Source of the DNA: Edaphobacter sp.
GTDB lineage: Bacteria; Acidobacteriota; Terriglobia; Terriglobales; Acidobacteriaceae
NCBI GenBank assembly: GCA_035656355.1
Contig: DASRSR010000194.1
Span: 2,691 to 66,690 of the forward strand
Direction: 5' to 3'
Length of the DNA stretch: 64,000 bases
Shown here: positions 1-64,000 of the stretch, one piece after another
Layout of the letters: every line of letters starts with the position of its first letter
How positions within the stretch are numbered: position 1 is the first letter of the stretch
Translations under genes and position numbers: made by a program
The notes under the pieces: generated by a model
Database searches by the model: none
What the model was told of the DNA's origin: nothing
Seen by the model: the letters and a program-made list of their open reading frames with translations, nothing else

Positions 1-479
1 CGGAAGCAGTAGAGAAAGACGGTGAGCGCGCCGATGTCCATGGCGTGGGTGCCCAGCCAGACGAGGTGGGAGTTGATGCGCATCAGCTCGTTGAATAGGA
101 CACGCAGCCATTGCGCCTTTTCGGGAATCTCCAGACCAATCAACTTTTCTACGGCGAGAGCGTAGGCCGTGTTGTTGGTCATCGGCGAAAGATAGTCGAT
201 GCGGTCGGTGAGAGGCACAACCTGCTGATAGAACTTGGCCTCGCAGGTCTTCTCGATTCCGGTGTGCAGATAGCCGATGTCGGGAGCGAGCGAGACAACG
301 GTTTCGCCATCAATCTCAATGACCAGCCGCAGAACGCCGTGCGTCGAAGGATGCTGCGGTCCCATGTTGAGAACCATGGTCTGGTCCTTTGGCGGGATCA
401 CATTCTGATGGCGTTCGGTATCGACGACAACGTCTTCAACACCAGGGTTCAACTGATCGGGAGCAGCAACGGGAGACAT
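1..479 (-). CDS. nuoD: NADH-quinone oxidoreductase subunit D (5' part; runs off window start)
   Basis: Hand translation from ATG at 479: MSPVAAPDQLN...TMVLNMGPQHPSTHGVLR (NuoD N-terminal motif). TAATG overlap with the nuoC stop. Confidence 0.95.
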   Translation of the reverse strand, partial: MSPVAAPDQLNPGVEDVVVDTERHQNVIPPKDQTMVLNMGPQHPSTHGVLRLVIEIDGETVVSLAPDIGYLHTGIEKTCEAKFYQQVVPLTDRIDYLSPMTNNTAYALAVEKLIGLEIPEKAQWLRVLFNELMRINSHLVWLGTHAMDIGALTVFLYCF

Positions 480-964
480 TAGCGGTAGCCCTCCACGGGG
501 TAGTCCTTGCGCAGTGGATGTCCCTGCCAGTCTTCGGGCATCATGATACGGCGCATGTTGGGGTGGCCGGTAAAGCGGACGCCGAAGAGATCGTAGACTT
601 CGCGCTCGTAGAAATTGGCGGAGGGCCAGATGCCAGTGACGCTGTTGACGACGGCATCGTCCTGATTGAGCCGCACGATGATCCGGACACGAGCCTTCAG
701 GGAGATGGACAGCATGTGATAGACGACCTGGAAGCGTGGCTCAGAGGGATACCAGTCCACGGCGGTGACATCTTCGAGGAAGGTGTAGCTGGCCTTTTTC
801 AGTGCTTCGCAGGCAGCGATGATGTTTTCGCGGGCGACGGTGATGGTGAGCTCGGAGTGCTCGAATCTGGCGTCGGTTGCAAGGGTGGAGAGCGCCTTGA
901 CCGCGGCGTTGTCCGGATGCGCTTCGAAGACGGCCTGGATGCCGGTCAGTTTGCTGGTATCCAT
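479..964 (-). CDS. nuoC: NADH-quinone oxidoreductase subunit C
   Basis: Motifs FLEDVTAVDW, WPSANFYEREVYDLFG, HPLRKDYP. Confidence 0.96.
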   Translation of the reverse strand: MDTSKLTGIQAVFEAHPDNAAVKALSTLATDARFEHSELTITVARENIIAACEALKKASYTFLEDVTAVDWYPSEPRFQVVYHMLSISLKARVRIIVRLNQDDAVVNSVTGIWPSANFYEREVYDLFGVRFTGHPNMRRIMMPEDWQGHPLRKDYPVEGYR

Positions 965-1372
965 TTAGAGGTCTCCCTTGTCGTGGGACCAGTCGAGGAT
1001 GCCCTTCTTCCAGACATAGAAGAGGCCGACGGCCACGAAGCCGAGATAGACCAGCATCTCGTAGAAGCCGAAGAGATGGGAACCGGTCAGCGCGGGCAGC
1101 TTGCGGAAGATGACTGCCCAGGGAAGCATGAAGACCACTTCGACATCGAAGAGGATGAAGAGCATGGCGACCATATAAAAGCGGACAGAGAAACGTCCGC
1201 GGGCGTCGCCGATGGGATCCATGCCGCACTCGTAGGCTCCGGCCTTAGTGCGGGAGTTTTTATGCTTGCCGAGGAAGTATGAGGCCCCAACCATGCCGCA
1301 GGCGAGCGCGAGGGCAAGCAGAATTTGGATTGCCAGGGGAAGATAATTCCATATGTATGGGTAACTTTGCAT
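965..1372 (-). CDS. nuoA: NADH-quinone oxidoreductase subunit A
   Basis: YECGMDP, FYMVAMLFILFDVEVVF, WKKGILDW; three TM helices. Start trimmed to the ATG of MQSYPY (inferred). Confidence 0.95.
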   Translation of the reverse strand: MQSYPYIWNYLPLAIQILLALALACGMVGASYFLGKHKNSRTKAGAYECGMDPIGDARGRFSVRFYMVAMLFILFDVEVVFMLPWAVIFRKLPALTGSHLFGFYEMLVYLGFVAVGLFYVWKKGILDWSHDKGDL

Positions 1373-1435
1373 GGCCATCTTCGACTCTAGAATTGCGACG
1401 GTCAAGTGTCAAGCAGTTGACGGTATTCGACCGCG

Positions 1436-2356
1436 CTAAAGCAAGGTTTTATAGGCATTAACGATACTTTCGCCATAGAGTGCTGCGATAAGCCCGGCAG
1501 CCGCAAGAAAGCTGCCGAAGGCGAGCTTTGAGGCAAGCCCGGCTTTGCTTCGCGCCAGTAGAACGGCGGCGTAGATGCTCGCGAAGAAAACGCCGAGGAA
1601 GAGAGCGAGAATCGCAGACCAGAATCCGAGGAAGCCGGCGATTAATGCCAGCAGCTTCACATCGCCCATCCCCATGCCTTCGTGGTGGCGCAGTTTTCGA
1701 TAAAGCCAGCGAACGAACAACAACAGAAGAACCACCGCGCAAACGGCAAGCAGCCAGTCGCCCAGGAGGCGCTCGGGGCCGGTGAGAAACACGTTTCCAT
1801 TTCCGCCCTTGCTGCCGACGCTGCTGAGCTGAATATGGTTATTGCCGAGGAGGACATCGTCCTCATTGGGGGCGAGAAAGATGGCCTGCAGGCAGGTAAG
1901 AAAGAACGAAATCGCAAGGCCAACGAGTGTGAAGGCGTCTGGCAACAGGTGCGTTTGCCAGTCCATGACTATCAGGCCAATCAGGAGAAAGCCAAAGATG
2001 GCGATTCCGACGTGGGCAATGACGTGCGATACCAGGTCGTGTGTATTTGGAGTGTAGATGAGGGTGTAGATCGCAGCGGCTTGTCCCATAAACCATAGCC
2101 CCAGGGCGATCTCGACGAGCGGATACTGCAGCGAGATGGTCTCGTGGCAACTGCGGCAGCGACCACGCAGCAAAAGCCAGCTCAACACAGGGATATTGTC
2201 GAACCAACGGATGCCGGATCCGCAACGCGGGCAGTATGACCTCGGATGAACGATGGACTGGTTTTGGGGCAGGCGGGCAATACAGACATTCAGAAAGCTG
2301 CCGAAGAGCAGACCAAGGACAAATCCAATGGTTTCGTACGCAACGAGTGGGGTCAC
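1436..2356 (-). CDS. pilD: Prepilin peptidase / N-methyltransferase (A24A)
   Basis: GSFLNVCIARLP, two CxxC pairs (CPRC, CRSC), catalytic D in IVMDW and GMGDVKL, LAFGSFL. Confidence 0.9.
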   Translation of the reverse strand: MTPLVAYETIGFVLGLLFGSFLNVCIARLPQNQSIVHPRSYCPRCGSGIRWFDNIPVLSWLLLRGRCRSCHETISLQYPLVEIALGLWFMGQAAAIYTLIYTPNTHDLVSHVIAHVGIAIFGFLLIGLIVMDWQTHLLPDAFTLVGLAISFFLTCLQAIFLAPNEDDVLLGNNHIQLSSVGSKGGNGNVFLTGPERLLGDWLLAVCAVVLLLLFVRWLYRKLRHHEGMGMGDVKLLALIAGFLGFWSAILALFLGVFFASIYAAVLLARSKAGLASKLAFGSFLAAAGLIAALYGESIVNAYKTLL

Positions 2357-2377
2357 ACCGAAAGTATACGGCTCGAG

Positions 2378-3838
2378 CTAAAAATCGATGTGCATCCGCA
2401 GTGCGGATACCAGTACGGGGCCACGGTCCTTGTTATAGCCGGGATGCGTGATGAACTGGGTATCGAGCGCATAGTAGAGGCCGCGCCATGTATGCAGGTT
2501 GTAATAGCCCTCAAGGATGTCCTCACGCGCGTAGTTCAGTCTCCCGTCGCCAAGCAGGAAGCCGAGGCCGCCGAGACGAAGATAGTTCTGGTGATCGCGC
2601 TTGATGGCATTGCTGACAAAGGCGAGACCGAATTTGTCGTTGGGGCGGGACCATTGTCTGCCGGAGTAGTCGCCGCCGAATTCAAAGGTCTGATCGACTT
2701 CGGTATAGGCAAAGGACTCATGCTGGCCTTCGTTCCAGCCAATGCGGGTGAAGAGGCGCAGATTTGATGTGACCTCCTGCTCTGCATTGAAGCCGAAGCC
2801 GTACTTTACAGCGCCGTACTTCTCGTGAAGCTTGATGTCGGGTGTCTTGTCCTGGCCGGAGAGGTAGGCGTTGACCGCATCGCGGTATCGACCCATGTGC
2901 GCGTGGTTGACAAAGCTGAGGACGCGGAACGTTCCTTTGCGGCCTGGCACCAGTGACCTGCGAAGTTCAACTTCCATGTTCTGGCTGCTCGCACGGCTGA
3001 GGTTCCAGTCGAGATCCGGGCCATTGGCGATCTTTGGCATCAACGCAAGGCCGTAGCGGGCAGACCAATTTTTATCGTCGTACTCCGCCGTGGCGGCATA
3101 CGTGTAGCCGCGTGTGTCGGCAGCGTAGTCCCAGGCGCCGTTGTTATCGACTGTCCAGTTGAGAAACTGAAGGTGACTGTCACTACCTATGCTGTTGATG
3201 TCGAAGAAGTCAGGCAGGCTCATCTTGCCGAGGCGAAACTCCAGCCTCTTTTCGGGAACCTTCGTTGCCAGGGAATATGGAGTCCGGTCGGCATCCACAA
3301 GCGTATGGCTGAGGCCGATGGTCTGATGCAATTGAACGCGGGCAATATAAGGTGCCGGCCCGAGACTGGGGTCGCGAACAACGTCCAGATTGGTGAAACC
3401 GGCAAGTCCGAGTGCCTCGCTGTCGCCACGCCCACCGGAAGATTCAACATCCAAAAGGACATCGGTATTGCTCTCGGGATTCGCTCGGAGCTGTGCGCCG
3501 AGGTAGAGGGTTCCGAGCAGAGAGGTTTTGTATTCTCCGTGGCCAAGAAAGCTGTTGGGACCTTCATAGGGCGAGTGGAAAGGGCCATGGCCCTGAAAGA
3601 TGATGTTTGCCTGGCCGGAGATCAGGTAGCGCGCGCTATCTGGGTGAGGGAAGAAGGTGGGCGCACTTTCAGGTGCGGGTGTGCCATCCCGCTGAGGAGC
3701 ACCACCGCCTGTAAATTGCTGGGCAGTAGCTGTTACAGCGAAGAGAAGCGACCCGGCCAGCAGAAATTTCGAGATAAAGTTCAGCGGCATCAAGACTATA
3801 TATTCTGGCTTGCCGATGAATGGAGTGCGAATCGTCAT
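2378..3838 (-). CDS. Outer-membrane porin, OprB carbohydrate-porin / MnoP-like
   Basis: Signal peptide; FHSPYEGPNSF, GLAGFTN, WDYAADTRGYT motifs; C-terminal HIDF. Start may be 3790. Confidence 0.8.
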   Translation of the reverse strand: MTIRTPFIGKPEYIVLMPLNFISKFLLAGSLLFAVTATAQQFTGGGAPQRDGTPAPESAPTFFPHPDSARYLISGQANIIFQGHGPFHSPYEGPNSFLGHGEYKTSLLGTLYLGAQLRANPESNTDVLLDVESSGGRGDSEALGLAGFTNLDVVRDPSLGPAPYIARVQLHQTIGLSHTLVDADRTPYSLATKVPEKRLEFRLGKMSLPDFFDINSIGSDSHLQFLNWTVDNNGAWDYAADTRGYTYAATAEYDDKNWSARYGLALMPKIANGPDLDWNLSRASSQNMEVELRRSLVPGRKGTFRVLSFVNHAHMGRYRDAVNAYLSGQDKTPDIKLHEKYGAVKYGFGFNAEQEVTSNLRLFTRIGWNEGQHESFAYTEVDQTFEFGGDYSGRQWSRPNDKFGLAFVSNAIKRDHQNYLRLGGLGFLLGDGRLNYAREDILEGYYNLHTWRGLYYALDTQFITHPGYNKDRGPVLVSALRMHIDF

Positions 3839-3857
3839 AGAGGTTATTGGTTAATAA

Positions 3858-3876
3858 TATACCCCCCTATGGTATA
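3858..3876. promoter_or_regulatory. RcnR/CsoR/FrmR-type operator
   Basis: TATACC-CCCCTAT-GGTATA: AT-rich inverted repeat (ATAC-N9-GTAT) around a C6 tract, in the 49-bp divergent gap. Confidence 0.8.
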
Positions 3877-3887
3877 AGAAGAATGAG

Positions 3888-4184
3888 ATGAAAGCGATAA
3901 ATAAAATTGAGATAAAAGAAATATCAAGAGAGCGTGCCAAGCTGCTGAATCGTGTGAAGCGCATCCGTGGACAGATGGATGCAGTGGAACGGACGTTGAA
4001 AGCAGAAGAGAGTTGCGCAGATGTACTGATGCTGCTGGCGGCCGCTCGCGGAGCGATTAATAGCCTGATGGCCGAGGTACTGGAGGACCATGTTCGTCTG
4101 CATCTGTTACAGGAGGGGCATGAACCGCTAAGCCCAGACCTGGGCGAAGAGCTAATCGATTTGGTCCGGGCTTATTTGAAGTAG
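3888..4184 (+). CDS. Metal-sensitive transcriptional repressor, RcnR/CsoR/FrmR family
   Basis: RVKRIRGQ, C-ADVLMLLAAARGAINSLM, EDH-VRLH, terminal YLK. Confidence 0.92.
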   Translation: MKAINKIEIKEISRERAKLLNRVKRIRGQMDAVERTLKAEESCADVLMLLAAARGAINSLMAEVLEDHVRLHLLQEGHEPLSPDLGEELIDLVRAYLK

Positions 4185-4245
4185 AGAGAGCAGAGAATAC
4201 ATCTGAAGTGGGAATAGCATCTAAAGTCGCTTTGTTAACAAGTTA

Positions 4246-4427
4246 TTTACGGCATGGCTGACGAAAGTGCTGAAAAGTCTGTTCGGACTGAGGAGCGTAC
4301 TTCAGGGGCTAAAGCCCCATTGCAAACAGTCACTTCGGCATCCTTCGACTTTGCTCAGGACAGGCTTTAAAGCCGTGCCCTTAACAAATCTAGATTTTTC
4401 CGCACTCTTGAAGCCATGCCCTTAACG
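4246..4427. repeat. Nested REP/MITE composite (family A palindrome split by a TIR-bounded unit that holds further REP units)
   Basis: Outer TTTACGGCATGGCTGA...AAGCCATGCCCTTAAC; imperfect TIRs at 4264-4280 and 4392-4408; inner CAGGGGCTAAAGCCCC and CCTTCGACTTTGCTCAGGACAGGCT. Confidence 0.8.
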
Positions 4428-4452
4428 AAAGTCGATTTAAAAGAAAAGTCCC

Positions 4453-4674
4453 TTAGCGGGATTTGGCGCCTACGACGACCAGGCCGACGCCTGCGACCAG
4501 AACGACTGTGCTGAGGATCGGCGAGATGGGGAGTGTCTTCTTCTCCTGATGGGAGACCTGAAGCGGGCCGAGATCAACATCTTTCTTCTCGTGGGTAAAG
4601 CTGACGCCGCCCATGGCGAAACCGATAATTCCAAGGATAATGAGCAGAAATCCAATGATGGTTGCAGGCTTCAT
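4453..4674 (-). CDS. Small two-TM membrane protein (DUF3185-like)
   Basis: 73 aa; two hydrophobic helices flanking VDLGPLQV. Confidence 0.75.
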   Translation of the reverse strand: MKPATIIGFLLIILGIIGFAMGGVSFTHEKKDVDLGPLQVSHQEKKTLPISPILSTVVLVAGVGLVVVGAKSR

Positions 4675-4855
4675 GCGTAACTACCTTTCATTGTAGAAAT
4701 TTGCGGAGCTTGTCCTACGATGCAGGAGTGCGGATGGCCGGATGTATGCGGTGGGCATTTGATTCCACTTTGATGGCGGAGTAGGGTTAAAAGGACACGG
4801 GAAAGGAGGATGATCCAGCCTATGAAAATTGACAGTAACAGTTGCATCAAAACAC

Positions 4856-4956
4856 GTGAGGTGACTGAGGCTTAGAGCGTCCGGCTCTAGTCCTGGCATT
4901 GCAAGTCATTCCGCCGAGGCCCAAGTCCGAGCAGGACGCCTCAAGTCAATCTCAAC
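4856..4956 (+). ncRNA. Candidate structured RNA (multi-stem), unassigned
   Basis: Hand pairing GACTGAGGC/GCCTCA-A-GTC, TAGAGC/GCTCTA, GTCCTG/CAGGAC; followed by a terminator; strand inferred from the terminator. Confidence 0.4.
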
Positions 4957-4967
4957 AGATCACCGCC

Positions 4968-5006
4968 AGACGGCCCGCAGCTTTGAAGCGCGGGCCGTCT
5001 GCTTTT
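4968..5006 (+). terminator. Intrinsic terminator-like hairpin upstream of thiG
   Basis: AGACGGCCCGC / GCGGGCCGTCT 11-bp stem, then GCTTTT. Confidence 0.65.
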
Positions 5007-5054
5007 GGAATGGCAATTTGCATTCGTTTTGCATTGCGGTTTTAGAATGGATGC

Positions 5055-5825
5055 ATGAATCCCCTCGTCATTGCTGGTAGAGCCTTTCAGTCGCGCCTTA
5101 TTGTTGGTACCGGAAAGTACAAGGATGGGCCTGAGACGCAGGCGGCTATCGAGGCTTCTGGTGCCGAGATGGTGACGGTGGCGGTTCGCCGCGTCAATCT
5201 TGACCGATCGAGCGAATCGCTACTGGACTTCATCGATCCTCAGCGCTACTTTCTGCTGCCTAATACGGCGGGATGCTATACCGCCGAAGAGGCGATTCGA
5301 GCAGCTCGACTGGGGCGCGAAGTTGGCCTGTCGGACTGGGTGAAGGTTGAGGTTATTGGCGATCAGCAGACTCTTTATCCCGATGTGCAGGCCACGTTGG
5401 AGGCGACGCGGGTGCTGGTGAAAGAGGGGTTTACGGTGCTGCCGTACACCTCTGACGACATCGTGTTTGCGCGGCGGCTGATCGATGCGGGAGCAGCAGC
5501 GGTGATGCCGTTGGGTGCTCCGATTGGCAGCGGACTGGGCTTGCAGAACACGGCGAATCTTCGCATTTTGCGCGAGCTGATTACGGAGGTTCCGCTGATT
5601 GTTGATGCAGGGGTGGGCACAGCTTCCGATGCAACTGTAGCGATGGAACTGGGCTTTGACGGTGTACTGATGAATACAGCTATCGCGCAAGCAAAAGACC
5701 CTCTGCTGATGGCTGAAGCTATGCAGCATGCAGTCCTAGCGGGGCGGCAGGCTTATCTTGCCGGTAGGATGGCACGCAAGCTGTATGCGACAGCAAGCTC
5801 GCCGCTTGAAGGAATATCGAAGTAG
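5055..5825 (+). CDS. thiG: Thiazole synthase
   Basis: [47 protein letters not shown]. Confidence 0.97.
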
Positions 5826-5995
5826 AAGAGCGCCATTATCTGTACGACTATACGGATCTGCCTAGAAAGAATTTGATTGTGCGGGCGAATCAGTGCTGTT
5901 CGTACCTGATTTTCTTCTGGTATGCTCATACCGTCTTCACCCTGATCCAGTTTCGTGCCCTATTTATATCTTTCGATTAACTGCGAGTGTGTTCA

Positions 5996-7690
5996 ATGGC
6001 TGCTAATTCGTCGAGTGCCGTCCGTTATGGCTGGTTTCTGCTTTTTATCGCCGGTCTCGGTGGCCTGCTTTATGGCGTAGACGTAGGCATTATCGCGGCA
6101 GCTTTGCTGTATCTGGGCAAAACGATTGAGCTGACGGTTGCGCAGACGTCGCTAATTGTCGCGGCGGTTCTGGGCGGAGGAATGATCTCGTCGCTGGTCG
6201 CTGGTTTGCTTGCAGACTGGTTTGGGCGCAAGAAGATGATGATTGTCAGCGGCCTGATGTTTGTCTCAAGTGTTGGCCTGATTGTCATCTCGCAAAGTTT
6301 TCTCTCACTGTTTCTTGGGCGCCTGCTGCAGGGAATGAGCGGCGGCGTGATTGCGGTGGTCGTTCCGCTGTATCTGGCTGAATGTCTGAGCGCGAAGATA
6401 CGGGGTAAGGGAACTGCGATCTTTCAGTTCATGCTTAATTTCGGCATCGTGATTGCGGCTGTGGCTGGCTTGTATTACACGCAGCAGGCGGAGACGGCGA
6501 TTGCTGCTGCGAATGGCAACATGGTGCTGATTAAGGCAGCGGAGAACCACGCATGGCGCAGCATGTTTCTTGCGGTGATCTATCCGGGGCTTATCTTCTT
6601 TCTGGGGTCATTTGCTCTGAGCGAGTCGCCGCGGTGGCTGTTCCGTCGAGGCAAGAAGGATGCTGCAATGGTTGCATTGCGCAGGGCCTCTTCAGAAGAA
6701 GAAGCGGCGACCGAGATGCACGAGATGGAGACGATTGCGGTAGAGAACGAGGAAAAGAAGGCGACTGCCACAGCCGGTTCCCTGTTTCAGAGAAAGTATG
6801 TGGTGCCGTTTATTCTGGCGTGCGTTATTCTCACGCTCAATCAGACGACCGGTATCAATTCGGTGCTGGGTTTCCTGGTCATCATTCTGAAGCACGCGGG
6901 TATGACGGCGCGTCATGCTACGCAGGGCGACGTTGTCGTGAAGGTGCTTAACTGCGTAATGACGCTGGTTGCGATTGCACTGGTAGACAAGAAGGGACGC
7001 AAGTTCCTGCTCAAGCTTGGTACTGGTGGTGTAGTGATTGCTCTGGTAGCCGGAGCGCTCCTGTTTGTTGGGGTGGAATCAAAGCACACCAATGTGCAGG
7101 AGAAGGTGCAGGCAGCGGTTGTTGGCAATTCGCTGATTCTGCCGGTCAATGAAGCTACGCTTGGGCCTTCCAGCACAGGGCGTCCCATGGAGTTGACTGT
7201 GATGTACAACTACGGCGCCGGCGATGAGATGACAGCGGTAGTGAGCAGCGACAAGGACCCGGTTCTCCGTATTACGCCCGACGCCAAGGTGGGGAGCAAG
7301 CCTCTGGTTATTAAGAAGGCGCTTTATGGCCCGGTGCCCCCGCAGAGTACAGGCTGGCTAATTACTTTATGTCTGGCGTTGTTTATTGCTTCATATTCCG
7401 TCGGGCCGGGAGTGGTGGTGTGGTTGGCACTTTCGGAGTTGATGCCAACGCGGATACGTTCGATGGGAATGGGGATCGCATTGCTGCTCAATCAGGGAGC
7501 TTCGACGCTGATTGCTGCTCTCTTCCTGCCAGTGGTGGGGAACTACGGCTATTACGCGATGTTCTTCTTCTGGGCGGGATGCACGGTGCTGTATTTCATT
7601 ACTGCAGCGGTCTTTTTGCCGGAGACTAAGGGCAAGACGCTGGAGGAGATCGAGAGATACTTCGACTCTCCTAAGAAGCTGGCGGTATAG
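5996..7690 (+). CDS. MFS sugar porter with a large extracytoplasmic loop
   Basis: GLLYGVDVG, DWFGRKK, PLYLAE, ESPRWL, LPETKGKTLEEI. Confidence 0.92.
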   Translation: MAANSSSAVRYGWFLLFIAGLGGLLYGVDVGIIAAALLYLGKTIELTVAQTSLIVAAVLGGGMISSLVAGLLADWFGRKKMMIVSGLMFVSSVGLIVISQSFLSLFLGRLLQGMSGGVIAVVVPLYLAECLSAKIRGKGTAIFQFMLNFGIVIAAVAGLYYTQQAETAIAAANGNMVLIKAAENHAWRSMFLAVIYPGLIFFLGSFALSESPRWLFRRGKKDAAMVALRRASSEEEAATEMHEMETIAVENEEKKATATAGSLFQRKYVVPFILACVILTLNQTTGINSVLGFLVIILKHAGMTARHATQGDVVVKVLNCVMTLVAIALVDKKGRKFLLKLGTGGVVIALVAGALLFVGVESKHTNVQEKVQAAVVGNSLILPVNEATLGPSSTGRPMELTVMYNYGAGDEMTAVVSSDKDPVLRITPDAKVGSKPLVIKKALYGPVPPQSTGWLITLCLALFIASYSVGPGVVVWLALSELMPTRIRSMGMGIALLLNQGASTLIAALFLPVVGNYGYYAMFFFWAGCTVLYFITAAVFLPETKGKTLEEIERYFDSPKKLAV

Positions 7691-7943
7691 CAGATCGGAT
7701 TGCCTGAGCAGGAGGGGGAAGTTCCGCTAATTGAGTTATGGCGGAACTTACTGCAGCTATCTTCTATTTATATAGAAGTAGTGTCGTAGCTATGAATTAA
7801 CTCAACTTAAAAATAGTTGTTGACAATAGCAGTGCCGAGGAAGGAAGATTGCAGTCCGTAAGATCCTTGTCATCGCGGTTCGAAATCATGCCATAAGTGA
7901 AATGTGAGTGCTCCAGCCAGAGAAGTGGATAGATGCAGCGCCA

Positions 7944-7963
7944 TAATGACAACGATGTCATTA
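7944..7963. promoter_or_regulatory. LacI-family operator candidate
   Basis: TAATGACA-ACGA-TGTCATTA palindrome with central CG, 28 bp before the TBDR start. Confidence 0.7.
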
Positions 7964-7991
7964 CGATCAAAAGATCGATTGAGGGAGAGGA

Positions 7992-10900
7992 ATGATAAAA
8001 AACTGCAGAAGTAACGAATTGAGGCTGACGCGTGTTGTTCAGGTGGTATTCGGTCTGTGCTGCATCCTCATGGCGATTTATCCAGCCACCTGGGGTTATG
8101 GGCAGGAGTTTCGCGGCACGATAACAGGGGAAGTGACAGACCCGAGCGGCGCGGTCATTCCTAATGCAAAGGTAACGGCTGTCGGTCCACAGCAAACATA
8201 CCAGACGAAGACGACTTCAAAAGGTGACTTCACGATACCGCTGGTTCAGCCGGGGAGATACAACGTTGCCGTTGAAGCACCGGGATTTAAACGGACAGAG
8301 CAAAAGAACATCATCGTGGATGTATCGTCGAAGCTGAACCTTACGTTTGGACTAGAGATTGGAACTGACACGGAGACAGTTTCGGTTTCGGCGAATGCGG
8401 CTGAGATAAATACGACTGACGCTTCGGGCGGAACTGTTATTGATCCGGAGCAGGTGCAGAATCTTCCGCTGAATGGCCGGCAGATGTATTCGCTGCTGAC
8501 GCTGACGCCCGGTGTGAAGACGCCGGGGCCATCTCTGGGGCAGGCCGCGAGCGAGCTTAACAAATCGAACCAGTACTCGATTAATGGTCAATGGGGGAAC
8601 TACAACCAGTTCGCTCTGAACGGAGCGCCTGTTTCTCAACAGAATGGTGGTGGAGCAGGTACATGGAATATTTCGCCGAGTGTAGATGCAGTAGAAGAGT
8701 TCAAAGTAATGACGAACACCTACGACGCGCAATATGGCCGAACCAATGGTGGAACAGTCAACACGATTTTGAAGAGTGGCACGTCGCAATTCCACGGCAC
8801 TGCTTATGATTTCTGGCGCAATGCTGTTCTGGATGCAAACAGCTACGCTCTGGATCAGGCAGGGAAGCCGAAGCCGGGGCATAACCAGCACCAATTTGGA
8901 GGCACGCTGGGTGGACCTATCCTTGGTCTAGGCAAAAATACTTTTTTCTTTTTCAGCTATGAGGGATGGCGTGAAGCAGTCCCGAACCCAGTCTCGACGA
9001 CAACGATTACGCCGGATATGCTGCCCGGAAGTGATGGCAGCGTGAATCTGAGCGGCTATCTTGCCGGAACCGGAAAAACGGCGATCTACGATCCTTTGAC
9101 TACTCATTGCACTGTGCTGGGACAAAACCCATGTAGCCAGTACACACGCGATCCTTTTCCGGGAAATATTATTCCAGCCAATCGAATCAGCAAGGTTGGA
9201 GTGAATCTGCTGAAGCTTTTGCCGCTGGCGAATCGGCCAGGATATGCGAAGAACTACGTAGTATCTGCGCCAGGAAGGAATAGCTACAACCAGCCTATTG
9301 TTCGCATTGATCATAATTTCAGCGATGCAACCCGCGTTTATGGGATGTTCGCATGGTGGTCCGGAACTCAATATCTGAATTCATCGGGCTTTCCCGGAGC
9401 AGCAGGTTTTGGTAACACTTTCAATAACTATCAATCCAGCCTGACTCAGGTAATCGATGTTACGCATACCTTCCGTCCCAATCTATTTGCGGATATCCGG
9501 GTTTCTTATAACCGTGCCTACGATATGTTTCCGGATGGAGCTCAAGCTGCTGGTTTGAACACAGATATTACGCCGCAAAGCATTGGCTTGAACATGCCAG
9601 CCCTCCCCACAACCAGCCATAGTTATCTGCCTGAAATTCACAGCGATGATGGAGCATTGCCGAATTTTGTGGGTAATGTTGTCAATCCTTCAATCTTTGA
9701 GACGTATGACATTGCCCCATCTGTTACTCAGGTACTAGGTCCGACGACTCTGCATTATGGTGGCGAGATCTCCTGGTACCACGATGTTGCCAATGGAGTA
9801 AGACGTCCAAATGGTGGGTTCAATTTCGGGCCTGGGTTCACCCAGCAGAATCCAAGAGTAGCAAACAATGACGGTTCGACCATTGCGGGATTCCTGCTAG
9901 GTTATCCGTCGTGGGGCGGAGTTGAATACAACGATCCTACTTACGAGTCCTATAAGTCGTACGCTCTTTTCATCCAAGATGATTGGAAGGTCAACCATCG
10001 GCTTGCGCTTAATATAGGATTGCGTTTTGAGAATGAATTTTCACCGCGAGATCGGTGGGGCCGCTTGCAGGCAGGTATATGCCTAACTTGCACAAACCCA
10101 ATCAGCAGCTCAATGCCTTCAGTGACGCTGCCAAATGGAGCTCCGTTTGCAAACCCGATCCTTGCAGGCATGATGTTCCAGAAAGATCGCTCTCCGTACC
10201 AGAACACATGGGGCATTTTGCTTCCGAAATTTGGTGCTTCATATAGCCTTACCAATAATCTGGTAGTGCGTGGAGGATGGGGACTCTTTCGCGCGCTCGG
10301 CTTCGAACTCGGTGGCACTTCAACCTGGGATACAACTACCAGCTACATCACCTCATTCGACGACGGGCTGACTCCTAATGCTGCATTCAATACTGGAACG
10401 CCTTTTCCGAACGGATTCAGCACTCCTCCGGGCGACTCGCAAGGACTGGCTTCAGGAGATGGCGATGGTATCTGGGAAGATAGCTGGCATCGTAAGATTC
10501 CATATACGCAGCAGTTTTCGTTCGGATTCCAAGGTGGAGCGCCACTGGGGATCGTATGGGATGTCGAGTATGTGGGAGCTCGCACTGATGCACTTCGTGC
10601 AGGTCTACAGCGCGACAGTCTGACTCCAGCGCAATTTGCTCAGGGACACGACAATCCAGCATATCTCGACCAGATGGTTGCGAACCCATTCTATGGCTTA
10701 CCGCTCATTCCTGCTACTTCCTACCTGGGATCGCATCCCACAGTTCCAGTTCGAGAGATGATGGTGCCTTATCCACAATACGATAGCGCCTACGGTCCAG
10801 AGCTTTATGAATGGAACACACCGCAGGGCTACAGTAACTACAACTCCATGATTGCCAAAGCAGAGAAGCGGTTTTCCGGATCAGGTCTGCTTAGCAACGG

Positions 10901-11591
10901 ACTAAGTTTTACTACTGCATTTACATGGTCAAAATTGATGAGCGCAACAGGGCGTTTGAATAATGGGCTGCTTGCTGATCCTAAGCCTTTCTATGGGATT
11001 GATGGCACAGATCGCGCGATCTTATTCAGTTTTGCTGGCCTATACCGGCTTCCCTTCGGAACGGGAGGGATGTTTTTAAAAGACGCTCATGGGCTTCTGG
11101 GACAATTTGTTAATGGCTGGCAACTGAACTGGATATTCAATAACCAGACAGGAACGCCAGTGTCCTATCCCAATAACTATGTTTATACCTGTGGCAACTA
11201 CAATATTCGGCCGGCTCATAAGAGTTGGGGAAGCTATCTTAATAACTCGAGCCCGCAGTGTTTTACAGGATTCCCGGAATATACCGCGGTCACCCGCAAG
11301 CCACTCTCTATTGCAGTCCGCAATCCGTGGGCTCAGCAAACACAATTGGCCGTGCAGAAAGCGTTTCCAATTGCCGAGACTGTCAAACTGCAGTTTCGTG
11401 CTGAGGCTTTCAACATGACAAATACGCCAATCTTCAATGGTCCGGATACAAGCAACCCAAATTCATTGGTTCAGCGGCATAGCAATATTGAGGCAGATCA
11501 ACCGGGTGCATACACGGGCTATGGAACAGTCGATAACAACACGCAGAACAGTCCACGACAGTTGCAGTTGTCTCTGAAGATACTGTTCTAA
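7992..11591 (+). CDS. TonB-dependent receptor, Oar-like, with N-terminal carboxypeptidase-regulatory-like domain
   Basis: FRGTITGEVTDPSGAVIP, NLPLNGR, SVDAVEEFKVMTNTYDAQYG, C-terminal PRQLQLSLKILF. Confidence 0.93.
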   Translation: MIKNCRSNELRLTRVVQVVFGLCCILMAIYPATWGYGQEFRGTITGEVTDPSGAVIPNAKVTAVGPQQTYQTKTTSKGDFTIPLVQPGRYNVAVEAPGFKRTEQKNIIVDVSSKLNLTFGLEIGTDTETVSVSANAAEINTTDASGGTVIDPEQVQNLPLNGRQMYSLLTLTPGVKTPGPSLGQAASELNKSNQYSINGQWGNYNQFALNGAPVSQQNGGGAGTWNISPSVDAVEEFKVMTNTYDAQYGRTNGGTVNTILKSGTSQFHGTAYDFWRNAVLDANSYALDQAGKPKPGHNQHQFGGTLGGPILGLGKNTFFFFSYEGWREAVPNPVSTTTITPDMLPGSDGSVNLSGYLAGTGKTAIYDPLTTHCTVLGQNPCSQYTRDPFPGNIIPANRISKVGVNLLKLLPLANRPGYAKNYVVSAPGRNSYNQPIVRIDHNFSDATRVYGMFAWWSGTQYLNSSGFPGAAGFGNTFNNYQSSLTQVIDVTHTFRPNLFADIRVSYNRAYDMFPDGAQAAGLNTDITPQSIGLNMPALPTTSHSYLPEIHSDDGALPNFVGNVVNPSIFETYDIAPSVTQVLGPTTLHYGGEISWYHDVANGVRRPNGGFNFGPGFTQQNPRVANNDGSTIAGFLLGYPSWGGVEYNDPTYESYKSYALFIQDDWKVNHRLALNIGLRFENEFSPRDRWGRLQAGICLTCTNPISSSMPSVTLPNGAPFANPILAGMMFQKDRSPYQNTWGILLPKFGASYSLTNNLVVRGGWGLFRALGFELGGTSTWDTTTSYITSFDDGLTPNAAFNTGTPFPNGFSTPPGDSQGLASGDGDGIWEDSWHRKIPYTQQFSFGFQGGAPLGIVWDVEYVGARTDALRAGLQRDSLTPAQFAQGHDNPAYLDQMVANPFYGLPLIPATSYLGSHPTVPVREMMVPYPQYDSAYGPELYEWNTPQGYSNYNSMIAKAEKRFSGSGLLSNGLSFTTAFTWSKLMSATGRLNNGLLADPKPFYGIDGTDRAILFSFAGLYRLPFGTGGMFLKDAHGLLGQFVNGWQLNWIFNNQTGTPVSYPNNYVYTCGNYNIRPAHKSWGSYLNNSSPQCFTGFPEYTAVTRKPLSIAVRNPWAQQTQLAVQKAFPIAETVKLQFRAEAFNMTNTPIFNGPDTSNPNSLVQRHSNIEADQPGAYTGYGTVDNNTQNSPRQLQLSLKILF

Positions 11592-11744
11592 TGCCCGTTG
11601 TCTGGTGGAGTGTGCATCGCACTCCGCCAAGCAATTCACAAAACGATTTTGGGCTATGTGTAGCCAAGTCTTCGTGCGAAATACTATGATCGGTCAGTTG
11701 CACCGCTGCGTGCTTACGACAATATGCATTGACCCGGAGTCTCA

Positions 11745-13091
11745 GTGCTTAAGATGTTGAATCGTTATGGAATAAACCGCACTCTGGCAGTTACGGTACT
11801 GGCGACTTCCTTGTGCGGTCTTTTGTTTGGGTACGATATCGGTGCACTTTCGAGCTCGGTGCCAGGTTTGACTTTGGAGTTCTCTCTTTCTTCTTCTATG
11901 CTCGGCTTTGCGATGGCGGCGTCTTTGGTTGGCACAATTTTGGGATCGATATTTTCGGGCGTTGCCACCGATATTCTTGATCGCCATCACGTTTTGTGCA
12001 TTGCTGGGTTCGCTTATGTCTTAGGGATGCTCGGTGCAGCCTGCGCGCACAGTATCACTTCTTTCATAGGTTTTCGGCTCTTATGCGGGATCGTGATTGG
12101 GGTTATCACCGTAGTTGCGCCGATGTATCTCGCAGAGGTTTCTCCATCGTACCTGCGTGGATTTCTGGTAGGGAGCTTTCAATTCAATATAAGTATTGGA
12201 GTTGCTCTCGCCTTTATATCTGGATTTATTTTGTCGCGATACGCTGCAACTGATCTGGCGTGGAGATATATGCTGGCCGGAGGAGCCGTTCCTGCATTTT
12301 TCTGTGGCGTTTTGCTGATCGGGTCTTCTCCAAGCCCCAGATGGTTGGTTCTAAAAGGTCGCCTGTCGGAAGCTCAGAGAGTAATTGGCGAGTTGGGATT
12401 TCCTGATCCAAAGAACGATTACGAAAATTTAATATTGTCTCTTCGTCATTTTGGATCTTCAGATGAAGCGACGTTATTTTCTCGAAGGTATGCTCGGCCT
12501 ATCTTTCTGGCAGTGAGTATTGCTGTTTTTAATCAACTCACAGGTGTTAATGCGCTTCTTTACTATGTGCTCAACGTGTTTCAAGAACTAGGCGGAGGAC
12601 GCTTGAATGGCCGTGAGGATGCCATCCTGATTGCCTGCCTGGGACTTGTCGTGACTGTTGCAGCGATCTCGATGATTGATAGAGTCGGCCGTAAGCCATT
12701 GCTTTTGGCGGGAGCAGCAGGAATGGGGCTTTGCCTGATGCTTTTACCTGTTATTCACCGGATGCATTGGCCAATTTCGATCGTAGTTATTGTGCTGCTT
12801 TGCTACAACGCATTTTTCGGCTTTTCCCAGGGATCGATTATCTGGGTCTATCTTAGCGAGATATTTCCGCTTCCGGTTCGCGCGCGCGGGCAAAGCCTGG
12901 GAAGTACAGTCCACTGGGTAACAAATGCTCTTGTCGTTGCTGCTTTTCCGACGGCAACAAGTATACTGGGCGGAAAAATATTTTATGTTTTCGCCTCTCT
13001 GATGGCCCTTCAGTTTCTGACAATCCTTTTTGTTTATCCGGAAACGAAGTGCGTCAGTCTGGAGACATTGGCTTCAGAAATGAGTCACTAA
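11745..13091 (+). CDS. MFS sugar porter
   Basis: GLLFGYDIG, PMYLAEVSP, QLTGVN, WVYLSEIFP, PETK. Confidence 0.92.
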   Translation: MLKMLNRYGINRTLAVTVLATSLCGLLFGYDIGALSSSVPGLTLEFSLSSSMLGFAMAASLVGTILGSIFSGVATDILDRHHVLCIAGFAYVLGMLGAACAHSITSFIGFRLLCGIVIGVITVVAPMYLAEVSPSYLRGFLVGSFQFNISIGVALAFISGFILSRYAATDLAWRYMLAGGAVPAFFCGVLLIGSSPSPRWLVLKGRLSEAQRVIGELGFPDPKNDYENLILSLRHFGSSDEATLFSRRYARPIFLAVSIAVFNQLTGVNALLYYVLNVFQELGGGRLNGREDAILIACLGLVVTVAAISMIDRVGRKPLLLAGAAGMGLCLMLLPVIHRMHWPISIVVIVLLCYNAFFGFSQGSIIWVYLSEIFPLPVRARGQSLGSTVHWVTNALVVAAFPTATSILGGKIFYVFASLMALQFLTILFVYPETKCVSLETLASEMSH

Positions 13092-13108
13092 ACGCCTTGG
13101 AAAAGAGT

Positions 13109-14137
13109 ATGAAATTGTCGAACCGAAATGGTTCTATCACCCTTGTCGATGTTGCGCGTGCTGCGGGGGTTTCTCTTAAGACCGCATCTCGTGTTTTGAA
13201 CGAATCGTCGGAGCTACGGCCGGAGACGGCCGCTCGCGTTCGCGAAGCCATGAATAAGCTGGGTTATCAGCCAAATGAAATGGCCCGCGGGCTGAAGGCT
13301 AAACGCTCGGTTGCGATTGCGATGATTGCGCCCAATTTGGCGGACCCGTTTACTGCAACTGCGGTGCAAGCTGTTCAGGATGTTGCTCGGGAGCATGGGC
13401 ACGTGGTCATTATGGCAACATCTGGCGGCGATGTTGCACTGGAAGAATCGGAGCTTCGTGCAATGGCAAGGCGACAGATCGATGGCGTCGTCCTAATTGC
13501 AGCAAGCAGTAATGAGAGTAGCCTGAAGTTATTTCAGGCAAATGAAGTTCCGGTTGTGGTCTTTGATGAACCTATCTGTGGTGAAGATATAGATACGATT
13601 ACAGTGACGAATCGAAAAAGTGCTTATGAGGCGACTGAGCATTTGTTGAAGCATGGTAACCGCAAAATTCTAGCAGTGGGTGCGAGGCCCCATCTATTTA
13701 CATGTGCAGAACGAGTGGCAGGCTACCGAGCGGCGGTGAAGAAATCGGGTGCTCATCCCGTCGAGTTACTTGTGCAGCACGAAAAAGAACTTACCGCAGA
13801 AATTCTCGCTCCATTTGTCTCCGGTGCAGACAGCGTAGATGCCATCTTTAGTCTTAATTGGGTTTGCACAATGCTGGTTTTACGCGGTCTCAATGCGCTG
13901 AAGAAACGTATTCCAAAAGATCTTGCTTTTATATCTTTTGACGACTTTGAACTGGCAGAATTAATTCCTCCGGGATTAACCGTGGTGCGCCAACCGACGC
14001 GTGAGATGGGACATAGAGCCGCGAAATTACTCTTCGAAAATATAGAGGGGAAGAAACAGTCACCACGCAATATTGTTCTTAATACCGAATTGATCGTTCG
14101 TGGATCCTGCGGATGCAAAGCTAAAAATCATGCATGA
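13109..14137 (+). CDS. LacI-family transcriptional regulator
   Basis: TLVDVARAAGVSLKTASRVLN HTH, hinge ARGLK, SFDD, PGLTVVRQP. Start set to ATG 13109. Confidence 0.95.
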   Translation: MKLSNRNGSITLVDVARAAGVSLKTASRVLNESSELRPETAARVREAMNKLGYQPNEMARGLKAKRSVAIAMIAPNLADPFTATAVQAVQDVAREHGHVVIMATSGGDVALEESELRAMARRQIDGVVLIAASSNESSLKLFQANEVPVVVFDEPICGEDIDTITVTNRKSAYEATEHLLKHGNRKILAVGARPHLFTCAERVAGYRAAVKKSGAHPVELLVQHEKELTAEILAPFVSGADSVDAIFSLNWVCTMLVLRGLNALKKRIPKDLAFISFDDFELAELIPPGLTVVRQPTREMGHRAAKLLFENIEGKKQSPRNIVLNTELIVRGSCGCKAKNHA

Positions 14138-14157
14138 ACTTTGGCTGGAAGGGTAAT

Positions 14158-14328
14158 CTAATCCTGTTTTGTTGCGCTGCTAATTTTTTCCTGTCTGTTT
14201 GCATCGGCATCCTTAACAACAGCATCCATTTCCTGCTGTTCCTCTAGTTCTTCCTGTGCCGCTTCAATGTTGTCGATTCGTTCCCTTATGCTGTCCAAAG
14301 TGTCGGGTGGATTTGTATTGTCATGCAT
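14158..14328 (-). CDS. Small acidic hypothetical protein (56 aa, absent from the ORF track)
   Basis: MHDNTNPPDTLDSIRERIDNIEAAQEELEEQQEMDAVVKDADANRQEKISSATKQD; AGGAG upstream. Confidence 0.55.
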   Translation of the reverse strand: MHDNTNPPDTLDSIRERIDNIEAAQEELEEQQEMDAVVKDADANRQEKISSATKQD

Positions 14329-14537
14329 AGCTCATTCTCCTGCACAAATCTTATGCCGAATATTTGATTCCGGCAGAGAATAAAGATCATTCATTTAGAG
14401 ATTGCTGCCCAGCCTCGATCTGAACGCATTTCGAAACGTAGAGATAAGCATTAGTCCTTTTTGAGCAGGGGATCGAGAACATTTCGTGCAAAATGTTTGC
14501 TTAGACATTTTGTGCAATTTGAGCCAAGGAGAACTTA

Positions 14538-16085
14538 ATGAACCGACGTGAACTTATTCGTTCAACGCTGCTGGCCGCCGGTGCCATGACGACGCGTGGA
14601 GCGCTGGCACAAGAGGTAATGCCATCTCATGGCAAACGCAGCTTTCCTTCGCCGCCGCGGCAAACCGATGGCGAGCGTATGCCGAACGTGCTCTGGATTG
14701 TTACCGATCAACAACGCGCTGACACGATTGCCGGATTGGGTAACTCCGCCATCCGCACGCCAAATTTAGATAAGCTCCTGAGCGAGTCAGTAACCTTTAC
14801 CAATGCATTTGTGCAGTGCCCCATCTGTTCGCCATCGCGCGCGAGCTTTCTCTCCGGACGCTATCCGCACACTACTGGGTTGCGTGCCAATGGCCAGCGA
14901 ATTCGCGCGACGGAAAAGCTGGTGACCAGGATTCTTGCCGATCAGCACTATACCTGTGGCCTCGCCGGCAAGCTGCATCTTTCTCCCTGTGCCGGAGGCC
15001 GTGTCGAAAACCGCATTGACGATGGATACGACATCTTTGAGTGGAGCCACGATATTAGTGATCAGTGGCCTGGCAAAAACCAGTGGTACAACTGGCTGGA
15101 TAAAAACAACGTAAAAATTCCCCCTCCTCCGGCCCACAGTGAGACCTGGGGAATGCCTATTGATCCCAAATATTCGCAGACGGCATGGTGCTCTGATCGG
15201 GCGATCGCCTTCATGCGTGCGCAGAAGCAGTTCAATCCGTGGTTGATGTCGGTGAATATCTTTCAGCCGCATCATCCCTTCTGGCCGACTGCGGATTATC
15301 TAAGTCGCTATGATCCAGCTAAAATGCCACAGCCTGCATATCACGAAGGCGAGCTGGAAAATAAGCCGATTTTCCAGCGGGTGGATCACACCGGCGCATA
15401 CGGTCATACCGCTATCTCCTTTGCCAAACTGGATGACTTGGGACATCGCAAGGTGACGGCTGCCTATTATGCGATGATCGAGCAGGTAGATACAGAAGTT
15501 GGCCGCATGATGAAGGCGCTGGAGGACAGCGGCCAGCTTGACGATACGATCGTCATCTTTATGAGTGACCACGGCGAGATGCTCGGCGATCACGGGTTTT
15601 ATCTCAAAGGGCCTTATTTCTACGATTGCTTGACACGAGTGCCGCTCATCATTCGTTGGCCTAAGAAGTACAAGCAGGGCATCAAGGTGAACGCGATGGT
15701 TGAGCTGTTGGACCTTGCACCTACTCTACTGGATGCTGCTGGTCTTCCTGTTCCGCCGGGAATGCAGGGCCGTTCGCTGACACCGCTTTTGACAGGCGCT
15801 ACAACGAAGCATCGGGATTCGGTCTATACGGAATACTTCGATGCCAACGCGCTATATGATCCGCCGCCCATGGCATCCTGCGTCCGGACGGAGAAGTACA
15901 AGCTGTCGTACTACAACAACATCTCTACAGGCGAGTTATACGATCTGGAAAAAGACCCAGGCGAATTCCACAACTTATGGAACTCCTCATCACATAAAGA
16001 TGTTCAGGCTGAGATGATGCAGCGCCTGGTTGCACGCATGATCGAGACTGTCGATCCGCTGCCGGAGAGAGTCTCCGCATGGTAG
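14538..16085 (+). CDS. Cys-type sulfatase (S1 family), Tat-exported
   Basis: MNRRELIRS Tat motif, TDQQR, CSPSRASFLSG, GKLH, SDHGEMLGDHG. Confidence 0.93.
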   Translation: MNRRELIRSTLLAAGAMTTRGALAQEVMPSHGKRSFPSPPRQTDGERMPNVLWIVTDQQRADTIAGLGNSAIRTPNLDKLLSESVTFTNAFVQCPICSPSRASFLSGRYPHTTGLRANGQRIRATEKLVTRILADQHYTCGLAGKLHLSPCAGGRVENRIDDGYDIFEWSHDISDQWPGKNQWYNWLDKNNVKIPPPPAHSETWGMPIDPKYSQTAWCSDRAIAFMRAQKQFNPWLMSVNIFQPHHPFWPTADYLSRYDPAKMPQPAYHEGELENKPIFQRVDHTGAYGHTAISFAKLDDLGHRKVTAAYYAMIEQVDTEVGRMMKALEDSGQLDDTIVIFMSDHGEMLGDHGFYLKGPYFYDCLTRVPLIIRWPKKYKQGIKVNAMVELLDLAPTLLDAAGLPVPPGMQGRSLTPLLTGATTKHRDSVYTEYFDANALYDPPPMASCVRTEKYKLSYYNNISTGELYDLEKDPGEFHNLWNSSSHKDVQAEMMQRLVARMIETVDPLPERVSAW

Positions 16086-16160
16086 TGGCTAAAAAATGAG
16101 TGCAGGGAATGGTGCTATTCACGGCTGAGATACTCGCGCACTGAATCTCTGCACCCATTT

Positions 16161-17798
16161 TTATGGGATGAATGCTTCCGGAGCGGAGCTATGACGATAT
16201 GGCGCATACCAGTTATGTTGCTTCGACCACTTCGTCTGGTACTTTGTGTTTTGCGGTCCAGTGGGAAGGCTGTCCTGGCAGCGGATCGTCCACATCAACA
16301 GCTCAGCCATTAGGCGCGCTTGGTCTGCAGCAACCGAGGGATGTCCAAAAAGATTTTTCAATTCGCAGGGGTCAGAGGCAAGATGATAAAGCTGACCATA
16401 GCCCATCATGTCGTAGATTAACTTCCAGTCACCCATGCGAACCATCTTCATGTTGCCGCTTTGGGTAACTTTGTTTAGTTCATCCCAGGAGAAAGAATCC
16501 TGCCGCTTATGTTCGGCGATAGTATAAGGAATATGATCAGATTCTTCATAGTAGAGTCCGCCTAACCCTACACCGGAGTAGATGCTGCGAAATTCTTCGC
16601 GAGGATAATTCTCACCCTGAAGCAACGGCCACAGGCTTCTTCCCTGGACGCCATTCGGAATCTCGGCTCCCATCACTTCGCATAGGGTCGGCATTACATC
16701 AGCCATAGAAACGAACGCTGAGGTCGAGACGCTGGATGGCTTGATTCCATAGCCGGACCACACCATTGGAATTCGCGTAAGTGATTCCGGCAGGCCGACG
16801 CCCTTGCGACCGAGGCCATAATCCATTAAATAGTCACCGTGATCGGCAAGGTAGACGATCACCGTATTCTTGAGGAGATCTTTTTGCTTCATGTGATTGA
16901 CCAATCGCGTTAGTTGGTCATCAAGCAGACGCAGCATGCCCAGATAATTGGATTTGTAACGTCGCCATTTTTCTTCTGTCAGAGGGAAAGCGCTCTGCTG
17001 CAGGCCATAAAGCCATTGAGCGCGATAGCCAAGATTTTTGAGCGCTTCAGGCCCAGCACAGCGGCCGGGTACCTGTTCGGGCGGAAACATATTCCAGTAC
17101 GGGGCAGGAACCTGCTCAGGATCATGTGGCTCTGGGAATCCTACCTGAAGAATAAAAGGCTGACTTCCGGCCTGCTCCATGAACTCGATAGCATCAGAGA
17201 CAATGCGATAGGGAATCTGGGTTTCAAGCGGAAACGGAGTGGGTCCTTCCGCGACATTGAAGGCAAGTTTTTTCAGCCACTCTTCATATTCGGTGATTTC
17301 CTTCGGGGCATTCGGCTCTTTATAGCCTCCGCCGTGCATGTATTCTCGCCAGAAATCGAGTCGCTCCGGTTTCAGATAAGTGTGGTTCTTCCCTGCGAGT
17401 CCGGTCCGGTATCCCTGGTCTTTTGCAACCTGGTAGAGATCTTTTTCAAAGAAGGCGGCCTCTGGATCAAGATTCATTCGGACACGGTGCGCTTCAGGCC
17501 AACGCCCGGTCAGCATACTGATACGGCTGGGAACACACAGAGGCGTCGTGCAATAGGCGCGGTTGAAGGCGACACCTTGGTCCGAGAGAGCATCAAGCGT
17601 TGGGCTGGTATCCAGCGGATAGCCTGAGCGTTTGGTCAAGCCGGCGCGATGCTGGTCTGAAACTATAAAAACAATATTGGGTTTGCTTGCGGATACCGGT
17701 TCAGCAGAAGGTGCCGCCAGCGCGTTTTGTTCCAGAGTTGGGACAGCTGCGCCGATTACGCCCAAAGATGCAGTTTTCAGAAAACTTCTACGCTCCAT
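16161..17798 (-). CDS. Cys-type sulfatase (S1 family), Tat-exported
   Basis: MERRSFLK Tat motif, SDQHR, CVPSRISMLTG, GKNH, ADHGD. Confidence 0.93.
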   Translation of the reverse strand: MERRSFLKTASLGVIGAAVPTLEQNALAAPSAEPVSASKPNIVFIVSDQHRAGLTKRSGYPLDTSPTLDALSDQGVAFNRAYCTTPLCVPSRISMLTGRWPEAHRVRMNLDPEAAFFEKDLYQVAKDQGYRTGLAGKNHTYLKPERLDFWREYMHGGGYKEPNAPKEITEYEEWLKKLAFNVAEGPTPFPLETQIPYRIVSDAIEFMEQAGSQPFILQVGFPEPHDPEQVPAPYWNMFPPEQVPGRCAGPEALKNLGYRAQWLYGLQQSAFPLTEEKWRRYKSNYLGMLRLLDDQLTRLVNHMKQKDLLKNTVIVYLADHGDYLMDYGLGRKGVGLPESLTRIPMVWSGYGIKPSSVSTSAFVSMADVMPTLCEVMGAEIPNGVQGRSLWPLLQGENYPREEFRSIYSGVGLGGLYYEESDHIPYTIAEHKRQDSFSWDELNKVTQSGNMKMVRMGDWKLIYDMMGYGQLYHLASDPCELKNLFGHPSVAADQARLMAELLMWTIRCQDSLPTGPQNTKYQTKWSKQHNWYAPYRHSSAPEAFIP

Positions 17799-18116
17799 AA
17801 ATAGTGCTCCCGTGAGGATTCATTTCTGCGTCGCAAAATAGGTAATCATGAGAAATCTGAGAATACGAGGGAGATCACCATTTAAAGGTTGTAGGTATTG
17901 ATATTTGATGAATGATTTTATTGCTACCTTTTAGATTGAGCGAAAGTATAGTGCAGACCAGTGTTAGATGGGTTATCGGAGGAAGATCAAAGAATACTAT
18001 AGACTTCAATCCATCGCATGATATCCCGTTCACGCCCATGCATCTTTCGACCTAAAAGAGCCACGGGGGATGTCCCAATCGGGGGAAACACTCGGACGGA
18101 TTGACGTGCTTCACGA

Positions 18117-20813
18117 TCAATCCGTCCGCAGGGCCTGCATCGGATCAATCATTGCCGCGCGCCTCGCCGGAACATATGCTGCCGCCATCCCGCCAGCCAG
18201 CAACAGAAAAGTGACAGCTCCCATTGTCCACGGATCACTCGGCGTCACTCCATATAGAAACATCTTTAAACCAAGGCTCCCAAGATACGCCAGGGCCACT
18301 CCGATGCAGATCCCTGCAGTCAGCATTCCTCCTGCCTGTCGCAAGACTAGCCACATCACGTCTTCTCTTTGAGCGCCCAGCGCCATTCGCAGGCCTAACT
18401 CTCTCGTGCGTTGGGCCACAAGATACGCCAGCAACCCGTAGATGCCAGCGATACACAACAGCAACGCCGAGCCTCCAAAGATCAACAGCAGCCTCGCAGC
18501 AAGCCGCTGGCTCCCATAGGAATCTTCTACCACCTGATCCATGGTTTTGAATTCGCTTGCCGACAATTCCGGACTCGCATCAACCATTAACTTCCGTAAC
18601 TCGGGGATCACCAATGCCGGACTTCGCTCTGTCCGTACAGCCAGGTCCATCGCGATGCCTTCGATCCCCCTGTAGAAGCTGCTATTCGGTGTGATCTGCG
18701 AAAGACAAACCTGTATCTCCGGTTGGGACTGTTGAGCTACCGATGTCTGGCGTGTGTCATCGAGCACTCCGACCACTACCGCCTGCCGGTTCTTATCGAG
18801 GCTCATGAGGCTTTCACCCAAAATCGCACCTGGATCCCGGTCATCTCCAAAATATTCCTTCACAAACGCTCGATTGACAACCACCACTCCCTGAGAGGAG
18901 GGTGTATCACCCTCATTGAAGAACCGGCCTTTCAACATGCGAAATCCAAAGACTTTCTGCGTCTCGGGTCCAACCGCTCTAAACTGTGCTCGCATATCAC
19001 GCCTTCGCACCTCGGCGGCGCTATTGCCGGAGACTCCAAGAGAAAATTCCATCTGAAAGGTTTTTCCCAGTGGCACCTCCGTCATCAACGCCGCGCTTTG
19101 AACTCCAGGAAGATGCTGCACGCGCTCCACCAGCGGTTCATAAAGCTCGGTCCTCATGTCGCGCCCCTCAAACTTATAAGCAGGAATCGTCATGTTCGCG
19201 ACGATGACATGTTGTGTGCGAAACCCGAGAGACACATGTTTCAACGCATAGATCGATCGCAGCAGCAGACCGCATCCAACCAGCAGCGTTAGCGACATGG
19301 AGATCTCCGTGATTACCAACAGCGTCCTTGCCCGATGCTGCCCTCGGCCTGCACCGTTCTGCTGACTCCCTTGACGCAGAGCGGGTTCAATCGACGCCTT
19401 GGCCGCGCCGATTGCGGGCCACATCGAGGTAAAAAGGGCACTGATCACGGTGAGACCGAGTAAAACTCCAATCACCGACATGTTTGGGACCAGTCGCCCG
19501 TAAATATGAAACTGTGTTGTAAGGCCATGCTCAAACAACTTCAGCGTTCCCATCGCCATGCCAATTCCCAGCACGGAAGCGAATCCGCTCAGCAATAGAC
19601 CTTCGATCAACAACTGCTGCACGATCTGCCATCGACTCGCTCCTAATGCGCCACGCACGGCAATCTCCCGCTGCCGCGTCGTTGCGCGTGCAAGCATAAG
19701 GCTCGTCACGTTCACACATGCAATCAGCCATAGCAGGCTCGATGCACCGAAGAGGGCGAGCAGCGCCTTTCTGAGATCGCCTTTGACCAGAGAATCTCCA
19801 TATCGCTGCAGGCTCACCGACGTCACCTGCTCGCGGTCGTAGGGATCGGCATAGTCCTTGGCCACCTCTGACTGAATTACTTTCAATTCGGCTTCAGCGT
19901 CCCTCATGCTCGTCCCAGCCTTGAGCCGCGCGATCACCTGATAGTTCGGCGTCACATTCCGAGTGCGCACCGCATCTTTACTGCCCAGCACGACCGGCAT
20001 CCATACCTGGGGAAGAGAACCTCCTGACGGAAACCCAAATTCGCGGGGCATTACGCCCGATACCGTATACGATTCTCCATTCAGCCTGACTGTCTTGCCA
20101 ATAATCGCTTCGTCTCCGCCGTAGATGCCCCGCCACACCGCATCGCTCAGAATCAGCATCCGCGCATCTTCGGGCTTCACCGATCCGGTATCCTGCCGCT
20201 CATCGAAGCCACGACCCATCGCCGGATGCACGCCAAGAGTCCTGAACAGCCCGGCACTTACCTTCGGAGCACTGACCTGCATCGCTCCGGTATTTCCTTC
20301 CAGAAAAGAAACGTGCTTATTCGCGTCGTAGAACGCAATCTCCTGCAATGAACGGCTACGCTTACGCCACTGTTGTATGTCCAGAAAGGGGCTCCCAAAG
20401 TTCACCACGCCCTTCTTACCTGCTTCCCTTACATCTATAAGCTGACTGGGGCTTTGGTATGGAAGCGAGCGCAACAGCACATGATCGACCACGGTGAACA
20501 TCGCGCACGTCGATCCAATTCCAACAGCGAGAGTCACAATCACCGTGACAGCAAAGCCGGGCGATCGCCTGAACGATCTGAGCGCATAGCGCAGGTCCTG
20601 CCCCAGTCGCTCCATCCTCCTCCATCTCCAAGATTCGTGAGTCGCATCTTTGATCAGAGGGACGTTCCCAAATTCCTTCATTGCTGCGGCATAGGCTTCT
20701 TCGTTGGACTCTCCCCGCTCCATTCTGTTCTGCACGTCCATCCGGATGTGAGCCTGGATCTCTTCGTCCAGCTCGGTCTTCCGCTTTTCGAAGATTCCAG
20801 ATAAAAACCTCAT
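18117..20813 (-). CDS. ADOP-type duplicated orphan ABC permease (MacB-PCD/FtsX x2)
   Basis: ELDEEIQAH prefix, QDLRYALRSFRRSPGF, REIAVRGALGA, RELGLRMALGA, IDPMQALRTD. Confidence 0.93.
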   Translation of the reverse strand: MRFLSGIFEKRKTELDEEIQAHIRMDVQNRMERGESNEEAYAAAMKEFGNVPLIKDATHESWRWRRMERLGQDLRYALRSFRRSPGFAVTVIVTLAVGIGSTCAMFTVVDHVLLRSLPYQSPSQLIDVREAGKKGVVNFGSPFLDIQQWRKRSRSLQEIAFYDANKHVSFLEGNTGAMQVSAPKVSAGLFRTLGVHPAMGRGFDERQDTGSVKPEDARMLILSDAVWRGIYGGDEAIIGKTVRLNGESYTVSGVMPREFGFPSGGSLPQVWMPVVLGSKDAVRTRNVTPNYQVIARLKAGTSMRDAEAELKVIQSEVAKDYADPYDREQVTSVSLQRYGDSLVKGDLRKALLALFGASSLLWLIACVNVTSLMLARATTRQREIAVRGALGASRWQIVQQLLIEGLLLSGFASVLGIGMAMGTLKLFEHGLTTQFHIYGRLVPNMSVIGVLLGLTVISALFTSMWPAIGAAKASIEPALRQGSQQNGAGRGQHRARTLLVITEISMSLTLLVGCGLLLRSIYALKHVSLGFRTQHVIVANMTIPAYKFEGRDMRTELYEPLVERVQHLPGVQSAALMTEVPLGKTFQMEFSLGVSGNSAAEVRRRDMRAQFRAVGPETQKVFGFRMLKGRFFNEGDTPSSQGVVVVNRAFVKEYFGDDRDPGAILGESLMSLDKNRQAVVVGVLDDTRQTSVAQQSQPEIQVCLSQITPNSSFYRGIEGIAMDLAVRTERSPALVIPELRKLMVDASPELSASEFKTMDQVVEDSYGSQRLAARLLLIFGGSALLLCIAGIYGLLAYLVAQRTRELGLRMALGAQREDVMWLVLRQAGGMLTAGICIGVALAYLGSLGLKMFLYGVTPSDPWTMGAVTFLLLAGGMAAAYVPARRAAMIDPMQALRTD

Positions 20814-21187
20814 GCTCTGTCTCCATCAGGAACGCCACGCATGATCGAGCCGATAACATCGACCATCTGTTGCCATCGTCCAAGGTCGGCTGCTAACTGC
20901 TTCTTGCCCGTGGGTGTAATGCGATAGAACTTTGCCCGCTGGTTACTCTCCGTCAGTTTCCATTCAGCACTTACCCATCCTTGACGTTCCAGCCGATGAA
21001 GTGCCGGATAGAGTGAGCCAGTCTCGACTTGAAGTGCATCTCCCGAGGTGCTCCGAAGCGTTTGTACAATGCCATAACCGTGCGCGGGGCCCCATTGCAA
21101 GGCGCGAAGGATAAGCATGTCGAGCGTCCCTTGGAGCAACTCGATACGATTCCTATATTGGTTTCTTCCGATCATAGATGTAGACAC
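20810..21187 (-). CDS. PadR-family regulator (acidobacterial type)
   Basis: LLQGTLDMLILRAL, HGYGI, GSLYPALHRLE, RAKFYRIT; 4-nt overlap with ADOP. Start is GTG 21187 or ATG 21175. Confidence 0.95.
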   Translation of the reverse strand: MSTSMIGRNQYRNRIELLQGTLDMLILRALQWGPAHGYGIVQTLRSTSGDALQVETGSLYPALHRLERQGWVSAEWKLTESNQRAKFYRITPTGKKQLAADLGRWQQMVDVIGSIMRGVPDGDRA

Positions 21188-21219
21188 TCTACTCCTAATG
21201 ATAGTAGAGTGTCTACATC
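21177..21219. promoter_or_regulatory. Perfect 17-bp inverted repeat, probable PadR operator
   Basis: GATGTAGACACTCTACT-N9-AGTAGAGTGTCTACATC; each arm contains the sub-palindrome TAGA-N3-TCTA. Confidence 0.7.
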
Positions 21220-21549
21220 CTCAAAGCCCGCCTCACTCAACGCCACGAAAGGTGCCGTGAATCTCTTCGAGGCGAATGGAGGCATTCTCCGTCCCGATTA
21301 CGGCTACGGCCATCAAGCTCGGCATACATTCCAGAACTCTCTTTGGAAAGACTCCCGGGGCATGACCAAGATCCACTTGCCCGATGGATTGGCAAAAAAG
21401 CACAGGCAATAGAAAACTGGAGTGCAAGAAGACATCGTGCAAGGTGCTTTCCTACCAGAACCCGCTTCACAGGAAAGCTTTTCCCGATGACTTATCTTCT
21501 CAAATGACTCTAAATAGCTTTAGAAGGTTCTTCTAAGTTATTGACTTGA

Positions 21550-21624
21550 TGGTGGGCACAGCAGGATTCGAACCTACGACTTCCACCGTGTGAAGGTGGC
21601 ACTCTACCGCTGAGTTATGCGCCC
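21550..21624 (-). tRNA. tRNA-Val(CAC)
   Basis: GGGCGCA acceptor stem, D-arm, CCACC-TTCACAC-GGTGG anticodon arm, GGTTCGAATCC T-arm, encoded CCA. Confidence 0.97.
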
Positions 21625-21797
21625 TGAAAGGGGTTCAAGCTGACGAGATAAGCTATTTACTATTAACAACTTAGCTGTCGAATCTGAATCTGGCACCGGC
21701 TAGGATCATAACTCTGCGGGTGCCATCTTTCTCGTCTCAATATACCTCATTTGCCTCTCTTTGTGGGCGGATGCGAGGGGTACAATAACTCAGCCCG

Positions 21798-22577
21798 ATG
21801 TCCGCTATCCCTCCCCACTCCGGCGTTTCCAATCGATTGGCTCAATCAGCTTCCGAAGATGGAGGCGTGAATCCTCCAGAATCTGACCCGAAAGCGCAAC
21901 ATGAAGCCGAAGATGGGGTTATGCAGGATATGGCTACGCTGGCTCTGAGTCCGCGATATATAGAAGGCTTCAAGGCTACTGGTGCTTCGCAGACAGCGGA
22001 GTTTGACCGGATGGATGATGCCGCCGTGATGCTTGCCTTGCGCGACGGCAACATGGCAAGTTTTGATTTTCTTGTCCAGAAGTATCGCAAGCCGATCATT
22101 CACTTTATGTACCGTATGGTCCATAATCAGGCCATCGCGGAAGAGCTGGCCCAGGAAGTTTTTCTTCGCGTATACCGGTCGCGCGAGACGTATCGGGCAG
22201 AGGCCCGGTTCAGCACTTGGCTTTACCGTATTGCCACCAACCTCGGGGTCAATTATGCCCGCGATACCCGGCACGAGCGTTCTGCCTCGACCATTTATCT
22301 GGATGCGACTGATCCGGAGACGGGGACAACGCCGGACGTAGCCGACAGCACTCCGGGAGCGGAAGCAGGGCTGCTTCGCCGGGAACGGCTGAATGCGATT
22401 CGACAGCATGTGATGGCACTGCCGGAGCGTCAACGTATGGCCGTGCTGATGCATAAATATGAAGGAATGGACTATCGCCAGATTGGTGAGGTGTTGAAGC
22501 TGAGCGAGTCCGCTACAAAGTCGTTGCTGTTTCGCGCATACCAGACGTTGCGCGAGAAACTTAAGGATTTTATTTAG
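21798..22577 (+). CDS. ECF RNA polymerase sigma factor
   Basis: AEELAQEVFLRVY, FSTWLYRIATN, LPERQRMAV, SATKSLLFRA. True start may lie further downstream. Confidence 0.93.
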   Translation: MSAIPPHSGVSNRLAQSASEDGGVNPPESDPKAQHEAEDGVMQDMATLALSPRYIEGFKATGASQTAEFDRMDDAAVMLALRDGNMASFDFLVQKYRKPIIHFMYRMVHNQAIAEELAQEVFLRVYRSRETYRAEARFSTWLYRIATNLGVNYARDTRHERSASTIYLDATDPETGTTPDVADSTPGAEAGLLRRERLNAIRQHVMALPERQRMAVLMHKYEGMDYRQIGEVLKLSESATKSLLFRAYQTLREKLKDFI

Positions 22578-22640
22578 TACCCTTCGAGGCGCGCACTGCA
22601 TCGATTCGACGCGCCGGAAGGAAAATTGGAAAGGGTCATT

Positions 22641-23162
22641 ATGATCTGCCAAAACTGCCAATCCGCTCTGCCTGAACTTCTGCTTGATCCGGCCGCGCCC
22701 TCAAATGAGGAGGTCCGCCGGCATCTGGAGTCTTGTTCCGCTTGCAACCAGGAGTTCAAATCTCTGGAAGCGACCTTCGCGTTGCTCGATACATGGACTG
22801 CGCCGGAGCCGTCACCCTATTTTGACCAGAAGTTGGCTGTGCGCCTGCGAGAAGAGCAGGCAATGCCACCGGCAGGATGGTTTGAACGTTTGCGGAGCCG
22901 ACTGCTGTTCAACACCGGCCGCCAATTCCGTCCTGCTCTGGCCGGAGCGCTGGCATTGGTACTTCTGATTGCAGGAGGAACCTTTGCCGACCTCTCTGGT
23001 TTTCCTCACAGCAGTAATGACCCCAAGGTATCGGCAACAGTGAATGATCTTCAGATTATGGACAAGAACGATCAGGCGCTGCAGACGATTGGGCTTCTTT
23101 TGCAGGATGAGGGGTCGAACAATGGGTCTGCCAATTCTTCAGTTCCCGATTCCACGCTATAA
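22641..23162 (+). CDS. Anti-sigma factor (zf-HC2/ZAS, single TM)
   Basis: HLESCSAC (HxxxCxxC); TM ALAGALALVLLIAGG. Confidence 0.85.
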   Translation: MICQNCQSALPELLLDPAAPSNEEVRRHLESCSACNQEFKSLEATFALLDTWTAPEPSPYFDQKLAVRLREEQAMPPAGWFERLRSRLLFNTGRQFRPALAGALALVLLIAGGTFADLSGFPHSSNDPKVSATVNDLQIMDKNDQALQTIGLLLQDEGSNNGSANSSVPDSTL

Positions 23163-23264
23163 AGTAGTAGCTACTGGTTCATCTCGCGCTGGAAAAGAAT
23201 AGGGAAGCGGTAGTTTTGTTCATTACTTCAGAAGTACGATGATTCTGGGCTTCGGTTTAGATCG

Positions 23265-23915
23265 ATGATAGCTCCTGCCAAAATTCGGCGCACCTTCTAC
23301 ACTGTGCTGGCAGCCATGTTGTTTGCCACTACGGTGCCGGCGTTTGCTGGACCGCGAAGAGGCGGCGGAGCCAGAGCGATGTTTGCTCCTCCTTCAATGA
23401 GAGGACAGTCCCCTCCACGGATGAATCAGGGGCATATGGGAAGGCCGCAGAAGCAGGAGCATCTGGGGCAATGGATGAACCGGCATAGCAATCTTTCACC
23501 GGCGCAACAGCAGCAGGCGCTTGAAAATGAGCCAGGGTTTCGCCGGCTTCCGCCGGAGACGCAGCAGCAGCTGCGAGACCGGTTGAAACAGCTTAACAAT
23601 ATGCCGCCGGAACAGCGCCAGCGTCTGATTGAGCGCAATGAAGCCATGGAGCGCCTGACTCCGCCGCAGCGGCAGCAGGTACGTTCGGCCATGCGCCAGT
23701 TTCGCGATCTACCTGACGATCGCCGTCGCATGGTTGCCCATGCCTTCCGCGACTTGCGGGAGATGCCGGTGCCTCAACGTCAATCCGTTTTGAACTCCGA
23801 TCGCTTCCGCAGTCAGTTCTCCGATCAGGAGCGAAGCACGCTCTCCAGTCTGCTGAAGATAGAGCCTTATCTGCCGGTTCATCCTTCGAACCAGGCACCT
23901 CAGACTGGAAAGTAG
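23265..23915 (+). CDS. Secreted helical repeat protein (DUF3106-like)
   Basis: Signal peptide ending PAFA; repeated L(S/P/T)PxQ(Q/R)Q units. Confidence 0.8.
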   Translation: MIAPAKIRRTFYTVLAAMLFATTVPAFAGPRRGGGARAMFAPPSMRGQSPPRMNQGHMGRPQKQEHLGQWMNRHSNLSPAQQQQALENEPGFRRLPPETQQQLRDRLKQLNNMPPEQRQRLIERNEAMERLTPPQRQQVRSAMRQFRDLPDDRRRMVAHAFRDLREMPVPQRQSVLNSDRFRSQFSDQERSTLSSLLKIEPYLPVHPSNQAPQTGK

Positions 23916-23943
23916 TCTGAATTACTCTGCGTTCTCCACAGCA

Positions 23944-24873
23944 TTAGCTTCGTAAGAAGTTCTTCACCAGGAAGAGGAGATTTGCGGGACGCTCCGCCAG
24001 GCGACGCATAAAGTAGGGAAACCACTCCGGGCCAAATGGCACATAGACGCGAACGCCGAATCCATCTGTGGCCAACTGGCGTTGCAGATCGCGGCGAATC
24101 CCATAGAGCATCTGAAACTCAAATGCATCTTTCGGTATCTTTTTTTCGCGGACGAAGGCGAGCAGTTTCTCAATAATGCTTTCATCATGAGTTGCGATGC
24201 CGCAGAAGACACCTTTACCTTCCCTGGAAAATGTGACCAGTTGCTTCATCAGGCGAATGTAGCTGGCATCGACTTCTGCTTTGGAGGCAAAGGCGATAGC
24301 CGGGCTTTCGTTATAGGCTCCTTTGCATAGCCTGATGCGAATCCCCTGATTCAGGAGACGCGTTGCGTCTTCTGGGGTGCGGTAGAGATATGCCTGCAAC
24401 ACTGTGCCGACGCAGCCGGGAAAGCGCGCTGCCAGACGTTCGGTCATGGCGATGGTGGCTTCGGTGTAGAAGGAGCTTTCCATATCGATTCGCACGAAGC
24501 TGTGCATCGCTGAGGCGTGTTCGACTAATTCACCCATAATGCGCTCGGCCAGCTCAGGGTCGAATTCCATTCCCATCTGCGAGAGCTTTACGCTGATGTT
24601 GGCGTTGAGCTTGTGGTCTGAGATTGCGTCAAGAAGCCGATGATAGACATCGGCTGCAGCACGAGCTTCCGGTTCGCTACGTACGCTTTCGCCCAGGAAA
24701 TCGAGGGTTACAGCGATGCATTCCTGATTAACGCGTTCGCATACGGCGAGCGCATCTTCTATCGTCATGCCAGCGATGAACCGGCTCGACAGTTTGCGGC
24801 CGATTGAAGAGCGTTCTGAGAAGTTGCGAAGCCTTTTATTTTGCGAGAGGGCGATCAATACGGAACGCAGCAA
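23944..24873 (-). CDS. Monofunctional proline dehydrogenase
   Basis: SRFIAG, NISVKLSQMG, VRIDMES, RLCKGAY, EFQMLYG, YFMRRLAERPAN. Confidence 0.93.
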   Translation of the reverse strand: MLRSVLIALSQNKRLRNFSERSSIGRKLSSRFIAGMTIEDALAVCERVNQECIAVTLDFLGESVRSEPEARAAADVYHRLLDAISDHKLNANISVKLSQMGMEFDPELAERIMGELVEHASAMHSFVRIDMESSFYTEATIAMTERLAARFPGCVGTVLQAYLYRTPEDATRLLNQGIRIRLCKGAYNESPAIAFASKAEVDASYIRLMKQLVTFSREGKGVFCGIATHDESIIEKLLAFVREKKIPKDAFEFQMLYGIRRDLQRQLATDGFGVRVYVPFGPEWFPYFMRRLAERPANLLFLVKNFLRS

Positions 24874-24945
24874 TGGTACCCCCGAAAAACTTCAGGTAAT
24901 TGTCCCATGCCAGATGTCTTAAGGCGAATGGTTCAGGGAATATAT

Positions 24946-25024
24946 CGCGCCTTCAGCGCTCTAATCTTGACCCGCGTTTACCTGAGCCTACGGCCAAGCT
25001 GATATGGAACGGACCGTTGGTCCT
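24946..25024. repeat. REP-like repeat, family E
   Basis: CGCGCCTTCAGCGCT...GGACCGTTGGTCCT; aligns by eye with 54831-54913. Confidence 0.65.
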
Positions 25025-25058
25025 AAAGGCAAAGAATTTTAGCTTTTATGAGAACCGT

Positions 25059-26942
25059 TCAGGGGCGCTGGCCGAGTTTGTTATTCTTTACCGCTGTCTG
25101 CATCGGAGTGACGACGGGCGAGGCGGCACCGATAAATTCGAAGATGCTATCGACGTAATTGTCTGTCGTCCAGACGTTGCCTGATGCATCAAGCGCGATG
25201 CCAACTTCTCCGGTTGCGCCGGCAGAGATGTAGCCTGTCGCCGGAGAGATCGCTGCTCCCGATGAGGTGAATCGGCTGATTGAGCCGTCGGTGTTGGCAG
25301 TCCATACTGTGTTGGCGCCATCGACCGCTACTGCACTTACCTCGGCCGGAGTCGCATAGCCCGCCCCGGAGGAGGGAGTTCCATTGCTGCTCAACTTTGT
25401 GACCGATGCGCGATTGAAGTTGGCCACCCAGGCAGATCCTGTTGCATCGATGGCAATGCCAACTGGGCCAGACATGCCGCCTCCAGAGTAGCCTGTGATA
25501 CTGGCGGGTGCTCCTGAGGAGGTGAACTTCGATACACCATTGCTGTTGCCAGAGTTTGCAATCCAGATATTCTGTGACGCGTCGATGGCAACAGCGTAGG
25601 GAACATCTAATCCTCCGCCAGCTAACTGTCCGGTAAGGGTCCCTGCCGGAGTAAACTTCAGAACGGTGTTATAGAGATTGGCGCCCCAGACATTTCCAGA
25701 AGCATCGAGAGCCAACGCAACCAGACGGTTTGATCTGGAGGAGCCGTAACCCGAAGTTCCAGAGAGTGCGGACCCGTTGGAGGCATGTTTGCTAACGCTT
25801 CCTGTGCCTTCATTGGCGCTCCAGATATTTCCAGTTGCATCGATGGCAACGGCTTCCGGATAACTGAGACCTCCGCCAGTAAAGCCAGCCGTGGGGGAGA
25901 GTGGTGCTCCAACGGGGCTAAATTCGCTGAGGCTTCCAGGGTCGATTGCATTCGGAGCCCAGATATTTCCCTGACCGTCGACCGCAAGCAACTGGGGACG
26001 ATTCAAGCCACCTCCAGTGTATTCAATGCTCAATGTCCAATCGGAGGGGGCATTGGCGAGATTCGGTTGATAAGCGGGTTGTGCCGTTGCCAGTGTGTAG
26101 AGGCTCGCAACATTGATGCCGGGATTCAGAGCTATCTCGAGGAGAGCGCTCAATGTGTCCGTGGGTGCGGAGCCTCCGGCGGGAGTTGTCAGCGAGAACA
26201 ACTGCTGGCACTGCGATCCATCTTTCGAATCGACACAGGCGGCAATAATGTTTGCCAGTGTATTGATAGTTGATTGCGGCACTGTGCCGTTGCCTGCGGG
26301 AGTTTTGGAACGCGCAGCGCCATTGGTGTCGACGAGATTGTTTACGGTTGAGAATGCATTGACGAGGCCAGTGACATTTGTGCTGCTGGTGCCAACGTCG
26401 GTGCTTCCGGGCGACATGAACTGTGCCAGCGCGTAGACCGAAGCGACGGACGAGACTTCGCTGACATCGATGACCATTCCGGCGCTCAAATCGCCGCAGC
26501 GGCCAAGTGCGGACATCAGTGTGGATTTCGCATTATCGCCGTTGCCAGCATCGCCGCCTTTTGCAATCAGGTAAACCAGAGAGTCTGCTGAAGGGCAAGT
26601 GAAGCTGTCCGGGATACTGAATTTGCCATTAGGATCGGTGGTGACGGTGCCGCTTAAGAGCGATGTCGCGCCTGTGCCGTACCCGGAATTTCCGGCAGCA
26701 TAGAGATAAATGGTTGCGCCCGCGAGTGGCTTTTGACCTCCATGCACCGTGCCGCTCATGGCGACGCCTGCCGTTGGCGTTGCCGGCGTGTTGCCGCTGC
26801 TGCCACTGCCAGGGCTGGATATTGATCCACTGTTGTTAGCGCCGCCGGCACATCCAGCAAGACCAAATGCTGCCGCGAGCCCAAGCAACAGGACTCCCTG
26901 GAACGGTGAACAAAGGCTTCTAACGCTGCGGAATATGGTCAT
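25059..26942 (-). CDS. NHL-repeat beta-propeller lipoprotein
   Basis: Lipobox LAGC; repeats of P-AVAID--GNIWIAN; Ig-like N-terminal region. Confidence 0.85.
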   Translation of the reverse strand: MTIFRSVRSLCSPFQGVLLLGLAAAFGLAGCAGGANNSGSISSPGSGSSGNTPATPTAGVAMSGTVHGGQKPLAGATIYLYAAGNSGYGTGATSLLSGTVTTDPNGKFSIPDSFTCPSADSLVYLIAKGGDAGNGDNAKSTLMSALGRCGDLSAGMVIDVSEVSSVASVYALAQFMSPGSTDVGTSSTNVTGLVNAFSTVNNLVDTNGAARSKTPAGNGTVPQSTINTLANIIAACVDSKDGSQCQQLFSLTTPAGGSAPTDTLSALLEIALNPGINVASLYTLATAQPAYQPNLANAPSDWTLSIEYTGGGLNRPQLLAVDGQGNIWAPNAIDPGSLSEFSPVGAPLSPTAGFTGGGLSYPEAVAIDATGNIWSANEGTGSVSKHASNGSALSGTSGYGSSRSNRLVALALDASGNVWGANLYNTVLKFTPAGTLTGQLAGGGLDVPYAVAIDASQNIWIANSGNSNGVSKFTSSGAPASITGYSGGGMSGPVGIAIDATGSAWVANFNRASVTKLSSNGTPSSGAGYATPAEVSAVAVDGANTVWTANTDGSISRFTSSGAAISPATGYISAGATGEVGIALDASGNVWTTDNYVDSIFEFIGAASPVVTPMQTAVKNNKLGQRP

Positions 26943-27132
26943 TCTTTCAAGGCCAAGAACGAGATAAAGTTCGTCCTGAAGACCAAAGTAACAACCATAA
27001 CGAAATCTGACTCTCCCACATCAGGGAAAAAGCTGTACAACATTCAGGTCATCAGGAATAAAGAGAGATACCGCTGCGACCTTCAATCGAAAAGAGATAA
27101 CTTTAGACAGGTACAGGTACTTTAACGTGCAA

Positions 27133-27159
27133 AAGGAGCTCGAAAGCTTCGAGCTCCTT
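27133..27159 (-). terminator. Intrinsic terminator after the GT2 gene
   Basis: AAGGAGCTCGAA-AGC-TTCGAGCTCCTT stem; short T run on the minus strand. Confidence 0.6.
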
Positions 27160-27264
27160 CGTTGTTTCTATAAGTTCATTATATCAATCGAGTCAAGCGT
27201 GGCGAATAGGAACCAGATTAAAGACAAGAAATCAGGAGTGCCTGTTGAAGGCCTCGAATGCACC

Positions 27265-27328
27265 CTCAGGGGCTAAAGCCCCATTTTAGGCAACAACTTT
27301 ACGGCACGGCTGAAGCCGTGCCCTTAAC
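27265..27328. repeat. REP-like repeat, family A
   Basis: CTCAGGGGCTAAAGCCCC...TTTACGGCACGGCTGAAGCCGTGCCCTTAAC; also at about 4303, 38442 and 54987. Confidence 0.85.
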
Positions 27329-27348
27329 CAGGGGGCTTCATTTATAGA

Positions 27349-28161
27349 CTAGCGGACTTCGGCGCTGACGTTAGGGGCATGTTCGACGGGAGGAGTTACC
27401 ATCGCGCTGGTGTCTTTCATGGCGGCGATAGCTTCGTCGTAGCGTCCGGCCAGGGAGTTGACGCGAATTCTTGCCATCTCTTCCAGCATCTGCATGCCGT
27501 CTTTGAGGTAGCTCATACGGGTGCGCTCGTCATGACCCCATGTGACGGGAACTTCACGGATGACGTATCTGAGCTTGCGCGCGATAAAGAGAATCTCAGG
27601 ATCGAAGCCCCACCGTTCGATTGTCTGCAGGCGAAAGATGACTTGTGCGGCTTGTCGTTTAAAGGCCTTGAAGCCACATTGGGTGTCGCGGAAGGGAAGT
27701 CCCATGACGGTCCGGGTGACCCAATTGAAACAGCGTCCGAAGAAGCGGCGATAAAGAGGTTGATGGATGGTTTGCCTGGTCCTGTCGAGCCAACGCGAGC
27801 CGATGGCTACATCAGCGCCATTTGCCAGGGCTTCGAACAGACGCTCGGCCTCTTCCATCGGGGCGGAGAGATCAGCATCGGTAAACATCACAATGTCGCC
27901 AGCGGCCTGCAGGAGTCCATTGCGGACGGAGTACCCCTTGCCCCGGTTTCCCGGATTCTGCACGAGGTGCAGGCGGGGATTATTTTGCATCCAGTGCTGA
28001 ACGATTGCCGCAGTATTGTCTGTTGAGCCGTCGTCTACAACCAGAACCTCAGCATCCCATCCGCGTGAGTCAATACACGTCATGATGCGGTGAAGAGCAT
28101 CTTCGATACGCGCACCTTCGTTATATGCGGGTACAACGACACTTAGGTGAGGATGAGACAT
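27349..28161 (-). CDS. GT2 glycosyltransferase (polyprenyl/dolichyl-phosphate glucosyltransferase-like)
   Basis: LSVVVPAYNE, VVDDGSTD, NRGKG, FTDADLS, DTQCGFK, WGFDPE. Confidence 0.9.
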   Translation of the reverse strand: MSHPHLSVVVPAYNEGARIEDALHRIMTCIDSRGWDAEVLVVDDGSTDNTAAIVQHWMQNNPRLHLVQNPGNRGKGYSVRNGLLQAAGDIVMFTDADLSAPMEEAERLFEALANGADVAIGSRWLDRTRQTIHQPLYRRFFGRCFNWVTRTVMGLPFRDTQCGFKAFKRQAAQVIFRLQTIERWGFDPEILFIARKLRYVIREVPVTWGHDERTRMSYLKDGMQMLEEMARIRVNSLAGRYDEAIAAMKDTSAMVTPPVEHAPNVSAEVR

Positions 28162-28356
28162 CGGTTTACCAGACTTTCGGAGTAAAAAGGCACTGCATAC
28201 TTTGTTTGCGGGAAGCACCGATACTGCCGTTGTTCATGTTACTGCAATAATTAGACGGCAAGACAACTAATTAAGACGCAGTTGCTACGAACTTCCGGCG
28301 GTCGAGAAAGCAGCTTCGTCATGCCAGGGTGGCTTCTCTTTGCTACACTCCTCAGC

Positions 28357-29373
28357 ATGCCGGAAGATTACGTTTCGCCCCCGCCGCCTCCGCCACCGAA
28401 CCCACCCTACGCCGCCCAACCCTGGACGTATCCGCCGACTTATTCTGTTCCGGCTTATGTTCCTCCTCCGCGCCGCTCCCCATGGTTTTATATCGGGATT
28501 ATTACGGGTTCAGTTGCTGCCGTGGTTTTGCTCATCAGCTTTATGGTCTGGATGACGGTTCGGTCCGCCAGTGGAAATGCCAGTCTGGATCTGGGTGATG
28601 GGAACCGGATTGCCGTGATCGATATTAATGGGGTCATTCTGTCGCCGGATGACATTAATACGCAGCTTCGGAAGTTCGGGGATGATTCGTCTGTAAAAGC
28701 GATCATCCTGCACATTAATTCTCCCGGTGGGGGAGCGGCAGCTTCGCAGGAGATCTATAACGAGGTCCTGCGGGTGCGGCAGGAGAAGCACAAAAAGATT
28801 ATTGCGTCTGTGGAGTCTGTGGGAGCCTCCGGCGCCTATTACATTGCCAGCGCCTGCGACAAAATCTATGCCAACAATGCGTCGGTTGTCGGTTCGATTG
28901 GCGTGATTATGGAGTGGACCAATTATGGCGACCTGATGCGCTGGGCCAAGCTGAAGAGCGTGGCCATTCATGCCGGGGAACTGAAGGACGCAGGCGACCC
29001 GAGCCGGGATATAACGCCAAAGGAACAAGCCTATTTTCAAGGGCTTGTGGACAATATGTACGGCCAGTTTATCCACGATGTCGCTACCGGTCGGCATACG
29101 TCTGAGGCGAAGATCAAGCCGCTGGCCACAGGTCAGGTATGGACGGGGCAGGAGGCGCTTCCTCTAGGCCTGATCGACAAGGTGGGAGGCTTCCGGACGG
29201 CCCTGATCGATACCGCCCGCAGTGTCGGAATCTCCGGCGAGCCAAATATTGTGCGGCCGCCGAAGGCAAAACGGGGTCTGCTTTCGCTGCTGAATGGAGA
29301 TGCCGATGACCTTTTTCCGAATCCCAGTCAGTTACTTAACAAGGCGCCGGGGTTTTACTTTATGTGGAAGTAA
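28357..29373 (+). CDS. sppA: Signal peptide peptidase SppA (S49, short form)
   Basis: INSPGG, GASGAYYIA, GSIGV, GELKDAG, GQVWTG; Pro-rich N-terminus plus a TM helix. Confidence 0.9.
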   Translation: MPEDYVSPPPPPPPNPPYAAQPWTYPPTYSVPAYVPPPRRSPWFYIGIITGSVAAVVLLISFMVWMTVRSASGNASLDLGDGNRIAVIDINGVILSPDDINTQLRKFGDDSSVKAIILHINSPGGGAAASQEIYNEVLRVRQEKHKKIIASVESVGASGAYYIASACDKIYANNASVVGSIGVIMEWTNYGDLMRWAKLKSVAIHAGELKDAGDPSRDITPKEQAYFQGLVDNMYGQFIHDVATGRHTSEAKIKPLATGQVWTGQEALPLGLIDKVGGFRTALIDTARSVGISGEPNIVRPPKAKRGLLSLLNGDADDLFPNPSQLLNKAPGFYFMWK

Positions 29374-29425
29374 GGTTCGACAGGCCCGTCTTTAGCTGTG
29401 CAAAATGTCGAGGAGGGGGATCAGG

Positions 29426-29438
29426 CAAATAATTGATT
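29426..29438 (-). promoter_or_regulatory. IHF consensus site
   Basis: Reverse complement AATCAATTATTTG matches WATCAANNNNTTR. Confidence 0.45.
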
Positions 29439-29613
29439 TTTTTCCTATTTGTACGCGACTCTTCAAGAGGTTTAGGCATCAGAATCTATTTATGTCGCCC
29501 TGTTTTTGATTCACTTAGGCTTCTGCCGGTTTGCGGACTGCATCTCATTTATAATCAATAACTAAGAGTATTAAAGCGAACTACGATCGCCAAAGCACGA
29601 AAGGAATCCGCCC

Positions 29614-29958
29614 ATGACCAAAGCAGACCTCGTTGACAAAGTGACCGCCCTTGGCGATCTCACCCGCCGCGATGGAGAGGTCATCGTTGACACACTTTTC
29701 GAGTCCGTTATCGGTGCTCTTAAGACCGGCGATAAAGTTGAAATTCGCGGCTTCGGCAGCTTCCGGACCCGCCAGCGCAATGCCCGAACAGGACGCAATC
29801 CCAAGACCGGAGCTAAGGTCGATGTGCCGGCCAAGCGGGTGCCTTTCTTTAAGCCATCCAAAGAGTTGCGTGATTTGGTCAATCCTCAGGGTGCCCACGA
29901 AGGTGGCGACAAGGAGCATAAAGAGACCGTCGATCCGCATCATCCTCCGGCTATGTAA
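29614..29958 (+). CDS. HU/IHF-family protein (IHF-beta-like)
   Basis: MTKADLV, VEIRGFGSF, GRNPKTG, FKPSKEL. Confidence 0.93.
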   Translation: MTKADLVDKVTALGDLTRRDGEVIVDTLFESVIGALKTGDKVEIRGFGSFRTRQRNARTGRNPKTGAKVDVPAKRVPFFKPSKELRDLVNPQGAHEGGDKEHKETVDPHHPPAM

Positions 29959-29988
29959 AACGATACCCCAGGCATAGATTCAAAAGAG

Positions 29989-30024
29989 ACCCACCACCGG
30001 ACTATCCTGGTGCGTGGGTTTTTT
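29989..30024 (+). terminator. Intrinsic terminator after the HU/IHF gene
   Basis: Imperfect CCCACCACCGG...CCTGGTGCGTGGG stem, then TTTTTT. Confidence 0.65.
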
Positions 30025-30137
30025 ATGCGCAGCAGGTCTTTCGACCTATGGCTTACCTGCCATCGAAACACGAATCCGAACTGAGATGCTACCTACTTTG
30101 TCATGAAGTCAGCAGTGGCGTTGCAGCATAATGAGAT

Positions 30138-31574
30138 TTAGAAGAGTGAAGGTCTTGAGCCTCCTCCGAGAAGGGCCGGGCTGATGTTTGCGGTGGTGTG
30201 GGAGCCTTCCGAACCTCCCCATGCGAAGAGCAGATAGAAGACGGGCAGGCCGCCAGCGTGGACGGTTAGACCGGCGTTGAAGCTGTGGCGCAGATGATCG
30301 AATGCGATGTCGTCCCGGCGCATGGCAACCTTGCCTTCATCGACGGAGAACAATGCGCCGATGGGAAGCTTGCCAATGGAATGTTCAATGGTGCCGCGGA
30401 GCAGAAGCAGGTTTGGTGCGCGGAAGCGGTAGTCGGGATAGCTGGCAAGCATGGGGGTGCCGTTGATGTCGGACCCGCCGAGAGTAGGCATGAGATAGAA
30501 CGGGACGGTGCTGCCCCGGTTTGCGAAGGACTCGGACAGGAAGAGGCGAAGAGAGATGGAGCCTTCGAGCTTTTCAGGGGTGGAGACTACAGGACAGGGC
30601 CGCGCAGGGTCCTGGCCTGCGGCGGCACGCTGCGGCGGAATATTTTTACCGGCGCTGCTGCCGGTGCAATCGTCGGGGCCGTTGTAGATGATTTGCGAGG
30701 CACGATTGGTGTAATACTTTGCGGCGAGCCGTGAAGGCAGGAGGCTGTACAACGGTATCTCGTGATTAAAGTCCGCGTTCCAGCGACGGAACGAATACGC
30801 GCTGTTCCCGGGAGCGACATACTGCTGGAACTGCAGAAGGTAGTTGAGGCGAATTCGGTTTTTGAAGAATCCGGGCGCGATCCGCACGCCTTCCGAGGGC
30901 TGAAAGTACGCCGTCTGGCGAACGAGGCCCGGAGCGGTGGTTTCGGTGAAGATTTGGCTCGTGGAGGGAATGGATGATTCGGAGCCGGGGCGAAGGCTGG
31001 GAAACCGGCCATTGAGTTCAGCGACGATGGCGATTCTCGCGGGGCGGAATACGCCATTGAGGGGCATGATTGCACTAACCCCGGTGATATTTTCCGAGAA
31101 CCCATAGGTCGTATGAGTCGCCGGTAGCGTATTCGGGCCGAGGCCATAGTAATCGACCCGGGTGAGAGAGATGCTCTGAGAATAGAGGCCGAAGAGAGGC
31201 GCGACCTTATACGTGGTACCGCCTGGCAGCCGATATGCCTTCATGTAGGCGCCGGCGCGCCATGAACCGTTCAGCGTGGCCTGCGCGTCGATGTTGTAGT
31301 TCGTTCTCCACTCGTTGGCGAAGTTTTTGTGTTCGACAAAGGCGAGGCCAAAGCCAAGACCATTTTGTGGAGCAAGGCTGCCGACGCTGATGTGCATGGG
31401 CTGTCCCATGACAAGGGTCTGGCCGCAATCGGCGAGGCTGCCGAAGTTCAGCTTTTTGCAACTGGAGAGAGATTCGGCTTCAACGCGGAAGTCGCGATGA
31501 AGGCGACTCTCATTCTGAGCGAGAGCGGATATCGGGAAAGCGGCGAGCAGGAGAACAATCGCTGCGGCCCTCAT
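30138..31574 (-). CDS. Predicted outer-membrane beta-barrel, Omp85/BamA-TamA-like, no POTRA domain
   Basis: Signal peptide; alternating strands; LGG...LASYPDYRFRAPNLLLLRGTIEH resembles the Omp85 loop-6 region. Confidence 0.6.
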   Translation of the reverse strand: MRAAAIVLLLAAFPISALAQNESRLHRDFRVEAESLSSCKKLNFGSLADCGQTLVMGQPMHISVGSLAPQNGLGFGLAFVEHKNFANEWRTNYNIDAQATLNGSWRAGAYMKAYRLPGGTTYKVAPLFGLYSQSISLTRVDYYGLGPNTLPATHTTYGFSENITGVSAIMPLNGVFRPARIAIVAELNGRFPSLRPGSESSIPSTSQIFTETTAPGLVRQTAYFQPSEGVRIAPGFFKNRIRLNYLLQFQQYVAPGNSAYSFRRWNADFNHEIPLYSLLPSRLAAKYYTNRASQIIYNGPDDCTGSSAGKNIPPQRAAAGQDPARPCPVVSTPEKLEGSISLRLFLSESFANRGSTVPFYLMPTLGGSDINGTPMLASYPDYRFRAPNLLLLRGTIEHSIGKLPIGALFSVDEGKVAMRRDDIAFDHLRHSFNAGLTVHAGGLPVFYLLFAWGGSEGSHTTANISPALLGGGSRPSLF

Positions 31575-31978
31575 GATTTTTTCCTCTTCACGGAGGCCGG
31601 CGTAGTGCGTTTTTTAGAAGCTGCCTTTTTCTTTCGAGCGCGACTGCTTTTTGACGCTATTTTCTTTTCTGCGGAGGCGGCGAGCGATAAGGTGCGGGTG
31701 GAGGAGGTTGAGACTGGAGTCCGAGATTTTTTGACCGGCATTTTGACGACTTTGGGTGCGGCTGGACGGTTGAGAAGCAGGCCGGTCATGGCAGCAATGT
31801 AGATAGCAGCATCGTTTTCAGTGATGATGCGATGCTTAGGCAAGGTATCGCGGAGTTCCTGAGGAAGGCGATACTCCACGTGCTTGAGGTGTTTGATCTG
31901 GGACTTGATCAGATCTGACATGGGTCGCTGCATATTGAACGCTTGCTTCGGCGGGGCGGGAACACGAATCGCATCCAT
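31571..31978 (-). CDS. Hypothetical protein with Lys/Arg/Ser-rich histone-like tail (135 aa)
   Basis: AGGAGA RBS before MDAIRVP; stop overlaps the next start (ATGA); tail KKKAASKKRTTPASVKRKKS. Confidence 0.7.
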   Translation of the reverse strand: MDAIRVPAPPKQAFNMQRPMSDLIKSQIKHLKHVEYRLPQELRDTLPKHRIITENDAAIYIAAMTGLLLNRPAAPKVVKMPVKKSRTPVSTSSTRTLSLAASAEKKIASKSSRARKKKAASKKRTTPASVKRKKS

Positions 31979-31994
31979 TGCATTTCTCCTGAGG

Positions 31995-33221
31995 TCAGTC
32001 GTTTTTGAAGGCAGGGCAGTCGCTATTGCTACGCATGGTGGGCTGATTGATGTAGCCGAGAAAGGTGTTGGCGGCAATTTCACGCGGCGAACGCTGGCTG
32101 TATTCTCCGATGAGAAATTCGGTAAGGGTTGCCGGTATGGAGGCATGTTCGAAGGTTTCGTTGATGACGGTTCCGCGAGCGATCCAGGGCGAGATGAGGA
32201 CGGCGGGAACGCGAACGCCGAGCCGGTCGAAATGGAAGGGGTCAGGCGTGCCAGTCGCGGAGGGCTGGGCGACGAAGCCGTCGGGAGTGCAGGCGGGAGG
32301 CTTGACATGATCGTAGATGCCGCCGTGTTCGTCGTAGGCGATTAGGATCGCCGTATTGGGCCAGAGCTTTGGATTGTTGCGGATGGCATTGTAGACCTTG
32401 ACAATGAATTGTTCGCCAGCGCGCACATCGTGGTCCGGATGCTGGTCGGAAGCGATGAGTTCTCCGCCACCGTTAGGGTCTTCGTGGTCGGTGTAATTGG
32501 GCTCGATGAAGCTATATTCGGGGAGCTTGTTTCTGCTGCAGGCATCGAGGAAGTCCTGGAAGGTTCCGAAAAGGGAGGGTTGGTTCTGGAGGAGGTTAAT
32601 TACTTCCAGCGAGGAACTGGCCTGGTCGAAGTAGTAAAGCTGGGTGGAGTGGCCGGCGGCGACCAATCTTTCGTAGATGCTTTTGTATTGCTTGTTCCAG
32701 TAGAAGACGTCCATGCTGACCTGGCCGAATGACGTGCCATAGTGAGCGAAGGCACGATTGCAGAGTGTAGGGCCGGGAATGGAAGAGAACCAGCGATTGA
32801 AGACCGCAAATTCTGTGGCGAGTGTGGTGAGGACCGGCAGCTTATCCGGAGTGAAGTAGCTGAGAATTTTGTGAGAGTGGGCGACGCTGTGTTGCTGGTT
32901 GAAATAGCTTTTGACGAAGCCTTCCATATTTGGGGCGCGGTTCGGATTCTGCGCGGTGGTGACGCCGCCGAATATCTGAAGGTCAACGGCAGGGAAGTGA
33001 TGGTCGGGGTCGGGGTCGAGCTGGCTTTGATACTCGGCGTCGGGAGAAACGGTGATGGGTTCGCCGGTTGAATCGAGATTGGTCTCGTGTCCGGTGAGAC
33101 CATCGATTTGCGGATATTTAGTATGGAGCGCGCCTAACATGTGGTCGAAGGAGCGATTCTCCATCATGAGTACGACGACGTGCTTCAGGTTCTGAATGCC
33201 TGGCAGCGTTCTGTCCAGCAT
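31995..33221 (-). CDS. Phosphoesterase (phospholipase C/AcpA family), no signal peptide
   Basis: KHVVVLMMENRSFDHMLG, DPDH, GPTLCNR, YDEHGGIYDHV, LGVRVPAVLISPW. Confidence 0.9.
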   Translation of the reverse strand: MLDRTLPGIQNLKHVVVLMMENRSFDHMLGALHTKYPQIDGLTGHETNLDSTGEPITVSPDAEYQSQLDPDPDHHFPAVDLQIFGGVTTAQNPNRAPNMEGFVKSYFNQQHSVAHSHKILSYFTPDKLPVLTTLATEFAVFNRWFSSIPGPTLCNRAFAHYGTSFGQVSMDVFYWNKQYKSIYERLVAAGHSTQLYYFDQASSSLEVINLLQNQPSLFGTFQDFLDACSRNKLPEYSFIEPNYTDHEDPNGGGELIASDQHPDHDVRAGEQFIVKVYNAIRNNPKLWPNTAILIAYDEHGGIYDHVKPPACTPDGFVAQPSATGTPDPFHFDRLGVRVPAVLISPWIARGTVINETFEHASIPATLTEFLIGEYSQRSPREIAANTFLGYINQPTMRSNSDCPAFKND

Positions 33222-33427
33222 TTTCTGCCTCCGGAGGTATGGGGATGGGGAGCAAGCTTGCAGTCACCAAAGCGGGCCCGGTTACGACAGAGTTAGCAGG
33301 TTATGAGATTCGGAAATCATAGGGGCAAATAAGAAATTTGTCAGCAACTTTGTTTGCGATGGCGCGAGGACAGGATGTCCGGAATTTGGGCTAGAGTAGT
33401 GGGTTATTTGTTTGTGAAAGAACAGCC

Positions 33428-33507
33428 GCAGATCCTTCCCTTCGACTTTGCTCAGGGCAGGCTCTTCGTTTGGCCAGAAACGGGCCAAACTCCGCTCAGG
33501 ATGACAA
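33428..33507. repeat. REP-like repeat (family C, ending CGCTCAGGATGAC) with a nested 25-nt unit
   Basis: GCAGATCCTT[C]CCTTCGACTTTGCTCAGGGCAGGCT CTTCGTTTGG..CCAAACTCCGCTCAGGATGACAA. Confidence 0.75.
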
Positions 33508-33572
33508 GTTCTTATTGCTGCGAATTTTTGACTCAGCATATTAGAGACAGAGTTTTGTTGCCGGGATTGTGG

Positions 33573-34922
33573 TTAGATAAATGCCGCGATCAGCAGAGTG
33601 AGGCCTAGTGCAACGAAAGAGATGATGGTTTCGCAGACGGACCAACTTTTTAGAGTGTCGGCTACGGACATATTGAAGTATTCCTTCACCAACCAGAAGC
33701 CGCCGTCGTTGACGTGAGAAAAGCCGAGCGATCCGGCGCCGGTGGCGATGGCAAGCAGCGCCGGGTGCGATCCGGGACTATGCGCTGCGATAGGGGCCAC
33801 AATGGTAGCGGCGGTGGTCATGGCTACGGTGGCCGAGCCAGTGGAGATGCGAATGACGGTCGCCACTGTCCAGCCAAGCAGAAGCAGCGGCACATGAGCG
33901 TGGAGCGCGACCTGCACGATGGCTGCGGAAACCCCGCTGTCTTGCAGGATGCCGCCAAAGCCGCCGCCCGCGCCAACCAGCAGGGTTACGGTCGCGGTCG
34001 GGGCGAGGCACTCGTTGGAAAACTTAAGAATCGACTCTCGCGTAAAGCCACGCATGGTGCCGAGGGTGATGAAGCTGACGAGAACGCCGACTAACAGCGA
34101 TATGTCGGCATTGCCGAGAAGGTGAAGAGTTGAATTCAACGCACTGTTGGGGGTGGAGATTTTGTTGGCCCAGCTTCCGAGCAGCATCAGGAGAACAGGA
34201 AACAGCACGGTCGCGACGGTCAGGCTGAAGCTGGGCAGGCTGCGCTCTTCACCGTGGTCGACAAATTGCGCGGCCATGGGGTTTTCTTCATCGAGCTTGA
34301 TCCTGGGAGCGATGAATTTTGCGTAGAGCGGGCCGGCGATGATGGCGGTTGGAATGCCGATCAGTAGAGCGAAGAAGACAGTGCGGCCAAGGTCGGCGTT
34401 GTAGATAGCGACGGCAACCAGTGCCGCCGGATGCGGAGGCACAAGTCCGTGGACGACTGAGAGTCCGGCGACCATAGGCAGTCCGACCATCAACAGCGAG
34501 GTTTTGGTGCGGCGGGCGATGGTAAAGGCGATGGGAACAAGAAGAACGAAACCGACTTCAAAGAAGACCGGGAGGCCAACGATGAAGCCAATGGTAACCA
34601 TCGCCCAATGGACGCGCTTCTCGCCGAAGAAGCGGATCAGAGTATAGGCGATGCGGTCTGCGCCGCCGGACTCGGCCATCATCTTGCCAAGCATGGTGCC
34701 CAGGCCCACCACGATGGCGATGTGCCCCATGGTGCCGCCGAGGCCCACTTCAAAGGAGTGGACGATGGCATGCATCGGCATGCCCGTGGCCACCGCCAGC
34801 GCCAGCGACGTGACAAAGAGGACAATAAACGGATTCAGCTTCGCGACCGCGACCAGAAGGATAAGTGCTACGACCGAGATAGCTGCTGAAGTAAGCAGAA
34901 CGATCGAATGGTGATCGATCAT
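33573..34922 (-). CDS. GntP/DsdX-family sugar-acid:H+ permease
   Basis: KLNPFIVL, GKMMAESGGA, LVPPHP, GGGFG, SHVNDGGFWLVKEY. Confidence 0.93.
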   Translation of the reverse strand: MIDHHSIVLLTSAAISVVALILLVAVAKLNPFIVLFVTSLALAVATGMPMHAIVHSFEVGLGGTMGHIAIVVGLGTMLGKMMAESGGADRIAYTLIRFFGEKRVHWAMVTIGFIVGLPVFFEVGFVLLVPIAFTIARRTKTSLLMVGLPMVAGLSVVHGLVPPHPAALVAVAIYNADLGRTVFFALLIGIPTAIIAGPLYAKFIAPRIKLDEENPMAAQFVDHGEERSLPSFSLTVATVLFPVLLMLLGSWANKISTPNSALNSTLHLLGNADISLLVGVLVSFITLGTMRGFTRESILKFSNECLAPTATVTLLVGAGGGFGGILQDSGVSAAIVQVALHAHVPLLLLGWTVATVIRISTGSATVAMTTAATIVAPIAAHSPGSHPALLAIATGAGSLGFSHVNDGGFWLVKEYFNMSVADTLKSWSVCETIISFVALGLTLLIAAFI

Positions 34923-34970
34923 AGGGCTGGAACCATATGGGGCCTTTTCATTTCAGGAGCGTGTGTTGAA

Positions 34971-35363
34971 TCAGCGGGCAGGTGCTTTGTAGGCGACGCA
35001 CTCAATCTCTACCTTGCAGTCGACGACCATGCTGGAGACGACGCAGGCGCGTGCTGGTGGATTTTCGCCAAAGTATTGGCGAAAGACGCCATTGAATGAC
35101 TGGAAATCGCGAGGGTCGTCGAGCCAGACGCCGCAGCGAACTACATGCTCGGGGCCGTAGCCTGCTTCCTTAAGAATTGCGAGAAGGTTCTGGATAGCCT
35201 GATGGGATTGGGCGACGATGTTGCCTGAAGTGATTTCGCCATTCACCATGGGAACCTGACCGGAGACATACAGCCATCCGTCTGCTTCGACGGCGCGGGC
35301 AAAGGGAAGATGCTGACCTCCTGTTCCTTTACCGCCTTCTACGCCATAACGCTTGATGCTCAT
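34971..35363 (-). CDS. RidA/YjgF/UK114 family enamine/imine deaminase
   Basis: MSIKRYG..., LYVSGQVP, FGENPPARACV, VEIECVA. Start at ATG 35363, not the ORF-track start. Confidence 0.9.
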   Translation of the reverse strand: MSIKRYGVEGGKGTGGQHLPFARAVEADGWLYVSGQVPMVNGEITSGNIVAQSHQAIQNLLAILKEAGYGPEHVVRCGVWLDDPRDFQSFNGVFRQYFGENPPARACVVSSMVVDCKVEIECVAYKAPAR

Positions 35364-35400
35364 CTCTGTTGCTCCTTTGCTGCAAAATTGAGGTTGAATC

Positions 35401-36849
35401 TTAGTGTTGTGCCTGTCCGCGGAGAAGAAACCTTCCGGCGCGCTGCCCGGTCGGTTCGCCATTCTGATAGGAAAGCACACCGTTAACCCAGACGCCGAGG
35501 ATGCCTTTCGCTGGACGAGCAGGATCGGTGAAAGTTGCAGTGTCCTCAACTGCTGCCGGGTCGAAGAGCACCAGGTCGGCGCTGTGGCCTTCCTTGATTC
35601 GACCGCGGTCGTTAAGTCCAAACCGCGCGGCCGGCATCCCGGTCATTTTGTGAATGGCCGTTGCGAGAGGAAACAGCTTCAGTTCACGGCTGTAACGGCC
35701 TAGCACTCGAGGGAACGTTCCCCAGAGGCGGGGGTGCGGTAACGGATCGTTGGGCAGACCATCGGAGCCGATCATGGTTGCCGGATGCTGGAGGATGCGG
35801 CGCATGTCGTCTTCTGAGATGCTGTGATAGATCGCGCCTGCAGGTTGCAACCGACGTGCGGCTTCGATTTGCTCTACATTCCAGATTTCCGCTATCTCCG
35901 CGACGGTTTTGCCTGCCATTTCAGGGTGAGGCTTGCACCACGTAATAGTAACTTTGACGCGTTCGTCTACCTGGCGCAGGTCGAGCGTGCTGGAACCGGC
36001 AGCATAGGGGTAGCAATCACAGCCGACGGGCTGTGAGCTGCGGGCGTGGTCGAGTGCATGTAAGACTTCTTCGCTACGCCCCCAATTGTCGATGCCTGCA
36101 CACTTCAAATGTGAGATCACGATAGGGATGCGACATTCGCGTCCAATTCTGAATGCCTCGTTCATTGCATTCAGAATTGTCTCCGTCTCTGAGCGCATGT
36201 GCGTCGTGTAGATTGCGCCGTGCGTTGCCAATGGTTCGGCCAGGGAAAGAACTTCTTCGGTAGGAGCGGAGTTGGCAGAGAGATATGCGAGTCCTGAGCT
36301 TAGACCTAGCGCGCCATGATCGAGTGCTTCGGTTAGCTGCGTGCGCATTTGCTCAATCTCGGTTGCCGTCGCTGCGCGGTCCAGGCGGTCCATGTGGTTG
36401 TTGCGCAGTGCGGTATGGCCGACGAGAGCTGCGACGTTGATTGCAGGCGATGCGGACTGCACGGCTTCAACGTAGGAGGCAAACGTCGGATAACGGAACG
36501 CCTCTACTTCGCCCAGGAGATTCATGGGGTCGGGCGGCTCTCCATTGAGCCGTACTGGAGAGGCGCTGATGCCGCAGTTGCCTACGATGACGGTGGTGAC
36601 GCCCTGCGATAGCTTGGGCAACATTCCGGGTGTGCGGATGACGCTCGTGTCGTCATGCGTATGCACATCGATGAAGCCTGGAGCCAGCACATTTCCATTC
36701 GCTTCAATAACTTCTCGGCCGGTGTACTCTGGAATCTGCCCAACGGCGCAGATGCGGCCACTGTCGAGCGCAACATCGCCGGTTACAGGCGCAGCGCCGC
36801 TGCCGTCGAGAATACTTGCATTACGGATAAGCGTGTCGCAGAGGGGCAT
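35401..36849 (-). CDS. N-acyl-D-amino-acid deacylase family amidohydrolase (OngB-like)
   Basis: PGFIDVHTHDD, GNCGIS, THMRSE, SHLKC, GSDG, HPRLWGTFPRVLG. Confidence 0.9.
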   Translation of the reverse strand: MPLCDTLIRNASILDGSGAAPVTGDVALDSGRICAVGQIPEYTGREVIEANGNVLAPGFIDVHTHDDTSVIRTPGMLPKLSQGVTTVIVGNCGISASPVRLNGEPPDPMNLLGEVEAFRYPTFASYVEAVQSASPAINVAALVGHTALRNNHMDRLDRAATATEIEQMRTQLTEALDHGALGLSSGLAYLSANSAPTEEVLSLAEPLATHGAIYTTHMRSETETILNAMNEAFRIGRECRIPIVISHLKCAGIDNWGRSEEVLHALDHARSSQPVGCDCYPYAAGSSTLDLRQVDERVKVTITWCKPHPEMAGKTVAEIAEIWNVEQIEAARRLQPAGAIYHSISEDDMRRILQHPATMIGSDGLPNDPLPHPRLWGTFPRVLGRYSRELKLFPLATAIHKMTGMPAARFGLNDRGRIKEGHSADLVLFDPAAVEDTATFTDPARPAKGILGVWVNGVLSYQNGEPTGQRAGRFLLRGQAQH

Positions 36850-36939
36850 ATATCTTTTTTAGAGTAATGTCTGGCGATGCGCCAGAATACCATGATGGAA
36901 GAGTCTTTATCTTGCAGCGAAGATGGGGTTGATTTTTTT

Positions 36940-38205
36940 ATGACGGAAAAGATGACGGAGATTGATCAGCGTATTAACCCGCTGAACAAAGGGCTGGGTA
37001 GTTTTGAACAGCTGCTGGATGCCAATGCAGTTGCCGCATCCAACTGGAACCTGCTGCGGGAAGATCTCAGCCTGCCGACTGCCGTGCTGTATCAGCAAAA
37101 GGTAATGCACAACCTCAACTGGATGCAGGATTTTATTAAGGCTTATGGTGTGAAGCTGGCGCCGCACGGCAAGACGACCATGGCGCCGAAACTGTTCGAC
37201 ATGCAACTGAAAGGTGGAGCGTGGGGCATTACGCTGGCCACCGCGCACCAGACACGTGTTGCTTATGCACATGGTGTGCGCCGTATTTTGATGGCGAACC
37301 AACTGGTTGGCAAACAGAATATGGCCATCATTTCGAAGCTGCTGGAAGACCCGGAATTTGAATTTTTCTGTCTGGTCGATTCCCCTCAGCTGGTCGAGCA
37401 GCTAGGCAAGTTCTTCAGCGCTCGAGGCCAGAGTCTGCAGGTACTGATTGAGTTGGGCGTGCAGGGGGGCCGTACCGGTGTCCGCGACGAGGAACAACTG
37501 CAGGCGGTGCTGAATGCTCTGGACAAATGGCGGGAGAATATTCGCCTGTGCGGGATTGAAATTTATGAAGGCGTTCTGGAGGACGAAACTTCGATCCGCA
37601 ATTTTCTCCAGCGGGCAGTTGATGTTACGAACCGACTAAGAGAACGCTTTGAGCGCAAGCCGGCGATTCTTTCGGGTGCGGGCTCAGCCTGGTATGACGT
37701 GGTTGCGGAGGTCTTCGCGGGTGCGGGATTGGGAGACGCTGTTGATGTCGTTTTGCGCCCCGGCTGTTATCTGACGCATGATGTCGGGGTTTATCGTGTT
37801 GCACAGCAGCAGATTTTGGAGCGCAATCCGGTTGCTCATCGGATGCACACGAGCCTGCAACCGGCGCTGCAATTGTGGGCTTATGTGCAATCCATTCCGG
37901 AAGCAGAGAAGGCGATTATTGCTCTCGGTAAGCGAGATGCGGCCTTTGATGCCGGCTTGCCCACGCCTGCACTTCATTACCGACCGGGAGCGGATGCTCC
38001 GGTGGCTGCTCCGCAAGGCTGGCAGCTTACCAAGATGATGGACCAGCATGCCTACCTTCAGATCGGCAAAGGCGACGATATTCAGGTAGGCGACATGATC
38101 GGTTTTGACATTTCGCACCCATGCCTCACATTCGATAAGTGGAAGTATCTTCCAGTTTTGAATGCAGAGTACAAGGTTGTGGATGTTGTGCAGACGTTCT
38201 TCTGA
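36940..38205 (+). CDS. PLP-dependent amino-acid deaminase, D-serine dehydratase (Dsd1)/D-threonine aldolase-like fold (OngC-like)
   Basis: LAPHGKT (PLP Lys), GRTGVR, LRPGCY, GKRD, DQH, HPCLTFDKW. Start uncertain (36877-36952). Confidence 0.88.
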   Translation: MTEKMTEIDQRINPLNKGLGSFEQLLDANAVAASNWNLLREDLSLPTAVLYQQKVMHNLNWMQDFIKAYGVKLAPHGKTTMAPKLFDMQLKGGAWGITLATAHQTRVAYAHGVRRILMANQLVGKQNMAIISKLLEDPEFEFFCLVDSPQLVEQLGKFFSARGQSLQVLIELGVQGGRTGVRDEEQLQAVLNALDKWRENIRLCGIEIYEGVLEDETSIRNFLQRAVDVTNRLRERFERKPAILSGAGSAWYDVVAEVFAGAGLGDAVDVVLRPGCYLTHDVGVYRVAQQQILERNPVAHRMHTSLQPALQLWAYVQSIPEAEKAIIALGKRDAAFDAGLPTPALHYRPGADAPVAAPQGWQLTKMMDQHAYLQIGKGDDIQVGDMIGFDISHPCLTFDKWKYLPVLNAEYKVVDVVQTFF

Positions 38206-38221
38206 TCTTTAAATTTTGTTT

Positions 38222-38380
38222 GCCCCATTCATCGCGGCGATGGAGTTGGTGTGATGAATGGGGGACCCAGCATTCGAGATGAGTTGAAGAAAAATACAGG
38301 GTTCCTTCGACTTCGCGCTACGCGCTTCGCTCAGGATGACGTGAGTTGAAGTTGTGAGTGGGCACAGGCCTTCGGCCCTA
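38222..38380. repeat. Cluster of REP-like repeats (families B, C and E fragments)
   Basis: CCCCATTCATCGCG..GATGAATGGGG; CCTTCGACTTCGCG..CGCTCAGGATGAC; GGCCTTCGGCCCT. Confidence 0.7.
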
Positions 38381-38415
38381 AGATAAAAAACACGCCACTG
38401 CAAGATGCGTTGGCT

Positions 38416-38533
38416 CTAGGGAAGCTCTGATTAAGTATTCCCTCAGGGGCTAAAGCCCGGTTCAAGTTGGGTGCTTTACGGCGTGGCTGAAGCCACGCCC
38501 CTTCAAAACAAAGACTTATTAGAGTCTCCCTAG
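38416..38533. mobile_element. 110-bp MITE with IS5-like ends and CTAG target duplication, carrying a family A REP
   Basis: CTAG|GGAAGCTCTGATTAAGT...ACTTATTAGAGTCTCC|CTAG. Confidence 0.65.
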
Positions 38534-39657
38534 TGCTGTGGAGACCCGGCGTTGCCGGGACCGCCGACCGGTTGCAGACGCGGAATTCTCTCCTCAACGG
38601 GCGGCAGAGGTGGGAAAGGTGCGTGTGGTTCTGCCTGATACCAGTAGGCAACTGAATAGAAGTTGTCGGAGCGATGGTTTGCGTGGCCGTGCTCGATGGT
38701 TGCCTTGATGGACTTTGTGAAGGGAATCGGCGAGTCGAGGTGAAAACGGTAGACGCTGGAGCGGCTGCCCGCCAGCTCTTCTCCTACTACCGGAGCGCCG
38801 TAGAGCTGATAAGAGAACGGCTGGCCGCCGAAGTCCCACGCGCCCAGAAAGTAGTCTTCCGAGCCGGTGCCGGCGATTGACGGGCGCTTTGCTCCGTCGA
38901 TGAAGAACATATCGTCGCCTTCGCCCCACCACGAGTCCTGATTTTGCAGAACGGACATGGTTACGCCGACGAACTGGCCATGGCCTTTTGCCTCCATCCA
39001 GACGTAGTTGTCTTTACCGTCGAGGTTGGCCTTGTTATTAACCAGCGGTGTGCCGTTGTTGGCCCAGTCATTGGTCCAGCCGTGGTTAGGAGTTGCCTGA
39101 CGGTACTGTGCATGGAAGTACACGGTGTCGCTCGGCAGCGGCTGCGACATGGTGCGGTAGTCGATGTTGTAGTAGAGGCTGTTGATCCGGTCCTTACCCT
39201 CGTTGGTGATGGTAATGCGCGCATGATGCTGGAACGGCATTGGGAAGTAGCAGTTGAGTGCCTTGACGCTGCCGACGGAGAGCATCTCCGACTGCCAGTT
39301 GTGGTAGGTGCCCAGGCCGAGGCCGAAGAAGTCGCCGATGGGAGTTTCCACGCTCGGTGTCTGCTCTCCATCCCAATAGATGCGGAGCACGATGCGCTTG
39401 AGGTGGTACTGCTCGGGGTCGTTGATGGTGAACCAGATGTGCGAGATTACACCGGGACCGTCGGCGTCCAGAACAGTTTCGGTTGCGCCGGGGGCGACTG
39501 TGCGGAAGTCGGCATTACGCCCGGTGGGATCGGCGCTGGAGGCTCGGTGCTGTGTGTAGGTCTGCTGACGGGTGAGATCCGGCTGCCAATGTGAGATCTG
39601 TGCCGGAGCCACGGCTGTGAAGCTCGCGGCCAGTAAAAGAGTTGCAATTCGCATCAT
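38530..39657 (-). CDS. DUF2961 / GH172-like glycoside hydrolase, secreted
   Basis: Signal peptide; GPGVISHIW, SVETPIGDFFG, WWGEGDDMFFIDG, GTGSEDYF, IEHGHAN. Confidence 0.88.
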   Translation of the reverse strand: MMRIATLLLAASFTAVAPAQISHWQPDLTRQQTYTQHRASSADPTGRNADFRTVAPGATETVLDADGPGVISHIWFTINDPEQYHLKRIVLRIYWDGEQTPSVETPIGDFFGLGLGTYHNWQSEMLSVGSVKALNCYFPMPFQHHARITITNEGKDRINSLYYNIDYRTMSQPLPSDTVYFHAQYRQATPNHGWTNDWANNGTPLVNNKANLDGKDNYVWMEAKGHGQFVGVTMSVLQNQDSWWGEGDDMFFIDGAKRPSIAGTGSEDYFLGAWDFGGQPFSYQLYGAPVVGEELAGSRSSVYRFHLDSPIPFTKSIKATIEHGHANHRSDNFYSVAYWYQAEPHAPFPPLPPVEERIPRLQPVGGPGNAGSPQH

Positions 39658-39710
39658 CGGAAAGGTCTCCTCAATAAATCAGGTTCATGCAAACAAGAAT
39701 GTAGCCGGGC

Positions 39711-41039
39711 CTAGTCGATGCCCAAGCTGGTTTGCAGATGTTCCAGAGAGATGTTGCTGGTCTCCGGGTAGTAAAAAAGCACAAGAAAGAAGTCGATCAC
39801 CATCATGACGGAGAAGAAGATAAACGGATATGCACCGGAAGAACTGGCCATCATAGGAAACACCAGCGAGATAACCGCGTTGGTGACCCAGTGCGAAGAG
39901 CTGCCCAGGCTTTGCCCTTTTGAGCGTACCCGTGTGGGAAAGACCTCGCTGATATAGACCCAGATGACTGCTCCCTGTGAGATAGCGAATAGGACGATAT
40001 AGACGATCAAAAGCCAGACAAGCAGGTTGAGATGGCGATGGGTAAAGAAGACATAAGAGACTGCGGCCAAACACAGTGCAAGGCCTGCGGTGCCGACCAG
40101 CAGAAGTTTTTTGCGGCCGAATTTGTCGATCACCGACATGGCTACCAGAGTAGCGACCAGATTCGCAGCGCCGACGGCGACGGCCTGCAGATCGCCGGAC
40201 ATTTTGGTCGCGCCTGCGAGAGCAAAGATGTCATTCAGGTAATACAAGATTGCGTTGATGCCGGAGAGTTGGCAGAACATGCCGACTGTAATGGCGAGAA
40301 AGACAGGAAACCGGTAGCGTTTGGAAAAGAGTGAATCGACGGAACCGTGCTGTTCCAGATGAACAGAGGCTGTGATCTCATCGAGCGCTTCCTGAGGGTG
40401 TGGAATCCCGGTAAGTCGAAGGACTTCGAGCGCCTCATCCGATTTTGTCTGGGTGACCAGCCAGCGCGGGCTGCGCGGAATGGTATAAAGCGCCAGCAGA
40501 AAAAGAATTGCGGGAATGCCCGAGACGCCCAGTTGCCAGCGCCACTCGTGCGCGCCAAGATGCAAGGTCCCAAGCAGAAAATTGGAGACGTAGGCCAGCA
40601 GGATGCCGACAACTACATTGACTTGAAATGCGCCGACCAACCGGCCGCGCCATTCCGTCGGCGCGATTTCAGCGATATACATTGGCCCGAGCACGGAGGA
40701 TCCTCCAATGCCAAGACCGCCGATGAAGCGGAAGAAGATGAGTGCCGACCAGTTCCAGGCAAAGGCGCAGCCCAGGGCCGAGATGACATAGAACGCTGCC
40801 ATGACCCGGAGACTGTCGCGGCGGCCGAAGCGCTGTCCGGGAATGCCTGCCCCCATGGCTCCGATGACGGTTCCTACCAACGCGCTGGAGACGGTGACTC
40901 CGAGAAGCGTGGGAGAGAGATGATAGGTCTGGGTCAGGGCCTGAGTTGTTCCGGAGATGACTGCGGTATCGAACCCAAAGAGCAGTCCTCCGAGCGCGCC
41001 GACAATGGTGCTTTTAATTACGTGTGAGTTGATGGTCAT
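39711..41039 (-). CDS. MFS sugar porter (XylE/AraE-like)
   Basis: GGLLFGFDTAVISG, PMYIAEIAP, QLSGINAILYY, WVYISEVFP, PET. Confidence 0.93.
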   Translation of the reverse strand: MTINSHVIKSTIVGALGGLLFGFDTAVISGTTQALTQTYHLSPTLLGVTVSSALVGTVIGAMGAGIPGQRFGRRDSLRVMAAFYVISALGCAFAWNWSALIFFRFIGGLGIGGSSVLGPMYIAEIAPTEWRGRLVGAFQVNVVVGILLAYVSNFLLGTLHLGAHEWRWQLGVSGIPAILFLLALYTIPRSPRWLVTQTKSDEALEVLRLTGIPHPQEALDEITASVHLEQHGSVDSLFSKRYRFPVFLAITVGMFCQLSGINAILYYLNDIFALAGATKMSGDLQAVAVGAANLVATLVAMSVIDKFGRKKLLLVGTAGLALCLAAVSYVFFTHRHLNLLVWLLIVYIVLFAISQGAVIWVYISEVFPTRVRSKGQSLGSSSHWVTNAVISLVFPMMASSSGAYPFIFFSVMMVIDFFLVLFYYPETSNISLEHLQTSLGID

Positions 41040-41153
41040 TCAAGCTCCGGAACATTGCCTGCCATCTTACACAATCGGAGACGGGTCTCCCATTCACTTA
41101 CTTATATCGTGTCCAGCTTACTGGCAATTTTCGGATATTGACTGAAATGCGTT

Positions 41154-41804
41154 TCAGTTGAGGTGCTGAAAGCGAGCGATGAGCTTTTCTGCCAAAGGTT
41201 CTCCAGACTCTGTCCAAAGGAGACGGCTGCTGATGCCGCAGTGTTTTTCCACAGAAAGGGTAAAGGCAAGCAGCATCTCGATGTTTTGCTGAATGTACTT
41301 CTGTGTTTCTTCATCAAGCTGCTCGGCAGTGTCATCCATAATCCAGGGAGTGTCGAGGCCAAAGTCAACGCGAATATGGCCGTTTTGTTCATAGCCTGCA
41401 TCGTCGAATTCAGGCCCAAAGCCGAGGATGCGGACCGTCGCCGGTTGTCGTTTCCAGAGTGTGTCGAGTGAAAGAGCAGGATCGGTTGAGCCGCTGGATT
41501 CCGGCATCCAGAGCTTCCATTTCATCTCGAACTCATAGGCCATGTCATCGTGAAGCTGTTCGGTCGCTTCGGCAACCGCATTTTCTATCTGGGAGGCACC
41601 AGAGTCTTCGGCGCGGTCGTCATTGACGTAGATGCGCTGATACGTGGGAGATTCGGTAAATCCAATGGGATAAGCCGAAGCCGCGAAAACCCGTTTTTCT
41701 CCGCTGATAAGCGCGAACTGGCGTAACACCGAAACCAAAGCCGCAGGCAACGCTTCGAGACGGAAGTTTGGGAACCAGACGCTCAGATAAAGCTGATCGG
41801 CCAT
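41154..41804 (-). CDS. Hypothetical acidic soluble protein
   Basis: 216-aa ORF filling the gap, divergent from the lpt operon; no recognised motif. Confidence 0.65.
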   Translation of the reverse strand: MADQLYLSVWFPNFRLEALPAALVSVLRQFALISGEKRVFAASAYPIGFTESPTYQRIYVNDDRAEDSGASQIENAVAEATEQLHDDMAYEFEMKWKLWMPESSGSTDPALSLDTLWKRQPATVRILGFGPEFDDAGYEQNGHIRVDFGLDTPWIMDDTAEQLDEETQKYIQQNIEMLLAFTLSVEKHCGISSRLLWTESGEPLAEKLIARFQHLN

Positions 41805-41877
41805 AGAGCTAGTTTATAGGGCAGGAGGGTCGCTGCGGGAGTCGCTGTGGAATGAGAAGATAAATTGGGCAAGATTG

Positions 41878-44313
41878 ATGCGCGTTTCCATATCGATTGA
41901 AAGGCTCAGGAGATGGTTGCTGGCGGGCGCAGGCCTGCTGGTTGTAGTGATTGCTGCCTTTCTGGGATATGCTCATTACCGCGCAAACCGTTTTCTAACT
42001 GAGCTGCCGGCAAAGCTGGGTGCGGACATCCGGCAGGAGACAAATTCATTTACATACTCGCAATCGATGGGCGGAAAGACGATCTACACCATCCATGCGG
42101 CAAAGGCGTTGCAGCATAAGAATGGGAAGTATACGCTGCACGACGTCGGCATCGTGGTCTATGGACGTAAATCGGACCGGGCCGACCGAATCTACGGCAG
42201 TGAGTTTGAGTACGACCCCAAAGAAGGTGTGGCCCAGGCGATGGGCGAGGTGCAGCTCGATCTGCAGGCCCCTGCGCCGGAAGGTTCTGAGGCACAACGA
42301 AAGTATGCGGCTGGTGGGAGTGGAACACAAGATTCCCGGATGATTCATGTCAGGACCAGCGGATTGGTTTTCATGCAGAAGCTGGGCGTTGCCGCGACCG
42401 ATCAGGCGATTGAATTTCAGTTCAATGGCATGACAGGCCATGCTATGGGGGCGGACTATGACTCCGACACCGGAGTTGTTGTGTTGCACTCGAATGTCGA
42501 GGTAAAGGGAGTGGAGCAGGGCCAGCCGGTAATGCTGACCGCTTCGCGAGCCGAACTAGACAGACCAAATAAACAGACTGTGCTAACCCAGGCGAAATAT
42601 GTGCGTGGCGGGACTGGAGAAGAAGCCGAAGCTGGCCGGGCGGTCATTCACATGCGTGACGACGGTTCAGCGGAACGTCTGGACGCTGAAGGAGCAGTGA
42701 CGCTGTCTGATGGCCATGGGGGAACCGTGGGGGCTCCTCGTGGAGAAGTTCTGCTGAATGCGAAAAGCCAGCCAAAATCTGCTGTATTAAGCGGCGGGTT
42801 GAGATATGTATCGAACGAAAAGATGCGGCAGGCACGCGGTGAAGCTGCGGAAGCCAAGGCAATATTTAGCGGCGACGGAAGGCTGCAGCATGTATCGATG
42901 ACGGGCGGGGTAAACCTCCATGAGCAGGTTAGAACCACGGACGCTGCAACAGCCCGCTGGAGTACACGTAACCTTACCGCGAGTGCGCTCGATCTTTCCC
43001 TGACTCCAAACAGAAATGGCAAACCCCAACTGCAACTGGCAAAGACTATTGGGAATGCTCATTTGAGCGTGACGAATCCGGAGAAGAGCAAGTCCGGTAA
43101 GTCTGCGGGTACCAGTAGTGATCTGTCAGCGGATGTTCTGACAGCGCATTTTGCGCCTCTGAATGGTGGCGCGCCGCAGCTTTCAGTAGTGAATGGCGCG
43201 GGTCATACCGTGCTGCGTCAGGTGAACTCGAGCGGAGCGGTGAATACGAGCTCGGGTGATGCCGTTGAAGCTCACTTCAAACCAACGGGTAGCCGCGGGG
43301 GAACATCGGCAAATGAGATTGCATCGGCGGTGCAGGAAGGCAATGTCGTATTGACGCAGACGTCTGCGAAACAGCCAGGGAAGCAGGATAAGGCCACCGC
43401 AGCGCGAGCCGTCTATGATGGCGCGAGCCAGAAGCTGACTCTGACCGGTGACGTCCAGTTGACGGATGGACAAAGCGTTTTGTGGGCCAGTCGTGTTGTT
43501 ATGGCCCAGGCGACGGGTGATGCGGAGGCAGATGGCGAGGTCAAGGCCAGCTACAGGCTTTCTGAAAACAATGGCGAGCCGGTGCATGTGCTGGCATCCC
43601 GTGCGGTGGTCAAACAGGCTTCTGGAGTAGCGACCTTTTATGGCGCCGCGGGTGCTTCGGCACGGCTTTGGCAGGGAAGCTCGCAGGTAGAGGCGCCGGA
43701 GATTGAGTTTGATCGTAAAGAAAAAGAGCTTATTGCTCAGGGAAGTGGGCAGGGAACTACAACACAGGTTCGCACTGTGTTGATGAGTGGAGGGGCCACT
43801 CCCGGTAAGAGCGAGTTGGTGCGCGTGCTAAGCCGGAAGCTGACTTACTCTGACGCTGCACGCCGGGCGGAGTTTACCGGCGGAGTCGAAGTTGTAAGCA
43901 AAGATGGCCGAATGACGGGCCAGCAGGCGGTCATTGATCTTGCTGCCGCTGCGAAAAATAGTGCGACTCCCCGGCAGAAGAGCGCCTCTAACTCTGCAAA
44001 GACTTCCCGGCAGGCCGGATTTATGGGCGGCGAGGTTGAGCGCATTGTAGCGTCCGGTCATATCGAGATTAACCAACCGGGTCGGCGCGCCACGGGAGAA
44101 AAGGTCGTCTACACAGCCAAGGATGGAACATTTGTCATGACGGGAACTGCGACGGCTCCGCCAAAGGTTGTGGACGATCTGCGTGGCACAGTTACGGGGG
44201 CGTCGCTTCGCTTCCGTACCGGAGACGAAAGTATCGTAGTCTCAAATGAGAGCCCGAATGGGACTGCTGGGAAACAACGCGTGCGTACAGAAACACACGT
44301 CAGGAAAGATTAG
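41878..44313 (+). CDS. Large TM-anchored LptC + multi-LptA/OstA beta-jellyroll protein
   Basis: N-terminal TM helix, then about 770 aa of beta-rich OstA-like repeats ([31 protein letters not shown]); directly before lptB. Confidence 0.75.
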
Positions 44314-44339
44314 GAAAACAGCAAGCTCGAAGAAAGATA

Positions 44340-45068
44340 ATGAAGACTTTATCGACGGAGGAGATCGGCAAGTCGTACGGCGGACGCCAGGTGGTGCGCG
44401 GCGTCAGCCTTCAGATTGAGCAGGGCGAAGTTGTCGGTTTGCTGGGTCCGAACGGCGCCGGGAAGACTACCAGCTTCTACATGATCGTGGGTCTGGTACG
44501 GCCAGATGCAGGTCGCATCCTCGTCGATGGAGAAGACATTAGCCGTCTACCAATGTATCTGCGGGCACGCAACCACGGCATCAGCTACCTGCCGCAGGAG
44601 CCGTCGATCTTCCGCAAACTGACGGTGCAGGACAACATCCTGGCGGTGCTGGAGGTACAGCAACTTAGCTGGGAGAGCCGGCGTACCCGTACCGAGAAGC
44701 TGATTGAACAATTGAATCTGGGCCATGTACGAAAGACCCGCGGCTATGCCCTTAGCGGCGGCGAGCGCAGGCGCGTGGAGATTGCACGCTGCCTGGCAAT
44801 TGAACCGAAGTTTATTCTGCTGGACGAACCTTTCTCTGGCATTGACCCTATCGCCGTGCTCGATCTGCAACAGATTATCTTCGATCTGAAGAAGAGCGGA
44901 ATCGGTGTCCTGATTACCGACCACAATGTGCGTGAGACTCTGTCAGTTACCGATCGTGCCTACATCATCAATGAGGGCCGTATCTTCCGCACCGGGACCC
45001 CGGCTGAGTTGGGGCGCGATCCTGATGTGAAGCGCATCTATCTAGGCGAAAATTTTTCCATGAGCTAG
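44340..45068 (+). CDS. lptB: LPS export ABC transporter ATPase
   Basis: [52 protein letters not shown]. Confidence 0.96.
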
Positions 45069-45253
45069 ATTGATACAACTTCTGTTGTAAAAATCGGGCG
45101 CGGTTGGTGAAAGTCGCATTGCGATTCGCAGCGATAAACTTATACCGTGTATGCACGGAGCGTGTAGACTTTCCAACCGTGAGGTATGCACGCACTGGCA
45201 AGATGAGGGCCAAAGTGCTTTCATCACAGATAGAGTTCCTGAGAGGTTAAGAT

Positions 45254-46969
45254 TTGCTGCTGCAACCCAAGCTGAACGTAAAAGTCTCCCAACGCCAGAT
45301 CCTTACGCCTGGCCTGGTGCAGATGGTCAGCGTTTTGGCGCTGAATAAGCTCGAGTTGAAGGAGATGATCAACACCGAGATTGTGGAAAATCCGGTGCTT
45401 GAGGAACTTGAGGAGTCGGCTGTCTCGCTGGAAGAGCGGGCAGGGATGGAAGGCGACCGTGAGCGTTCTGCTGAAGAGATTGCGGCTGACAGCGAACGGG
45501 CGGAAAAGGACCCCTTCGACGAGATCGACTTCGGCAGTTATTTTCAGGACTATCTGGATCCCGGTTTCCGTACCAGCTCCAATTTTGAAGAGTACGATAA
45601 GCCTTCGTTCGAGAACTTTCTCTCACAACCCAGCACATTGAGTGATCACCTGCTCTGGCAACTGGGAACGCTGACGCTAAAGCCCGAAGTGCGTGCAGCA
45701 GCCGAACTGGTTGTCGGCAATCTCAACGAGAATGGCTACCTCATCGCCAGCGATGATGAGTTGGCAGACGGCCTGGTGCAGTTGGGGGTGCAGGTTTCCG
45801 CCGACGAGACGATTCCGTTTGAGCGGGGAAAAAGATCGGCGCAACCGGCGTTTTCTCCTGATGGGGCACTCAATAACAACGGGAACGTGGAAATGATCGC
45901 ATCCCCGGGCAATGACTTACGTTCCGGGCTGCTTGCAGCGGTTGAAGAGGCACGGTCGATTATCAATTTTCTCGATCCGGTAGGTGTCGGTGCGCGCGAC
46001 CTTCGTGAGTGTCTGCTGATTCAAATCTCGGCACAGCGGAACGAGGCGACGATGGTATTGAACCGTCGCGCCGAGACCGTGTCTGAAGAAGATTCCGAGG
46101 ACAGAAAGCGCAGTGATGAAGCGGAGGGAGTTGGTGCGCAGGCGGTCGATGGTAATGGACGCGCCGATGTTTTCAGCGTCGCGACCCACATTGTGACGCA
46201 CTGCCTGCAGCTTCTGCAGAAGAAAGATATGCGTGAGCTGACGCGAAACTGCGGACGCACGCCAGAGGAAGTCCATGCAGCAGTCGAGTTTATTAAGACG
46301 CTCGATCCTCGTCCCGGACAACGCTACAACCATAGCGAGGCTCGGCTGATTGAGCCTGATGTCGCTTTTGTAAAGCGTGACGATGATTATGTCGTCGTGG
46401 TGAATGACGAAGACCTGCCGACGCTGCGCTTGAATCAGAGCTATCGGAAGATGCTTCAGCAGAAGCAGACGGAAAAAGAAGTAAAGGAATACGTCAAGGA
46501 GCGGTACAAGTCTGCGATTCAGTTGCTGCGCAACATTGAGCAGCGAAAAAATACGATTGTCCGTACCTGCGAAGTCATTGTGCGGCGGCAGAGGGAGTTT
46601 CTGGAGCAGGGCGTTAATGCCCTAAGGCCGATGATGATTAAGGAGGTTGCCGAGGAGATCGGGGTGCATCCTTCAACGGTGAGCCGTGCGGTGGCGAATA
46701 AATATGTGCATACTCCACAGGGTGTTTTTGAGCTGCGCTTCTTCTTCTCTGAGAGCGTCAATGGCCCTGAAGGCGGAGACATGCCGCTGGTGCTGCTAAA
46801 GCGAAAGGTTAAGCAGTTGATCGAAGAAGAAGATGAGCGCAAGCCATTGACCGACGATCAACTGGCTGCCGAGCTGCAGCGTCAGGGAATCAAAGTAACG
46901 CGAAGAACAGTGGCAAAATACCGGGAAGATATGCAGATTCCAAGTACTCACCAACGCCGTGTACGGTGA
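45254..46969 (+). CDS. rpoN: RNA polymerase sigma-54
   Basis: NPVLEE, DPVGVGARDLRECLLIQ, HPSTVSRAV, RpoN box TRRTVAKYRE. Confidence 0.96.
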   Translation: MLLQPKLNVKVSQRQILTPGLVQMVSVLALNKLELKEMINTEIVENPVLEELEESAVSLEERAGMEGDRERSAEEIAADSERAEKDPFDEIDFGSYFQDYLDPGFRTSSNFEEYDKPSFENFLSQPSTLSDHLLWQLGTLTLKPEVRAAAELVVGNLNENGYLIASDDELADGLVQLGVQVSADETIPFERGKRSAQPAFSPDGALNNNGNVEMIASPGNDLRSGLLAAVEEARSIINFLDPVGVGARDLRECLLIQISAQRNEATMVLNRRAETVSEEDSEDRKRSDEAEGVGAQAVDGNGRADVFSVATHIVTHCLQLLQKKDMRELTRNCGRTPEEVHAAVEFIKTLDPRPGQRYNHSEARLIEPDVAFVKRDDDYVVVVNDEDLPTLRLNQSYRKMLQQKQTEKEVKEYVKERYKSAIQLLRNIEQRKNTIVRTCEVIVRRQREFLEQGVNALRPMMIKEVAEEIGVHPSTVSRAVANKYVHTPQGVFELRFFFSESVNGPEGGDMPLVLLKRKVKQLIEEEDERKPLTDDQLAAELQRQGIKVTRRTVAKYREDMQIPSTHQRRVR

Positions 46970-46995
46970 TTGCATCGAAGGAAACGAGGATCGAT

Positions 46996-47619
46996 ATGGA
47001 CGTTGAATACACGGGCAGACAGATAAGTATTACGAAAAAGCTAAAGGAACTGACAGAAGCGGGCGTAGAACGAATCACAAAGATCGTAGGAAAGTCAGGC
47101 AACGTACATGTAATTTTGTCCACCGATAAATACCGCAAAAAAGCCGAAGTGACCGTGCAGACGAGAAATCAGAAACTGGTGGCGATCTGCGAATCGACGG
47201 ATATGGTAACGGCTTTGCGGGAGGCATTGGTCAAGATTGAGCAGCAGGCGATTCGGCATAAGAAGCGGAAGATGTCGATCAAGCGTCATGGAAAGAATGA
47301 CGTGGAAGCTGTGACTGCGGAGATTGAAATTCCTGTCCCTCCTGAAAAGCCTGTCACCAAAGTTTCTGCAAAGAGCAGCAATGGCAGGAAGGCTGTTCCC
47401 ATGCTGGTGCACTCTTTTCCATCGCACTCTCCGTTAGCGGAGCCGCATGTGGTCCGCTCAGCCGACAGTGTGGCCATGCGCCCTATGTCGATTGAGGAGG
47501 CTGTGAAAGAGGCGGCATTCCGCGACCGCGATGTCTTTGTCTTCCGCGATCCAGGTGGTCAGGCCATGGTGCTGCACCGTAAACGCGATGGCAAAATGGA
47601 GTTGATTGAGGTTCCGTAG
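46996..47619 (+). CDS. hpf: Ribosome hibernation promoting factor, long form
   Basis: VEYTGRQ N-domain plus C-domain RPMSIEEAV..FVFRD..VLHRKRDG. Confidence 0.88.
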   Translation: MDVEYTGRQISITKKLKELTEAGVERITKIVGKSGNVHVILSTDKYRKKAEVTVQTRNQKLVAICESTDMVTALREALVKIEQQAIRHKKRKMSIKRHGKNDVEAVTAEIEIPVPPEKPVTKVSAKSSNGRKAVPMLVHSFPSHSPLAEPHVVRSADSVAMRPMSIEEAVKEAAFRDRDVFVFRDPGGQAMVLHRKRDGKMELIEVP

Positions 47620-47673
47620 GCCCTCTTTGCCGGTATGGAGCCTACGTTTGCAGAGGAATGCTAGGATTTCTTC

Positions 47674-48582
47674 ATGCCACGCAAGACAGCTAAAAAGACC
47701 CGGCGAAAATCAAGTAGAGCAGATAGCAACGGTGGTGAGCTGGTTATCCTGACAGGGTTATCGGGTTCAGGAAAGCTCTCTGCATTGAAGGCCTTTGAAG
47801 ACCTTGGTTTCTATTCGGTAGATAACCTACCGTTGGATTTGGTGCCGCGCTTCGCCGATCTGGTGCGACAGTCGGCTGAGATCGAACGCGCTGCGCTGGT
47901 CGTGGATGTTCGCGAAGGTATACGCCTTGATGAATTTCCTACGATCCTCAAAAAAGTGCGCCGAGTGCTTCCGACACGGGTATTGTTTCTGGAAGCAAGC
48001 GAAGAAGCGCTGATCCGACGCTTTTCCGAGACGCGACGACCGCATCCGATGGGCCGTACAGATACAGTCGTCAAATCGATTCGGGCAGAGCGGAAACGGC
48101 TAGACCCAATACGGAATGTTGCCGACATTGTGTTGGATACAACAAAGTTCAATGTGCATGATCTTCGTGCGCACATTAACGCTCAGTTTGAACGTGAGGC
48201 TGGCGACCAGAACCTGACCATCTCTTCGATCAGCTTTGGCTTCAAAAACGGTGTGCCATCGGAGGCCGACCTTGTATTCGATGTGCGCTTTCTGCCTAAT
48301 CCGCACTTTGTGCCGGAGTTCCGTAAGCTGACGGGCAGACATCCGAAGGTGGCAAAGTACGTCCGGGATTTTCCGCAGACAGCAGAGTTTCTGGATAAGA
48401 CGACGGATATGCTCAAATTCCTTTTGCCGCACTACATCAAGGAAGGAAAGAGCTATCTGACGGTGGCATTTGGCTGCACTGGCGGTCAGCACCGGTCGGT
48501 ATTCATTGCGGAAGAGATGAAGAAGCGGCTGACGGCAGCAGGCTATCGAGTGAAGACCTCCCATCGCGATATGCCGCGATAG
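47674..48582 (+). CDS. rapZ: RNase adapter RapZ (YhbJ)
   Basis: TGLSGSGK, DNLP, SFGFKNG, DVRFLPNPHF, GCTGGQHRSV. Confidence 0.95.
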   Translation: MPRKTAKKTRRKSSRADSNGGELVILTGLSGSGKLSALKAFEDLGFYSVDNLPLDLVPRFADLVRQSAEIERAALVVDVREGIRLDEFPTILKKVRRVLPTRVLFLEASEEALIRRFSETRRPHPMGRTDTVVKSIRAERKRLDPIRNVADIVLDTTKFNVHDLRAHINAQFEREAGDQNLTISSISFGFKNGVPSEADLVFDVRFLPNPHFVPEFRKLTGRHPKVAKYVRDFPQTAEFLDKTTDMLKFLLPHYIKEGKSYLTVAFGCTGGQHRSVFIAEEMKKRLTAAGYRVKTSHRDMPR

Positions 48583-48637
48583 TCCAATAGAATAGTGAGA
48601 TGCGCATCGCAATGAAGATAGCCGGGAGAGTCGTGGC

Positions 48638-50491
48638 GTGAGGCGCATCTGGCGATTGCTGCTCTACGTGCGGCCTTATGTGCTGTACTCGCTGGTGTCG
48701 GTCGTTCTTATGGCCGTCGTAGGCGCGATGGCGGCGTTTCGCCTGTTGCTGGTCAAACCTATCTTCGACAACGTGCTGTCGCCACAGACCTCAAAAAATC
48801 CTCTGGTATTTCCAGTCCCTCATTTGGGCTGGACGGTTGATCTGAGCTTCCTTGTTCCGAGTCATTTTCACAACGCCTGGACCATCGTTGCCTATGCGCT
48901 GGTCGTCTCTGCGCTGCTGAAGTCGGTATGCGACTATACCGGCACTTACCTAGTGAATTATGCCGGGTTCGGCATGATTACCGACCTGCGCAACGATCTC
49001 TATGACGCCATTCTGCGACGCTCTATCGCGTTTTTCCAAAAGCACACGACCGGCACGCTGCTTTCGACACTAATTAATGACATTGAGCGCGTGCAGTATG
49101 CGATGTCTACGGTGTTGAGTGACTTTCTGCAACAACTGTTTACACTGCTCTTCACCATTGGGGTAGTAATCGTCGTCGGCGGAAGGCTTGCCTGGGTACT
49201 GCTGTTGTTTGTGCCAATTGTGATCTCGTCGGCGCGCCGCATTGGCCGCGGCGTTCGGCACACGACACGGAAAGGGCAGGACAAGCTGGCGGAGATTCAG
49301 AACATCCTTCACGAAACGATCACCGGCAATCGTATTGTGAAGGCTTTCGGAATGGAGCTGTGGGAGACGAACCGCTTCCGTCGCGCCGCGGAGCGCCTCT
49401 TCCAGGCGAACCTTAAATCGGTGAGCGTTCAGGCCATCAGCTCGCCGCTGATGGATGCTTTGGGTTCCGTTGGAATTGCATTGCTGCTGCTTTTTGGCCG
49501 CGAGCGCATTTTGCATCACGAGATGACGGCGGGCTCATTCGTCACTTTTCTGATTGCGGTCTTTACGCTCTATGATCCGGTCCGCAAATTTGCTCTCTTC
49601 TACAACAGCTTCCAGCAGGCGCTCGGCGCTAGCGAAGACATCTTCAAATTTATGGATGCTCAGGACGATGTGCAGGAGAAGAAGAGAGCGCACGTTCTTA
49701 AGAGCTTCAGCAAGGAAATCTGTTTTGAGCATGTAGGCTTCGCCTACGAAAGCGAAGGTGAGAAGGTACAGGTATTGCACGACATCAATTTCACTGTTTG
49801 TCCGGGTGAAGTTCTCGCCTTTGTCGGGCCAAGTGGAGCGGGGAAATCCTCGCTGGTGAACCTGATTCCACGGTTCTTCGATGTGAACGAAGGGCGGATT
49901 CTCATTGATGGATACGATCTTCGCGACGTAACGATCTCATCGCTGAGAAAGCAGATCGGTAAGGTTACGCAGGAGACGGTGCTGTTCAACGATACAGTGC
50001 GCAACAACATTGCTTATGGTCAGCCAGATGTTCCGATGAGCAAGGTGGAGGAAGCGGCGCGCATGGCGCTGGCGCATGATTTCATTATGAAGCTGCCCGA
50101 AGGCTACCAGACTCGCATTGGGGAAAAAGGAGTTCGGCTGAGCGGTGGCGAACGGCAACGGTTGGCGATTGCGCGGGCAATTCTGAAGAATGCGCCAATT
50201 CTGATTCTGGATGAAGCGACCTCCGCTTTGGACATGGAAAGCGAGCATCTGGTACAGGCCGCACTGGCGAACCTGATGAAAGGACGCACCGTGTTTGTGA
50301 TTGCGCATCGGCTCTCTACGGTTCGCCGCGCCACGCGGATTGCCGTGCTGGAAAGTGGAAAAATCACAGAGATGGGGACGCACGAAGAGCTATTGCTGCA
50401 GTCCGGCACGTATCGGCGGCTTTATGATTTGCAGTTCAGCAACGAAGAGACACAGAGCGAAGCCGCATCAGCGGCGGAAGGAATGGCATGA
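48638..50491 (+). CDS. msbA: ABC exporter, MsbA-like
   Basis: TMD+NBD fusion; GPSGAGKS, LSGGERQR, DEATSALD; LPS-gene neighbourhood. Confidence 0.8.
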   Translation: MRRIWRLLLYVRPYVLYSLVSVVLMAVVGAMAAFRLLLVKPIFDNVLSPQTSKNPLVFPVPHLGWTVDLSFLVPSHFHNAWTIVAYALVVSALLKSVCDYTGTYLVNYAGFGMITDLRNDLYDAILRRSIAFFQKHTTGTLLSTLINDIERVQYAMSTVLSDFLQQLFTLLFTIGVVIVVGGRLAWVLLLFVPIVISSARRIGRGVRHTTRKGQDKLAEIQNILHETITGNRIVKAFGMELWETNRFRRAAERLFQANLKSVSVQAISSPLMDALGSVGIALLLLFGRERILHHEMTAGSFVTFLIAVFTLYDPVRKFALFYNSFQQALGASEDIFKFMDAQDDVQEKKRAHVLKSFSKEICFEHVGFAYESEGEKVQVLHDINFTVCPGEVLAFVGPSGAGKSSLVNLIPRFFDVNEGRILIDGYDLRDVTISSLRKQIGKVTQETVLFNDTVRNNIAYGQPDVPMSKVEEAARMALAHDFIMKLPEGYQTRIGEKGVRLSGGERQRLAIARAILKNAPILILDEATSALDMESEHLVQAALANLMKGRTVFVIAHRLSTVRRATRIAVLESGKITEMGTHEELLLQSGTYRRLYDLQFSNEETQSEAASAAEGMA

Positions 50492-51393
50492 GTGTTACCT
50501 ATTCGATGACCGGATATGCCAGCCTGCGCGGCTCTACAAAGGAGCAACTGGGCTTTACTTTATCTATCAAAAGCGTTAATCATCGCTTCCTTGATCTTCA
50601 GTTCCGCATGCCATCGCTTTGCGATGGACTTGAGATGCAGCTACGACGTGTGCTGAAAGAAAAGCTGCAGCGCGGTCATGTGGACGTAACGCTTCAACTG
50701 GAGCGCAAGGGGAATGCTCAGGTTCAATTGAATGCGCCTCTGCTCGATGCATATCTCCGCGCCTTTCGTGAGGCTTCAGCAGAGCATGATCTAACCGGCG
50801 AACCGGACCTGAACTCTATATTGCGTTTGCCTGGCTTGATGGTCGCTGATAGCAGCTTGAATGAAGAGGCATTGGAAGGTCTGGATGAGTCGGTTCTGGC
50901 CTTGATTGATGAGCTTATCGAGCGGTTGAACGAAGGCCGCGCGAAAGAAGGCGAGGCTTTGGTTGCCGAGCTGCGGTGGTCGATGCAACGTTTGGAAGCG
51001 GCAGCAGCGGAGGTTGCGGAGCTGCGAAGCGAGGTGCGGCAAACCTTGTTCGATAGGCTTCGTGCGCGACTAGCTGAGCTGACGGAAAACACGTCGGTCA
51101 CGGAGGAGAGGCTTCTTGCCGAAGCAGCGGTGCTGGCGGAAAAGAGCGATGTGGAGGAAGAGATTGTCCGGTTGCGGACGCACATCGGGCATTTTATTGC
51201 ATTGCTGGATGCAGGCGGCGAATTAGGCAAACGTCTGGATTTTCTCCTGCAGGAGCTGAACCGCGAAGCGAATACGATGTTGTCGAAGACGAGCAGCGCT
51301 TCTGGAACCAATGGTCTGCGGATCACGGAGCTGGGGCTCGAGATGAAGGCAGAGATTGAGAAGGCGCGGGAGCAGGTTCAGAATCTGGAGTAA
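50488..51393 (+). CDS. YicC/YloC-family endoribonuclease
   Basis: SMTGYA, KSVNHRFLD, DVEEEIVRL, GKRLDFLLQELNREANT, REQVQNLE. Confidence 0.93.
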   Translation: MSVTYSMTGYASLRGSTKEQLGFTLSIKSVNHRFLDLQFRMPSLCDGLEMQLRRVLKEKLQRGHVDVTLQLERKGNAQVQLNAPLLDAYLRAFREASAEHDLTGEPDLNSILRLPGLMVADSSLNEEALEGLDESVLALIDELIERLNEGRAKEGEALVAELRWSMQRLEAAAAEVAELRSEVRQTLFDRLRARLAELTENTSVTEERLLAEAAVLAEKSDVEEEIVRLRTHIGHFIALLDAGGELGKRLDFLLQELNREANTMLSKTSSASGTNGLRITELGLEMKAEIEKAREQVQNLE

Positions 51394-51426
51394 ATAACGC
51401 TGCGTGGGCAGCGCGTTCGAGGACGG

Positions 51427-52086
51427 ATGGCAGGCATACTTTTTATTATTTCGGCGCCTTCAGGCTCAGGAAAATCAACGCTGGTCAGCCAGTTGCGAAC
51501 GCTGGTGGAGGGGCTGGATTTCTCCATTTCTTATACAACGCGCGCTCCTCGCGGGTCGGAGGAGAACGGACGCGAATACCACTTCACCAGTCGCCAGGAG
51601 TTTGAGCGCATGATTGCAGCGGGAGATTTTCTGGAGTGGGCCGAGGTTTTCGGTAACTACTATGGAACGGCGCTTTCCGCGTTGGACCGTGCACGGGAGG
51701 CCGGAAAGGACCTGCTGCTGGACATCGATGTGCAGGGCGCGCTACAGGTGATGAAAAAGCTGCCTGAAGCGGTGTCGATCTTCATTATGCCGCCAAGTCC
51801 GCAGGTGCTGGAGATGCGCTTGCGGAACCGCAGTGAAGCAGAGCATATGACCTCTGAGGCGGTGATTGAAGGCCGGTTGGCCGAAGCGCGCAATGAACTA
51901 AAACGCATCGGAGACTACAAATACGCGCTGGTCAATGATGTACTTGATCAGGCGGTAGCGGAGATGCGGGCAATCGTCCTGTTTGAGCGAGGAGTGCGCG
52001 ACGGAGTGCAGGCGCTGGCCGAGAGCTGCCGAACCAATGCTGCCTCGCCCAGATTAAAAAGCGCGTTGAAGACATTTGGAGAATAA
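51427..52086 (+). CDS. gmk: Guanylate kinase
   Basis: SAPSGSGKST, SYTTRAPR, NYYGT, LDIDVQG. Confidence 0.97.
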   Translation: MAGILFIISAPSGSGKSTLVSQLRTLVEGLDFSISYTTRAPRGSEENGREYHFTSRQEFERMIAAGDFLEWAEVFGNYYGTALSALDRAREAGKDLLLDIDVQGALQVMKKLPEAVSIFIMPPSPQVLEMRLRNRSEAEHMTSEAVIEGRLAEARNELKRIGDYKYALVNDVLDQAVAEMRAIVLFERGVRDGVQALAESCRTNAASPRLKSALKTFGE

Positions 52087-52279
52087 TGGACGTGTTGGAG
52101 TAATCTTCCTGTTATTGCGATGCGGTAGATTTTCGAGGAGCGTCCGTTTTCCTTGAGAGAAAACGACCATGAGTCCTGAGGTCTTCCGAGACATCCACAG
52201 GAAATTGCTCTATCCACACATAATTTGTGTGGGCTACCAGGGCTGTGCTGAGTTAGATTCTGTTTACGGAGGAAGACGC

Positions 52280-52489
52280 ATGACGGCTGACAACACTCTC
52301 CACAATAAATACAGTCTGGTAAAGGGCGCGGCACGGCGGGCTCGGCAGTTGCAGTCCGGGGCTTCGCCTCTGATCGTGGCCAAGTCGATGAAGGCTTGCC
52401 GCGTGGCTCAGCAGGAGATTGAGCAGGGGCATGTGAAGTTTGTTCTACCGGAAAAGCCAGAGACGCCAACGCTCGATCACACCCACTGA
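52280..52489 (+). CDS. rpoZ: RNA polymerase omega subunit
   Basis: NKYSLVKGAARRARQL, AQQEIEQG; follows gmk; GGAGG RBS. Confidence 0.9.
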   Translation: MTADNTLHNKYSLVKGAARRARQLQSGASPLIVAKSMKACRVAQQEIEQGHVKFVLPEKPETPTLDHTH

Positions 52490-52509
52490 CGACGCGATAG
52501 CATAGAGCC

Positions 52510-53382
52510 ATGGCAGCAGATGCGCAGGACGAACTGCGGGCGTATGTCGAGTACCTCCGCGATATGGGCATTCGTGACTTCTATCGCCGTGGCGAACCGC
52601 TTGAGCCTATGGCGGCGACTCCAATCGTTGAGGTGGCATCTCCTCAGATGCCAGAGCTTCTTATTGTGCCGCCGCAGCCTCTTCCAGTGCCGGTTGCTCC
52701 ACCTCCAGCTCCATCGCCGCTAAGCGGATTTCAGGAGAGTTCCATTCCCAAATTGATCAGTTTTGATGATCTTGCTCCTTTACCGCAGGAACGTATTCCG
52801 GTTTCTGAGAGAGCGGCCGCGTTGCAGGCTATCCATGAAGAGATTGGCGACTGCACACGGTGTCCGCTGGCCTACGCGGGGCGCCGCAACATTGTTTTTG
52901 GTGAAGGCGATCCGGGCGCGCGGCTGATGTTTGTCGGTGAAGGACCGGGCGCGGACGAGGATACGTCTGGGCGTCCGTTTGTAGGTAAGGCCGGACAGTT
53001 ACTGAACAATATGATTACGGCGATGGGCCTGAAGCGGGAAGAGGTTTATATCGCCAATATTGTGAAGTGCCGTCCACCTGGGAACCGCGTTCCCGAACCG
53101 GTTGAGGCGAATACCTGCACTCAGTTTCTAGTGAAGCAGGTGGATGTAGTGCAGCCAGAGGTCATCGTGGCACTTGGGGCAACAGCAGCGACGTATTTGT
53201 TGGGGGTGAAGCGGTCGCTGGCGGCGCTGCGCGGCCATTGGCATAGTTGTCGCGGCGCGAAGCTGGCAGTAACCTACCATCCAGCTTTTCTGCTGCGCGA
53301 TCCGAGACAGAAGGCAGAAGCCTGGAAGGACCTGCAGATGGTGATGAAGGAGATGGGACTGAAGACACCGGCAAAGGGGTAG
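52510..53382 (+). CDS. Uracil-DNA glycosylase family 4 (Fe-S)
   Basis: CTRC, GEGPG, GRPFVG, NIVKCRPP, TYHPAFLLR. Confidence 0.93.
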   Translation: MAADAQDELRAYVEYLRDMGIRDFYRRGEPLEPMAATPIVEVASPQMPELLIVPPQPLPVPVAPPPAPSPLSGFQESSIPKLISFDDLAPLPQERIPVSERAAALQAIHEEIGDCTRCPLAYAGRRNIVFGEGDPGARLMFVGEGPGADEDTSGRPFVGKAGQLLNNMITAMGLKREEVYIANIVKCRPPGNRVPEPVEANTCTQFLVKQVDVVQPEVIVALGATAATYLLGVKRSLAALRGHWHSCRGAKLAVTYHPAFLLRDPRQKAEAWKDLQMVMKEMGLKTPAKG

Positions 53383-53383
53383 G

Positions 53384-53445
53384 TCCCCTCCCCCGTACTT
53401 AAGTACCAAAGTCTTCAAAAAAGGTAAGTTAAGTCTGAACTTGGT
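53384..53445. repeat. Probable intergenic repeat (CCCCTCCCCC...CAAAGTCTTCAAAA type)
   Basis: Single copy in this window; called only on recalled resemblance to acidobacterial repeats. Confidence 0.3.
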
Positions 53446-53550
53446 AGTACCCTCAACCTGCGTTGGTGGGTTGTAACCTTCGATTGCCCAAATCAAGAGA
53501 AGAGTGCATGAGCTTCCGACGAACTCTTGAAAAGTGACTTTAGGAACACA

Positions 53551-53715
53551 TTAGAGGTTGAGTCTCAGGAGTCTTGCATTCATCTTGGCGTCGGCGATGC
53601 GGCGTGCGCGCGCCTTGTCCTGCGCTGCTTTCCATCGCTCTCCCGACAGAATGAACGGGAGAAGCATGACTGCAAAAGATACGAAGATGCTTACAAAGAT
53701 GGCTAGTGCCTTCAT
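53551..53715 (-). CDS. Small single-TM protein (54 aa, absent from the ORF track)
   Basis: MKALAIFVSIFVSFAVMLLPFILSGERWKAAQDKARARRIADAKMNARLLRLNL; CAGGAG RBS. Confidence 0.6.
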   Translation of the reverse strand: MKALAIFVSIFVSFAVMLLPFILSGERWKAAQDKARARRIADAKMNARLLRLNL

Positions 53716-53839
53716 GTCAATCTCCTGCGAACAGTCCTTCTACTGTTTCCATTATAGCTGGTGGGACTATGTGAATCGTCACTTTGATGTTATGTGCTTG
53801 AAGGATTTAGAGGATGAAGGGGCTTGACAGGGTTAGGAG

Positions 53840-54037
53840 GCGCGCTTTCAGCGCTTGTACTTGTATAGGTTAGTCCCTGGGGTTTCGCGCCATTGGCGCT
53901 TACGGCTGTACTGGTTTGGTGGTTTGTTCATTCCCACCCATCGCGACGATGATGCTGTCGCGATGAATGGGGCATCCGGGCAGGAGTGGGATTAAAGACC
54001 AATGCAGATCCTCCCGCCTTCGGCGGAAAGATGACAA
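53840..54037. repeat. REP cluster (families E, B and C)
   Basis: CGCGCTTTCAGCGCT; CCCACCCATCGCGACGATGATGCTGTCGCGATGAATGGGGCATCCGG (53933-53979); GCAGATCCTCC..AAGATGACAA (54004-54037). Confidence 0.75.
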
Positions 54038-54075
54038 CAAAAAGAGAGTAAGTCTTCCCGTTTAGTAGCGGAGAG

Positions 54076-54738
54076 TTATGGGGGAGGAATTCGGACGGTG
54101 TTGGCGCGGCAGGTGCGGATGGGGCCGCAAGCGACTGGTTTTAGTGATTTGTCCATACATACTTCGATGGCGGTGAGGTAGTTATTTCCGCAGCTCAGAG
54201 CGAGGCTGGCGCGGGGTAGAGAGGGATTGGCCTGAGTGAAGAGATCGAGTATTCGGTCAGGAGGCATGGAGGTCTGGTGGCGGAGTGAGGTGAGCTGCGC
54301 GGGAACAGCGATGCTGTGCACTGCCTTGCGGGCCAGATGGAAGAAGGCGTCGGGTGTGAGGCCGGAACAGGTTCCGTGAGTGCGCCACTCGTGCTCAAGC
54401 AGGCCGGTATCGGGATAGATGTCGGTGTACTGTGAGGGATCGGCAGGGCCGGAAGCAGGGGAACATTTCTCGGGATAAGTGCCGTTGAAGTTTTGCGGCC
54501 ACAGGCCATGCAAGGTGAAGGCGCGGTGCTGAGCGCACTGGGTTGCATTCGGATGGCTGTAGCAAAACTCCGGCCACCAGGAGAGGTTGAGGAGATAGTA
54601 GTCGAAGGCTGGAGATTTCGCTTCGGTGGAGGGAAGGGCATGTGGATGCTGACGCGCAGACGATTGTGCGGGCTGTTGTTTGCAGCCACCAAGCATGATC
54701 AGCAGAATGGCGAATGATATTACTGCCGTTTTCTTCAT
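54076..54738 (-). CDS. Ribonuclease T2 family lipoprotein
   Basis: CAS I FTLHGLWPQ, CAS II HEWRTHGTC, lipobox LGGC. Confidence 0.92.
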   Translation of the reverse strand: MKKTAVISFAILLIMLGGCKQQPAQSSARQHPHALPSTEAKSPAFDYYLLNLSWWPEFCYSHPNATQCAQHRAFTLHGLWPQNFNGTYPEKCSPASGPADPSQYTDIYPDTGLLEHEWRTHGTCSGLTPDAFFHLARKAVHSIAVPAQLTSLRHQTSMPPDRILDLFTQANPSLPRASLALSCGNNYLTAIEVCMDKSLKPVACGPIRTCRANTVRIPPP

Positions 54739-54830
54739 TGCACTGGACAGCATAAACGAAATCACATAAGTTGCTGCTGATAGATAAAACTAGTTTTTAA
54801 TGTTGTCTGTTTATCGTGGAGATCTATAAG

Positions 54831-55051
54831 GCGCGCTTTCAGCGCTTCGATTGGTGCGGTGTCGTGTACCTGGGGCTGCGCCCCAGGCTGGTATAAAACG
54901 GGCCTTCGGCCCTAAAAGACGAGCAAATATCTGTCAGGAAAATTGCTCAATGGAATTGAAAAAGCGTCGGTCAGTAAGAACTGTTCCTCAGGGGCTAAAG
55001 CCCCATTGGTTTTTCTCCTGGCTGCGGCACGGCTGAAGCCGTGCCCTTAAC
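54831..55051. repeat. REP cluster (families E and A)
   Basis: GCGCGCTTTCAGCGCT..CCTGGGGCTGCGCCCCAGG..GGGCCTTCGGCCCT; CTCAGGGGCTAAAGCCCC..CGGCACGGCTGAAGCCGTGCCCTTAAC. Confidence 0.8.
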
Positions 55052-55204
55052 GAGAGATGTAAGTGAGACGTTAATGCCTATAGCTCAGGTCGCTGGGCTA
55101 GGTGTTCTTAACGAGAGGGGCTCAAGCAAAACATTAGTGGCACGGCTGAATTGAAAGCTGTAAAGCACCAAACTTTTCAATATCGCTAAAACGAGGAGGA
55201 TTGA

Positions 55205-56551
55205 ATGGCAGTCAGAGTTGATCGAAGGACTTTTATAAAGACAGCGAGCGTTGCAGTGGCAGGATCGCATTTACAGATGCTCGCTGAACCTTTGCAGGAA
55301 GCGGCTCGGCCAAGGTCAGCCAATGACCACATTCAGATTGCGCTAATCGGTGCGGGAATTCGCGGCCAGGCAGACGCAAAGGTTGCGGCACAGGTGCCGG
55401 GAGTGAAGATCGTTGCCGTTGCTGACTGTTACGATGGACGGCTGACGCACAGCAAAGAGCTGTGGGGCAGCGATGTGTTTACCACGCGCGACTATAGCCA
55501 GATTCTGTCGCGGAGCGATGTCGATGCAGTGATTATTGCGACGCCCGACCACTGGCATAAAAAAGCAGCCATTGATGCGATGAAGGCGGGCAAGGATGTT
55601 TATTGCGAGAAGCCGATGATTCATCTGTACTCCGATGGGCCGGAGATTATCGAGACGGCTCGCTCGACGAAACGAATTATTCAGATTGGAAGCCAGAGGG
55701 TCAGCTCGATTCTGTATGCGAAGGCAAAGGAGCGGCTGGCCGCGGGAGCGATTGGCGAACTGAACATGGTGACGGGGCGATGGGACCGGAACTCTTCGCT
55801 TGGCGCGTGGAACTACTCGGTGCCGCTGGATGCCAGCACAGAGACCTGCGACTGGCCGCGCTTTCTGGGGACGGCACCCAAGATTCCGTTCAACGCGGAA
55901 CGGTTCTTCCAGTGGCGTAAGTGGACGGACTACGGCAGCGGAGCGGCGGGCGATCTGTTTGTGCATCTGTTCAGCGGAACCCACTTCGTGACCGGATCGC
56001 ATGGCCCGACGCGGGCGATGGCGACGGGCGGCCTGCGCTTCTGGAAGGATGGGCGCAATGTTCCGGACGTGCTGCTGGCGCTGTTCGATTATCCCGAGGG
56101 CTTCAACCTGAGTCTGCGCGTGAACTTTGTGGATGGAGGCGCGGAGAGTGAAGGAATTCTGTTTACGGGTTCTGAGGGAACGATGGAGATTACCGGAAAT
56201 GCGGTTGTCGTAAACCGAGTGCCGCGTCAGAAGGAGCCGGGTTACACGGTCAATACCTTTGCGGATGCGATGCAGAGGGAGTACATCGCAAAGTACCGGC
56301 AGAAGTATCCGGTAGAGCATCCGACAGGCGCGCCGCCGGTGGGTACGGAGAAGTTTGTCGCGCCTGATGGGTACAACGATACCTATGACCACTTCCGCAA
56401 CTTCTTTGACGCGATGCGTACGCGCAGGCCGGTAGTAGAAGATGCGGAGTTCGGTTTTCGCGCGGCAGGAGCAGCGCTGTTGAGTAATCTGAGCATGGAA
56501 AAGGGAAGTGTGATTCACTGGGACCCGAACGCGATGAAGGTGGTGTCATGA
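55205..56551 (+). CDS. Gfo/Idh/MocA NAD(P)-dependent oxidoreductase, Tat-exported
   Basis: DRRTFIK, IGAGIRG, ATPDHWH, YCEKP, GSQR, GDLFVH. Confidence 0.92.
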   Translation: MAVRVDRRTFIKTASVAVAGSHLQMLAEPLQEAARPRSANDHIQIALIGAGIRGQADAKVAAQVPGVKIVAVADCYDGRLTHSKELWGSDVFTTRDYSQILSRSDVDAVIIATPDHWHKKAAIDAMKAGKDVYCEKPMIHLYSDGPEIIETARSTKRIIQIGSQRVSSILYAKAKERLAAGAIGELNMVTGRWDRNSSLGAWNYSVPLDASTETCDWPRFLGTAPKIPFNAERFFQWRKWTDYGSGAAGDLFVHLFSGTHFVTGSHGPTRAMATGGLRFWKDGRNVPDVLLALFDYPEGFNLSLRVNFVDGGAESEGILFTGSEGTMEITGNAVVVNRVPRQKEPGYTVNTFADAMQREYIAKYRQKYPVEHPTGAPPVGTEKFVAPDGYNDTYDHFRNFFDAMRTRRPVVEDAEFGFRAAGAALLSNLSMEKGSVIHWDPNAMKVVS

Positions 56552-57852
56552 AGAAGATTGCTGCTGTAAGTTTTTGTGCCGCTCTGCTGATGTTTGGGGT
56601 TGGTTTATCTGTTGCGCAGGACCCGAGCCATGCAACGGAGTTTCGTAAGCCGACGCCTGGCAACGGTCCGGATGGCAAGCCTCGGCTTGCGTTTCTGGCG
56701 CATCGGCTGGGGAATGACCATGCCGAGGGCATTACGGCGCTGGACATGAATGGCGATGGCTTCGACGATCTGCTGAGCGGAGCGTACTGGTATGAGAATC
56801 CCGGAGCGAAGGGCGGCGAGTGGAAGCGCCATCAGTTTCGCACGGTAGGGATTCATGAGGAGTTTGTCTCTGATTGCGGCGAGTGGACGATTGACGTAAA
56901 CCATGACGGCGCTCCCGACCTGGTGACCACAGGTTGGATTTCGAACGGGTTGTGGTGGTACGAGAATCCTAAAAAGCCGGGTGTGATGTGGCAGAAGCAC
57001 TTTATTACCGACAGCTACGACACGGAAGGCGGAGCGGAGGGCGACATCAACGGCGACGGCAAGCCGGACATCGCGCTGGCGCATTACAACCACTCCGGCG
57101 TGATCTGGGTAGATTTCTCCGGCGCGAAGCCGAAGGTGCATCACGTTGGCGGTAAGGGAGAGGATGGGCACGGCATCGGCATTGCTGATGTGAACGGCGA
57201 CGATAAGGCGGATATTCTGACTCCGTTTGGCTGGTTCGAGAATGTCGATGCAGACCACGACAGGTGGATATGGCACGGCGAGTGGCGGCTTGGAGACACG
57301 GGGTTTCCGATCATTGGTTATGACGTGAATGGCGACGGCAAGCTTGATCTGATCTATGGCCAGGGCCACAGCTATGGTCTTTATTGGCTGGAGCAGGGAG
57401 GAACGGCTGCTCATCGCACATGGACGCGGCATATTATCGACGAATCGTTCTCGCAATCTCATGCGCTCCGGCTCGTGAATCTGGACGGCAATGGCGTTCC
57501 GGTGCTGGTGACGGGAAAACGGTACCGGGGGCACTCGGGCGGCGATCCGGGATCGTACGATCCGATTGTGATTTATGCCTATCGAATTGATCGCAAGACG
57601 GGAACGTTTACGCGGACGGCGATTTCGGCTAACGGAACGGCGAGTATTGGAACGCAGATCGTTGCCGAAGATCTGGACCATGACGGCGACATTGATCTGG
57701 CGACGGCGGGTAAGCTGGGCGTGCACTTTCTGGAGAACCTGAAGATCAATCATGTTCCCAAGGCGACACGCGAGGCGGAGCAGCCGCTGGAGCGGAAGTG
57801 GCCGTTCCCAGGTGAAGGGCAGGAGGTTCCGCAGGAGGACGGGCCGAAGTGA
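56548..57852 (+). CDS. Secreted FG-GAP/VCBS-repeat beta-propeller
   Basis: Signal peptide; about 7 repeats of DxNGDGxxD; WYENP; ATGA overlap with the upstream gene. Confidence 0.85.
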   Translation: MKKIAAVSFCAALLMFGVGLSVAQDPSHATEFRKPTPGNGPDGKPRLAFLAHRLGNDHAEGITALDMNGDGFDDLLSGAYWYENPGAKGGEWKRHQFRTVGIHEEFVSDCGEWTIDVNHDGAPDLVTTGWISNGLWWYENPKKPGVMWQKHFITDSYDTEGGAEGDINGDGKPDIALAHYNHSGVIWVDFSGAKPKVHHVGGKGEDGHGIGIADVNGDDKADILTPFGWFENVDADHDRWIWHGEWRLGDTGFPIIGYDVNGDGKLDLIYGQGHSYGLYWLEQGGTAAHRTWTRHIIDESFSQSHALRLVNLDGNGVPVLVTGKRYRGHSGGDPGSYDPIVIYAYRIDRKTGTFTRTAISANGTASIGTQIVAEDLDHDGDIDLATAGKLGVHFLENLKINHVPKATREAEQPLERKWPFPGEGQEVPQEDGPK

Positions 57853-57886
57853 GAATCAGGCTGCGTGTTTCCTTTAAGCTGTAGAG

Positions 57887-60529
57887 ATGCCTCTGTACTG
57901 CGATGTTGCGCTGCCGGTTTCTTTGGACCAGACATTTACCTATGCGGTGAATGGAGTGGTTCCAGCGGTTGGCGCGCGTGTGCTGGTGCCGTTCAGCGGG
58001 CAGCGGCTGATGGGCGTTGTGCTGCGTGTGCATGACGATACGCCGAACGAGTCGTTTGAGATAAAGCCGGTTCAGCAGGTACTGGATGACGCGGCGCTGT
58101 TGCCGGATGAATTGACGGAACTGGCGCGCTGGATTGCGGCGTACTATGTGGCTCCGCTGGGTGAGGTGCTGCGCGGGATGCTGCCGCTTGGCGCTGAGGT
58201 GAAGCGGCACTTCGTCTACAGGATTTCCGATGTTGGCCGGCGCGTTCTTTATGAAGGCGCGGCGAAGGGAGCTTCGCGGCGGTCGAAGTTGTCTGCAGAG
58301 GAGCAGAACCGCGAATATGCGGTGCTGAATTATCTGGAGACCGGAGATACCGCGAAGATGTCGGCGCTGCGCTCGGCAACGGGAGCGAATAAGACGCTAT
58401 TGGAAGGCATGGTCCGGAAGAAATGGCTGACGCGCGAGGCGGTGGCCGAGGAGCGGGATGCGCGGCGGCTGGAGAAGGTGGCCGTCATTCAGGGAACAGG
58501 AAGCAGGGAACAGGGAACAGAAGAACAAAAACACGACCTCCGCTTGGCGAAGGATGACAAGTCAAAATCCGGCTCTCTGGGGCCGCGATTGCCGAAGCTG
58601 AATGAGAATCAGTTGGCGATTATGGGGGAGCTTGCGGCGGTGGGTGGACGGATGCGCGTGCGCGATCTTCGGCAGACGTTGACGTCTGTGCCGGAGTCCA
58701 CGTTGGCGACGCTGGTGAAACGTGGGTTGGTAGCGATTGAGGAGGTTGCGCGCGAGTTCTGGATGGGGGGAGTAGGTGTGGAGGAAGATGTCGGCTCTGC
58801 CCACCTTAGCGACGATGAAGCCATCGCGAAGATGGGGTATCCGGTGCACCGTCTTCGGAAAAAGCATGCGCATGAGCACGCATTGAATGAGGCCCAGATG
58901 GAGGCGCTGAGCACGATTGCGGCGGCGATGTCGAAGAGCGGGTTTGCGCCACATCTGCTGTATGGCGTGACGGGTTCGGGCAAGACGACGGTTTATTTTG
59001 CAGCGATGCAGCGGGCGCTTGAGGCAGGCAAATCGGCTTTATTGCTGGTGCCGGAGATCGGACTGACTCCCGCGATGACAGGACAATTGGTCGCGGCGTT
59101 TGGCGGTGAGGTGGCATTGCTGCATTCGCAACTGACACCGGATGAGCGTGCCGAACAGTGGCACAGGATTCGGCGGGGCGAGGCACGCGTTGTGGTTGGG
59201 ACGCGGTCGGCTGTGTTTGCGCCAATGCCGAAGCTGGGATTGATCATCGTCGATGAAGAGCACGATGGAAGCTATAAGCAGGAGGAGACTCCGCGCTATC
59301 ACGGGCGTGATGTCGCGGTGATGCGGGCTAAGCTGAACAATGCTGTTGTTGTGCTGGGTTCGGCAACGCCCTCGCTTGAGAGCTGGGCGAACGCGGAGAA
59401 GGGCCGTTATGTGCGAGTGGAGATGCGGCAGCGAGTTGCGGACCGTCCATTGCCGGCGGTAGAGCTTGTGGATATGCGCGAGGAGTTTCGAGAGACGGGG
59501 CAGGAGCATATCTTTTCGCGCAGATTGATTGAGGAGACGCAGGCGACGCTGGACCGCGGAGAGCAGGCGATTGTTCTGCTGAACCGGCGCGGATACTCGT
59601 TTGTGGTGATGTGCCGAAGCTGCGGCGCGAAGATTGAGTGTGAAAACTGTGCGATCTCGATGACGTATCACAAGCCGGTGAGCGGCAATGACGCCATCGC
59701 GCAGCCGGGGCAGCGGCTGGAGTGCCATTATTGCGGGTACAGACGCGGAGTGCCGAAGAACTGTCCGAAGTGCGGGAGTGAGCATTTGTATTTTCTCGGC
59801 GCAGGTTCGCAGCAGGGCGAAGAGCGGCTGCAGGAGATATTTCCTTCAGCACGCATCGGTCGCATGGACCGCGATACTGTGCGTGGACGCAGCGATATGG
59901 AACGTTTGCTGTCGCGGCTCCATGCGGGCGAGATTAATCTGCTGGTTGGAACACAGATGATCGCCAAAGGACACGATATTCACGGGGTGACTCTGGTGGG
60001 TGTTGTCGGAGCTGACTTCGCACTCGGACTGCCAGATTTTCGCGCGGCGGAGAGAGTGTTTCAACTTTTGACGCAGGTTTCAGGCAGAGCGGGCAGAGGT
60101 GAGCTGCCGGGTAAGGTGCTGGTGCAGACCTATCATCCGGACCACTATGCGATTCAGTTTGCAGCGAAGCATGATTATCCGGGGTTTGTCGCGAAGGAGA
60201 CACAGTACCGGCGATGGATGCACTATCCTCCGTATTCCGTGCTGGCGAATGTGTTGATCCAGAGTGAGAAGCTGGAGGAAGCGACGGGATGGTCGGCAGC
60301 GCTGGGGGGGTGGTTTGAGCGGGCACGACTGGACAAGGTCCGCGTGCTTGGCCCAGCGGCTGCGCCAATTTCAAGACTGAAGCGAATTTATCGCTACCAC
60401 TTTGTGCTGAAGGCGGAGCGCAGACAGACGCTCAGCGAAGTATTGCGTGCAATGCTGCAATACGCGGAGACACAGGGCATTGCACGCCGCAATCTGATTG
60501 TCGACGTTGATGCCGTACATCTGATGTGA
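57887..60529 (+). CDS. priA: Primosomal protein N' (replication restart helicase)
   Basis: FTYAV, GARVLVPF, GVTGSGKT, DEEHDGSYKQ, Cys-rich Zn motifs, GTQMIAKG, QVSGRAGRG. Confidence 0.96.
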   Translation: MPLYCDVALPVSLDQTFTYAVNGVVPAVGARVLVPFSGQRLMGVVLRVHDDTPNESFEIKPVQQVLDDAALLPDELTELARWIAAYYVAPLGEVLRGMLPLGAEVKRHFVYRISDVGRRVLYEGAAKGASRRSKLSAEEQNREYAVLNYLETGDTAKMSALRSATGANKTLLEGMVRKKWLTREAVAEERDARRLEKVAVIQGTGSREQGTEEQKHDLRLAKDDKSKSGSLGPRLPKLNENQLAIMGELAAVGGRMRVRDLRQTLTSVPESTLATLVKRGLVAIEEVAREFWMGGVGVEEDVGSAHLSDDEAIAKMGYPVHRLRKKHAHEHALNEAQMEALSTIAAAMSKSGFAPHLLYGVTGSGKTTVYFAAMQRALEAGKSALLLVPEIGLTPAMTGQLVAAFGGEVALLHSQLTPDERAEQWHRIRRGEARVVVGTRSAVFAPMPKLGLIIVDEEHDGSYKQEETPRYHGRDVAVMRAKLNNAVVVLGSATPSLESWANAEKGRYVRVEMRQRVADRPLPAVELVDMREEFRETGQEHIFSRRLIEETQATLDRGEQAIVLLNRRGYSFVVMCRSCGAKIECENCAISMTYHKPVSGNDAIAQPGQRLECHYCGYRRGVPKNCPKCGSEHLYFLGAGSQQGEERLQEIFPSARIGRMDRDTVRGRSDMERLLSRLHAGEINLLVGTQMIAKGHDIHGVTLVGVVGADFALGLPDFRAAERVFQLLTQVSGRAGRGELPGKVLVQTYHPDHYAIQFAAKHDYPGFVAKETQYRRWMHYPPYSVLANVLIQSEKLEEATGWSAALGGWFERARLDKVRVLGPAAAPISRLKRIYRYHFVLKAERRQTLSEVLRAMLQYAETQGIARRNLIVDVDAVHLM
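58490..58560 (+). repeat. In-frame heptamer tandem plus family C REP remnant inside priA
   Basis: CAGGGAA CAGGAAG CAGGGAA CAGGGAA, then CCTCCGCTTGGCGAAGGATGACAA. Confidence 0.65.
58800..58844 (+). repeat. In-frame family B REP palindrome inside priA
   Basis: CCCACCTTAGCGACGATGAAGCCATCGCGAAGATGGGGTATCCGG; about 38/47 identical by hand to intergenic 53933-53979. Confidence 0.8.
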
Positions 60530-60543
60530 ATCGGGCCTAGTTG

Positions 60544-60813
60544 CTACTCGAGCAAATGCAGTTCTTTGCCGGGCTTAAAGCGAACGGCCTTGCCGGGGGC
60601 AATGGCGACTTCAGCGCCTGTCCTCGGATTGCGACCGATGCCTGTCTTGCGCGGCTTAACGGTGAAGACGCCAAAACCGCGTAATTCGATGCGGTCACCG
60701 GCGATCAGATTTTGCTTCATGCTATCGAAGATGGCGTCTACGGCAGCCTCTGCTTTTGTTCTTGGCAGACCGGTACGCTCAACAACCCGTTGAATTAGAT
60801 CCTGTTTAATCAT
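60544..60813 (-). CDS. HU/IHF-family DNA-binding protein
   Basis: MIKQDLI, IELRGFGVF, GRNPRTG, FKPGKEL. Confidence 0.93.
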   Translation of the reverse strand: MIKQDLIQRVVERTGLPRTKAEAAVDAIFDSMKQNLIAGDRIELRGFGVFTVKPRKTGIGRNPRTGAEVAIAPGKAVRFKPGKELHLLE

Positions 60814-60862
60814 TTTGGGCCGCCGTCCTTGGGCTGTAATTTGCAACTAAAACTTTTTTTGT

Positions 60863-60875
60863 TATCAACACATTA
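60863..60875 (+). promoter_or_regulatory. IHF consensus site
   Basis: TATCAACACATTA matches WATCAANNNNTTR. Confidence 0.45.
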
Positions 60876-61054
60876 CTGCCTGGGTTTAATTACCGTGATA
60901 GTAGAAACTCGAAACAAGATTGTCAATGCGGATACGCTACCGTAAGATGAAGAATCTAATGAGACAACAAAAACGGGAAGGTTGCCCGCTTTTGATTCCT
61001 CAAAAACTGTCATAACGTCAGACGCGAACAAAATACGAAGGGAAGCAGACCAGA

Positions 61055-61609
61055 GTGGCCATTAAAAGCGACCGTTGGATACGCCAGCAGGCGATCGAGC
61101 ACGGCATGATTACTCCGTTTAGCGAAAAGCAGGTCAGGGAAGGCGTTATCTCTTACGGACTGTCGTCCTATGGATACGATCTCCGGGTCTCCGATGAGTT
61201 CAAGATCTTCACCAACGTCAACAGCGCAATTATCGATCCGAAGGCTTTCGATGAGCGCTCGTTTGTGTCGGTGCAGTCTGACAGTGTGATTGTGCCGCCA
61301 AACTCGTTTGCGTTGGCTCGCTCAATTGAATACTTCAAGATTCCGCGTGATGTGTTGACGATCTGTGTGGGCAAATCAACCTATGCACGCTGCGGCATCA
61401 TTGTGAACGTAACCCCTTTTGAACCGGAGTGGGAGGGGTTTGTGACGCTGGAGATCTCAAACACGACGCCGCTGCCGGCGAAGGTCTATGCCAACGAAGG
61501 GTTGTGCCAGATTCTCTTCTTCCAGTCCGATGAGGTGTGCGAAGTAAGCTACGCTGACCGCAAAGGAAAATATCAAAACCAGCAGGGTATCGTTTTACCG
61601 AAGCTCTAA
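61055..61609 (+). CDS. dcd: dCTP deaminase
   Basis: [37 protein letters not shown]. Confidence 0.96.
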
Positions 61610-61661
61610 CGATATTTCGCATCGCCTGCCTGATTTCACTGAGGAGTAAAGGTCTGCAAGC

Positions 61662-62309
61662 GTGACGAAAAAGAGCAAGTCCGAGGAGAATCCGCGGATC
61701 GGGCTGATTGCTACAGACCCGCTGCGGATTCTCGGTATTCAAACGATTTTTGCCGATGAAGGGTTCGAGATTGTTCCTTTGTCGGTGCCGGGGGCGCTGG
61801 ATGATTCGGGCGTATCGCTCATCCTGATGGATGCCTCGTGCACCGATCATCTGTTCGAGCTGCTGGCTGCGTTTCATCGCTCTCGCCCGAAGCTGAAGGT
61901 GATTGTGATTGGAGCACGCGAAGACCATGAATACATTCAACAGGTGATTGGCGCGGGCGCTAAGGGTTATCTCACGCATTCCGCGAAAGAGAGCGAGATC
62001 AGGCTGGCAATTCAAATTGTGCAGGACGATTCGGTGTGGGCTCCGCGCAAAGTGCTGGCACGGCTGCTGGAGTCGTCCAAGACTCCAACGACGACTTCTC
62101 CAACCGTTGCGCCGAAGTTTACGGAACGCGAGACGCAGGTGCTGCGCCTGCTGGTGAACGGCAGCCCGAATCGCGATATTGCGCAGGCATTAGGGATCGA
62201 TGCTGTAACGGTAAAGGCGCATGTTGGACGGATTATGCGTAAGGTGGGGGTGGAGAACCGGATTGCGCTGACAGTTGAAACATTGAAGCGAAACCTTCTT
62301 AAGACATAA
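61662..62309 (+). CDS. NarL/LuxR-family response regulator with atypical receiver domain
   Basis: REC-like N-domain; C-terminal FTERETQVLRLL..NRDIAQAL..TVKAHV HTH. Confidence 0.88.
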   Translation: MTKKSKSEENPRIGLIATDPLRILGIQTIFADEGFEIVPLSVPGALDDSGVSLILMDASCTDHLFELLAAFHRSRPKLKVIVIGAREDHEYIQQVIGAGAKGYLTHSAKESEIRLAIQIVQDDSVWAPRKVLARLLESSKTPTTTSPTVAPKFTERETQVLRLLVNGSPNRDIAQALGIDAVTVKAHVGRIMRKVGVENRIALTVETLKRNLLKT

Positions 62310-62421
62310 CCATATTTACTTATTAGTAAATATTTTGAGCGCAGAGGTATACAGACCTTCGTACCGTTGTGTACTCGCGTGATGTGGAGCAGAGTGTGAA
62401 TAGCAACACAGACCTGGGAGA

Positions 62422-62491
62422 GGGGTTGTAGAGAGAGCGTTGCGCGGGGTGGTTCCCCGGCGCTATCTCTACAACCCCATTTTTTTGTTTT
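62422..62491 (+). terminator. Long hairpin with U-tract (terminator, possibly the end of an sRNA)
   Basis: GGGGTTGTAGAGA/TCTCTACAACCCC 13-bp stem, inner CGGGG/CCCCG, then ATTTTTTTGTTTT. Confidence 0.65.
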
Positions 62492-62590
62492 GTATGCCAT
62501 GGTCGCATTCTCTCTGGTACAACTCATGTTAGGTTTCTTTCCATCTCATTCAGGTGTTGCACGAGGCCCTAAAAACTCAAGCTTAGAAAA

Positions 62591-63304
62591 GTGAAAGGCG
62601 CAAAACTTATGAAACGGATGACAGCGGTTGTATGTAGTTTGGCCATGGTGGCAGGTTCGGTTTCGGCATTCGCCGCATCGGATAAAGCGAAGCTGACGGA
62701 ACGTTTGACTGATGCTCAGAAAGTAATTCAAGAGGTCATGGCAACACCGGACAAAGGCATTCCGCAGAGCATCCTTTCCGGCGCGTCGTGCGTGGTGGTG
62801 ATTCCCAGCTACAAGAAGGCAGCCTTTGTTGTGGGTGGCCAGTATGGACAAGGAGTAGCAACCTGCCGTACACCGCGGGGCTGGAGCGCGCCGGTGTTCG
62901 TTCAACTGACGGGTGGCAGCTTCGGGTTCCAGATCGGCGGCCAGGCGACCGACCTGGTTCTGATTGCGATGAACAAGAACGGACTCCAGGACATGTTGAA
63001 GAACAAGTTCAAACTTGGCGGCGATGCCGCAGTGGCGGCCGGGCCAGTGGGACGGAATGCTCAGGCGGGGACCGACTGGAAGTTGAACGCAGAGTTCCTT
63101 TCCTACTCTCGCTCGAAGGGACTCTTTGCAGGCATTAACCTGGACGGCACGGTGCTTTCTCAGAACCAGGATGATACGCGGACGATGTATGGCAGCGATA
63201 TTCCTTTCGAGACCATCCTGAAGGGCAACGAGGCAACTCCGCAGGCGGCACGTCCGTTTGTGCGGACCGTAGCGCATTATTTTGTAGCTTCGAAGAACCG
63301 ATAA
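62591..63304 (+). CDS. Lipid-binding SYLF (Ysc84-like) domain protein, secreted
   Basis: KAAFVVGGQYGQG, WSAPVF, GFQIGGQATD, YSRSKGLFAG. Confidence 0.9.
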   Translation: MKGAKLMKRMTAVVCSLAMVAGSVSAFAASDKAKLTERLTDAQKVIQEVMATPDKGIPQSILSGASCVVVIPSYKKAAFVVGGQYGQGVATCRTPRGWSAPVFVQLTGGSFGFQIGGQATDLVLIAMNKNGLQDMLKNKFKLGGDAAVAAGPVGRNAQAGTDWKLNAEFLSYSRSKGLFAGINLDGTVLSQNQDDTRTMYGSDIPFETILKGNEATPQAARPFVRTVAHYFVASKNR

Positions 63305-63333
63305 AAGTTGATTCGGAACAAGCAAGAAGGATT

Positions 63334-63360
63334 GGGCGGCCTGAGGGCCGCCTTTCTTTT
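63334..63360 (+). terminator. Intrinsic terminator
   Basis: GGGCGGCC-TGAG-GGCCGCCT, then TTCTTTT. Confidence 0.75.
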
Positions 63361-63398
63361 GGAGATTCAGGATGATGAGGGACGAGTAGACTGTAGGC

Positions 63399-64000
63399 TT
63401 GAACGACAAAATACAATCCTCATCGCGACAGCGGGACGTGACCGCTCGTGAGCGGCTGGAGTACTGCCTGGTTCGCGTGTTTATCGCGTGCATTGGGGTG
63501 CTGCCGCGCCGATCTGCGCGGGTGGTGGGCGGATGGATTGCGGCATTGGCTTATCGTTTGCTGGGCAGGCTAAGGAAGGTTGGGCTTCGCAATCTGCAAC
63601 TGGCATTTCCAGAGAAGACTGCAGCTGAACGCGAGACGATTCTGCGTGGCGTCTATCGAAACCTGGGGCATCTGCTGGCCGAGTTCTGCAAGATGTCCAG
63701 CTACACGCCAGAGCAGGCCAGCCGCTTTATTCGTTATGAAGGATTAGAAAATTACCTGACAGCCCGCGCGAGAGGCAAAGGGGTACTGGTGCTAACCGGG
63801 CATCTTGGGGCGTGGGAGCTGTCGAGCTTTTATCACTCGCTGATGGGTTATCCGATGGGAATGGTAATTCGACGGCTGGATAATCCTCTGGTGGACGAGT
63901 TTGTTAATCGGGTTCGTTGCCTGCATGGAAACCGCGTCATGCACAAGGATGACTTTGCGCGCGGTTTGATTGCCGCGATGCGTGCCGGTGAGACGGTGGG
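63399..64000 (+). CDS. Lipid A late acyltransferase (LpxL/HtrB family), partial
   Basis: Hand translation: LEYCLVRV..RNLQLAFPE..VLTGHLGAWE..RRLDNP; runs off window end. Confidence 0.88.
   Translation, partial: MNDKIQSSSRQRDVTARERLEYCLVRVFIACIGVLPRRSARVVGGWIAALAYRLLGRLRKVGLRNLQLAFPEKTAAERETILRGVYRNLGHLLAEFCKMSSYTPEQASRFIRYEGLENYLTARARGKGVLVLTGHLGAWELSSFYHSLMGYPMGMVIRRLDNPLVDEFVNRVRCLHGNRVMHKDDFARGLIAAMRAGETV

Follow-up and report, generated by a model that had tools for sequence, protein, structure and literature searches.

The window, a stretch of 64,000 nucleotides of Edaphobacter sp., contains an OprB-family outer-membrane porin and a CsoR/RcnR-family repressor, which are divergently encoded on both sides of a single palindromic operator. 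The same pair is conserved among related Acidobacteriaceae. The families of the two proteins, their geometry, the conservation of the pair and the kinship of the repressor are established. Our preferred reading, which we consider fairly probable, is that one repressor acts through one operator on both the porin gene and its own gene, and that it is released by a metal. CsoR/RcnR-family regulators control inner-membrane exporters, chaperones and detoxifying enzymes. A porin would be an unusual target, as the earlier note remarked: Full-text searches have given no published account of this family acting on a porin or standing beside one, and none from Acidobacteria.

The two proteins and their operator

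The porin is encoded on the minus strand, where its longest ORF (486 amino acids) covers positions 2378–3838, and the repressor on the plus strand, at 3888–4184. The ORFs are divergent, with a gap of 49 bp (3839–3887), just as the earlier note had described. The porin matches PF04966 with 102.2 bits (cut-off 22.9, E 5.3e-29), which upholds its assignment to the OprB family. As expected for this family, it also has a signal peptide after Met17 and, at the C-terminus (...RMHIDF), an aromatic residue. Translation probably starts at the Met at 3790. This start is the likelier one because the predicted Sec signal peptide MPLNFISKFLLAGSLLFAVTATAQQ comes directly after this Met, and because a start codon matching 3838 is missing in several relatives. 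The non-coding gap would then have 97 bp.

Porin homologues in Edaphobacter and Granulicella are 70–89% identical. JGI records name homologues 'high affinity Mn2+ porin', and these KO-derived names are the sole support for the label 'MnoP-like'. A PDB sequence search with the porin gave no match. Its AlphaFold2 model has a mean pLDDT of 45, and the approximately 17 strands which it predicts are unreliable.

The repressor has 98 amino acids and matches PF02583 (DUF156) with 73.5 bits (cut-off 22.8, E 1.8e-20). Its NCBIfam scores are 79.6 bits for FrmR (cut-off 133), 53.3 for RcnR (cut-off 138) and 27.5 for RicR, all of them far under the equivalog cut-offs. Among solved structures, 5LBM (E. coli FrmR, E 5.7e-18) and 5LCY (Salmonella FrmR E64H, E 5.1e-15) come nearest, with InrS and the CsoRs ranking well behind. 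This protein thus belongs to the RcnR/FrmR branch, as an equivalog of neither according to the NCBIfam cut-offs. The earlier assignment to the CsoR/RcnR family is correct.

In the W-X-Y-Z ligand scheme proposed for this family (PMC11672702), the repressor reads x-Cys43-His68-His72. C-H-H is invariant in the 79 distinct relatives, and the residue aligned to RcnR His3 is His in 42 of the 79 (53%) and Glu in 14. Most relatives have 90–91 amino acids and many begin with MSH, as RcnR does. The window repressor has eight extra N-terminal residues, an ATA codon in place of the ATG of its relatives, and Glu11 at the RcnR His3 position. Cys at X, His at Y and a G/C-tract operator with AT-rich inverted repeats, all of them characteristic of the CsoR/RcnR family, are present. 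The H-C-H-H fingerprint of RcnR and DmeR, with His3 by a free N-terminus, is absent; without His3 and with an N-terminal extension, this protein is unlikely to use its N-terminal amine for coordination as RcnR does. The FrmR features (Pro2, which in FrmR makes a methylene bridge to Cys35, and the equivalog score) are also missing, and the x-C-H-C fingerprint of Cu(I)-CsoR is not found, position Z being His72.

The palindrome TATACC-CCCCTAT-GGTATA, noticed previously in the gap, is confirmed at 3858–3876 (TATACCCCCCTATGGTATA; each arm has 6 bp and the spacer 7 bp). With up to three mismatches allowed, the 64 kb contain this 19-mer a single time, and none of 100 shuffles contains it. The whole operator block TAATATACCCCCCTATGGTATA (3855–3876, no strand assigned) is unique in the window and recurs in all related loci for which upstream sequence is available. 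The core dyad of the block is 3859–3875, where the family consensus is ATACCC-N5-GGGTAT; the window version TAATATACCCCCCTATGGTAT has one arm mismatch, and the porin-side extension is TAAT in the window and TAGT in the family. In the 80-locus genome set described below, the consensus is found in every locus with upstream sequence, mostly with 0–1 mismatch, and in most loci it lies 10–46 nt ahead of the repressor start. When the loci are aligned on the site, TAGTATACCCCnnTAGGGTAT is the only conserved intergenic block, with an information content of about zero on either side. Neither a looser consensus search of the window nor a scan of 745 kb of related loci gave a second copy.

The DmeR operator of S. 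meliloti has been published with the core TACCCCCCTATG.TAT (PMC6044271), which is common to the window operator. A scan of metagenome contigs (27–73% GC) finds the motif adjoining CsoR genes across many phyla, and the form GTATACCCC-NN-TAGGGTAT adjoins C-H-C CsoR genes with CopZ or multicopper oxidase. From its sequence and its conservation, 3858–3876 is certainly to be predicted as a CsoR/RcnR-family operator, in agreement with what had been suggested for this palindrome. The motif is generic for CsoR-family operators, so we have rejected the metagenome scan as a definition of a regulon. The sequence type of the operator does not tell the effector.

On each strand the operator block overlaps a −10-like hexamer: TAATAT, pointing rightward to the repressor, and TATATT, pointing leftward to the porin. 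Four bases outside the dyad there is a near-invariant T, which suits a rightward −10 (TAGTAT, here TAATAT) better than a leftward one. This T-A-n-n-A-T pattern directly suggests autoregulation only, and autoregulation appears to be the better-supported half of the shared-control model. A promoter scan of the region gave no sigma-70 consensus promoter. A terminator scan gave no terminator-like site between operator and porin, which makes read-through from an operator-proximal promoter possible.

Conservation of the pair among Acidobacteriaceae

A scan of the genome collection based on the repressor gave 80 loci, essentially all from Acidobacteriaceae (Edaphobacter, Granulicella, Tunturiibacter, Bryocella). 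A porin is found divergently upstream of the repressor in 78 of them, all 78 with the operator, so the pair passes the synteny check that had been proposed beforehand. One of the two exceptions has no upstream sequence. The other is L078; among the genome loci with sufficient upstream sequence, it alone gave no porin. L078 has an ORF of more than 800 amino acids at the porin's place (2–2401, minus strand), and it keeps the operator and a small ORF which is described below. Among metagenome loci with enough flank and a repressor at least 59% identical, the porin is present in all.

The porin itself is variable. Three OprB subtypes, 29–32% identical and all matching PF04966, are found opposite orthologous repressors. 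In the repressor tree, subtype B and C loci are nested among subtype A loci, which indicates that the porin has been exchanged several times and the pairing has been kept. In L131 the operator and the porin persist, and the repressor gene has been replaced by repeats.

The neighborhood nuoA-pilD-porin-repressor-thiG is syntenic across Acidobacteriaceae, and for this reason the adjacency of the pair alone is weak evidence. The pair persists at every locus without the pilD/nuoA or thiG flanks. In the window, its neighbors code for a prepilin peptidase, a 73 amino acid membrane protein, ThiG and an MFS sugar transporter. No RcnA/CopA-like exporter is found among the flanking genes, as was already noticed, and no Ni/Co exporter (RcnA/NicO or CDF DmeF) within about 4 kb of the pair. 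No frmA, sulfur-detoxification genes, copA or copZ are found near it. In L004 an RND operon lies 670 bp downstream of the repressor; we have considered it as a target and rejected it, as it has no operator.

Two other features of this neighborhood may be described. The 73 amino acid protein (4453–4674, minus strand) has two predicted helices and a weak match to DUF4383; its gene is convergent with the repressor and is kept at the same place in 47 of 84 related loci. A short hairpin-rich repeat is found at 4296–4388, with the core TTAAGGGCACGGCTTTAAAGCC on the minus strand. It has a single copy in the window, about three times the local depth in both a DNA run and an RNA run, and many loose ends. 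The operator of L131 has similar repeats on its flanks, and this is probably a dispersed acidobacterial repeat family.

Control of the porin and the inducing signal

A second conserved element, ATTCGCACTCCATTCA, is found at the 5' end of the porin (3817–3832, minus strand). It is present in 59 loci with up to four mismatches, with the family consensus TTYGCAYYCYATTCA and at a constant distance from the signal-peptide ATG. It is trailed at a fixed distance by GAAnAT (GAATAT in the window), about 10 nt ahead of the ATG at 3790; there is no Shine-Dalgarno sequence ahead of this ATG. The element is conserved at wobble positions and its reading frame differs between locus types. Neither a consensus RNA fold nor an Rfam match was found for it; we have also searched the 5' regions for a riboswitch or a known RNA and have found nothing. 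The element may combine an activator site with a weak −10, as a promoter belonging to the porin itself, whose mRNA would be nearly leaderless. The porin gene may thus have a second, independent promoter. This 5' regulatory cassette is retained across the three porin subtypes, and in loci of the long type about 300 bp separate it from the operator. The consensus TTYGCAYYCYATTCA resembles a direct repeat with an 11-bp period, TTCGCA-N5-TTCAYN, of the type bound by OmpR/PhoB-type regulators. A related sequence, TTCGCAC, is found in long-type loci just ahead of the Shine-Dalgarno sequence of the small ORF.

This small ORF (about 82–100 amino acids) lies in the interval between operator and porin in about half of the relatives (L019–L024, L031–L034, L038, L040–L045, L051–L052, L059, L062, L066, L071, L074–L082, L084) and is absent from the window. 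It has a strong Shine-Dalgarno sequence, GAAAGGAG, and codes for the motif [RK][WFY]VET[AG]DERCP[LI]A[CG][VIT]W...DDEP..RPAF, with no family matched in Pfam or NCBIfam. In some loci it stops ahead of the porin, in others it is fused in frame with it, giving ORFs of 551–575 amino acids which JGI annotates as long 'Mn2+ porins'. The geometry of L074–L081 is informative: In these loci the first ORF on the porin side is the small one, its ATG is only 48–52 nt away from the operator, and the sole −10-like hexamer shared in that stretch is TATACT/TATAGT, overlapping the operator. The equivalent hexamer in the window is TATATT.

The operator might serve the repressor promoter only, in which case the porin would be under its own activator-dependent promoter (TTYGCAYYCYATTCA plus GAAnAT), the two genes would be adjacent by inherited synteny, and the real targets, for example an exporter, would lie elsewhere in the genome. 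We regard this alternative as rather unlikely, both for the control of the porin and for the position of the targets. It is suggested by the T-A-n-n-A-T conservation, which suits a rightward −10, by the synteny of the whole neighborhood across the family, and by the separate 5' element of the porin, with its fixed distance to the ATG and no Shine-Dalgarno sequence, which in long-type loci is some 300 bp away from the operator. Nevertheless, it would be unusual for a regulator to be kept with one local site but without a target nearby, and no second operator is found in the 745 kb of loci or in the window. The porin subtypes have been swapped at least three times, yet the pairing and the 5' cassette have been kept. 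Moreover, the small ORF of L074–L081 has no room for a promoter which does not overlap the operator, and in L131 the operator and the porin have outlasted the repressor gene. The pair, the site, the porin swaps, the geometry of L074–L081 and the orphan operator of L131 lead us to favor shared control of porin and repressor.

As for the signal, a sister clade of 92 amino acid proteins, with H-C-H-H and about 66–69% identical to the porin-linked clade, gives some indications. Its neighbors include CzcB-CzcA-type RND pumps (L206–L208), HupE/UreJ transporters (L204, L211) and a gene of the NicO family, which includes RcnA (L213). A linked Ni/Co exporter gene is seen only in this sister clade, not by the porin-linked repressor. 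Together with the C-H-H set, these neighbors make Ni/Co the most likely ancestral signal. Two more loci with CsoR-family genes may be mentioned here. L166 has two of them in tandem (146–412 and 568–849, minus strand); the N-terminal two thirds of the first belong to the porin-linked clade and its C-terminus to the sister clade (AEELIEVVRSYLK), and it may be a recombinant or an assembly chimera. In L096 (1266–3529, minus strand) the repressor is 44% identical, and its stop overlaps the start of a 662 amino acid membrane protein, probably a P-type ATPase.

Two other proposals concern the effector. The divergon could be the same but respond to Cu(I) or to a broader set of metals instead of Ni/Co, with x-C-H-H acting as in Thermus thermophilus CsoR, which carries C-H-H. 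Such a response is possible in view of the variable N-terminus (the N-terminal His varies within the clade), of the generic operator, whose form GTATACCCC-NN-TAGGGTAT is found beside genuine C-H-C CsoR genes with CopZ or multicopper oxidase, and of the His at position Z, which may loosen selectivity (PMC11672702). It seems quite unlikely to us, since the repressor is much nearer, both in its NCBIfam scores and in the PDB ranking, to FrmR and RcnR (79.6 and 53.3 bits) than to RicR (27.5) or CsoR, and since the genes accompanying the sister clade are NicO/RcnA-like, HupE/UreJ and CzcBA rather than copA/copZ. A non-metal effector, an aldehyde or a reactive sulfur species sensed through Cys43 as in FrmR or CstR, appears very improbable. 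FrmR is in fact the top match in both NCBIfam and PDB, and a few relatives start with Met-Pro, but Pro2 is absent in the window and in most relatives, the second Cys needed by CstR is missing, and there are no frmA or sulfur-detoxification genes near the window pair. Furthermore, His at position Z is the very change which makes FrmR metal-responsive (PMC11672702).

In the shared-control reading, the metal-free tetrameric repressor would bind the dyad 3859–3875, and so cover the rightward −10 of its own gene (TAATAT) with its probable start site, and also the leftward −10 (TATATT) heading the porin transcription unit. As the dyad overlaps both −10 boxes, both genes would be held down. Binding of a divalent metal at Cys43, His68 and His72 would release the DNA and raise both porin and repressor. 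The inducing metal would most probably be Ni(II) and/or Co(II), which are favored by the ligand set and by the neighbors of the sister clade. During metal stress the porin would then alter the flow of cations through the outer membrane; candidate benefits of having more porin are the venting of exported metal from the periplasm or the entry of a competitor such as Mn2+. Geometry and comparative evidence are the grounds on which we infer that the porin is repressed and metal-induced; the effector of the repressor and the useful direction of flux are likewise inferred. The metatranscriptome covering the region contains only low-depth contigs of related strains, with no usable 5' ends. Porins usually fall under metal stress (PMC4182526), so a porin raised by excess metal would be unusual, if true.

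Comparison with known systems

The closest parallels are RcnR-RcnA/RcnB of E. coli and DmeR-DmeF of rhizobia. Their regulators belong to the same fold family and have Cys/His/His at X, Y and Z, as the window repressor has. They are autoregulated through a C/G-tract operator with AT-rich inverted repeats over the −10, an arrangement which the window appears to share, and E. coli RcnR is also divergent from its target. On the other hand, their partner is an inner-membrane exporter, whereas here it is an outer-membrane OprB-family porin. The His3/amine ligand of RcnR is missing in the window repressor, and His3 is present in only 53% of its clade. The rcnR-rcnA pair has two operators and the window only one, whose repressor scores under the NCBIfam RcnR equivalog cut-off.

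FrmR has the highest sequence similarity to the repressor, including the common RVRRIRGQ...LVRAYLK, and the latter has a natural His at the position changed in the metal-responsive FrmR variant E64H. It differs from FrmR in lacking Pro2 and a frmA partner, and in its score below the equivalog cut-off. The Cu(I) regulators CsoR and RicR share the operator type ATACCC-N5-GGGTAT, but they have Cys at Z where the window has His; similarity to RicR is only 27.5 bits, and copA/copZ are not nearby.

Regarding the porin, the OprB family includes channels for inorganic cations, such as Bradyrhizobium MnoP and cyanobacterial OprB-like porins, which are in the same Pfam family as the window porin. Mn limitation induces MnoP, whose regulator is Mur of the Fur family, whereas the window porin adjoins a regulator from a family which derepresses when its effector is abundant.

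To our knowledge, the passage of exported metal through the outer membrane, and its tuning by cells, have been largely unaddressed. The Acidobacteriaceae might have a dedicated, metal-derepressed vent in this membrane: A rise in cytoplasmic Ni/Co, or in another divalent metal, would open an OprB-type channel, letting out metal already pumped into the periplasm or admitting a protective competitor such as Mn2+, and the small protein would participate in many relatives. We advance this idea tentatively, as a possibility that is more doubtful than not. If true, it would add an outer-membrane step to the metal-resistance circuits of the CsoR/RcnR family. Natural x-C-H-H variants, differing in their N-termini, are also available in this clade for work on how effector selectivity is set in the CsoR/RcnR family. 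A family-wide pairing of sensor and porin, kept through repeated swaps of porin subtypes, would point to regulated outer-membrane cation permeability in these abundant acid-soil bacteria.

Follow-up and report, generated by a model that had tools for sequence, protein, structure and literature searches.

What is the substrate of a four-gene cluster from a soil acidobacterium whose two enzymes carry the database names 'D-aminoacylase' and 'amino acid deaminase / D-serine dehydratase'? The initial annotation set these standard labels aside and read the cluster as a module for N-acetylglucosaminate, built on counterparts of OngB and OngC of marine Pseudoalteromonas. This compound, 2-acetamido-2-deoxy-D-gluconate (GlcNAc1A), is the final C1-oxidised product formed when LPMOs act on chitin. 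These enzymes occur widely among soil bacteria and fungi, yet only for marine Gammaproteobacteria is it known what becomes of the C1-oxidised products. The cluster lies in a 64-kb stretch of DNA derived from a soil metagenome, referred to below as the window, whose closest named relatives are Acidobacteriaceae/Terriglobales.

Domain searches bore out all four genes, in the arrangement that had been described: an operon of amidohydrolase, RidA and GntP divergent from a PLP deaminase. The minus strand encodes a GntP-family permease (33573..34922; PF02447, E 3.5e-152; TIGR00791, 461 bits), an OngD-type RidA-family protein (34971..35363; PF01042, E 2e-26) and an OngB-type amidohydrolase of D-aminoacylase-like fold (35401..36849; PF07969). 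Only 37 bp (OngB-RidA) and 48 bp separate these genes, so a single operon fits. Across a divergent intergenic (promoter) region of about 90 bp (36850..36939), an OngC-type fold-type-III PLP enzyme is encoded on the plus strand (36940..38205; PF01168 and PF14031). Its reading frame is open from 36877 and its start is uncertain between 36877, 36940 and 36952; 36940 is the likely start, as judged from relatives and from the match to PDB 3GWQ. A perfect 7-3-7 palindrome in the divergent region (TCTGGCG-ATG-CGCCAGA, 36870-36886) is a candidate operator, but alignment of the divergent regions showed that it is kept only in part in the closest acidobacterial loci, and therefore no operator can be claimed. 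A scan of 33100-38700 for sigma-70 promoters and terminators gave nothing above shuffled expectation, and Rfam gave no match in 33000-39000. The only tRNA lies far from the cluster, at 21550-21624. RNA evidence was weak, consisting only of short contigs 90-97% alike from one rhizosphere RNA-seq run.

The amidohydrolase aligns over its full length with P. prydzensis OngB (PpOngB; 53% identity by BLASTP, ong locus L009), and shares its fold and general catalytic machinery with the D-aminoacylase of Alcaligenes faecalis (AfDam, 1M7J; 49% identity). Because the second identity is almost as high as the first, assigning the protein to OngB depends on a small number of residues together with the tree and the gene neighbourhood. 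Matches in the PDB (E about 1e-190 to 1e-118) comprise KleDacyl, PpOngB and D-aminoacylases, and the closest solved structure is KleDacyl, a 'D-acylase' of Klebsiella pneumoniae (9G5M/9GV8; E 4e-190, 59% identity). OngB enzymes have an HxH motif, a mononuclear Cys/His/His site, a catalytic Asp, and Lys, Tyr and Arg residues that grip the acetamido and carboxylate groups (PMC12017989). The metal and catalytic residues are kept in the window (H63/H65, C92, H217, H247, K249, D363 and R374), and together with Y189 and Y280 they correspond in a gap-free alignment to PpOngB H68/H70, C97, H222, H252, K254, D368, R379, Y194 and Y285, respectively.

The choice between GlcNAc1A and N-acetyl-D-amino acids is set by PpOngB residues A193, A256, S292, Q298 and G348 (PMC12017989). 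At these positions the window enzyme has A188, A251, S287, Q293 and S343, four identical residues and one conservative change, in contrast to F191, M254, T290, L298 and M346 in the AfDam pocket. The single change, Ser for Gly at PpOngB position 348, falls where other clade members have Cys or Asn. The Bordetella N-acyl-D-glutamate deacylase (3GIP) has Arg at the AfDam L298 position, where the window has Gln; the window enzyme shows neither the hydrophobic D-aminoacylase pocket of AfDam nor the Arg-bearing one of BbDam, nor their Thr at the PpOngB S292 position. The residues that contact the C3-OH and C5-OH groups of GlcNAc1A are conserved as well. One acidobacterial relative (L024) does have Thr at position 292, a residue that lowers PpOngB efficiency to 1.3% (PMC12017989).

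This residue signature occurs in only 2 of the best 150 representatives (50%-identity clusters, drawn from 24,819 hits). In a simple distance (neighbour-joining, not maximum likelihood) tree of 39 sequences, 88 of 100 bootstraps recovered the signature-bearing OngB group as a split, and all 100 recovered a clade of the acidobacterial proteins within it. KleDacyl, with OngB-type residues including Gln292 (its own numbering), belongs to the same clade as the window protein, and AfDam and the Bordetella enzyme to a separate one. PpOngB and two homologs down to 57% identity cleave only GlcNAc1A (PMC12017989). Residues and phylogeny thus support the prediction that the product of 35401..36849 is an OngB-type GlcNAc1A de-N-acetylase.

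The divergent PLP enzyme likewise matches P. prydzensis OngC (PpOngC) over its full length, with 45% identity (BLASTP, E 4e-132). It matches PDB 3GWQ at E 1e-172, and solved D-Thr aldolases and D-threo-3-hydroxyaspartate dehydratase at only 1e-19 to 1e-9. The motifs PHGKT and HPC occur in all seven aligned members, among them the window, PpOngC, Ralstonia, Klebsiella and acidobacterial proteins; by analogy with the structures of Dsd1 and D-threo-3-hydroxyaspartate dehydratase, PHGKT would hold the PLP lysine and HPC would be the metal site. The OngC-type gene adjoins the OngB gene and is divergent from it in the window, and the same holds for every relative examined. These matches support a predicted function for the product of 36940..38205 as an OngC-type D-glucosaminate deaminase/dehydratase, which would yield 2-keto-3-deoxygluconate (KDG) and NH3.

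The RidA protein, encoded 37 bp downstream of the OngB gene, is 66% identical to P. prydzensis OngD over 127 residues (full length, BLASTP), and matches the best solved RidA structures at only 85 bits. It conserves the PAR arginine motif and scores 95 bits against the canonical RidA subfamily cut-off of 106, and so represents a distinct subgroup. Strain ACAM 620 needs OngD in order to grow on GlcNAc1A (PMC9537276), and the window protein is a probable 2-imino-3-deoxygluconate (enamine/imine) deaminase. The GntP permease falls below every equivalog cut-off, those for gluconate transporters and DsdX included; with the DsdX model NF007395 it reaches 315.6 of the 618 bits that the cut-off demands, less than with the gluconate-transporter models. 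We propose that it acts as a proton-coupled importer of the sugar acid GlcNAc1A (sugar acid:H+), taking the place of the SSS-family OngIT.

The resulting module resembles the ong cluster of P. prydzensis ACAM 620 (Jiang et al. 2022, PMC9537276; for OngB, Wang et al. 2025, PMC12017989) in part. The order of ongB and ongD is the same, and the metal, catalytic and specificity residues of OngB and the PLP-lysine and HPC motifs of OngC are kept; in contrast, P. prydzensis has an ongCRBD operon where the window has a divergent ongC, and an SSS-family OngIT where the window has a GntP-family permease. The window also differs in having no OngOT TonB receptors, GH20 OngA, KdgK, OngR or nearby LPMO. PpOngOT-1, OngR, OngIT, KdgK and OngA had no homolog in the whole window (tblastn, E < 1e-3), and Pfam found no AA10, GH18, GH19, GH20, PfkB or KDPG aldolase domain in 44 of 46 chosen ORFs and one alternative frame, a scan that left aside ORFs at 29581-29943 and 60544-60846 (both small), 51948-52571 and 61662-62309. 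The 64 kb thus yielded no LPMO, chitinase, GH20 or regulator, and no TonB receptor linked to the cluster; of the complete pathway for oxidative use of chitin described by Jiang et al. (2022), the set of AA10 LPMO, OngOT, OngA, OngIT, KdgK and OngR is not found within the window. That complete pathway is reported only in Gammaproteobacteria and one betaproteobacterium, in contrast to the soil acidobacterium that is the host here.

Related loci supply some of these parts. Four distinct acidobacterial relatives were examined, and all four keep the cluster layout and have a lactonase gene following GntP, as do the duplicate placements L002 and L026. GntP proteins of acidobacterial relatives are 74-82% identical to that of the window; RidA is missing from two relatives. 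The one lactonase examined, that of L001, carries a Tat signal and is similar to the periplasmic gluconolactonase PpgL of P. aeruginosa (E 5e-45); used as a tblastn query, it revealed no lactonase copy or remnant in the window. In two relatives DeoR/SIS/NamZ amino-sugar genes adjoin the cluster. The same OngC | OngB-RidA-GntP block occurs on the megaplasmid of R. solanacearum (L027; CP076116.1 KME70_20640-20670), where identities to the window proteins are 65% (OngC), 65% (OngB), 76% (RidA) and 65% (GntP). It is flanked by three genes that, unlike the core block, have no equivalent in the window. One encodes an RpiR regulator with 46% identity to PpOngR, the second a PfkB kinase that fits the KDG/KDGal kinase models best, and the third an Eda (KDPG aldolase) passing NCBIfam cut-offs. 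The Ralstonia genes bear generic annotations ('amidohydrolase family protein', 'amino acid deaminase'), and we found no experimental data on this cluster. The kinase-like gene and aldolase of Ralstonia, together with the acidobacterial lactonase, speak for a sugar acid as the substrate and against D-amino acids, in whose use a lactonase has no role.

Taken together, homology, specificity residues, phylogeny and Ralstonia context support the N-acetylglucosaminate reading of the initial annotation over the standard labels, and make it likely that the module catabolises GlcNAc1A or a very close 2-acylamino-aldonate. The free sugar acid would be imported by the GntP permease and stripped of its acetyl group by the OngB-type amidohydrolase, giving D-glucosaminate and acetate; the OngC-type enzyme would then eliminate the C3 hydroxyl and the amino group to give KDG and ammonia, with an OngD-type RidA speeding hydrolysis of the enamine/imine intermediate. 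KdgK and Eda, whose genes would lie outside the window, would then phosphorylate and cleave KDG. The initial annotation was right in finding neither KDG kinase nor aldolase in the window, as the Pfam search of ORFs and, for the kinase, the whole-window tblastn with PpKdgK agree; it missed that the RidA gene is the known, genetically essential ongD. For this organism we infer the substrate, the transporter specificity, the RidA step and the downstream enzymes from sequence. The evidence supports clear counterparts of the marine cytoplasmic OngB, OngC and OngD, so that a known pathway gains a member from a new phylum, with a different transporter. Carrying these counterparts joined to a different importer, these acidobacteria probably scavenge GlcNAc1A in soil.

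The database names imply another function: salvage of N-acyl-D-amino acids or D-Ser/D-Thr, in which DsdX-like import, a D-aminoacylase and a Dsd1-type dehydratase would lead to a 2-oxo acid, with RidA quenching the enamine. This deserves serious weighing because the closest PDB match, KleDacyl, is published as a D-acylase. KleDacyl was described as an N-acetyl-D-amino-acid deacylase of low efficiency, in a paper that does not mention GlcNAc1A (PMC12149444). Its hydrolysis of N-acetyl-D-Met, -Phe and -Trp is weak: Ac-D-Phe and Ac-D-Met gave Km values of about 19-32 mM, Ac-D,L-Trp one of >50 mM, and kcat/Km was 1.5-2.8 per min per mM (PMC12149444). The KleDacyl gene, however, lies inside a Klebsiella ong cluster with OngC-, OngD-, OngIT- and OngR-like genes and with genes annotated as KDGal kinase and KDPGal aldolase, and its assays did not include GlcNAc1A; on finding this we rejected D-amino-acid salvage as the main explanation. 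The identity to AfDam is consistent with salvage, but all five hydrophobic pocket residues of AfDam are replaced by small or polar ones of OngB type, and PpOngB, PaOngB and PfOngB are inactive on ten N-acetyl-D-amino acids (PMC12017989). PpOngC deaminates D-Ser and D-Thr too, and DsdX belongs to the GntP family (315 bits here); against this, the permease misses the DsdX equivalog cut-off and gluconate-transporter models score higher, and the Ralstonia KDG-kinase-like gene and Eda and the acidobacterial periplasmic lactonase would have no role in D-amino-acid use. We therefore regard salvage of D-amino acids as very unlikely.

The same chemistry might instead serve a substrate with an origin other than LPMO-cut chitin. 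Free GlcNAc or GlcN (or GalNAc) could be oxidised to the lactone in the periplasm or outside the cell, by the cell itself or by neighbours, opened by a PpgL-like lactonase, imported by GntP and converted to KDG by OngB, OngC and OngD; or the preferred substrate could be a related N-acyl-amino-aldonate. Periplasmic glucose oxidation in Pseudomonas proceeds through Gcd, the lactonase PpgL and gluconate uptake by GntP, and the pairing of a lactonase (Tat-exported and PpgL-like in L001) with GntP in one operon in four of four distinct acidobacterial relatives mirrors this route, PpgL being the characterised PDB match. The two systems differ in that no dehydrogenase or oxidase of sugars is linked to the ong-like cluster, in the window or at any of the relatives' loci, the window itself has no lactonase, and the Pseudomonas route phosphorylates gluconate whereas the cytoplasmic ong-like steps are deacetylation and deamination to KDG. 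The cluster has no LPMO, GH20 OngA or dedicated TonB receptor with it, the neighbouring DeoR/SIS/NamZ genes of two relatives fit amino-sugar use, and the KDGal kinase and KDPGal aldolase annotations in Klebsiella hint that sugar configuration differs among clade members; the Ralstonia ortholog, in contrast, is accompanied by an Eda-type (gluco-configured) aldolase, and the contacts to the C3-OH and C5-OH groups of GlcNAc1A are retained. With GlcNAc1A, PpOngB shows a Km of about 10 mM (PMC12017989), so that some other natural substrate could suit it better. On balance, this alternative reading seems unlikely.

With GlcNAc1A catabolism as the preferred reading, its ecological form can be suggested only tentatively. 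Soil Acidobacteriaceae and Ralstonia may possess a stripped-down scavenger form of the pathway, in which GntP imports the free monomer only and the cell relies on the LPMOs or oxidases of others; a Tat-exported PpgL-like lactonase, coming first in most acidobacterial relatives, might reflect life in acidic soils, in which aldonolactones persist. Alternatively they may possess a self-contained periplasmic GlcNAc/GlcN oxidation route akin to Gcd-PpgL-GntP. Our searches of the literature on GlcNAc1A in Acidobacteria, glucosaminic acid in Acidobacteriaceae, glucosaminate with GapMind, and fitness data found nothing relevant.

If the module works as proposed, Acidobacteriaceae, which are abundant in soil and hard to culture, and the plant pathogen Ralstonia could use GlcNAc1A as a carbon and nitrogen source without LPMOs of their own, forming a cross-feeding link in soil chitin turnover. 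If either the scavenger or the periplasmic-oxidation form is real, it would give an abundant soil phylum a new, non-phosphorylative way to bring amino sugars into the Entner-Doudoroff pathway. The DgaE system is similar in that a PLP enzyme turns a 2-amino-aldonate into a 2-keto-3-deoxy acid, but it is not homologous to the window system: it uses PTS uptake, a phosphorylated substrate and an unrelated transporter, has no deacetylase, and DgaE itself probably has a PLP fold unrelated to the window enzyme. The comparison with ong also corrects the misleading labels of both window enzymes, and shows that KleDacyl, a published 'D-acylase' structure, is the product of an ong cluster.

We found the three-gene minus-strand operon and divergent PLP gene of the initial annotation borne out by open reading frames and domain matches. 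The minus strand encodes a GntP-family permease (33573-34922; PF02447, E 3.5e-152; TIGR00791, 461 bits), a RidA-family protein (34971-35363; PF01042), and an amidohydrolase (35401-36849; PF07969), separated by gaps of 37 and 48 bp; the plus strand encodes a fold-type-III PLP protein with Ala_racemase_N and D-ser_dehydrat domains, about 90 bp away across the divergent intergenic region, whose ORF is open from 36877 though its start is probably 36940, judging from relatives and a match to PDB 3GWQ. The nearest named homologs belong to Acidobacteriaceae/Terriglobales (75-83% identity), and the window sequence was found in a soil metagenome run.

These genes match the ong cluster of Pseudoalteromonas prydzensis ACAM 620, in which Jiang et al. 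(2022; PMC9537276) demonstrated a pathway for 2-acetamido-2-deoxy-D-gluconate (GlcNAc1A), the C1-oxidised LPMO product of chitin: OngB deacetylates GlcNAc1A, OngC deaminates D-glucosaminate to 2-keto-3-deoxygluconate (KDG), and KdgK phosphorylates KDG. The gene directly after ongB encodes a RidA-family protein, OngD, which is genetically essential (PMC9537276). We chose as reference the locus whose OngB is 100% identical to the PDB chain of the P. prydzensis enzyme, PpOngB. The alignment by which the initial annotation had proposed to check its OngB/OngC assignment, made with BLASTP, agrees with it: the amidohydrolase is 53% identical to PpOngB over 479 residues and the PLP enzyme 45% identical to PpOngC over 424 residues (E 4e-132). 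RidA is present as described, but not as the generic helper it was taken for, since it is the counterpart of OngD (66% identity over 126 residues, BLASTP) and so one of three genes conserved from the known ong cluster. KDG kinase and aldolase had been noted as absent, and we found neither kdgK nor eda, nor OngR, OngIT, OngA (GH20), OngOT, LPMO, or chitinase, in the window using Pfam on 44 of 46 chosen ORFs plus one alternative frame, and tblastn with P. prydzensis proteins. A phosphoesterase gene borders the cluster at one end. At the other, immediately after the OngC gene and on the other strand (38530-41039), lie genes for a DUF2961 protein, a family we take to be GH172, and an MFS sugar transporter, a pair not kept beside the module in relatives.

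Overall similarity does not settle whether the amidohydrolase is an OngB or a D-aminoacylase: it is 59% identical to KleDacyl, a Klebsiella “D-acylase,” 53% to PpOngB, and 49% to a true D-aminoacylase, that of Alcaligenes faecalis. Wang et al. (2025; PMC12017989) described sugar-binding residues for GlcNAc1A that differ from D-aminoacylases: A193, A256, S292, Q298, and G348 in PpOngB, with F, M, T, L (Arg in the glutamate-specific enzyme), and M as their D-aminoacylase equivalents, and with most efficiency lost in PpOngB mutants S292T and Q298A. A gap-free HMMER alignment places A188, A251, S287, Q293, and S343 at these positions in the window protein, which has the motifs GLAY, HLKCAG, and SSTLDLxQV in common with PpOngB and keeps all metal, catalytic, carboxylate-, and acetamido-binding residues. 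Searching 1.84 billion cluster representatives gave 24,819 matches, among the best 150 of which just two top full-length representatives carry the OngB signature. In a neighbor-joining tree the signature-bearing sequences (the window protein, four acidobacterial relatives, KleDacyl, PpOngB, other gammaproteobacterial OngBs, and the two database representatives) form one split in 88 of 100 bootstraps, within which the acidobacterial proteins are a 100/100 clade; the A. faecalis enzyme is placed elsewhere.

KleDacyl, a member of this clade, lends some support to a different reading of the module, as salvage of D-amino acids or N-acyl-D-amino acids. Its structures are PDB 9G5M and 9GV8; 9G5M is the best PDB match of the window amidohydrolase, published as a Klebsiella pneumoniae “D-acylase” weakly active on N-acetyl-D-Met, -Phe, and -Trp (PMC12149444); its Km is about 19-32 mM for Ac-D-Phe and Ac-D-Met and >50 mM for Ac-D,L-Trp, its kcat/Km is 1.5-2.8 per min per mM, and the substrates tested did not include GlcNAc1A (PMC12149444). 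The OngB-signature clade is thus able to act on N-acetyl-D-amino acids in vitro. KleDacyl is 100% identical to the product of a D-aminoacylase-annotated gene on a K. pneumoniae plasmid (NZ_OP378649.1, locus 2921-10185), where it neighbors homologs of OngC, OngD (82% to PpOngD), OngIT (56%), and OngR (46%), together with genes annotated as 2-dehydro-3-deoxygalactonokinase and KDPGal aldolase; this makes KleDacyl an ong-cluster enzyme. The simplest reading of its D-acylase activity is promiscuity, and in nature it probably acts on an oxidised amino sugar, possibly a galacto-configured one, rather than on an N-acetyl-D-amino acid.

Gene neighborhoods elsewhere also bear on the substrate, that on the Ralstonia solanacearum megaplasmid most of all. 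OngC homologs, generically annotated, occur in 134 Ralstonia megaplasmid records, of which we read one locus in detail (R. solanacearum CP076116.1, 3989-11210). It is a complete ong-like cluster of the GntP type, with the gene order Eda, GntP, RidA, OngB-like, RpiR / OngC-like, sugar kinase, with the same transporter family as the window and identities to it of 65% for OngB, OngC, and GntP and 76% for RidA. The additional genes encode an RpiR regulator 46% identical to P. prydzensis OngR, a PfkB kinase matched best by NCBIfam models for KDG/KDGal kinases, and an Eda aldolase passing curated cut-offs; the GntP-type cluster is thereby linked to the KDG and KDPG steps absent from the window. This locus suggests that the plant pathogen Ralstonia is able to catabolise GlcNAc1A or glucosaminate.

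Closer to the window, all four distinct acidobacterial relatives keep the OngC / OngB-(RidA)-GntP layout (69-75% OngC identity), as do two duplicate placements (L002, L026); RidA is missing from two relatives. In all four (L001, 5321-6577; L003, 5324-6577; L024, 5810-7069; L025, 5852-7090) and in both duplicates, the gene after GntP encodes a PF10282 lactonase; the one copy examined, from L001, has a twin-arginine signal and is similar to the Pseudomonas aeruginosa periplasmic gluconolactonase PpgL (E 5e-45). Neither a lactonase gene nor a remnant was found in the window. We infer that the lactonase may be important in acidic soils, where aldonolactones hydrolyse slowly. Amino-sugar genes adjoin the module in L024 (11339-17565) and L025 (16877-21317); their products are a NamZ-like exo-muramidase with a fused beta-lactamase domain, an SSF symporter, a PfkB kinase, a SIS-domain protein, and a DeoR regulator.

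Because the relatives' lactonase and the Ralstonia KDG/KDPG genes favor a sugar acid over D-amino acids, we consider amino-acid salvage highly improbable. It is likely, judging from sequence, that the module serves GlcNAc1A catabolism by OngB/OngC/OngD-type enzymes; what we observed of this proposal is the homology, the conserved residues, and the linkage of the genes. The GntP permease would import free GlcNAc1A, in relatives after a periplasmic lactonase had opened the lactone; OngB would take off acetate; OngC would catalyze PLP-dependent elimination of the C3 hydroxyl and amine; OngD would hydrolyse the imine so formed, yielding KDG and ammonia; and KdgK and Eda, presumably encoded elsewhere, would complete the pathway. 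It is unlikely that the same chemistry serves a substrate of other origin or configuration, be it GlcNAc1A or glucosaminate from the cell's own periplasmic oxidation, or GalNAc1A.

The GlcNAc1A pathway itself is already known, its complete form reported only in Gammaproteobacteria and one betaproteobacterium, and our literature search found no paper tying GlcNAc1A to Acidobacteria. What is new is a phylum-level member that, in contrast to the P. prydzensis cluster, has an importer of another family and lacks the genes for handling oligosaccharides; the most original point is that relatives pair the lactonase with GntP. As a re-annotation the result is sound, if unsurprising to a specialist, and it has ecological implications for soil chitin turnover.

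Short contigs 90-97% alike in a rhizosphere RNA-seq run span all four genes, weak evidence for transcription of close relatives. One contig from rhizosphere RNA-seq run X3 links 37182 to 38035 at depth 54, omitting 852 nt within the OngC gene, and probably reflects chimeric assembly of related sequences. A perfect palindrome, TCTGGCG-ATG-CGCCAGA (36870-36886), lies in the ongB/ongC intergenic region, overlapping the first in-frame ATG of the long OngC ORF; relatives keep it only in part, and it might serve as the operator of a regulator whose gene lies elsewhere. REP-like GC-rich hairpin elements, such as GGCGTGGCTGAAGCCACGCC and CGGCACGGCTGAAGCCGTGCC, occur in intergenic DNA at 4400-4429, 27302-27331, 38300-38510, and 55025-55054. 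In soil metagenomes the stretch at 38300-38510, after the OngC gene, has contigs of very high depth with many loose ends and is therefore a repeated element common to many genomes. A separate glycan-utilisation locus (5987-17798) has genes for two MFS transporters, one of them a sugar transporter, a TonB-dependent receptor of 1199 aa, a LacI regulator, and two sulfatases whose C-terminal domains are N-sulphoglucosamine sulphohydrolase-like; the targets of this locus may be sulfated amino-sugar polymers. At 41875-48582 an 812-aa LptC/LptA-like fusion, an LptB-like ABC ATPase, rpoN, hpf, and rapZ follow in the conserved lpt-rpoN-hpf-rapZ arrangement, the fused Lpt protein being unusually long.

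Follow-up and report, generated by a model that had tools for sequence, protein, structure and literature searches.

The question raised by this locus is whether a 45-nt segment of the replication-restart helicase gene priA is a dispersed palindromic repeat that has become part of the translated protein and, if so, how it came to lie there. The window analyzed, meaning the whole 64,000-nucleotide stretch of an Edaphobacter sp. contig (DASRSR010000194.1), holds the gene and the segment at the following positions:

57887-60529, forward strand: priA, replication-restart helicase, an intact 880-aa ORF with its Pfam domains.
58800-58844, forward strand: imperfect palindrome of 45 nt belonging to REP-A, whose in-frame reading is (A)HLSDDEAIAKMGYP (residues 305-319); recognized by sequence, profile and a depth spike.

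The uninterrupted ORF encodes a protein with the 3'BD, helicase lobes with a Cys-rich region and C-terminal domain of PriA, and is 82-88% identical to other Edaphobacter PriA proteins. PriA_3primeBD, DEAD/ResIII, Helicase_C and PriA_C scored above the Pfam cut-off, and Zn_ribbon_PriA marginally below it (25.0 vs. a cut-off of 26). With the ORF intact and all PriA domains detected, the suspicion that priA might be a pseudogene fell away. The segment has sense orientation and shares the frame of the ORF, and its nucleotides are exactly those quoted in the earlier note, which had also placed the encoded peptide just before the LNEAQ motif; in the translation, A305-HLSDDEAIAKMGYP-319 indeed ends 13 residues upstream of that motif. 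Alignment to the Klebsiella PriA (4NL4) covered residues 6-197 and 333-877 only, and revealed no counterpart of window residues 198-332 in that protein. An AF2 model built from 43 close homologues, poor overall (pLDDT 52.9, pTM 0.35) and used only for the contrast between these two regions, was fairly confident for residues 236-287 and fell below a pLDDT of 50 for residues 288-332. Acidobacterial PriA has an additional winged-helix-like domain, and the insert sits in the linker between this domain and helicase lobe 1.

REP-A copies were present in at least 120 metagenome stretches, a number counted across metagenomes rather than per genome in a metagenome scan, and DNA of Acidobacteriaceae from soil and peat is rich in the repeat. 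Over 100 copies have unrelated surroundings, and most copies are found outside Pfam-supported ORFs. The 45-nt consensus, CCCACCTTAGCGACGATGAAGCCGTCGCGAAGATGGGGCACCCGG, is conserved at over 90% at each position among 103 unique copies and folds into three helices with 13 bp (-18.9 kcal/mol). Its ends are CCCACC and CACCCGG; CGTC was found only within the inner stem, and neither a GTAG nor a CGTC tag was evident at the termini. Subfamilies in other genera retain the termini and exchange complementary inner stems, and the pairs of REP-A that we observed were direct (L095, L097 and L119). A comparison of REP-A with Rfam returned no match at E<=1; the Acido-Lenti-1 RNA motif (RF01687) has one copy in the window, at 54869-54913, within a multi-hairpin intergenic array. 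The label "REP" is used here for size, palindromic structure and dispersion, and would not imply a repeat in the strict, RAYT-mobilized sense. Three intergenic relatives or companions occur in the window:

38224-38268, forward strand: more diverged REP-A-like hairpin (-28.9 kcal/mol, z=-4.0), belonging to repeat families D4 and D8.
53933-53979, forward strand: REP-A copy of a diverged subfamily, with a strong hairpin (-25.2 kcal/mol, z=-2.1) and E=1.3e-8 against the family profile.
54005-54037, forward strand: module resembling REP-B (CAGATCCTCCCGCCTTCGGCGGAAAGATGACAA); it follows the REP-A copy of 53933, 26 nt further downstream.

A resemblance due to chance or composition, or an assembly chimera, could be suspected from the only two intergenic relatives in the window, with their 76% ungapped identity, and from the origin of the window in a metagenome assembly. 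The alignment reported in the earlier note, about 38/47 with 53933-53979, was reproduced by hand at 36-38 matches of 47, and the repeat it had seen at 38222 is a relative as well (at 38224), but a more diverged copy. The copy at 53933 is related to the priA segment; however, the best comparison is with the very uniform family: the priA segment departs at 3 of 45 positions from the consensus that 103 unique copies give. Searched with a profile of 106 metagenome REP-A copies, the segment scored E=4.6e-15 at 58798-58845, at odds with a match no better than shuffled controls. Even a profile made from only the two intergenic window copies recovered it (E=4.6e-3 in 1.66 Mb searched), the sole better non-seed hits being the intergenic L038 copy and the priA copy of L082. 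The sharp consensus ends of the family fall exactly at 58800 and 58844. Likewise, the pile-up of contigs from four soil metagenomes was restricted to 58798-58845; beyond it, left and right, their sequences were unrelated, and their loose ends lay at 58798/58800 and 58837/58844/58845. Runs X5, X6, X7 and X9 yielded nothing but further pile-ups on repeats. A contig from the source run itself spans 58300-59289 with zero differences to the window, and the same in-frame insert is present in four independent assemblies. Chance similarity and assembly artefact are refuted by the independent profile and by the source-run contig, which leaves them practically no probability. Judged from these matches, 58800-58844 is a genuine member of a dispersed family of 45-nt imperfect palindromes. 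Its hairpin is weaker than that of the consensus (-14.4 vs. -18.9 kcal/mol) owing to three substitutions, and its folding energy was no better than that of shuffled sequences.

Two other kinds of element were considered and rejected for the segment. An intein needs at least 130 aa, whereas the insert measures 15 aa (24 aa net), and the window contained no Rfam intron match. As for a MITE, no direct repeat flanks the priA element (junctions GGCTCTG/CCCACC and ATCCGG/TGCACC), and the whole element is one hairpin.

The repeat forms part of a longer variable unit of the linker:

58751-58856, forward strand: long linker allele (cassette) of 106 nt, from R289 to R324, reading REFWMGGV-GVEEDVGS-(REP-A)-VHRLR.

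In contigs of runs X2 and X4, whose flanks are 97.6-98.8% identical to the window, these 106 nt are replaced by GAAGATTTTCATCTGGGTGGGGTGGGAACACATG, encoding EDFHLGGVGTHG; long and short alleles thus coexist in strains that are about 98% identical in their flanks. The same replacement was seen in a codon alignment with L083, L088 and L058. The short allele has 34 nt and 12 codons and the long one 36 codons, a net indel of 24 aa, and the upstream flank differs too (REFW in the long, EDFH in the short allele). The clean indel of about 15 aa anticipated for sister taxa was accordingly not seen. Of the 120 closest PriA orthologues, 111 lack the REP-A segment and carry the short allele, as do all 22 of 80 related loci that could be parsed, outgroup genera included; neither the parsed outgroup Acidobacteriaceae PriA proteins nor Klebsiella PriA contained it. 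Its presence in distant orthologues, which would have spoken against an insertion, was therefore not borne out. Since the orthologues, the parsed outgroups and the near-identical strains are short, the short allele is ancestral and the long allele derived.

This polarity also bears on the reverse direction, in which the dispersed repeat would derive from a fragment of priA. The priA copies are nearer the family consensus than the intergenic copies of the window, as a priA source would have it. Nevertheless, in every parsed outgroup the ancestral allele is the short one, other genera have many subfamilies that differ in their inner stems but share the termini, and more than 100 copies sit in unrelated contexts, so that an origin within priA is highly improbable.

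Four assemblies independent of one another (the window, L081, L082 and L090) carry the long allele with REP-A; the fourth such allele was recovered as the fragment P0124 with a 101-aa query, and the 53-aa cassette peptide, used as a protein query, gave zero candidates. Long alleles differ from one another by indels whose lengths are divisible by three. Outside priA, neither the prefix of the cassette (GAGTTCTGGATGGGGGG..) nor its suffix had a match in 2.4 Mb, and neither could be traced to a repeat. The L090 assembly has frameshifts in every gene, and the priA frameshift there is no evidence of a pseudogene.

In other long alleles the same linker site holds REP-B, a second dispersed repeat whose copies were found by BLAST. 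The REP-B insert in the priA of L086 is identical at 38 of 39 nt to a site outside priA in L038, and at least nine further non-priA copies exist, often beside REP-A. As to orientation, REP-B forms an inverted doublet in L043 and stands opposite an inverted partial copy in L038.

Coding insertions of REP-A were not confined to this site. The repeat lies in frame near residue 131 of PriA in L016, in Nnr (YjeF_N domain; L106 and L158), in HolA (L204 and L205) and, in L141, in a second variable stretch of PriA:

58490-58582, forward strand: priA hypervariable region 1 (HVR1), with GGGAACA-type heptanucleotide repeats in frame (58490-58527), then CTCCGCTTGGCGAAGGATGACAAG (58537-58561), a decayed "..AQDD.." module.

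HVR1 varies from 4 to 58 aa among the 120 orthologues, shows a depth spike at 58470-58537 and is missing from X2 at 58521-58582 and from X3 at 58483-58589; its module resembles the intergenic sequence at 38300-38345. Four of the five independent coding insertions use the HLSDDEAVAKMGHP frame. Other ORFs running over REP-A were set aside, those of L185, L187 and L207 as upstream extensions of real genes and those of L097, L167 and L181 for want of Pfam support. With three sites in PriA, together with Nnr and HolA, the proposal that these repeats supply peptide segments to core proteins by an RPE-like route gained support. The predicted tryptic peptides of the long-allele linker are EFWMGGVGVEEDVGSAHLSDDEAIAK and MGYPVHR.

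A rival reading holds that the long alleles are of separate origin, the linker being a hot spot that active REP-A and REP-B copies have hit independently and recently. Such strikes would account for consensus-like cores and for the scattered distribution of the long alleles, which are polyphyletic on the PriA tree. Further, PriA was struck at three sites in three lineages, the core of L082 matches the family consensus at every position, and in P0058 the flank of the long allele is the ancestral FH, which marks a separate event. Against this, the four REP-A alleles share an identical junction (..CTG or ..CAG followed by CCCACC) and a prefix and suffix that are homologous though diverged, and the altered flank common to eight of nine long alleles (REFWMGG, or QEFR in P0009) would not arise from independent strikes. 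We consider separate origins unlikely on the whole.

We compared the core among the alleles of the window, L081 and L082, whose overall identity is about 80%. No other 16-codon stretch of priA is as conserved in its nucleotides (4 variable sites vs. a mean of 12.2), and the core is the least variable at all codon positions; third positions vary in 2 of 16 codons vs. a mean of 8.3. Its immediate flanks are hypervariable, and in L090 the core differs by a single base while the flanks are unalignable. Nnr shows a like pattern, with a core alike at 42 of 45 positions between flanks of 58-67%. Together with the shared HLSDDEAVAKMGHP frame, these observations would suit an exapted core, either retained by nucleotide-level selection, for example as a hairpin in mRNA or ssDNA or as a site that binds a protein and tunes priA expression, or functional as a peptide within PriA. 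However, the whole family is just as uniform, in intergenic copies as elsewhere, which makes uniformity a property of the family and not of priA; in addition, strains about 98% identical and 111 of 120 orthologues do without the insert, and the window hairpin is weakened by its three substitutions. Exaptation thus appears quite improbable. A broader version, in which the repeat cores in priA, holA and nnr are not passengers but are kept at the nucleotide level, with a long/short dimorphism across Edaphobacter species, and in which a hairpin or binding site couples expression or local DNA handling to a repeat-recognizing machinery, is more speculative still; if true, it would tie REP biology functionally to replication restart. 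Core conservation counts against neutral drift, and the scattered long alleles count against simple recombination tracts, which would not yield boundaries that coincide with the cassette as those of the scattered alleles do. The altered flank of eight of nine long alleles, for which the search gave no parent repeat, also counts against the passenger reading set out next.

Taken as a whole, we consider it probable that a REP-A copy has been inserted in frame into the PriA linker as part of a long allele that replaces a short one, following a history of REP-B and then REP-A, and that it is a near-neutral passenger. As the repeat has exactly 15 codons and four of its six frames are free of stop codons, a ribosome could read straight through it, which would leave PriA intact with a hydrophilic, acidic loop of 15 residues. 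REP-B would have landed first in the tolerant linker, and REP-A would later have inserted in or beside it, as in the intergenic clusters. Selection may then have filtered for insertions that kept the frame and gave a soluble loop, and the alleles may since have moved or persisted across lineages through homologous recombination. As to effect, the insert is most probably tolerated by PriA and close to neutral, and not an adaptation.

Among known systems, REP-A resembles the REP-BIME-REPIN elements of E. coli and Pseudomonas (RAYT/TnpA_REP) in size, imperfect palindrome and copy number, and in the clustering of different repeats (REP-A beside REP-B), as in BIMEs. Of the doublets seen here, that of REP-B in L043 is inverted and the REP-A pairs are direct. 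REP elements of E. coli and Pseudomonas are classically extragenic. The view taken in the earlier note that REPs in general are so regarded is nevertheless outdated, given that intragenic REPs with GTAG and CGTC tags, giving inserts of about 15-30 aa from repeats that are mostly intergenic, were reported in free-living bacteria by Di Nocera et al. 2013 (PMC3733652). They often lie in replication and repair genes (uvrA, uvrB, recB, dnaE2 and UvrD/Rep helicases), sometimes at several sites per gene (PMC3733652). An acidobacterium appears once in that study, for TIR-transposase genes of Koribacter and not for REPs, and PriA is not mentioned (PMC3733652). REP-A is likewise a short, palindromic, dispersed repeat of which a minority is read through, here in PriA (at three sites), HolA and Nnr; it differs in having no evident terminal tag. 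Neither a strain-level long/short dimorphism nor two repeats at one site was described in Di Nocera et al. 2013.

REP-A acts like an RPE, yet is none. Rickettsia palindromic elements (RPEs; Ogata et al. 2000) are in-frame palindromic repeats in unrelated housekeeping genes, compatible with the protein fold, poor in stop codons and recurrent in frame (reviewed in PMC10969869). They measure about 100-150 bp and occur in obligate intracellular alphaproteobacteria. REP-A is set apart by its length of 45 nt and by its hosts, free-living soil Acidobacteriaceae. Bacterial MITEs (ERIC, BOX, Correia and Nezha) are small non-autonomous repeats that can also land in ORFs and be translated (PMC10969869); they have IS-derived terminal inverted repeats and a target-site duplication, whereas REP-A is a single 45-nt hairpin without duplication at the priA junctions. 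Acido-Lenti-1 (RF01687) is similarly a small conserved hairpin between acidobacterial genes, but of a different sequence family.

Events of this kind are already on record for Rickettsia and for a small number of free-living bacteria. The evidence here is unusually clean, with the short allele in near-identical strains, three sites in PriA, two repeat families at one site, and HolA and Nnr as further hosts. In practical terms, such in-frame inserts inflate length variation in marker genes, seed spurious "hypothetical proteins" (e.g., PTLATMKPSRRWGT or PHLRDGFIVAKVG) and break metagenome assemblies within genes. With this case, translated palindromic repeats reach a new phylum (in free-living soil Acidobacteriaceae), a new 45-nt family and a new host protein, PriA; it also adds to the earlier, unexplained finding that replication and repair genes are favoured by intragenic REPs.

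The 45-nt dispersed imperfect palindrome REP-A lies in frame within priA, and the earlier note had described this copy accurately in sequence and frame, the ORF containing neither a stop nor a frameshift. Pfam placed PriA_3primeBD, DEAD/ResIII, Helicase_C and PriA_C above cut-off in the product and the Cys-rich Zn ribbon slightly below it; the nearest proteins (82–88% identity) are annotated as PriA in Edaphobacter species. The repeat is translated as A305-HLSDDEAIAKMGYP-319, with LNEAQ 13 residues further on.

REP-A copy in priA and intergenic REP-A look-alikes in the window
57887–60529, + strand: priA ORF, 880 aa
58800–58844, + strand: REP-A copy in priA, sequence CCCACCTTAGCGACGATGAAGCCATCGCGAAGATGGGGTATCCGG
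53933–53979: intergenic look-alike, strong hairpin by folding
38224–38268: intergenic look-alike, strong hairpin by folding

The claimed likeness of the priA segment to intergenic palindromes proved to be real. A profile of the 53933 and 38224 copies alone found the priA segment (E=4.6e-3; 1.66 Mb searched) and also recovered the orthologous segments in two related priA genes. By folding, the priA copy itself was no better than shuffled sequence. When public metagenome contigs were scanned with a pattern spanning the priA and 53933 copies, at least 120 stretches matched. The consensus from 103 unique copies among the matches listed, CCCACCTTAGCGACGATGAAGCCGTCGCGAAGATGGGGCACCCGG, showed per-position conservation above 90%, including at the 15 positions left free by the pattern, and conservation dropped to background directly outside the 45 nt. 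The window priA copy differed from this consensus at 3 positions, those of the related loci L081 and L090 at 1 each and that of L082 at none; the consensus is therefore the closer reference, and not the diverged intergenic copy previously taken as the best comparison. Further, a profile built on 106 metagenome copies matched at 58798–58845 (E=4.6e-15), and, independently, in four soil metagenomes contigs stacked solely on this interval, with unrelated sequence on both sides; depth there rose from 6–8 to 50–600 in two of the four runs. Diverged subfamilies in other Acidobacteriaceae kept the termini TCCCACCC ... GGATGGGGCACCC and differed in their inner, self-complementary stems, a pattern that would be expected if the REP-A hairpin matters. 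REP-A had no match in Rfam, and its sequence was not found in the papers searched.

Comparison of alleles argued for insertion. Among the 120 closest PriA proteins, 111 had the short form ...AEDFH(M/L/F)GGV(G/A)(A/S)HG-KKHAHEHALNEAQ, as did every parsable outgroup genus, and residues 198–332 (~135) are specific to acidobacterial PriA, the Klebsiella and E. coli proteins lacking any equivalent. The long form carrying REP-A (long-A), ...REFWMGGVGVEE..SAHLSDDEAVAKMGHPV.R.RKKHAHEH, was found in three proteins (window, P0002 and P0005), a second long form (long-B), ...REFWMGGL..ADSSAALRNDKQ...RKK, in five (QEFR in P0009), and another, retaining the ancestral FH flank, in P0058. At the DNA level, 12 codons were replaced by 36 (58751–58856 plus two bases), a net gain of 24 aa, so that the predicted indel was confirmed as an insertion but not in its size of ~15 aa. 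Contigs from two other soil metagenomes, whose priA flanks were 97.6–98.8% identical to the window, carried GAAGATTTTCATCTGGGTGGGGTGGGAACACATG (EDFHLGGVGTHG) in place of 58751–58856, indicating that strains this closely related differ in whether they have the long or the short allele. Since long-A was present in four independent assemblies, we rejected the possibility that it is an artefact. In L090 (GCA_037975565.1, JBBCBH010010770.1), all genes on the contig were in short fragments; given these pervasive indel errors, the split priA there was not read as a pseudogene.

The long-B alleles carry a second dispersed repeat, REP-B, at the same linker site. Its core, AAAGCAGATTCCTCCGCGGCGCTGCGGAATGACAAACAA, was 38/39 identical to a site outside priA in L038, and at least nine more copies were found outside priA. 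REP-B forms an inverted doublet in L043, lies opposite an inverted partial copy in L038, and often sits 20–70 nt from a REP-A copy (L161, L153, L150, L160; window 53933 and 54005). The prefix ..EF(W/R)MGG(V/L)..E(E/D).. and the suffix R.RKK are homologous between long-A and long-B. REP-B may thus have entered the linker first, REP-A arriving later in or beside it, as in the intergenic clusters. P0058 (878 aa) has a long allele, GVVEEKADPSLPLQDDKRKSGGAFR, in the second hypervariable stretch (HVR2), with an ancestral VFHFGGV flank; judged by its sequence, this site may have received a REP-B-like or AQDD-type module in a separate event.

Some features do not fit readily. The priA genes of the window, L081 and L082 share ~80% DNA identity, with third positions near saturation, and the repeat core is nonetheless their least variable 16-codon stretch, with 4 variable sites, 2 of them third-position (means across the gene, 12.2 and 8.3); the bases directly beside it are hypervariable. 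Likewise, the core was 42/45 (93%) identical between the Nnr orthologues L106 and L158, and the adjacent bases 58–67%. In a PriA tree with the variable regions left out, long alleles were scattered among short ones, and likeness between long alleles stopped at the boundaries of the cassette (58751–58856). Eight of the nine long alleles have a changed flank, REFWMGG (in P0009, QEFR), for which no match outside priA was found. Ectopic gene conversion from the many genomic repeat copies, repeated re-insertion at a hot spot, an old long/short dimorphism worn down by recombination, and selection on the repeat core are each possible causes of these features.

Four of the six frames of the REP-A consensus lack a stop, and coding insertions, defined as Pfam-supported ORFs running through the repeat, were found among the metagenome copies (L141, L106, L158, L204 and L205).

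Other coding insertions of REP-A
L141: PriA, repeat in hypervariable region 1 (HVR1), SHLSDDEAIAKIGHP
L106, L158: Nnr, NAD(P)HX repair enzyme, repeat within the YjeF_N domain
L204, L205: HolA, DNA polymerase III delta, repeat between N- and C-terminal domains, reverse orientation, PHLRDGLIVAKVG
L016, 10395–10432: Terracidiphilus PriA, different REP-A subfamily, in frame as SHPIADEAGEWMGHS at residues ~131–145

In Nnr, the alignment to the Thermotoga structure breaks at the repeat, the query being ~28 aa longer. The L016 copy lies inside a ~30-aa insert that separates the 3'-binding domain from the winged helix. With L141 and the window counted as well, PriA has been struck at three different positions between domains, each in another lineage. 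Four of five independent coding insertions are read in one and the same acidic, hydrophilic frame. Three further ORFs, rejected as cases, were merely upstream extensions of real genes. The generalisation that such repeats add segments to core proteins hence gained further cases in PriA, Nnr and HolA.

The AF2 model of PriA was poor overall (pLDDT 52.9). Its only confidently modelled part in the N-terminal half was a winged-helix-like unit (residues 236–287, pLDDT ~80), and both hypervariable stretches, 204–235 and 288–332, fell below 50, which is weakly consistent with flexible linkers. HVR1 (window 58490–58582, residues ~203–232) consists of in-frame tandem heptanucleotide units, which are GGGAACA in the window and, in relatives, GGGCTTA or CAGGGAT. 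Behind them comes a '..LAQDDNSK..' module in a decayed state, which matches an intergenic repeat (38300–38345) at its 3' end. It spans 4–58 aa across 120 orthologues, and near-identical strains in soil metagenome runs X2 and X3 lack 62–107 nt here; slippage of the heptamers would cause a frameshift unless three units change at once.

Elsewhere in the window, a match to the Rfam family Acido-Lenti-1 RNA (RF01687; 54869–54913, + strand; 44.8 bits vs. a gathering score of 37) sits within a multi-hairpin intergenic array. At least three more short hairpin repeat families (e.g., CTCAGGGGCTAAAGCCCC, CGGCACGGCTGAAGCCGTGCCCTTAAC) are found side by side in four intergenic regions, their order being constant, and this genome appears to hold composite arrays of different palindromic modules.

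Intergenic arrays sharing hairpin families
4238–4438
27261–27331
38438–38500
54983–55150

The classic in-frame palindromic repeats are the RPEs of Rickettsia (PMC10969869). REPs had been presumed extragenic in the earlier note, a premise that does not hold, as Di Nocera et al. 2013 reported them within genes of free-living bacteria, e.g., Opitutus, Thauera and Xanthomonas, many in replication/repair genes and at times at more than one site (PMC3733652). That study covers neither PriA nor acidobacterial REPs, its sole mention of an acidobacterium being Koribacter transposase genes (PMC3733652). Unlike GTAG/CGTC-tagged REPs, REP-A lacks the tag, and it does not show the defining features of RPEs or MITEs. 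Overall, the proposed interpretation was upheld, with corrections to indel size, reference for comparison and premise of novelty. The priA copy is most likely an insertion that is read through and that the linker tolerates, its neutrality being less certain. Since RPEs and intragenic REPs were known earlier, the kind of event is not new; what is new is the putative REP family REP-A, the phylum, the host protein PriA and the population-level detail.

Follow-up and report, generated by a model that had tools for sequence, protein, structure and literature searches.

Repetitive extragenic palindromic (REP) elements are known to lie in frame within bacterial genes, and genes of DNA synthesis and repair, among them uvrA, uvrB, dnaE, dnaE2, a ligase and helicases, are frequent hosts. 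The survey by Di Nocera et al. (2013, PMC3733652) argues that such insertions are neutral in modular proteins, and also reports Acidobacteria-specific TIRYTs. G-rich heptameric simple sequence repeats (SSRs) form a second described group, with GGGAATC in Xanthomonas and GGGGA(T/C)T in Nostoc (Rehm et al. 2015, PMC4692102). That paper also cites over-represented heptameric SSRs (Mrazek et al. 2007) and the repeated heptanucleotides of Calothrix. For the protein considered below, the review by Windgassen et al. (PMC5778457) describes a winged-helix (WH) domain of PriA on a loose tether of linkers; E. coli PriA keeps nearly full function when the protein is split at residue 154/157.

Our material is a stretch of 64,000 nucleotides of Edaphobacter sp. 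DNA (the window), taken from a metagenome assembly of ~6x depth. It carries priA, and the priA reading frame harbors an insertion at a position that we call site 1 (Table 1). This insertion is most probably a fossil compound of two unrelated repeat parts that is tolerated in a flexible linker of PriA. The upstream part is a (CAGGGAA)n simple-sequence array and the downstream part probably a short copy of REP-C, a dispersed REP-like element. We regard the insert as a genuine if fairly ordinary instance of selfish or neutral repeats tolerated in a permissive linker.

Table 1. Features of the priA locus and the REP-C copies of the window (positions counted from its first letter)
Feature	Coordinates	Strand	Description
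Full-length intergenic REP-C	33427..33507	+	GCAGATCCTTCCCTTCGAC...CTCCGCTCAGGATGACAA
Medium-form intergenic REP-C	38294..38342	+	GGTTCCTTCGACTTCGCGCTACGCGCTTCGCTCAGGATGAC; in cluster of other repeats
Short-form intergenic REP-C variant	54002..54039	+	ATGCAGATCCTCCCGCCTTCGGCGGAAAGATGACAACA; 5-bp hairpin; set beside the priA tail in the original prediction
priA	57887..60529	+	880-aa ORF; replication-restart helicase gene hosting the insert
Whole site-1 insert	58490..58585	+	96 nt, 32 codons (Q202-P233); from DNA alignment with L087 and insert-bearing orthologues
Degenerate G-rich heptamer array	58490..58524	+	five 7-base units; translated QGTGSREQGTEE
A-rich spacer (ACAAAA)	58525..58530	+	between array and REP remnant; common to the L081 orthologue
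Decayed short-form REP-C remnant (putative)	58531..58560	+	30 bases, ACACGACCTCCGCTTGGCGAAGGATGACAA; translated HDLRLAKDDK
3' flank of the ancestral insert	58561..58585	+	GTCAAAATCCGGCTCTCTGGGGCCG; translated SKSGSLGP
Extra winged-helix-like module (predicted)	58604..58750	+	aa 240-288, directly after the insert; absent from enterobacterial PriA
Site 2, first in-frame REP insert	58800..58844	+	defines the second variable linker

The ORF is identified as priA by its domains. Its product gave Pfam matches above threshold to PriA_3primeBD (residues 6-100), DEAD/ResIII (331-498), Helicase_C and PriA_C (782-875), while the CRR (Zn_ribbon_PriA) scored 25.0 bits, slightly below the 26-bit cut-off. 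Klebsiella PriA (4NL4) was aligned to residues 6-197 and 333-877 (E 5e-122). The insert is in frame and without a stop, and all PriA domains downstream of it are intact. A Logan contig of the source sample, produced by a second assembler, equals the window over 58200-59000 with zero differences; this agreement is not independent data, because the contig was built from the same reads.

The original prediction held that four CAGGGAA-type heptamers and the end of a family C REP are read in frame as QGTGSREQGTEEQKHDLRLAKDDK. This translation was confirmed in the priA ORF. From 58490 the units run CAGGGAA CAGGAAG CAGGGAA CAGGGAA CAGAAGA and are followed by ACAAAAACACGA and then by CCTCCGCTTGGCGAAGGATGACAA to 58560. 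The count of four agrees with three exact units and one with two changes (CAGGAAG), but it left out a fifth, degenerate unit (CAGAAGA). Positions seven bases apart match at 21/28 comparisons in this 35-nt tract, a value reached by one of the 63,965 equally long segments of the 64 kb, the tract itself. With up to two mismatches, CAGGGAACAGGGAA was found four times (0.51 expected). Tandem Repeats Finder at score 30 left the heptamer tract unreported because it is short and degenerate.

Contig depth over the array bases increased from 6.4 to 75-210 in run X1 and to 130-507 in run X4; the heptamer array is therefore a dispersed repeat. We found (CAGGGAA)3 or longer in more than 120 metagenome contigs (GC 33-75%), mostly in intergenic DNA. 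Among 120 such array copies the majority lie outside long ORFs; the window copy is translated within priA. All six frames of the array are open, and each of the three sense frames specifies the polar heptapeptide QGTGNRE. On other contigs, tgt, trpE and mnmG contain the same array, translated there as QGTGNREQGT. No Rfam family covers the heptamer array or REP-C. For this array type, membership in PF05635 (IVS-protein) cassettes, in which inverted arrays flank a small gene, is not supported: at the 120 metagenome loci, 87 small ORFs (95-150 aa) lie no more than 250 nt from a CAGGGAA-type array, none of them matched PF05635, and only four pairs of inverted arrays were observed. A quadruplex reading of the window copy was set aside, because only three GGG tracts remain, the other two units having GG or no tract at all, where at least four tracts are called for; that number is reached in L084 and L210, with four perfect units each, and in L088 (GGG in 7/8 units).

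REP-C elements have the layout GCAGATCC...variable hairpin...CGCTCAGGATGACAA. Three clear intergenic copies are present in the window, with a further, partial copy near 4340-4366, and intergenic copies occur in at least ten other genomes. We searched with a sequence-only model (R1) trained on six intergenic copies of the short form, of which five belong to other genomes. R1 matched the full-length copy at its 5' end (33427-33444) and 3' end (33490-33507), the medium-form copy at 38323-38340 (E 0.004) and the short-form copy (21 bits), whose E of 2e-5 must be read with the fact that it is one of the model's own training rows. The fourth-best match in the window was priA 58537-58560 (11 bits, E ~0.035 on a rough calibration). 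The 9-mer RGATGACAA, with four matches versus 1.1 expected, is unconvincing alone. On its own score the putative assignment of the priA copy to REP-C is marginally significant, and it rests on the orthologues. The remnant is orthologous to GCAGGTTGCTCGTCTCGCTCAGGATGACAA of L081, whose insert reads ...CGCTCAGGATGACAATTCAAAAT, and to a full element (CGCAGATCCTTCGAC...hairpin...CCGCTCAGGATGACAA) in the sister L083, at the same place and with the same 3' flank. That flank is homologous to TTCAAAATTGAGTCGCTTG(A/C)GG, common to L081 and L083, and in the spacer region alignment A2 sets window GAACAAAAACACGA against L081 GAACAAAAGCAGGT. The proposed likeness of the tail to the intergenic elements and its attribution to a family C REP end are thus supported by the R1 match and, decisively, by the canonical element in the relatives' orthologous insert.

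REP-C is also found at the same priA site in the distant Terriglobales genome L026, where it is read in another frame (SFDS...SLRMT). Folded as DNA, the priA remnant gave no significant hairpin (MFE -3.4 kcal/mol, z -0.6). The full REP-C of L083 has a predicted 7-bp stem, with a fold that is not significant (z -1.3; 19/200 shuffles fold equally well), and the inner segments of the intergenic copies are visibly palindromic. No GTAG or CGTC tag is consistent across REP-C copies. The tetramer CTAC stands before CGCTC in some (L012, L025 and window 38294-38342) and is absent from most (L037, L044, L083 and 33427-33507). Logan contigs showed no extra metagenome depth over the priA remnant, which therefore has no close copies in soil metagenomes. 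We also considered the heptamers as an integral arm of one composite REP-C element. This was rejected because REP-C ends are not enriched near arrays (0.19 beside them vs 0.12 per kb, within 150 nt of 120 metagenome arrays) and because relatives carry either part alone.

Site 1 is empty (VAVLVVDARLPK) in 31 of 110 Edaphobacter-like orthologues, for example in L087 (GTGCTGGTG-GTGGATGCA-CGGCTGCCGAAG), and also in most Terriglobia outgroups; the insert is therefore the derived state. It stands in place of about four empty-site codons (VVDA). The other 79 orthologues contain heptamer arrays of two to eight identical or related units, a complete REP-C, repeats of a third type or sequence of no assigned type, and distant Terriglobia have unrelated palindromic repeats at the same site. 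Insert types ('hept', 'REPc', 'LRTEN') were assigned by regular expressions on protein, with a DNA-level check of about a dozen genes. On the gene tree (FastTree) the type changed at least 32 times, a count that recombination between lineages would inflate. Among orthologues site 1 spans 2-55 residues in 30 lengths and 78 distinct sequences. PriA has one other large length-variable site, the second linker ~70 residues downstream (3 to 32 residues among orthologues; metagenome depth up to 40-47), and four further variable spots of at most 10 residues each.

The window falls with P0008, P0004 and P0007 into a clade with 99% support and orthologous inserts. Its nearest relatives differ in what they retain: L081 has heptamers and a short REP-C, L082 heptamers only, and L083 a full REP-C without heptamers. 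Window and L081 are 72% identical within the insert and 83.5% across the remaining gene. In Logan contigs, a ~94% identical relative in run X2 keeps the heptamers and lacks 58521-58582, and a metagenome relative in run X4 skips 58483-58589 and has empty-site sequence instead. Most of the original prediction is borne out by these comparisons. The in-frame insertion is repeat-derived, as empty-site orthologues exist and the inserted DNA matches two dispersed repeat kinds. It is independent of the insert at site 2, which is empty in the three nearest relatives that have the site-1 insert, and the segment is not conserved at the protein level in repeat-free orthologues. The view of the linker as a tolerant sink for repeats is strongly supported and applies more widely than was claimed, with two linkers as the large variable sites and several repeat families involved.

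Klebsiella PriA 4NL4 has nothing equivalent to residues 198-332. As AlphaFold modelling of the full-length protein gave a poor result (mean pLDDT 50), a fragment model was used. In this model residues 199-231 and 295-324 have pLDDT <50 and no secondary structure, while the extra module is predicted as helix-strand-helix-helix-strand (pLDDT 91-94). Pfam gave sub-threshold hints for the module (MarR_2, E 0.03; a winged-helix DUF, 0.08), and a Foldseek search against the PDB returned nothing significant (best E 2). The model thus places the insert in a predicted unstructured linker ahead of a winged-helix-like module. The 32 inserted residues comprise 13 charged, 15 polar or small and 4 hydrophobic ones.

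Unit counts of 2, 4, 5 and 8 were met at site 1. L088 and L209 have 8 and 5 units with flanks 95-99% identical, and L210 and L211 have 5 and 2; three-unit differences are seen between genes with flanks 87-99% identical. Three units amount to 21 bases, and the frame is therefore kept. Gain or loss of one or two units leads to stops at aa 219-243. Only in-frame alleles were found in the 110 of 110 full-length orthologues and the contigs of four runs, although rare variants are invisible in contigs. The suggestion that the tract could slip and shift the frame consequently holds on paper. It is unlikely to matter in the window, because the array has just one adjoining pair of perfect units and all variants seen in relatives differ by three; a working frameshift switch is unlikely.

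A history that fits these data begins with an insertion that was already present when the window organism and its three nearest known relatives separated. In the frame used neither part has a stop and both encode polar residues; they are therefore translated as added linker, which would amount to ~28 extra disordered residues between the conserved winged-helix domain and the second winged-helix-like module, with a neutral or nearly neutral effect on the helicase. Since the split the insert appears to have decayed: the heptamers were interrupted, the REP hairpin was lost, and divergence ran faster than in the rest of the gene. Growth and shrinkage of the array most likely occur by replication slippage, and REP-C is presumably mobile. 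Only three-unit changes (21 nt, 7 aa) would survive, because others truncate PriA before the helicase core. Insertions elsewhere in priA would be purged, and those in the linker would persist, be overwritten and be lost again.

Other explanations were weighed against this history. The longer linker may itself have been selected, as a flexible charged tether between winged-helix modules for which repeats were handy raw material. The 79 occupied sites could reflect such a preference; their occupants are always polar and stop-free, and in the window clade inserts are retained across species-level divergence. However, a connection of 4-5 residues suffices in 31 orthologues and in most other Terriglobia, the spread of lengths and sequences at site 1 reveals no preferred one, the insert diverges more than the gene, and whole parts are present or absent between close relatives, so that an adaptive extension is unlikely. 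That priA is a contingency locus, toggled by 7-nt slippage to yield a mutator-like or stress-tolerant subpopulation, draws on a unit that is not a multiple of three, on the stops before the helicase core that one or two units more or less create, on copy numbers that vary between relatives and on the four perfect units of L084 and L210. It is exceedingly improbable, given that the window array is interrupted, with only two perfect units adjacent, that all 110 full-length orthologues are in frame, that both comparable close pairs differ by exactly three units, and that the bacteria studied suffer severely from loss of PriA (PMC5778457).

One and the same junction is occupied by at least five unrelated repeat families, in lineages that diverge up to the level of order, and all inserts begin after GTG GCN GTN NTN and stop before CGN CTG CCN. 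This would suit a landing pad, a priA sequence or structure recognised by a transposase or repair process that directs repeats there. Yet the second variable site behaves alike, and both are inter-domain linkers, as selection alone predicts; the same array lies in frame in tgt, trpE and mnmG without a common flank; the junctions have no target-site duplication or conserved target motif; and SSRs and palindromic elements, which likely differ in mechanism, would need one target. We hold targeting to be highly improbable. Little more can be said for active repeat writing or capture at the linker, by which a process with a 7-nt register would deposit arrays wherever housekeeping genes (priA, tgt, trpE, mnmG) tolerate them, and which we consider very doubtful. 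PriA acts at stalled forks. Such a process might belong to the replisome, or else to repair or restart, REP-like elements would be recruited to the same lesion-prone DNA, and in lineages with at least four intact GGGAACA units the sense strand, able to form a quadruplex, could in turn influence priA expression. There is practically no chance that the insert is an assembly chimera, or an ancestral linker that the short-form orthologues lost. The assembly has ~6x depth, and repeats are readily misassembled; the second assembler nevertheless gave the identical sequence over 58200-59000, and orthologous inserts come from independent samples (L081, L082 and L083). Against an ancestral linker, outgroup genera have the short form, and the short forms are alike (LVVDA, LVEDA, LVPDA), as expected of an ancestral state and not of repeated precise deletions.

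In-frame selfish repeats have been described in Rickettsia and in a small number of free-living bacteria, and a single case therefore changes little. We see the interest of tolerated repeats in this linker elsewhere. The linker of one essential-type helicase has taken up heptamer arrays and several palindromic families, and its state has changed dozens of times in one genus-level group, always in frame, which makes it a natural experiment and a guide to the places where PriA accepts any sequence, of use in tagging or engineering. It provides a documented intragenic 7-nt repeat that evolves in three-unit steps only, and adds Acidobacteria, and coding sequence, to the known range of G-rich heptamer repeats, until now described from between the genes of Xanthomonas and Nostoc. 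It is also a warning for annotation and phylogenetics, as these segments, though at one position, are non-homologous among orthologues.

Among described systems, the intragenic REPs and the Rickettsia RPE (Ogata et al., cited in PMC3733652) resemble the priA case in that a member of a short, dispersed palindromic repeat family, in priA a presumably mostly intergenic one, is translated in frame as an extra loop. By comparison with those REPs, REP-C has no consistent GTAG or CGTC tag, and the window copy is decayed, short and hairpin-less and adjoins a heptamer array. Repeated occupation of one site by several families across an order, as seen in priA, is not found in the passages of PMC3733652 consulted. 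The heptamer SSRs of Rehm et al. and the class to which the priA array belongs are alike as tandem 7-nt units with one G3-4 tract each, typically about four units long, dispersed, and extensively variable in length and sequence among close relatives; (GGGAACA)4 fits the G3N4 quadruplex pattern as those SSRs do (PMC4692102). They differ in unit and host, here CAGGGAA/GGGAACA in an acidobacterium, and the window copy, with three G3 tracts only, is not a canonical quadruplex motif. Furthermore, the Xanthomonas and Nostoc repeats are reportedly intergenic and under-represented in coding regions (PMC4692102), whereas the priA array is translated in an essential-type gene and changes in three-unit steps. 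With contingency SSRs such as the HMW1A heptanucleotides of Haemophilus (PMC8262952) the array shares a unit that is not a multiple of three and a strain-variable number; it is, however, short and interrupted, lies in a housekeeping helicase and has in-frame three-unit variants only. In E. coli PriA the region after the 3'BD/WH is likewise loosely tethered and tolerates drastic change (PMC5778457). The E. coli split is a laboratory suppressor, while the priA locus described here presents natural repeat insertions ahead of a module that enterobacteria lack.

The heptamer tract of the original prediction lies at site 1, the linker position of priA that holds the insert. It runs CAGGGAA CAGGAAG CAGGGAA CAGGGAA CAGAAGA, is followed by ACAAAAACACGA and then CCTCCGCTTGGCGAAGGATGACAA, and reads QGTGSREQGTEEQKHDLRLAKDDK within the gene, as had been proposed. 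Lag-7 matches in the 35-nt tract number 21 of 28, which is equalled by no other 35-nt window of the 63,965 in the 64 kb, and the two-unit heptamer pattern (≤2 mismatches) occurs 4 times in the window against 0.5 expected. The tract is more than a chance pattern. The site was compared in 110 full-length orthologues aligned as protein, eleven of which were also aligned as DNA. An empty site (...EKVAVLV-VDA-RLPKLNENQ) was found in 31 of the 110, and in a set of 80 species representatives most of the other Terriglobia have it too; its DNA in locus L087 is GTGCTGGTG GTGGATGCA CGGCTGCCGAAG. Soil-run comparisons rest on assembled contigs, and among these one relative skips 58483-58589, with empty-site sequence in that place, while a second, about 94% identical to the window, keeps the heptamers and lacks 58521-58582. 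The insert is polar: of its 32 residues only 4 are hydrophobic, while 13 carry a charge and 15 are small or polar.

Features of priA and repeat elements in the window
Feature	Position	Strand	Details
priA	57887-60529	+	one long ORF, 880 aa; Pfam assigns PriA
PriA 3' DNA-binding domain	residues 6-100		Pfam
PriA helicase core	start ~residue 331		Pfam
PriA Cys-rich zinc region			Zn_ribbon_PriA slightly below Pfam cut-off
PriA C-terminal domain	residues 782-875		Pfam
Whole site-1 insert	58490-58585	+	96 nt, Q202-P233; empty site has about 12 nt there
Intergenic REP-C copies	33427-33507; 38294-38342; 54002-54039
Acido-Lenti-1 RNA motif (Rfam)	54869-54913	+	44.8 bits, gathering score 37
Clusters of other short intergenic repeat families	38224-38463; 4238-4430; 27261-27331; 54983-55150

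Among solved structures, PriA from Klebsiella and from E. coli come closest to the window PriA (E about 1e-120), and its homologues in public data come from soil Edaphobacter-like Acidobacteriaceae. In the alignment, Klebsiella PriA covers residues 6-197 and 333-877, leaving residues 198-332 as extra. An AlphaFold fragment model of residues 100-340 predicted a helix-strand-helix-helix-strand module at residues 240-288 (pLDDT 91-94), and gave pLDDT below 50 and no secondary structure for the two insert sites (residues 199-231 and 295-324). Topology and sub-threshold Pfam hints give this confidently modelled module the look of a second winged helix; a fold search returned nothing significant. 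Along the whole of PriA there are two large length-variable sites, and both are these linkers; four further variable spots each span ≤10 residues. Tolerance of inserts here fits earlier work on PriA: linkers hold its WH domain only loosely, and the E. coli protein keeps almost all of its function when physically split at residue 154/157 (PMC5778457). Four homologues of 650-720 aa on long contigs (P0035, 650 aa on a 4.83-Mb contig; P0032; P0080; P0061) lack Pfam C-terminal domain hits; truncation, a frameshift or a miscalled gene end could explain this.

Site 2, the second variable linker, ranges from 3 to 32 residues among the orthologues. The residues preceding it (aa about 289-296, window 58760-58800) change with its state: REFWMGG(V/L) in orthologues that carry any insert there, (E/D)DFH(L/M)GG in those whose site 2 is empty. 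This could reflect a shared recombining allele, or the codons could be part of the inserted DNA. The site-2 REP, SAHLSDDEA(I/V)AKMG(Y/H)P, is common to the window and to P0002 and P0003, orthologues placed in another clade of the tree, and is absent from the window's three nearest relatives. Two explanations fit: one repeat was inserted more than once, each time in the same frame, or recombination transferred a linker allele.

Heptamer arrays at the site-1 junction differed among related loci: four perfect CAGGGAA units in L084, four degenerate units in L082, five units each in L081, L209 and L210, eight in L088, two in L211, (GGGCTTA)3 plus (CAGGGAT)4 in L085, and GGGCTTA-type units in L086 and L058. 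Exact matches to (CAGGGAA)3 were present in at least 120 metagenome contigs; among the matches listed, contig GC spanned 33-75%, and the arrays were mainly intergenic, often adjoining further heptamer arrays. Over 58470-58523, contig depth in the soil runs climbs from 6.4, reaching 75-210 and 130-507. The CAGGGAA array has no stop in any of the six frames, and each of its sense frames yields the heptapeptide QGTGNRE. In metagenome contigs it is found in frame, as QGTGNREQGT, within the housekeeping genes tgt (L089), trpE (L112) and mnmG/gidA (L155), with Pfam domains intact on either side. The mnmG/gidA gene of L155 carries an additional degenerate array, QGTGTRDQGT, earlier in the gene. An intergenic hairpin in L193 (4406-4487) has heptamer arrays as both arms, (CAGGGAA)4-18 nt-(TTCCCTG)4; such inverted pairs numbered only 4 among the 120 array-bearing loci listed. 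None of 87 small ORFs neighbouring CAGGGAA arrays matched PF05635.

The tail of the insert, ...CGCTCAGGATGACA, is the end of a dispersed REP-like element that we call REP-C. This element has a 5' part, (G)CAGATCC/GGTCCTTCGAC, a variable and usually palindromic inner segment, and a 3' part, CTTCGCTCAGGATGACAA; short forms of about 30 nt lack the inner palindrome. Intergenic copies are present in at least 10 of the genomes compared. A home-made, sequence-only model built from six short intergenic copies, whose E-values are rough, ranked priA 58537-58560 fourth in the window, with the three true copies ahead of it (rough E 0.035, 11 bits), a score that by itself gives weak support for the REP-C identity of the tail. 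The likeness of the tail to an intergenic repeat, part of the original prediction, was upheld decisively by the orthologous inserts in L081 and L083, sister loci that encode P0004 and P0007. L081 has its five heptamers followed by ACAAAAGCAGGTTGCTCGTCTCGCTCAGGATGACAATTCAAAATTGAGTCGCTTG, and the window copy aligns with that of L081 along its full length; in L083 heptamers are absent and a complete REP-C, CGCAGATCCTTCGACTGCACCGGTCGCGATGGGGCCACGACCGGCTCCGCTCAGGATGACAA, stands before a 3' flank shared with L081. The two loci share 91% DNA identity overall and an identical first 180 nt. Between them the 5' half of the insert was swapped wholesale, heptamers and short REP-C versus full REP-C, with the 3' 45 nt retained, a pattern suggestive of gene conversion in which another copy of REP-C was the donor. 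We also considered heptamers and REP-C as one composite element and rejected this, because REP-C ends were not enriched near heptamer arrays (0.19 versus 0.12 per kb) and either part was found alone in relatives. REP-C was not placed in the GTAG/CGTC super-families, since it has no consistent GTAG or CGTC tag.

Taken together, we consider it likely that the site-1 insert consists of selfish or neutral repeats tolerated in a permissive linker. The probability that it is an artefact or ancestral sequence is negligible. On a FastTree tree of 110 proteins, with both variable sites taken out, empty-site orthologues are nested among occupied ones. The window's group (99% support) includes P0008 (heptamers only), P0004 (heptamers and short REP-C) and P0007 (full REP-C); the group shares site-1 inserts, and the insert is therefore older than the group. 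We conclude that it was later partly deleted or overwritten in members of the group. The site was classed as empty or by its occupant (heptamers, REP-C, a third kind reading SCQLSVVSCQ...LRTEN, and others). With a FastTree tree and typing by protein-level pattern, the counts are approximate: class changes at least 32 times over the whole tree and occupancy at least 7 times. Repeated turnover is robust as a qualitative result. In distant Terriglobia the site holds unrelated inserts: palindromic repeats, CCCATGTCTG...CAGACATGGG in L002, CCCACTCATTCGC...GCGAATGAGTGGG in L020 and L051, and GGAGACGGGGC...GCCCCGTCTC in L025, and in L026 a REP-C in another reading frame (SFDS...SLRMT).

The window's site-1 copy is a fossil. 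Just two perfect heptamer units adjoin in its array, which has three GGG tracts. For its REP-C part, the predicted fold is no more stable than that of shuffled sequence (z -0.6), and the full REP-C of L083 has a predicted 7-bp stem with a fold that is not significant (z -1.3). No contig in four soil runs matched the insert tail at ≥85%, whereas the heptamers and the other priA insert, 58800-58844, matched many. The window and L081 share 72% identity within the insert versus 83.5% in the remainder of the gene. An active landing pad is a reading that we hold to be very improbable. Selection for a longer tether is unlikely; neither length nor sequence is preferred at site 1, where orthologues have 2 to 55 residues in 78 distinct sequences. 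We give hardly any credence to a frameshift switch. Gain or loss of one or two units in the window array would lead to a stop at residues 219-243, ahead of the helicase, and near-identical genes differ by exactly three units, 21 nt or 7 aa (8 versus 5 in L088 and L209; 5 versus 2 in L210 and L211). For tolerated repeats, array length would change by slippage and the reading frame would filter these changes.

Elsewhere in the window, the Acido-Lenti-1 motif lies about 290 nt upstream of a Tat-signal Gfo/Idh/MocA oxidoreductase gene (55205); L083 has one at 1184-1228 (42.3 bits), upstream of the orthologous gene. Repeats in the other intergenic clusters include CAGGGGCTAAAGCCCC, CGGCACGGCTGAAGCCGTGCCCTTAAC and CCCATTCATCGCG...GATGAATGGGG, and recur at gene ends.

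G-rich heptameric simple-sequence repeats are known in Xanthomonas (GGGAATC) and Nostoc; they are reported to form quadruplexes, to have about four units, to vary among relatives and to lie between genes, with coding regions holding fewer than expected (PMC4692102). The CAGGGAA array fits this class, although the window array is translated inside priA. In-frame REPs are likewise known: PMC3733652 describes Rickettsia RPEs and, in free-living bacteria, intragenic GTAG/CGTC REPs, and the hosts include many DNA-repair genes. The priA insert is a further case of known phenomena and not a new mechanism. Site 1 differs from these known cases in that both kinds of repeat are combined in one linker, with recurrent occupancy.
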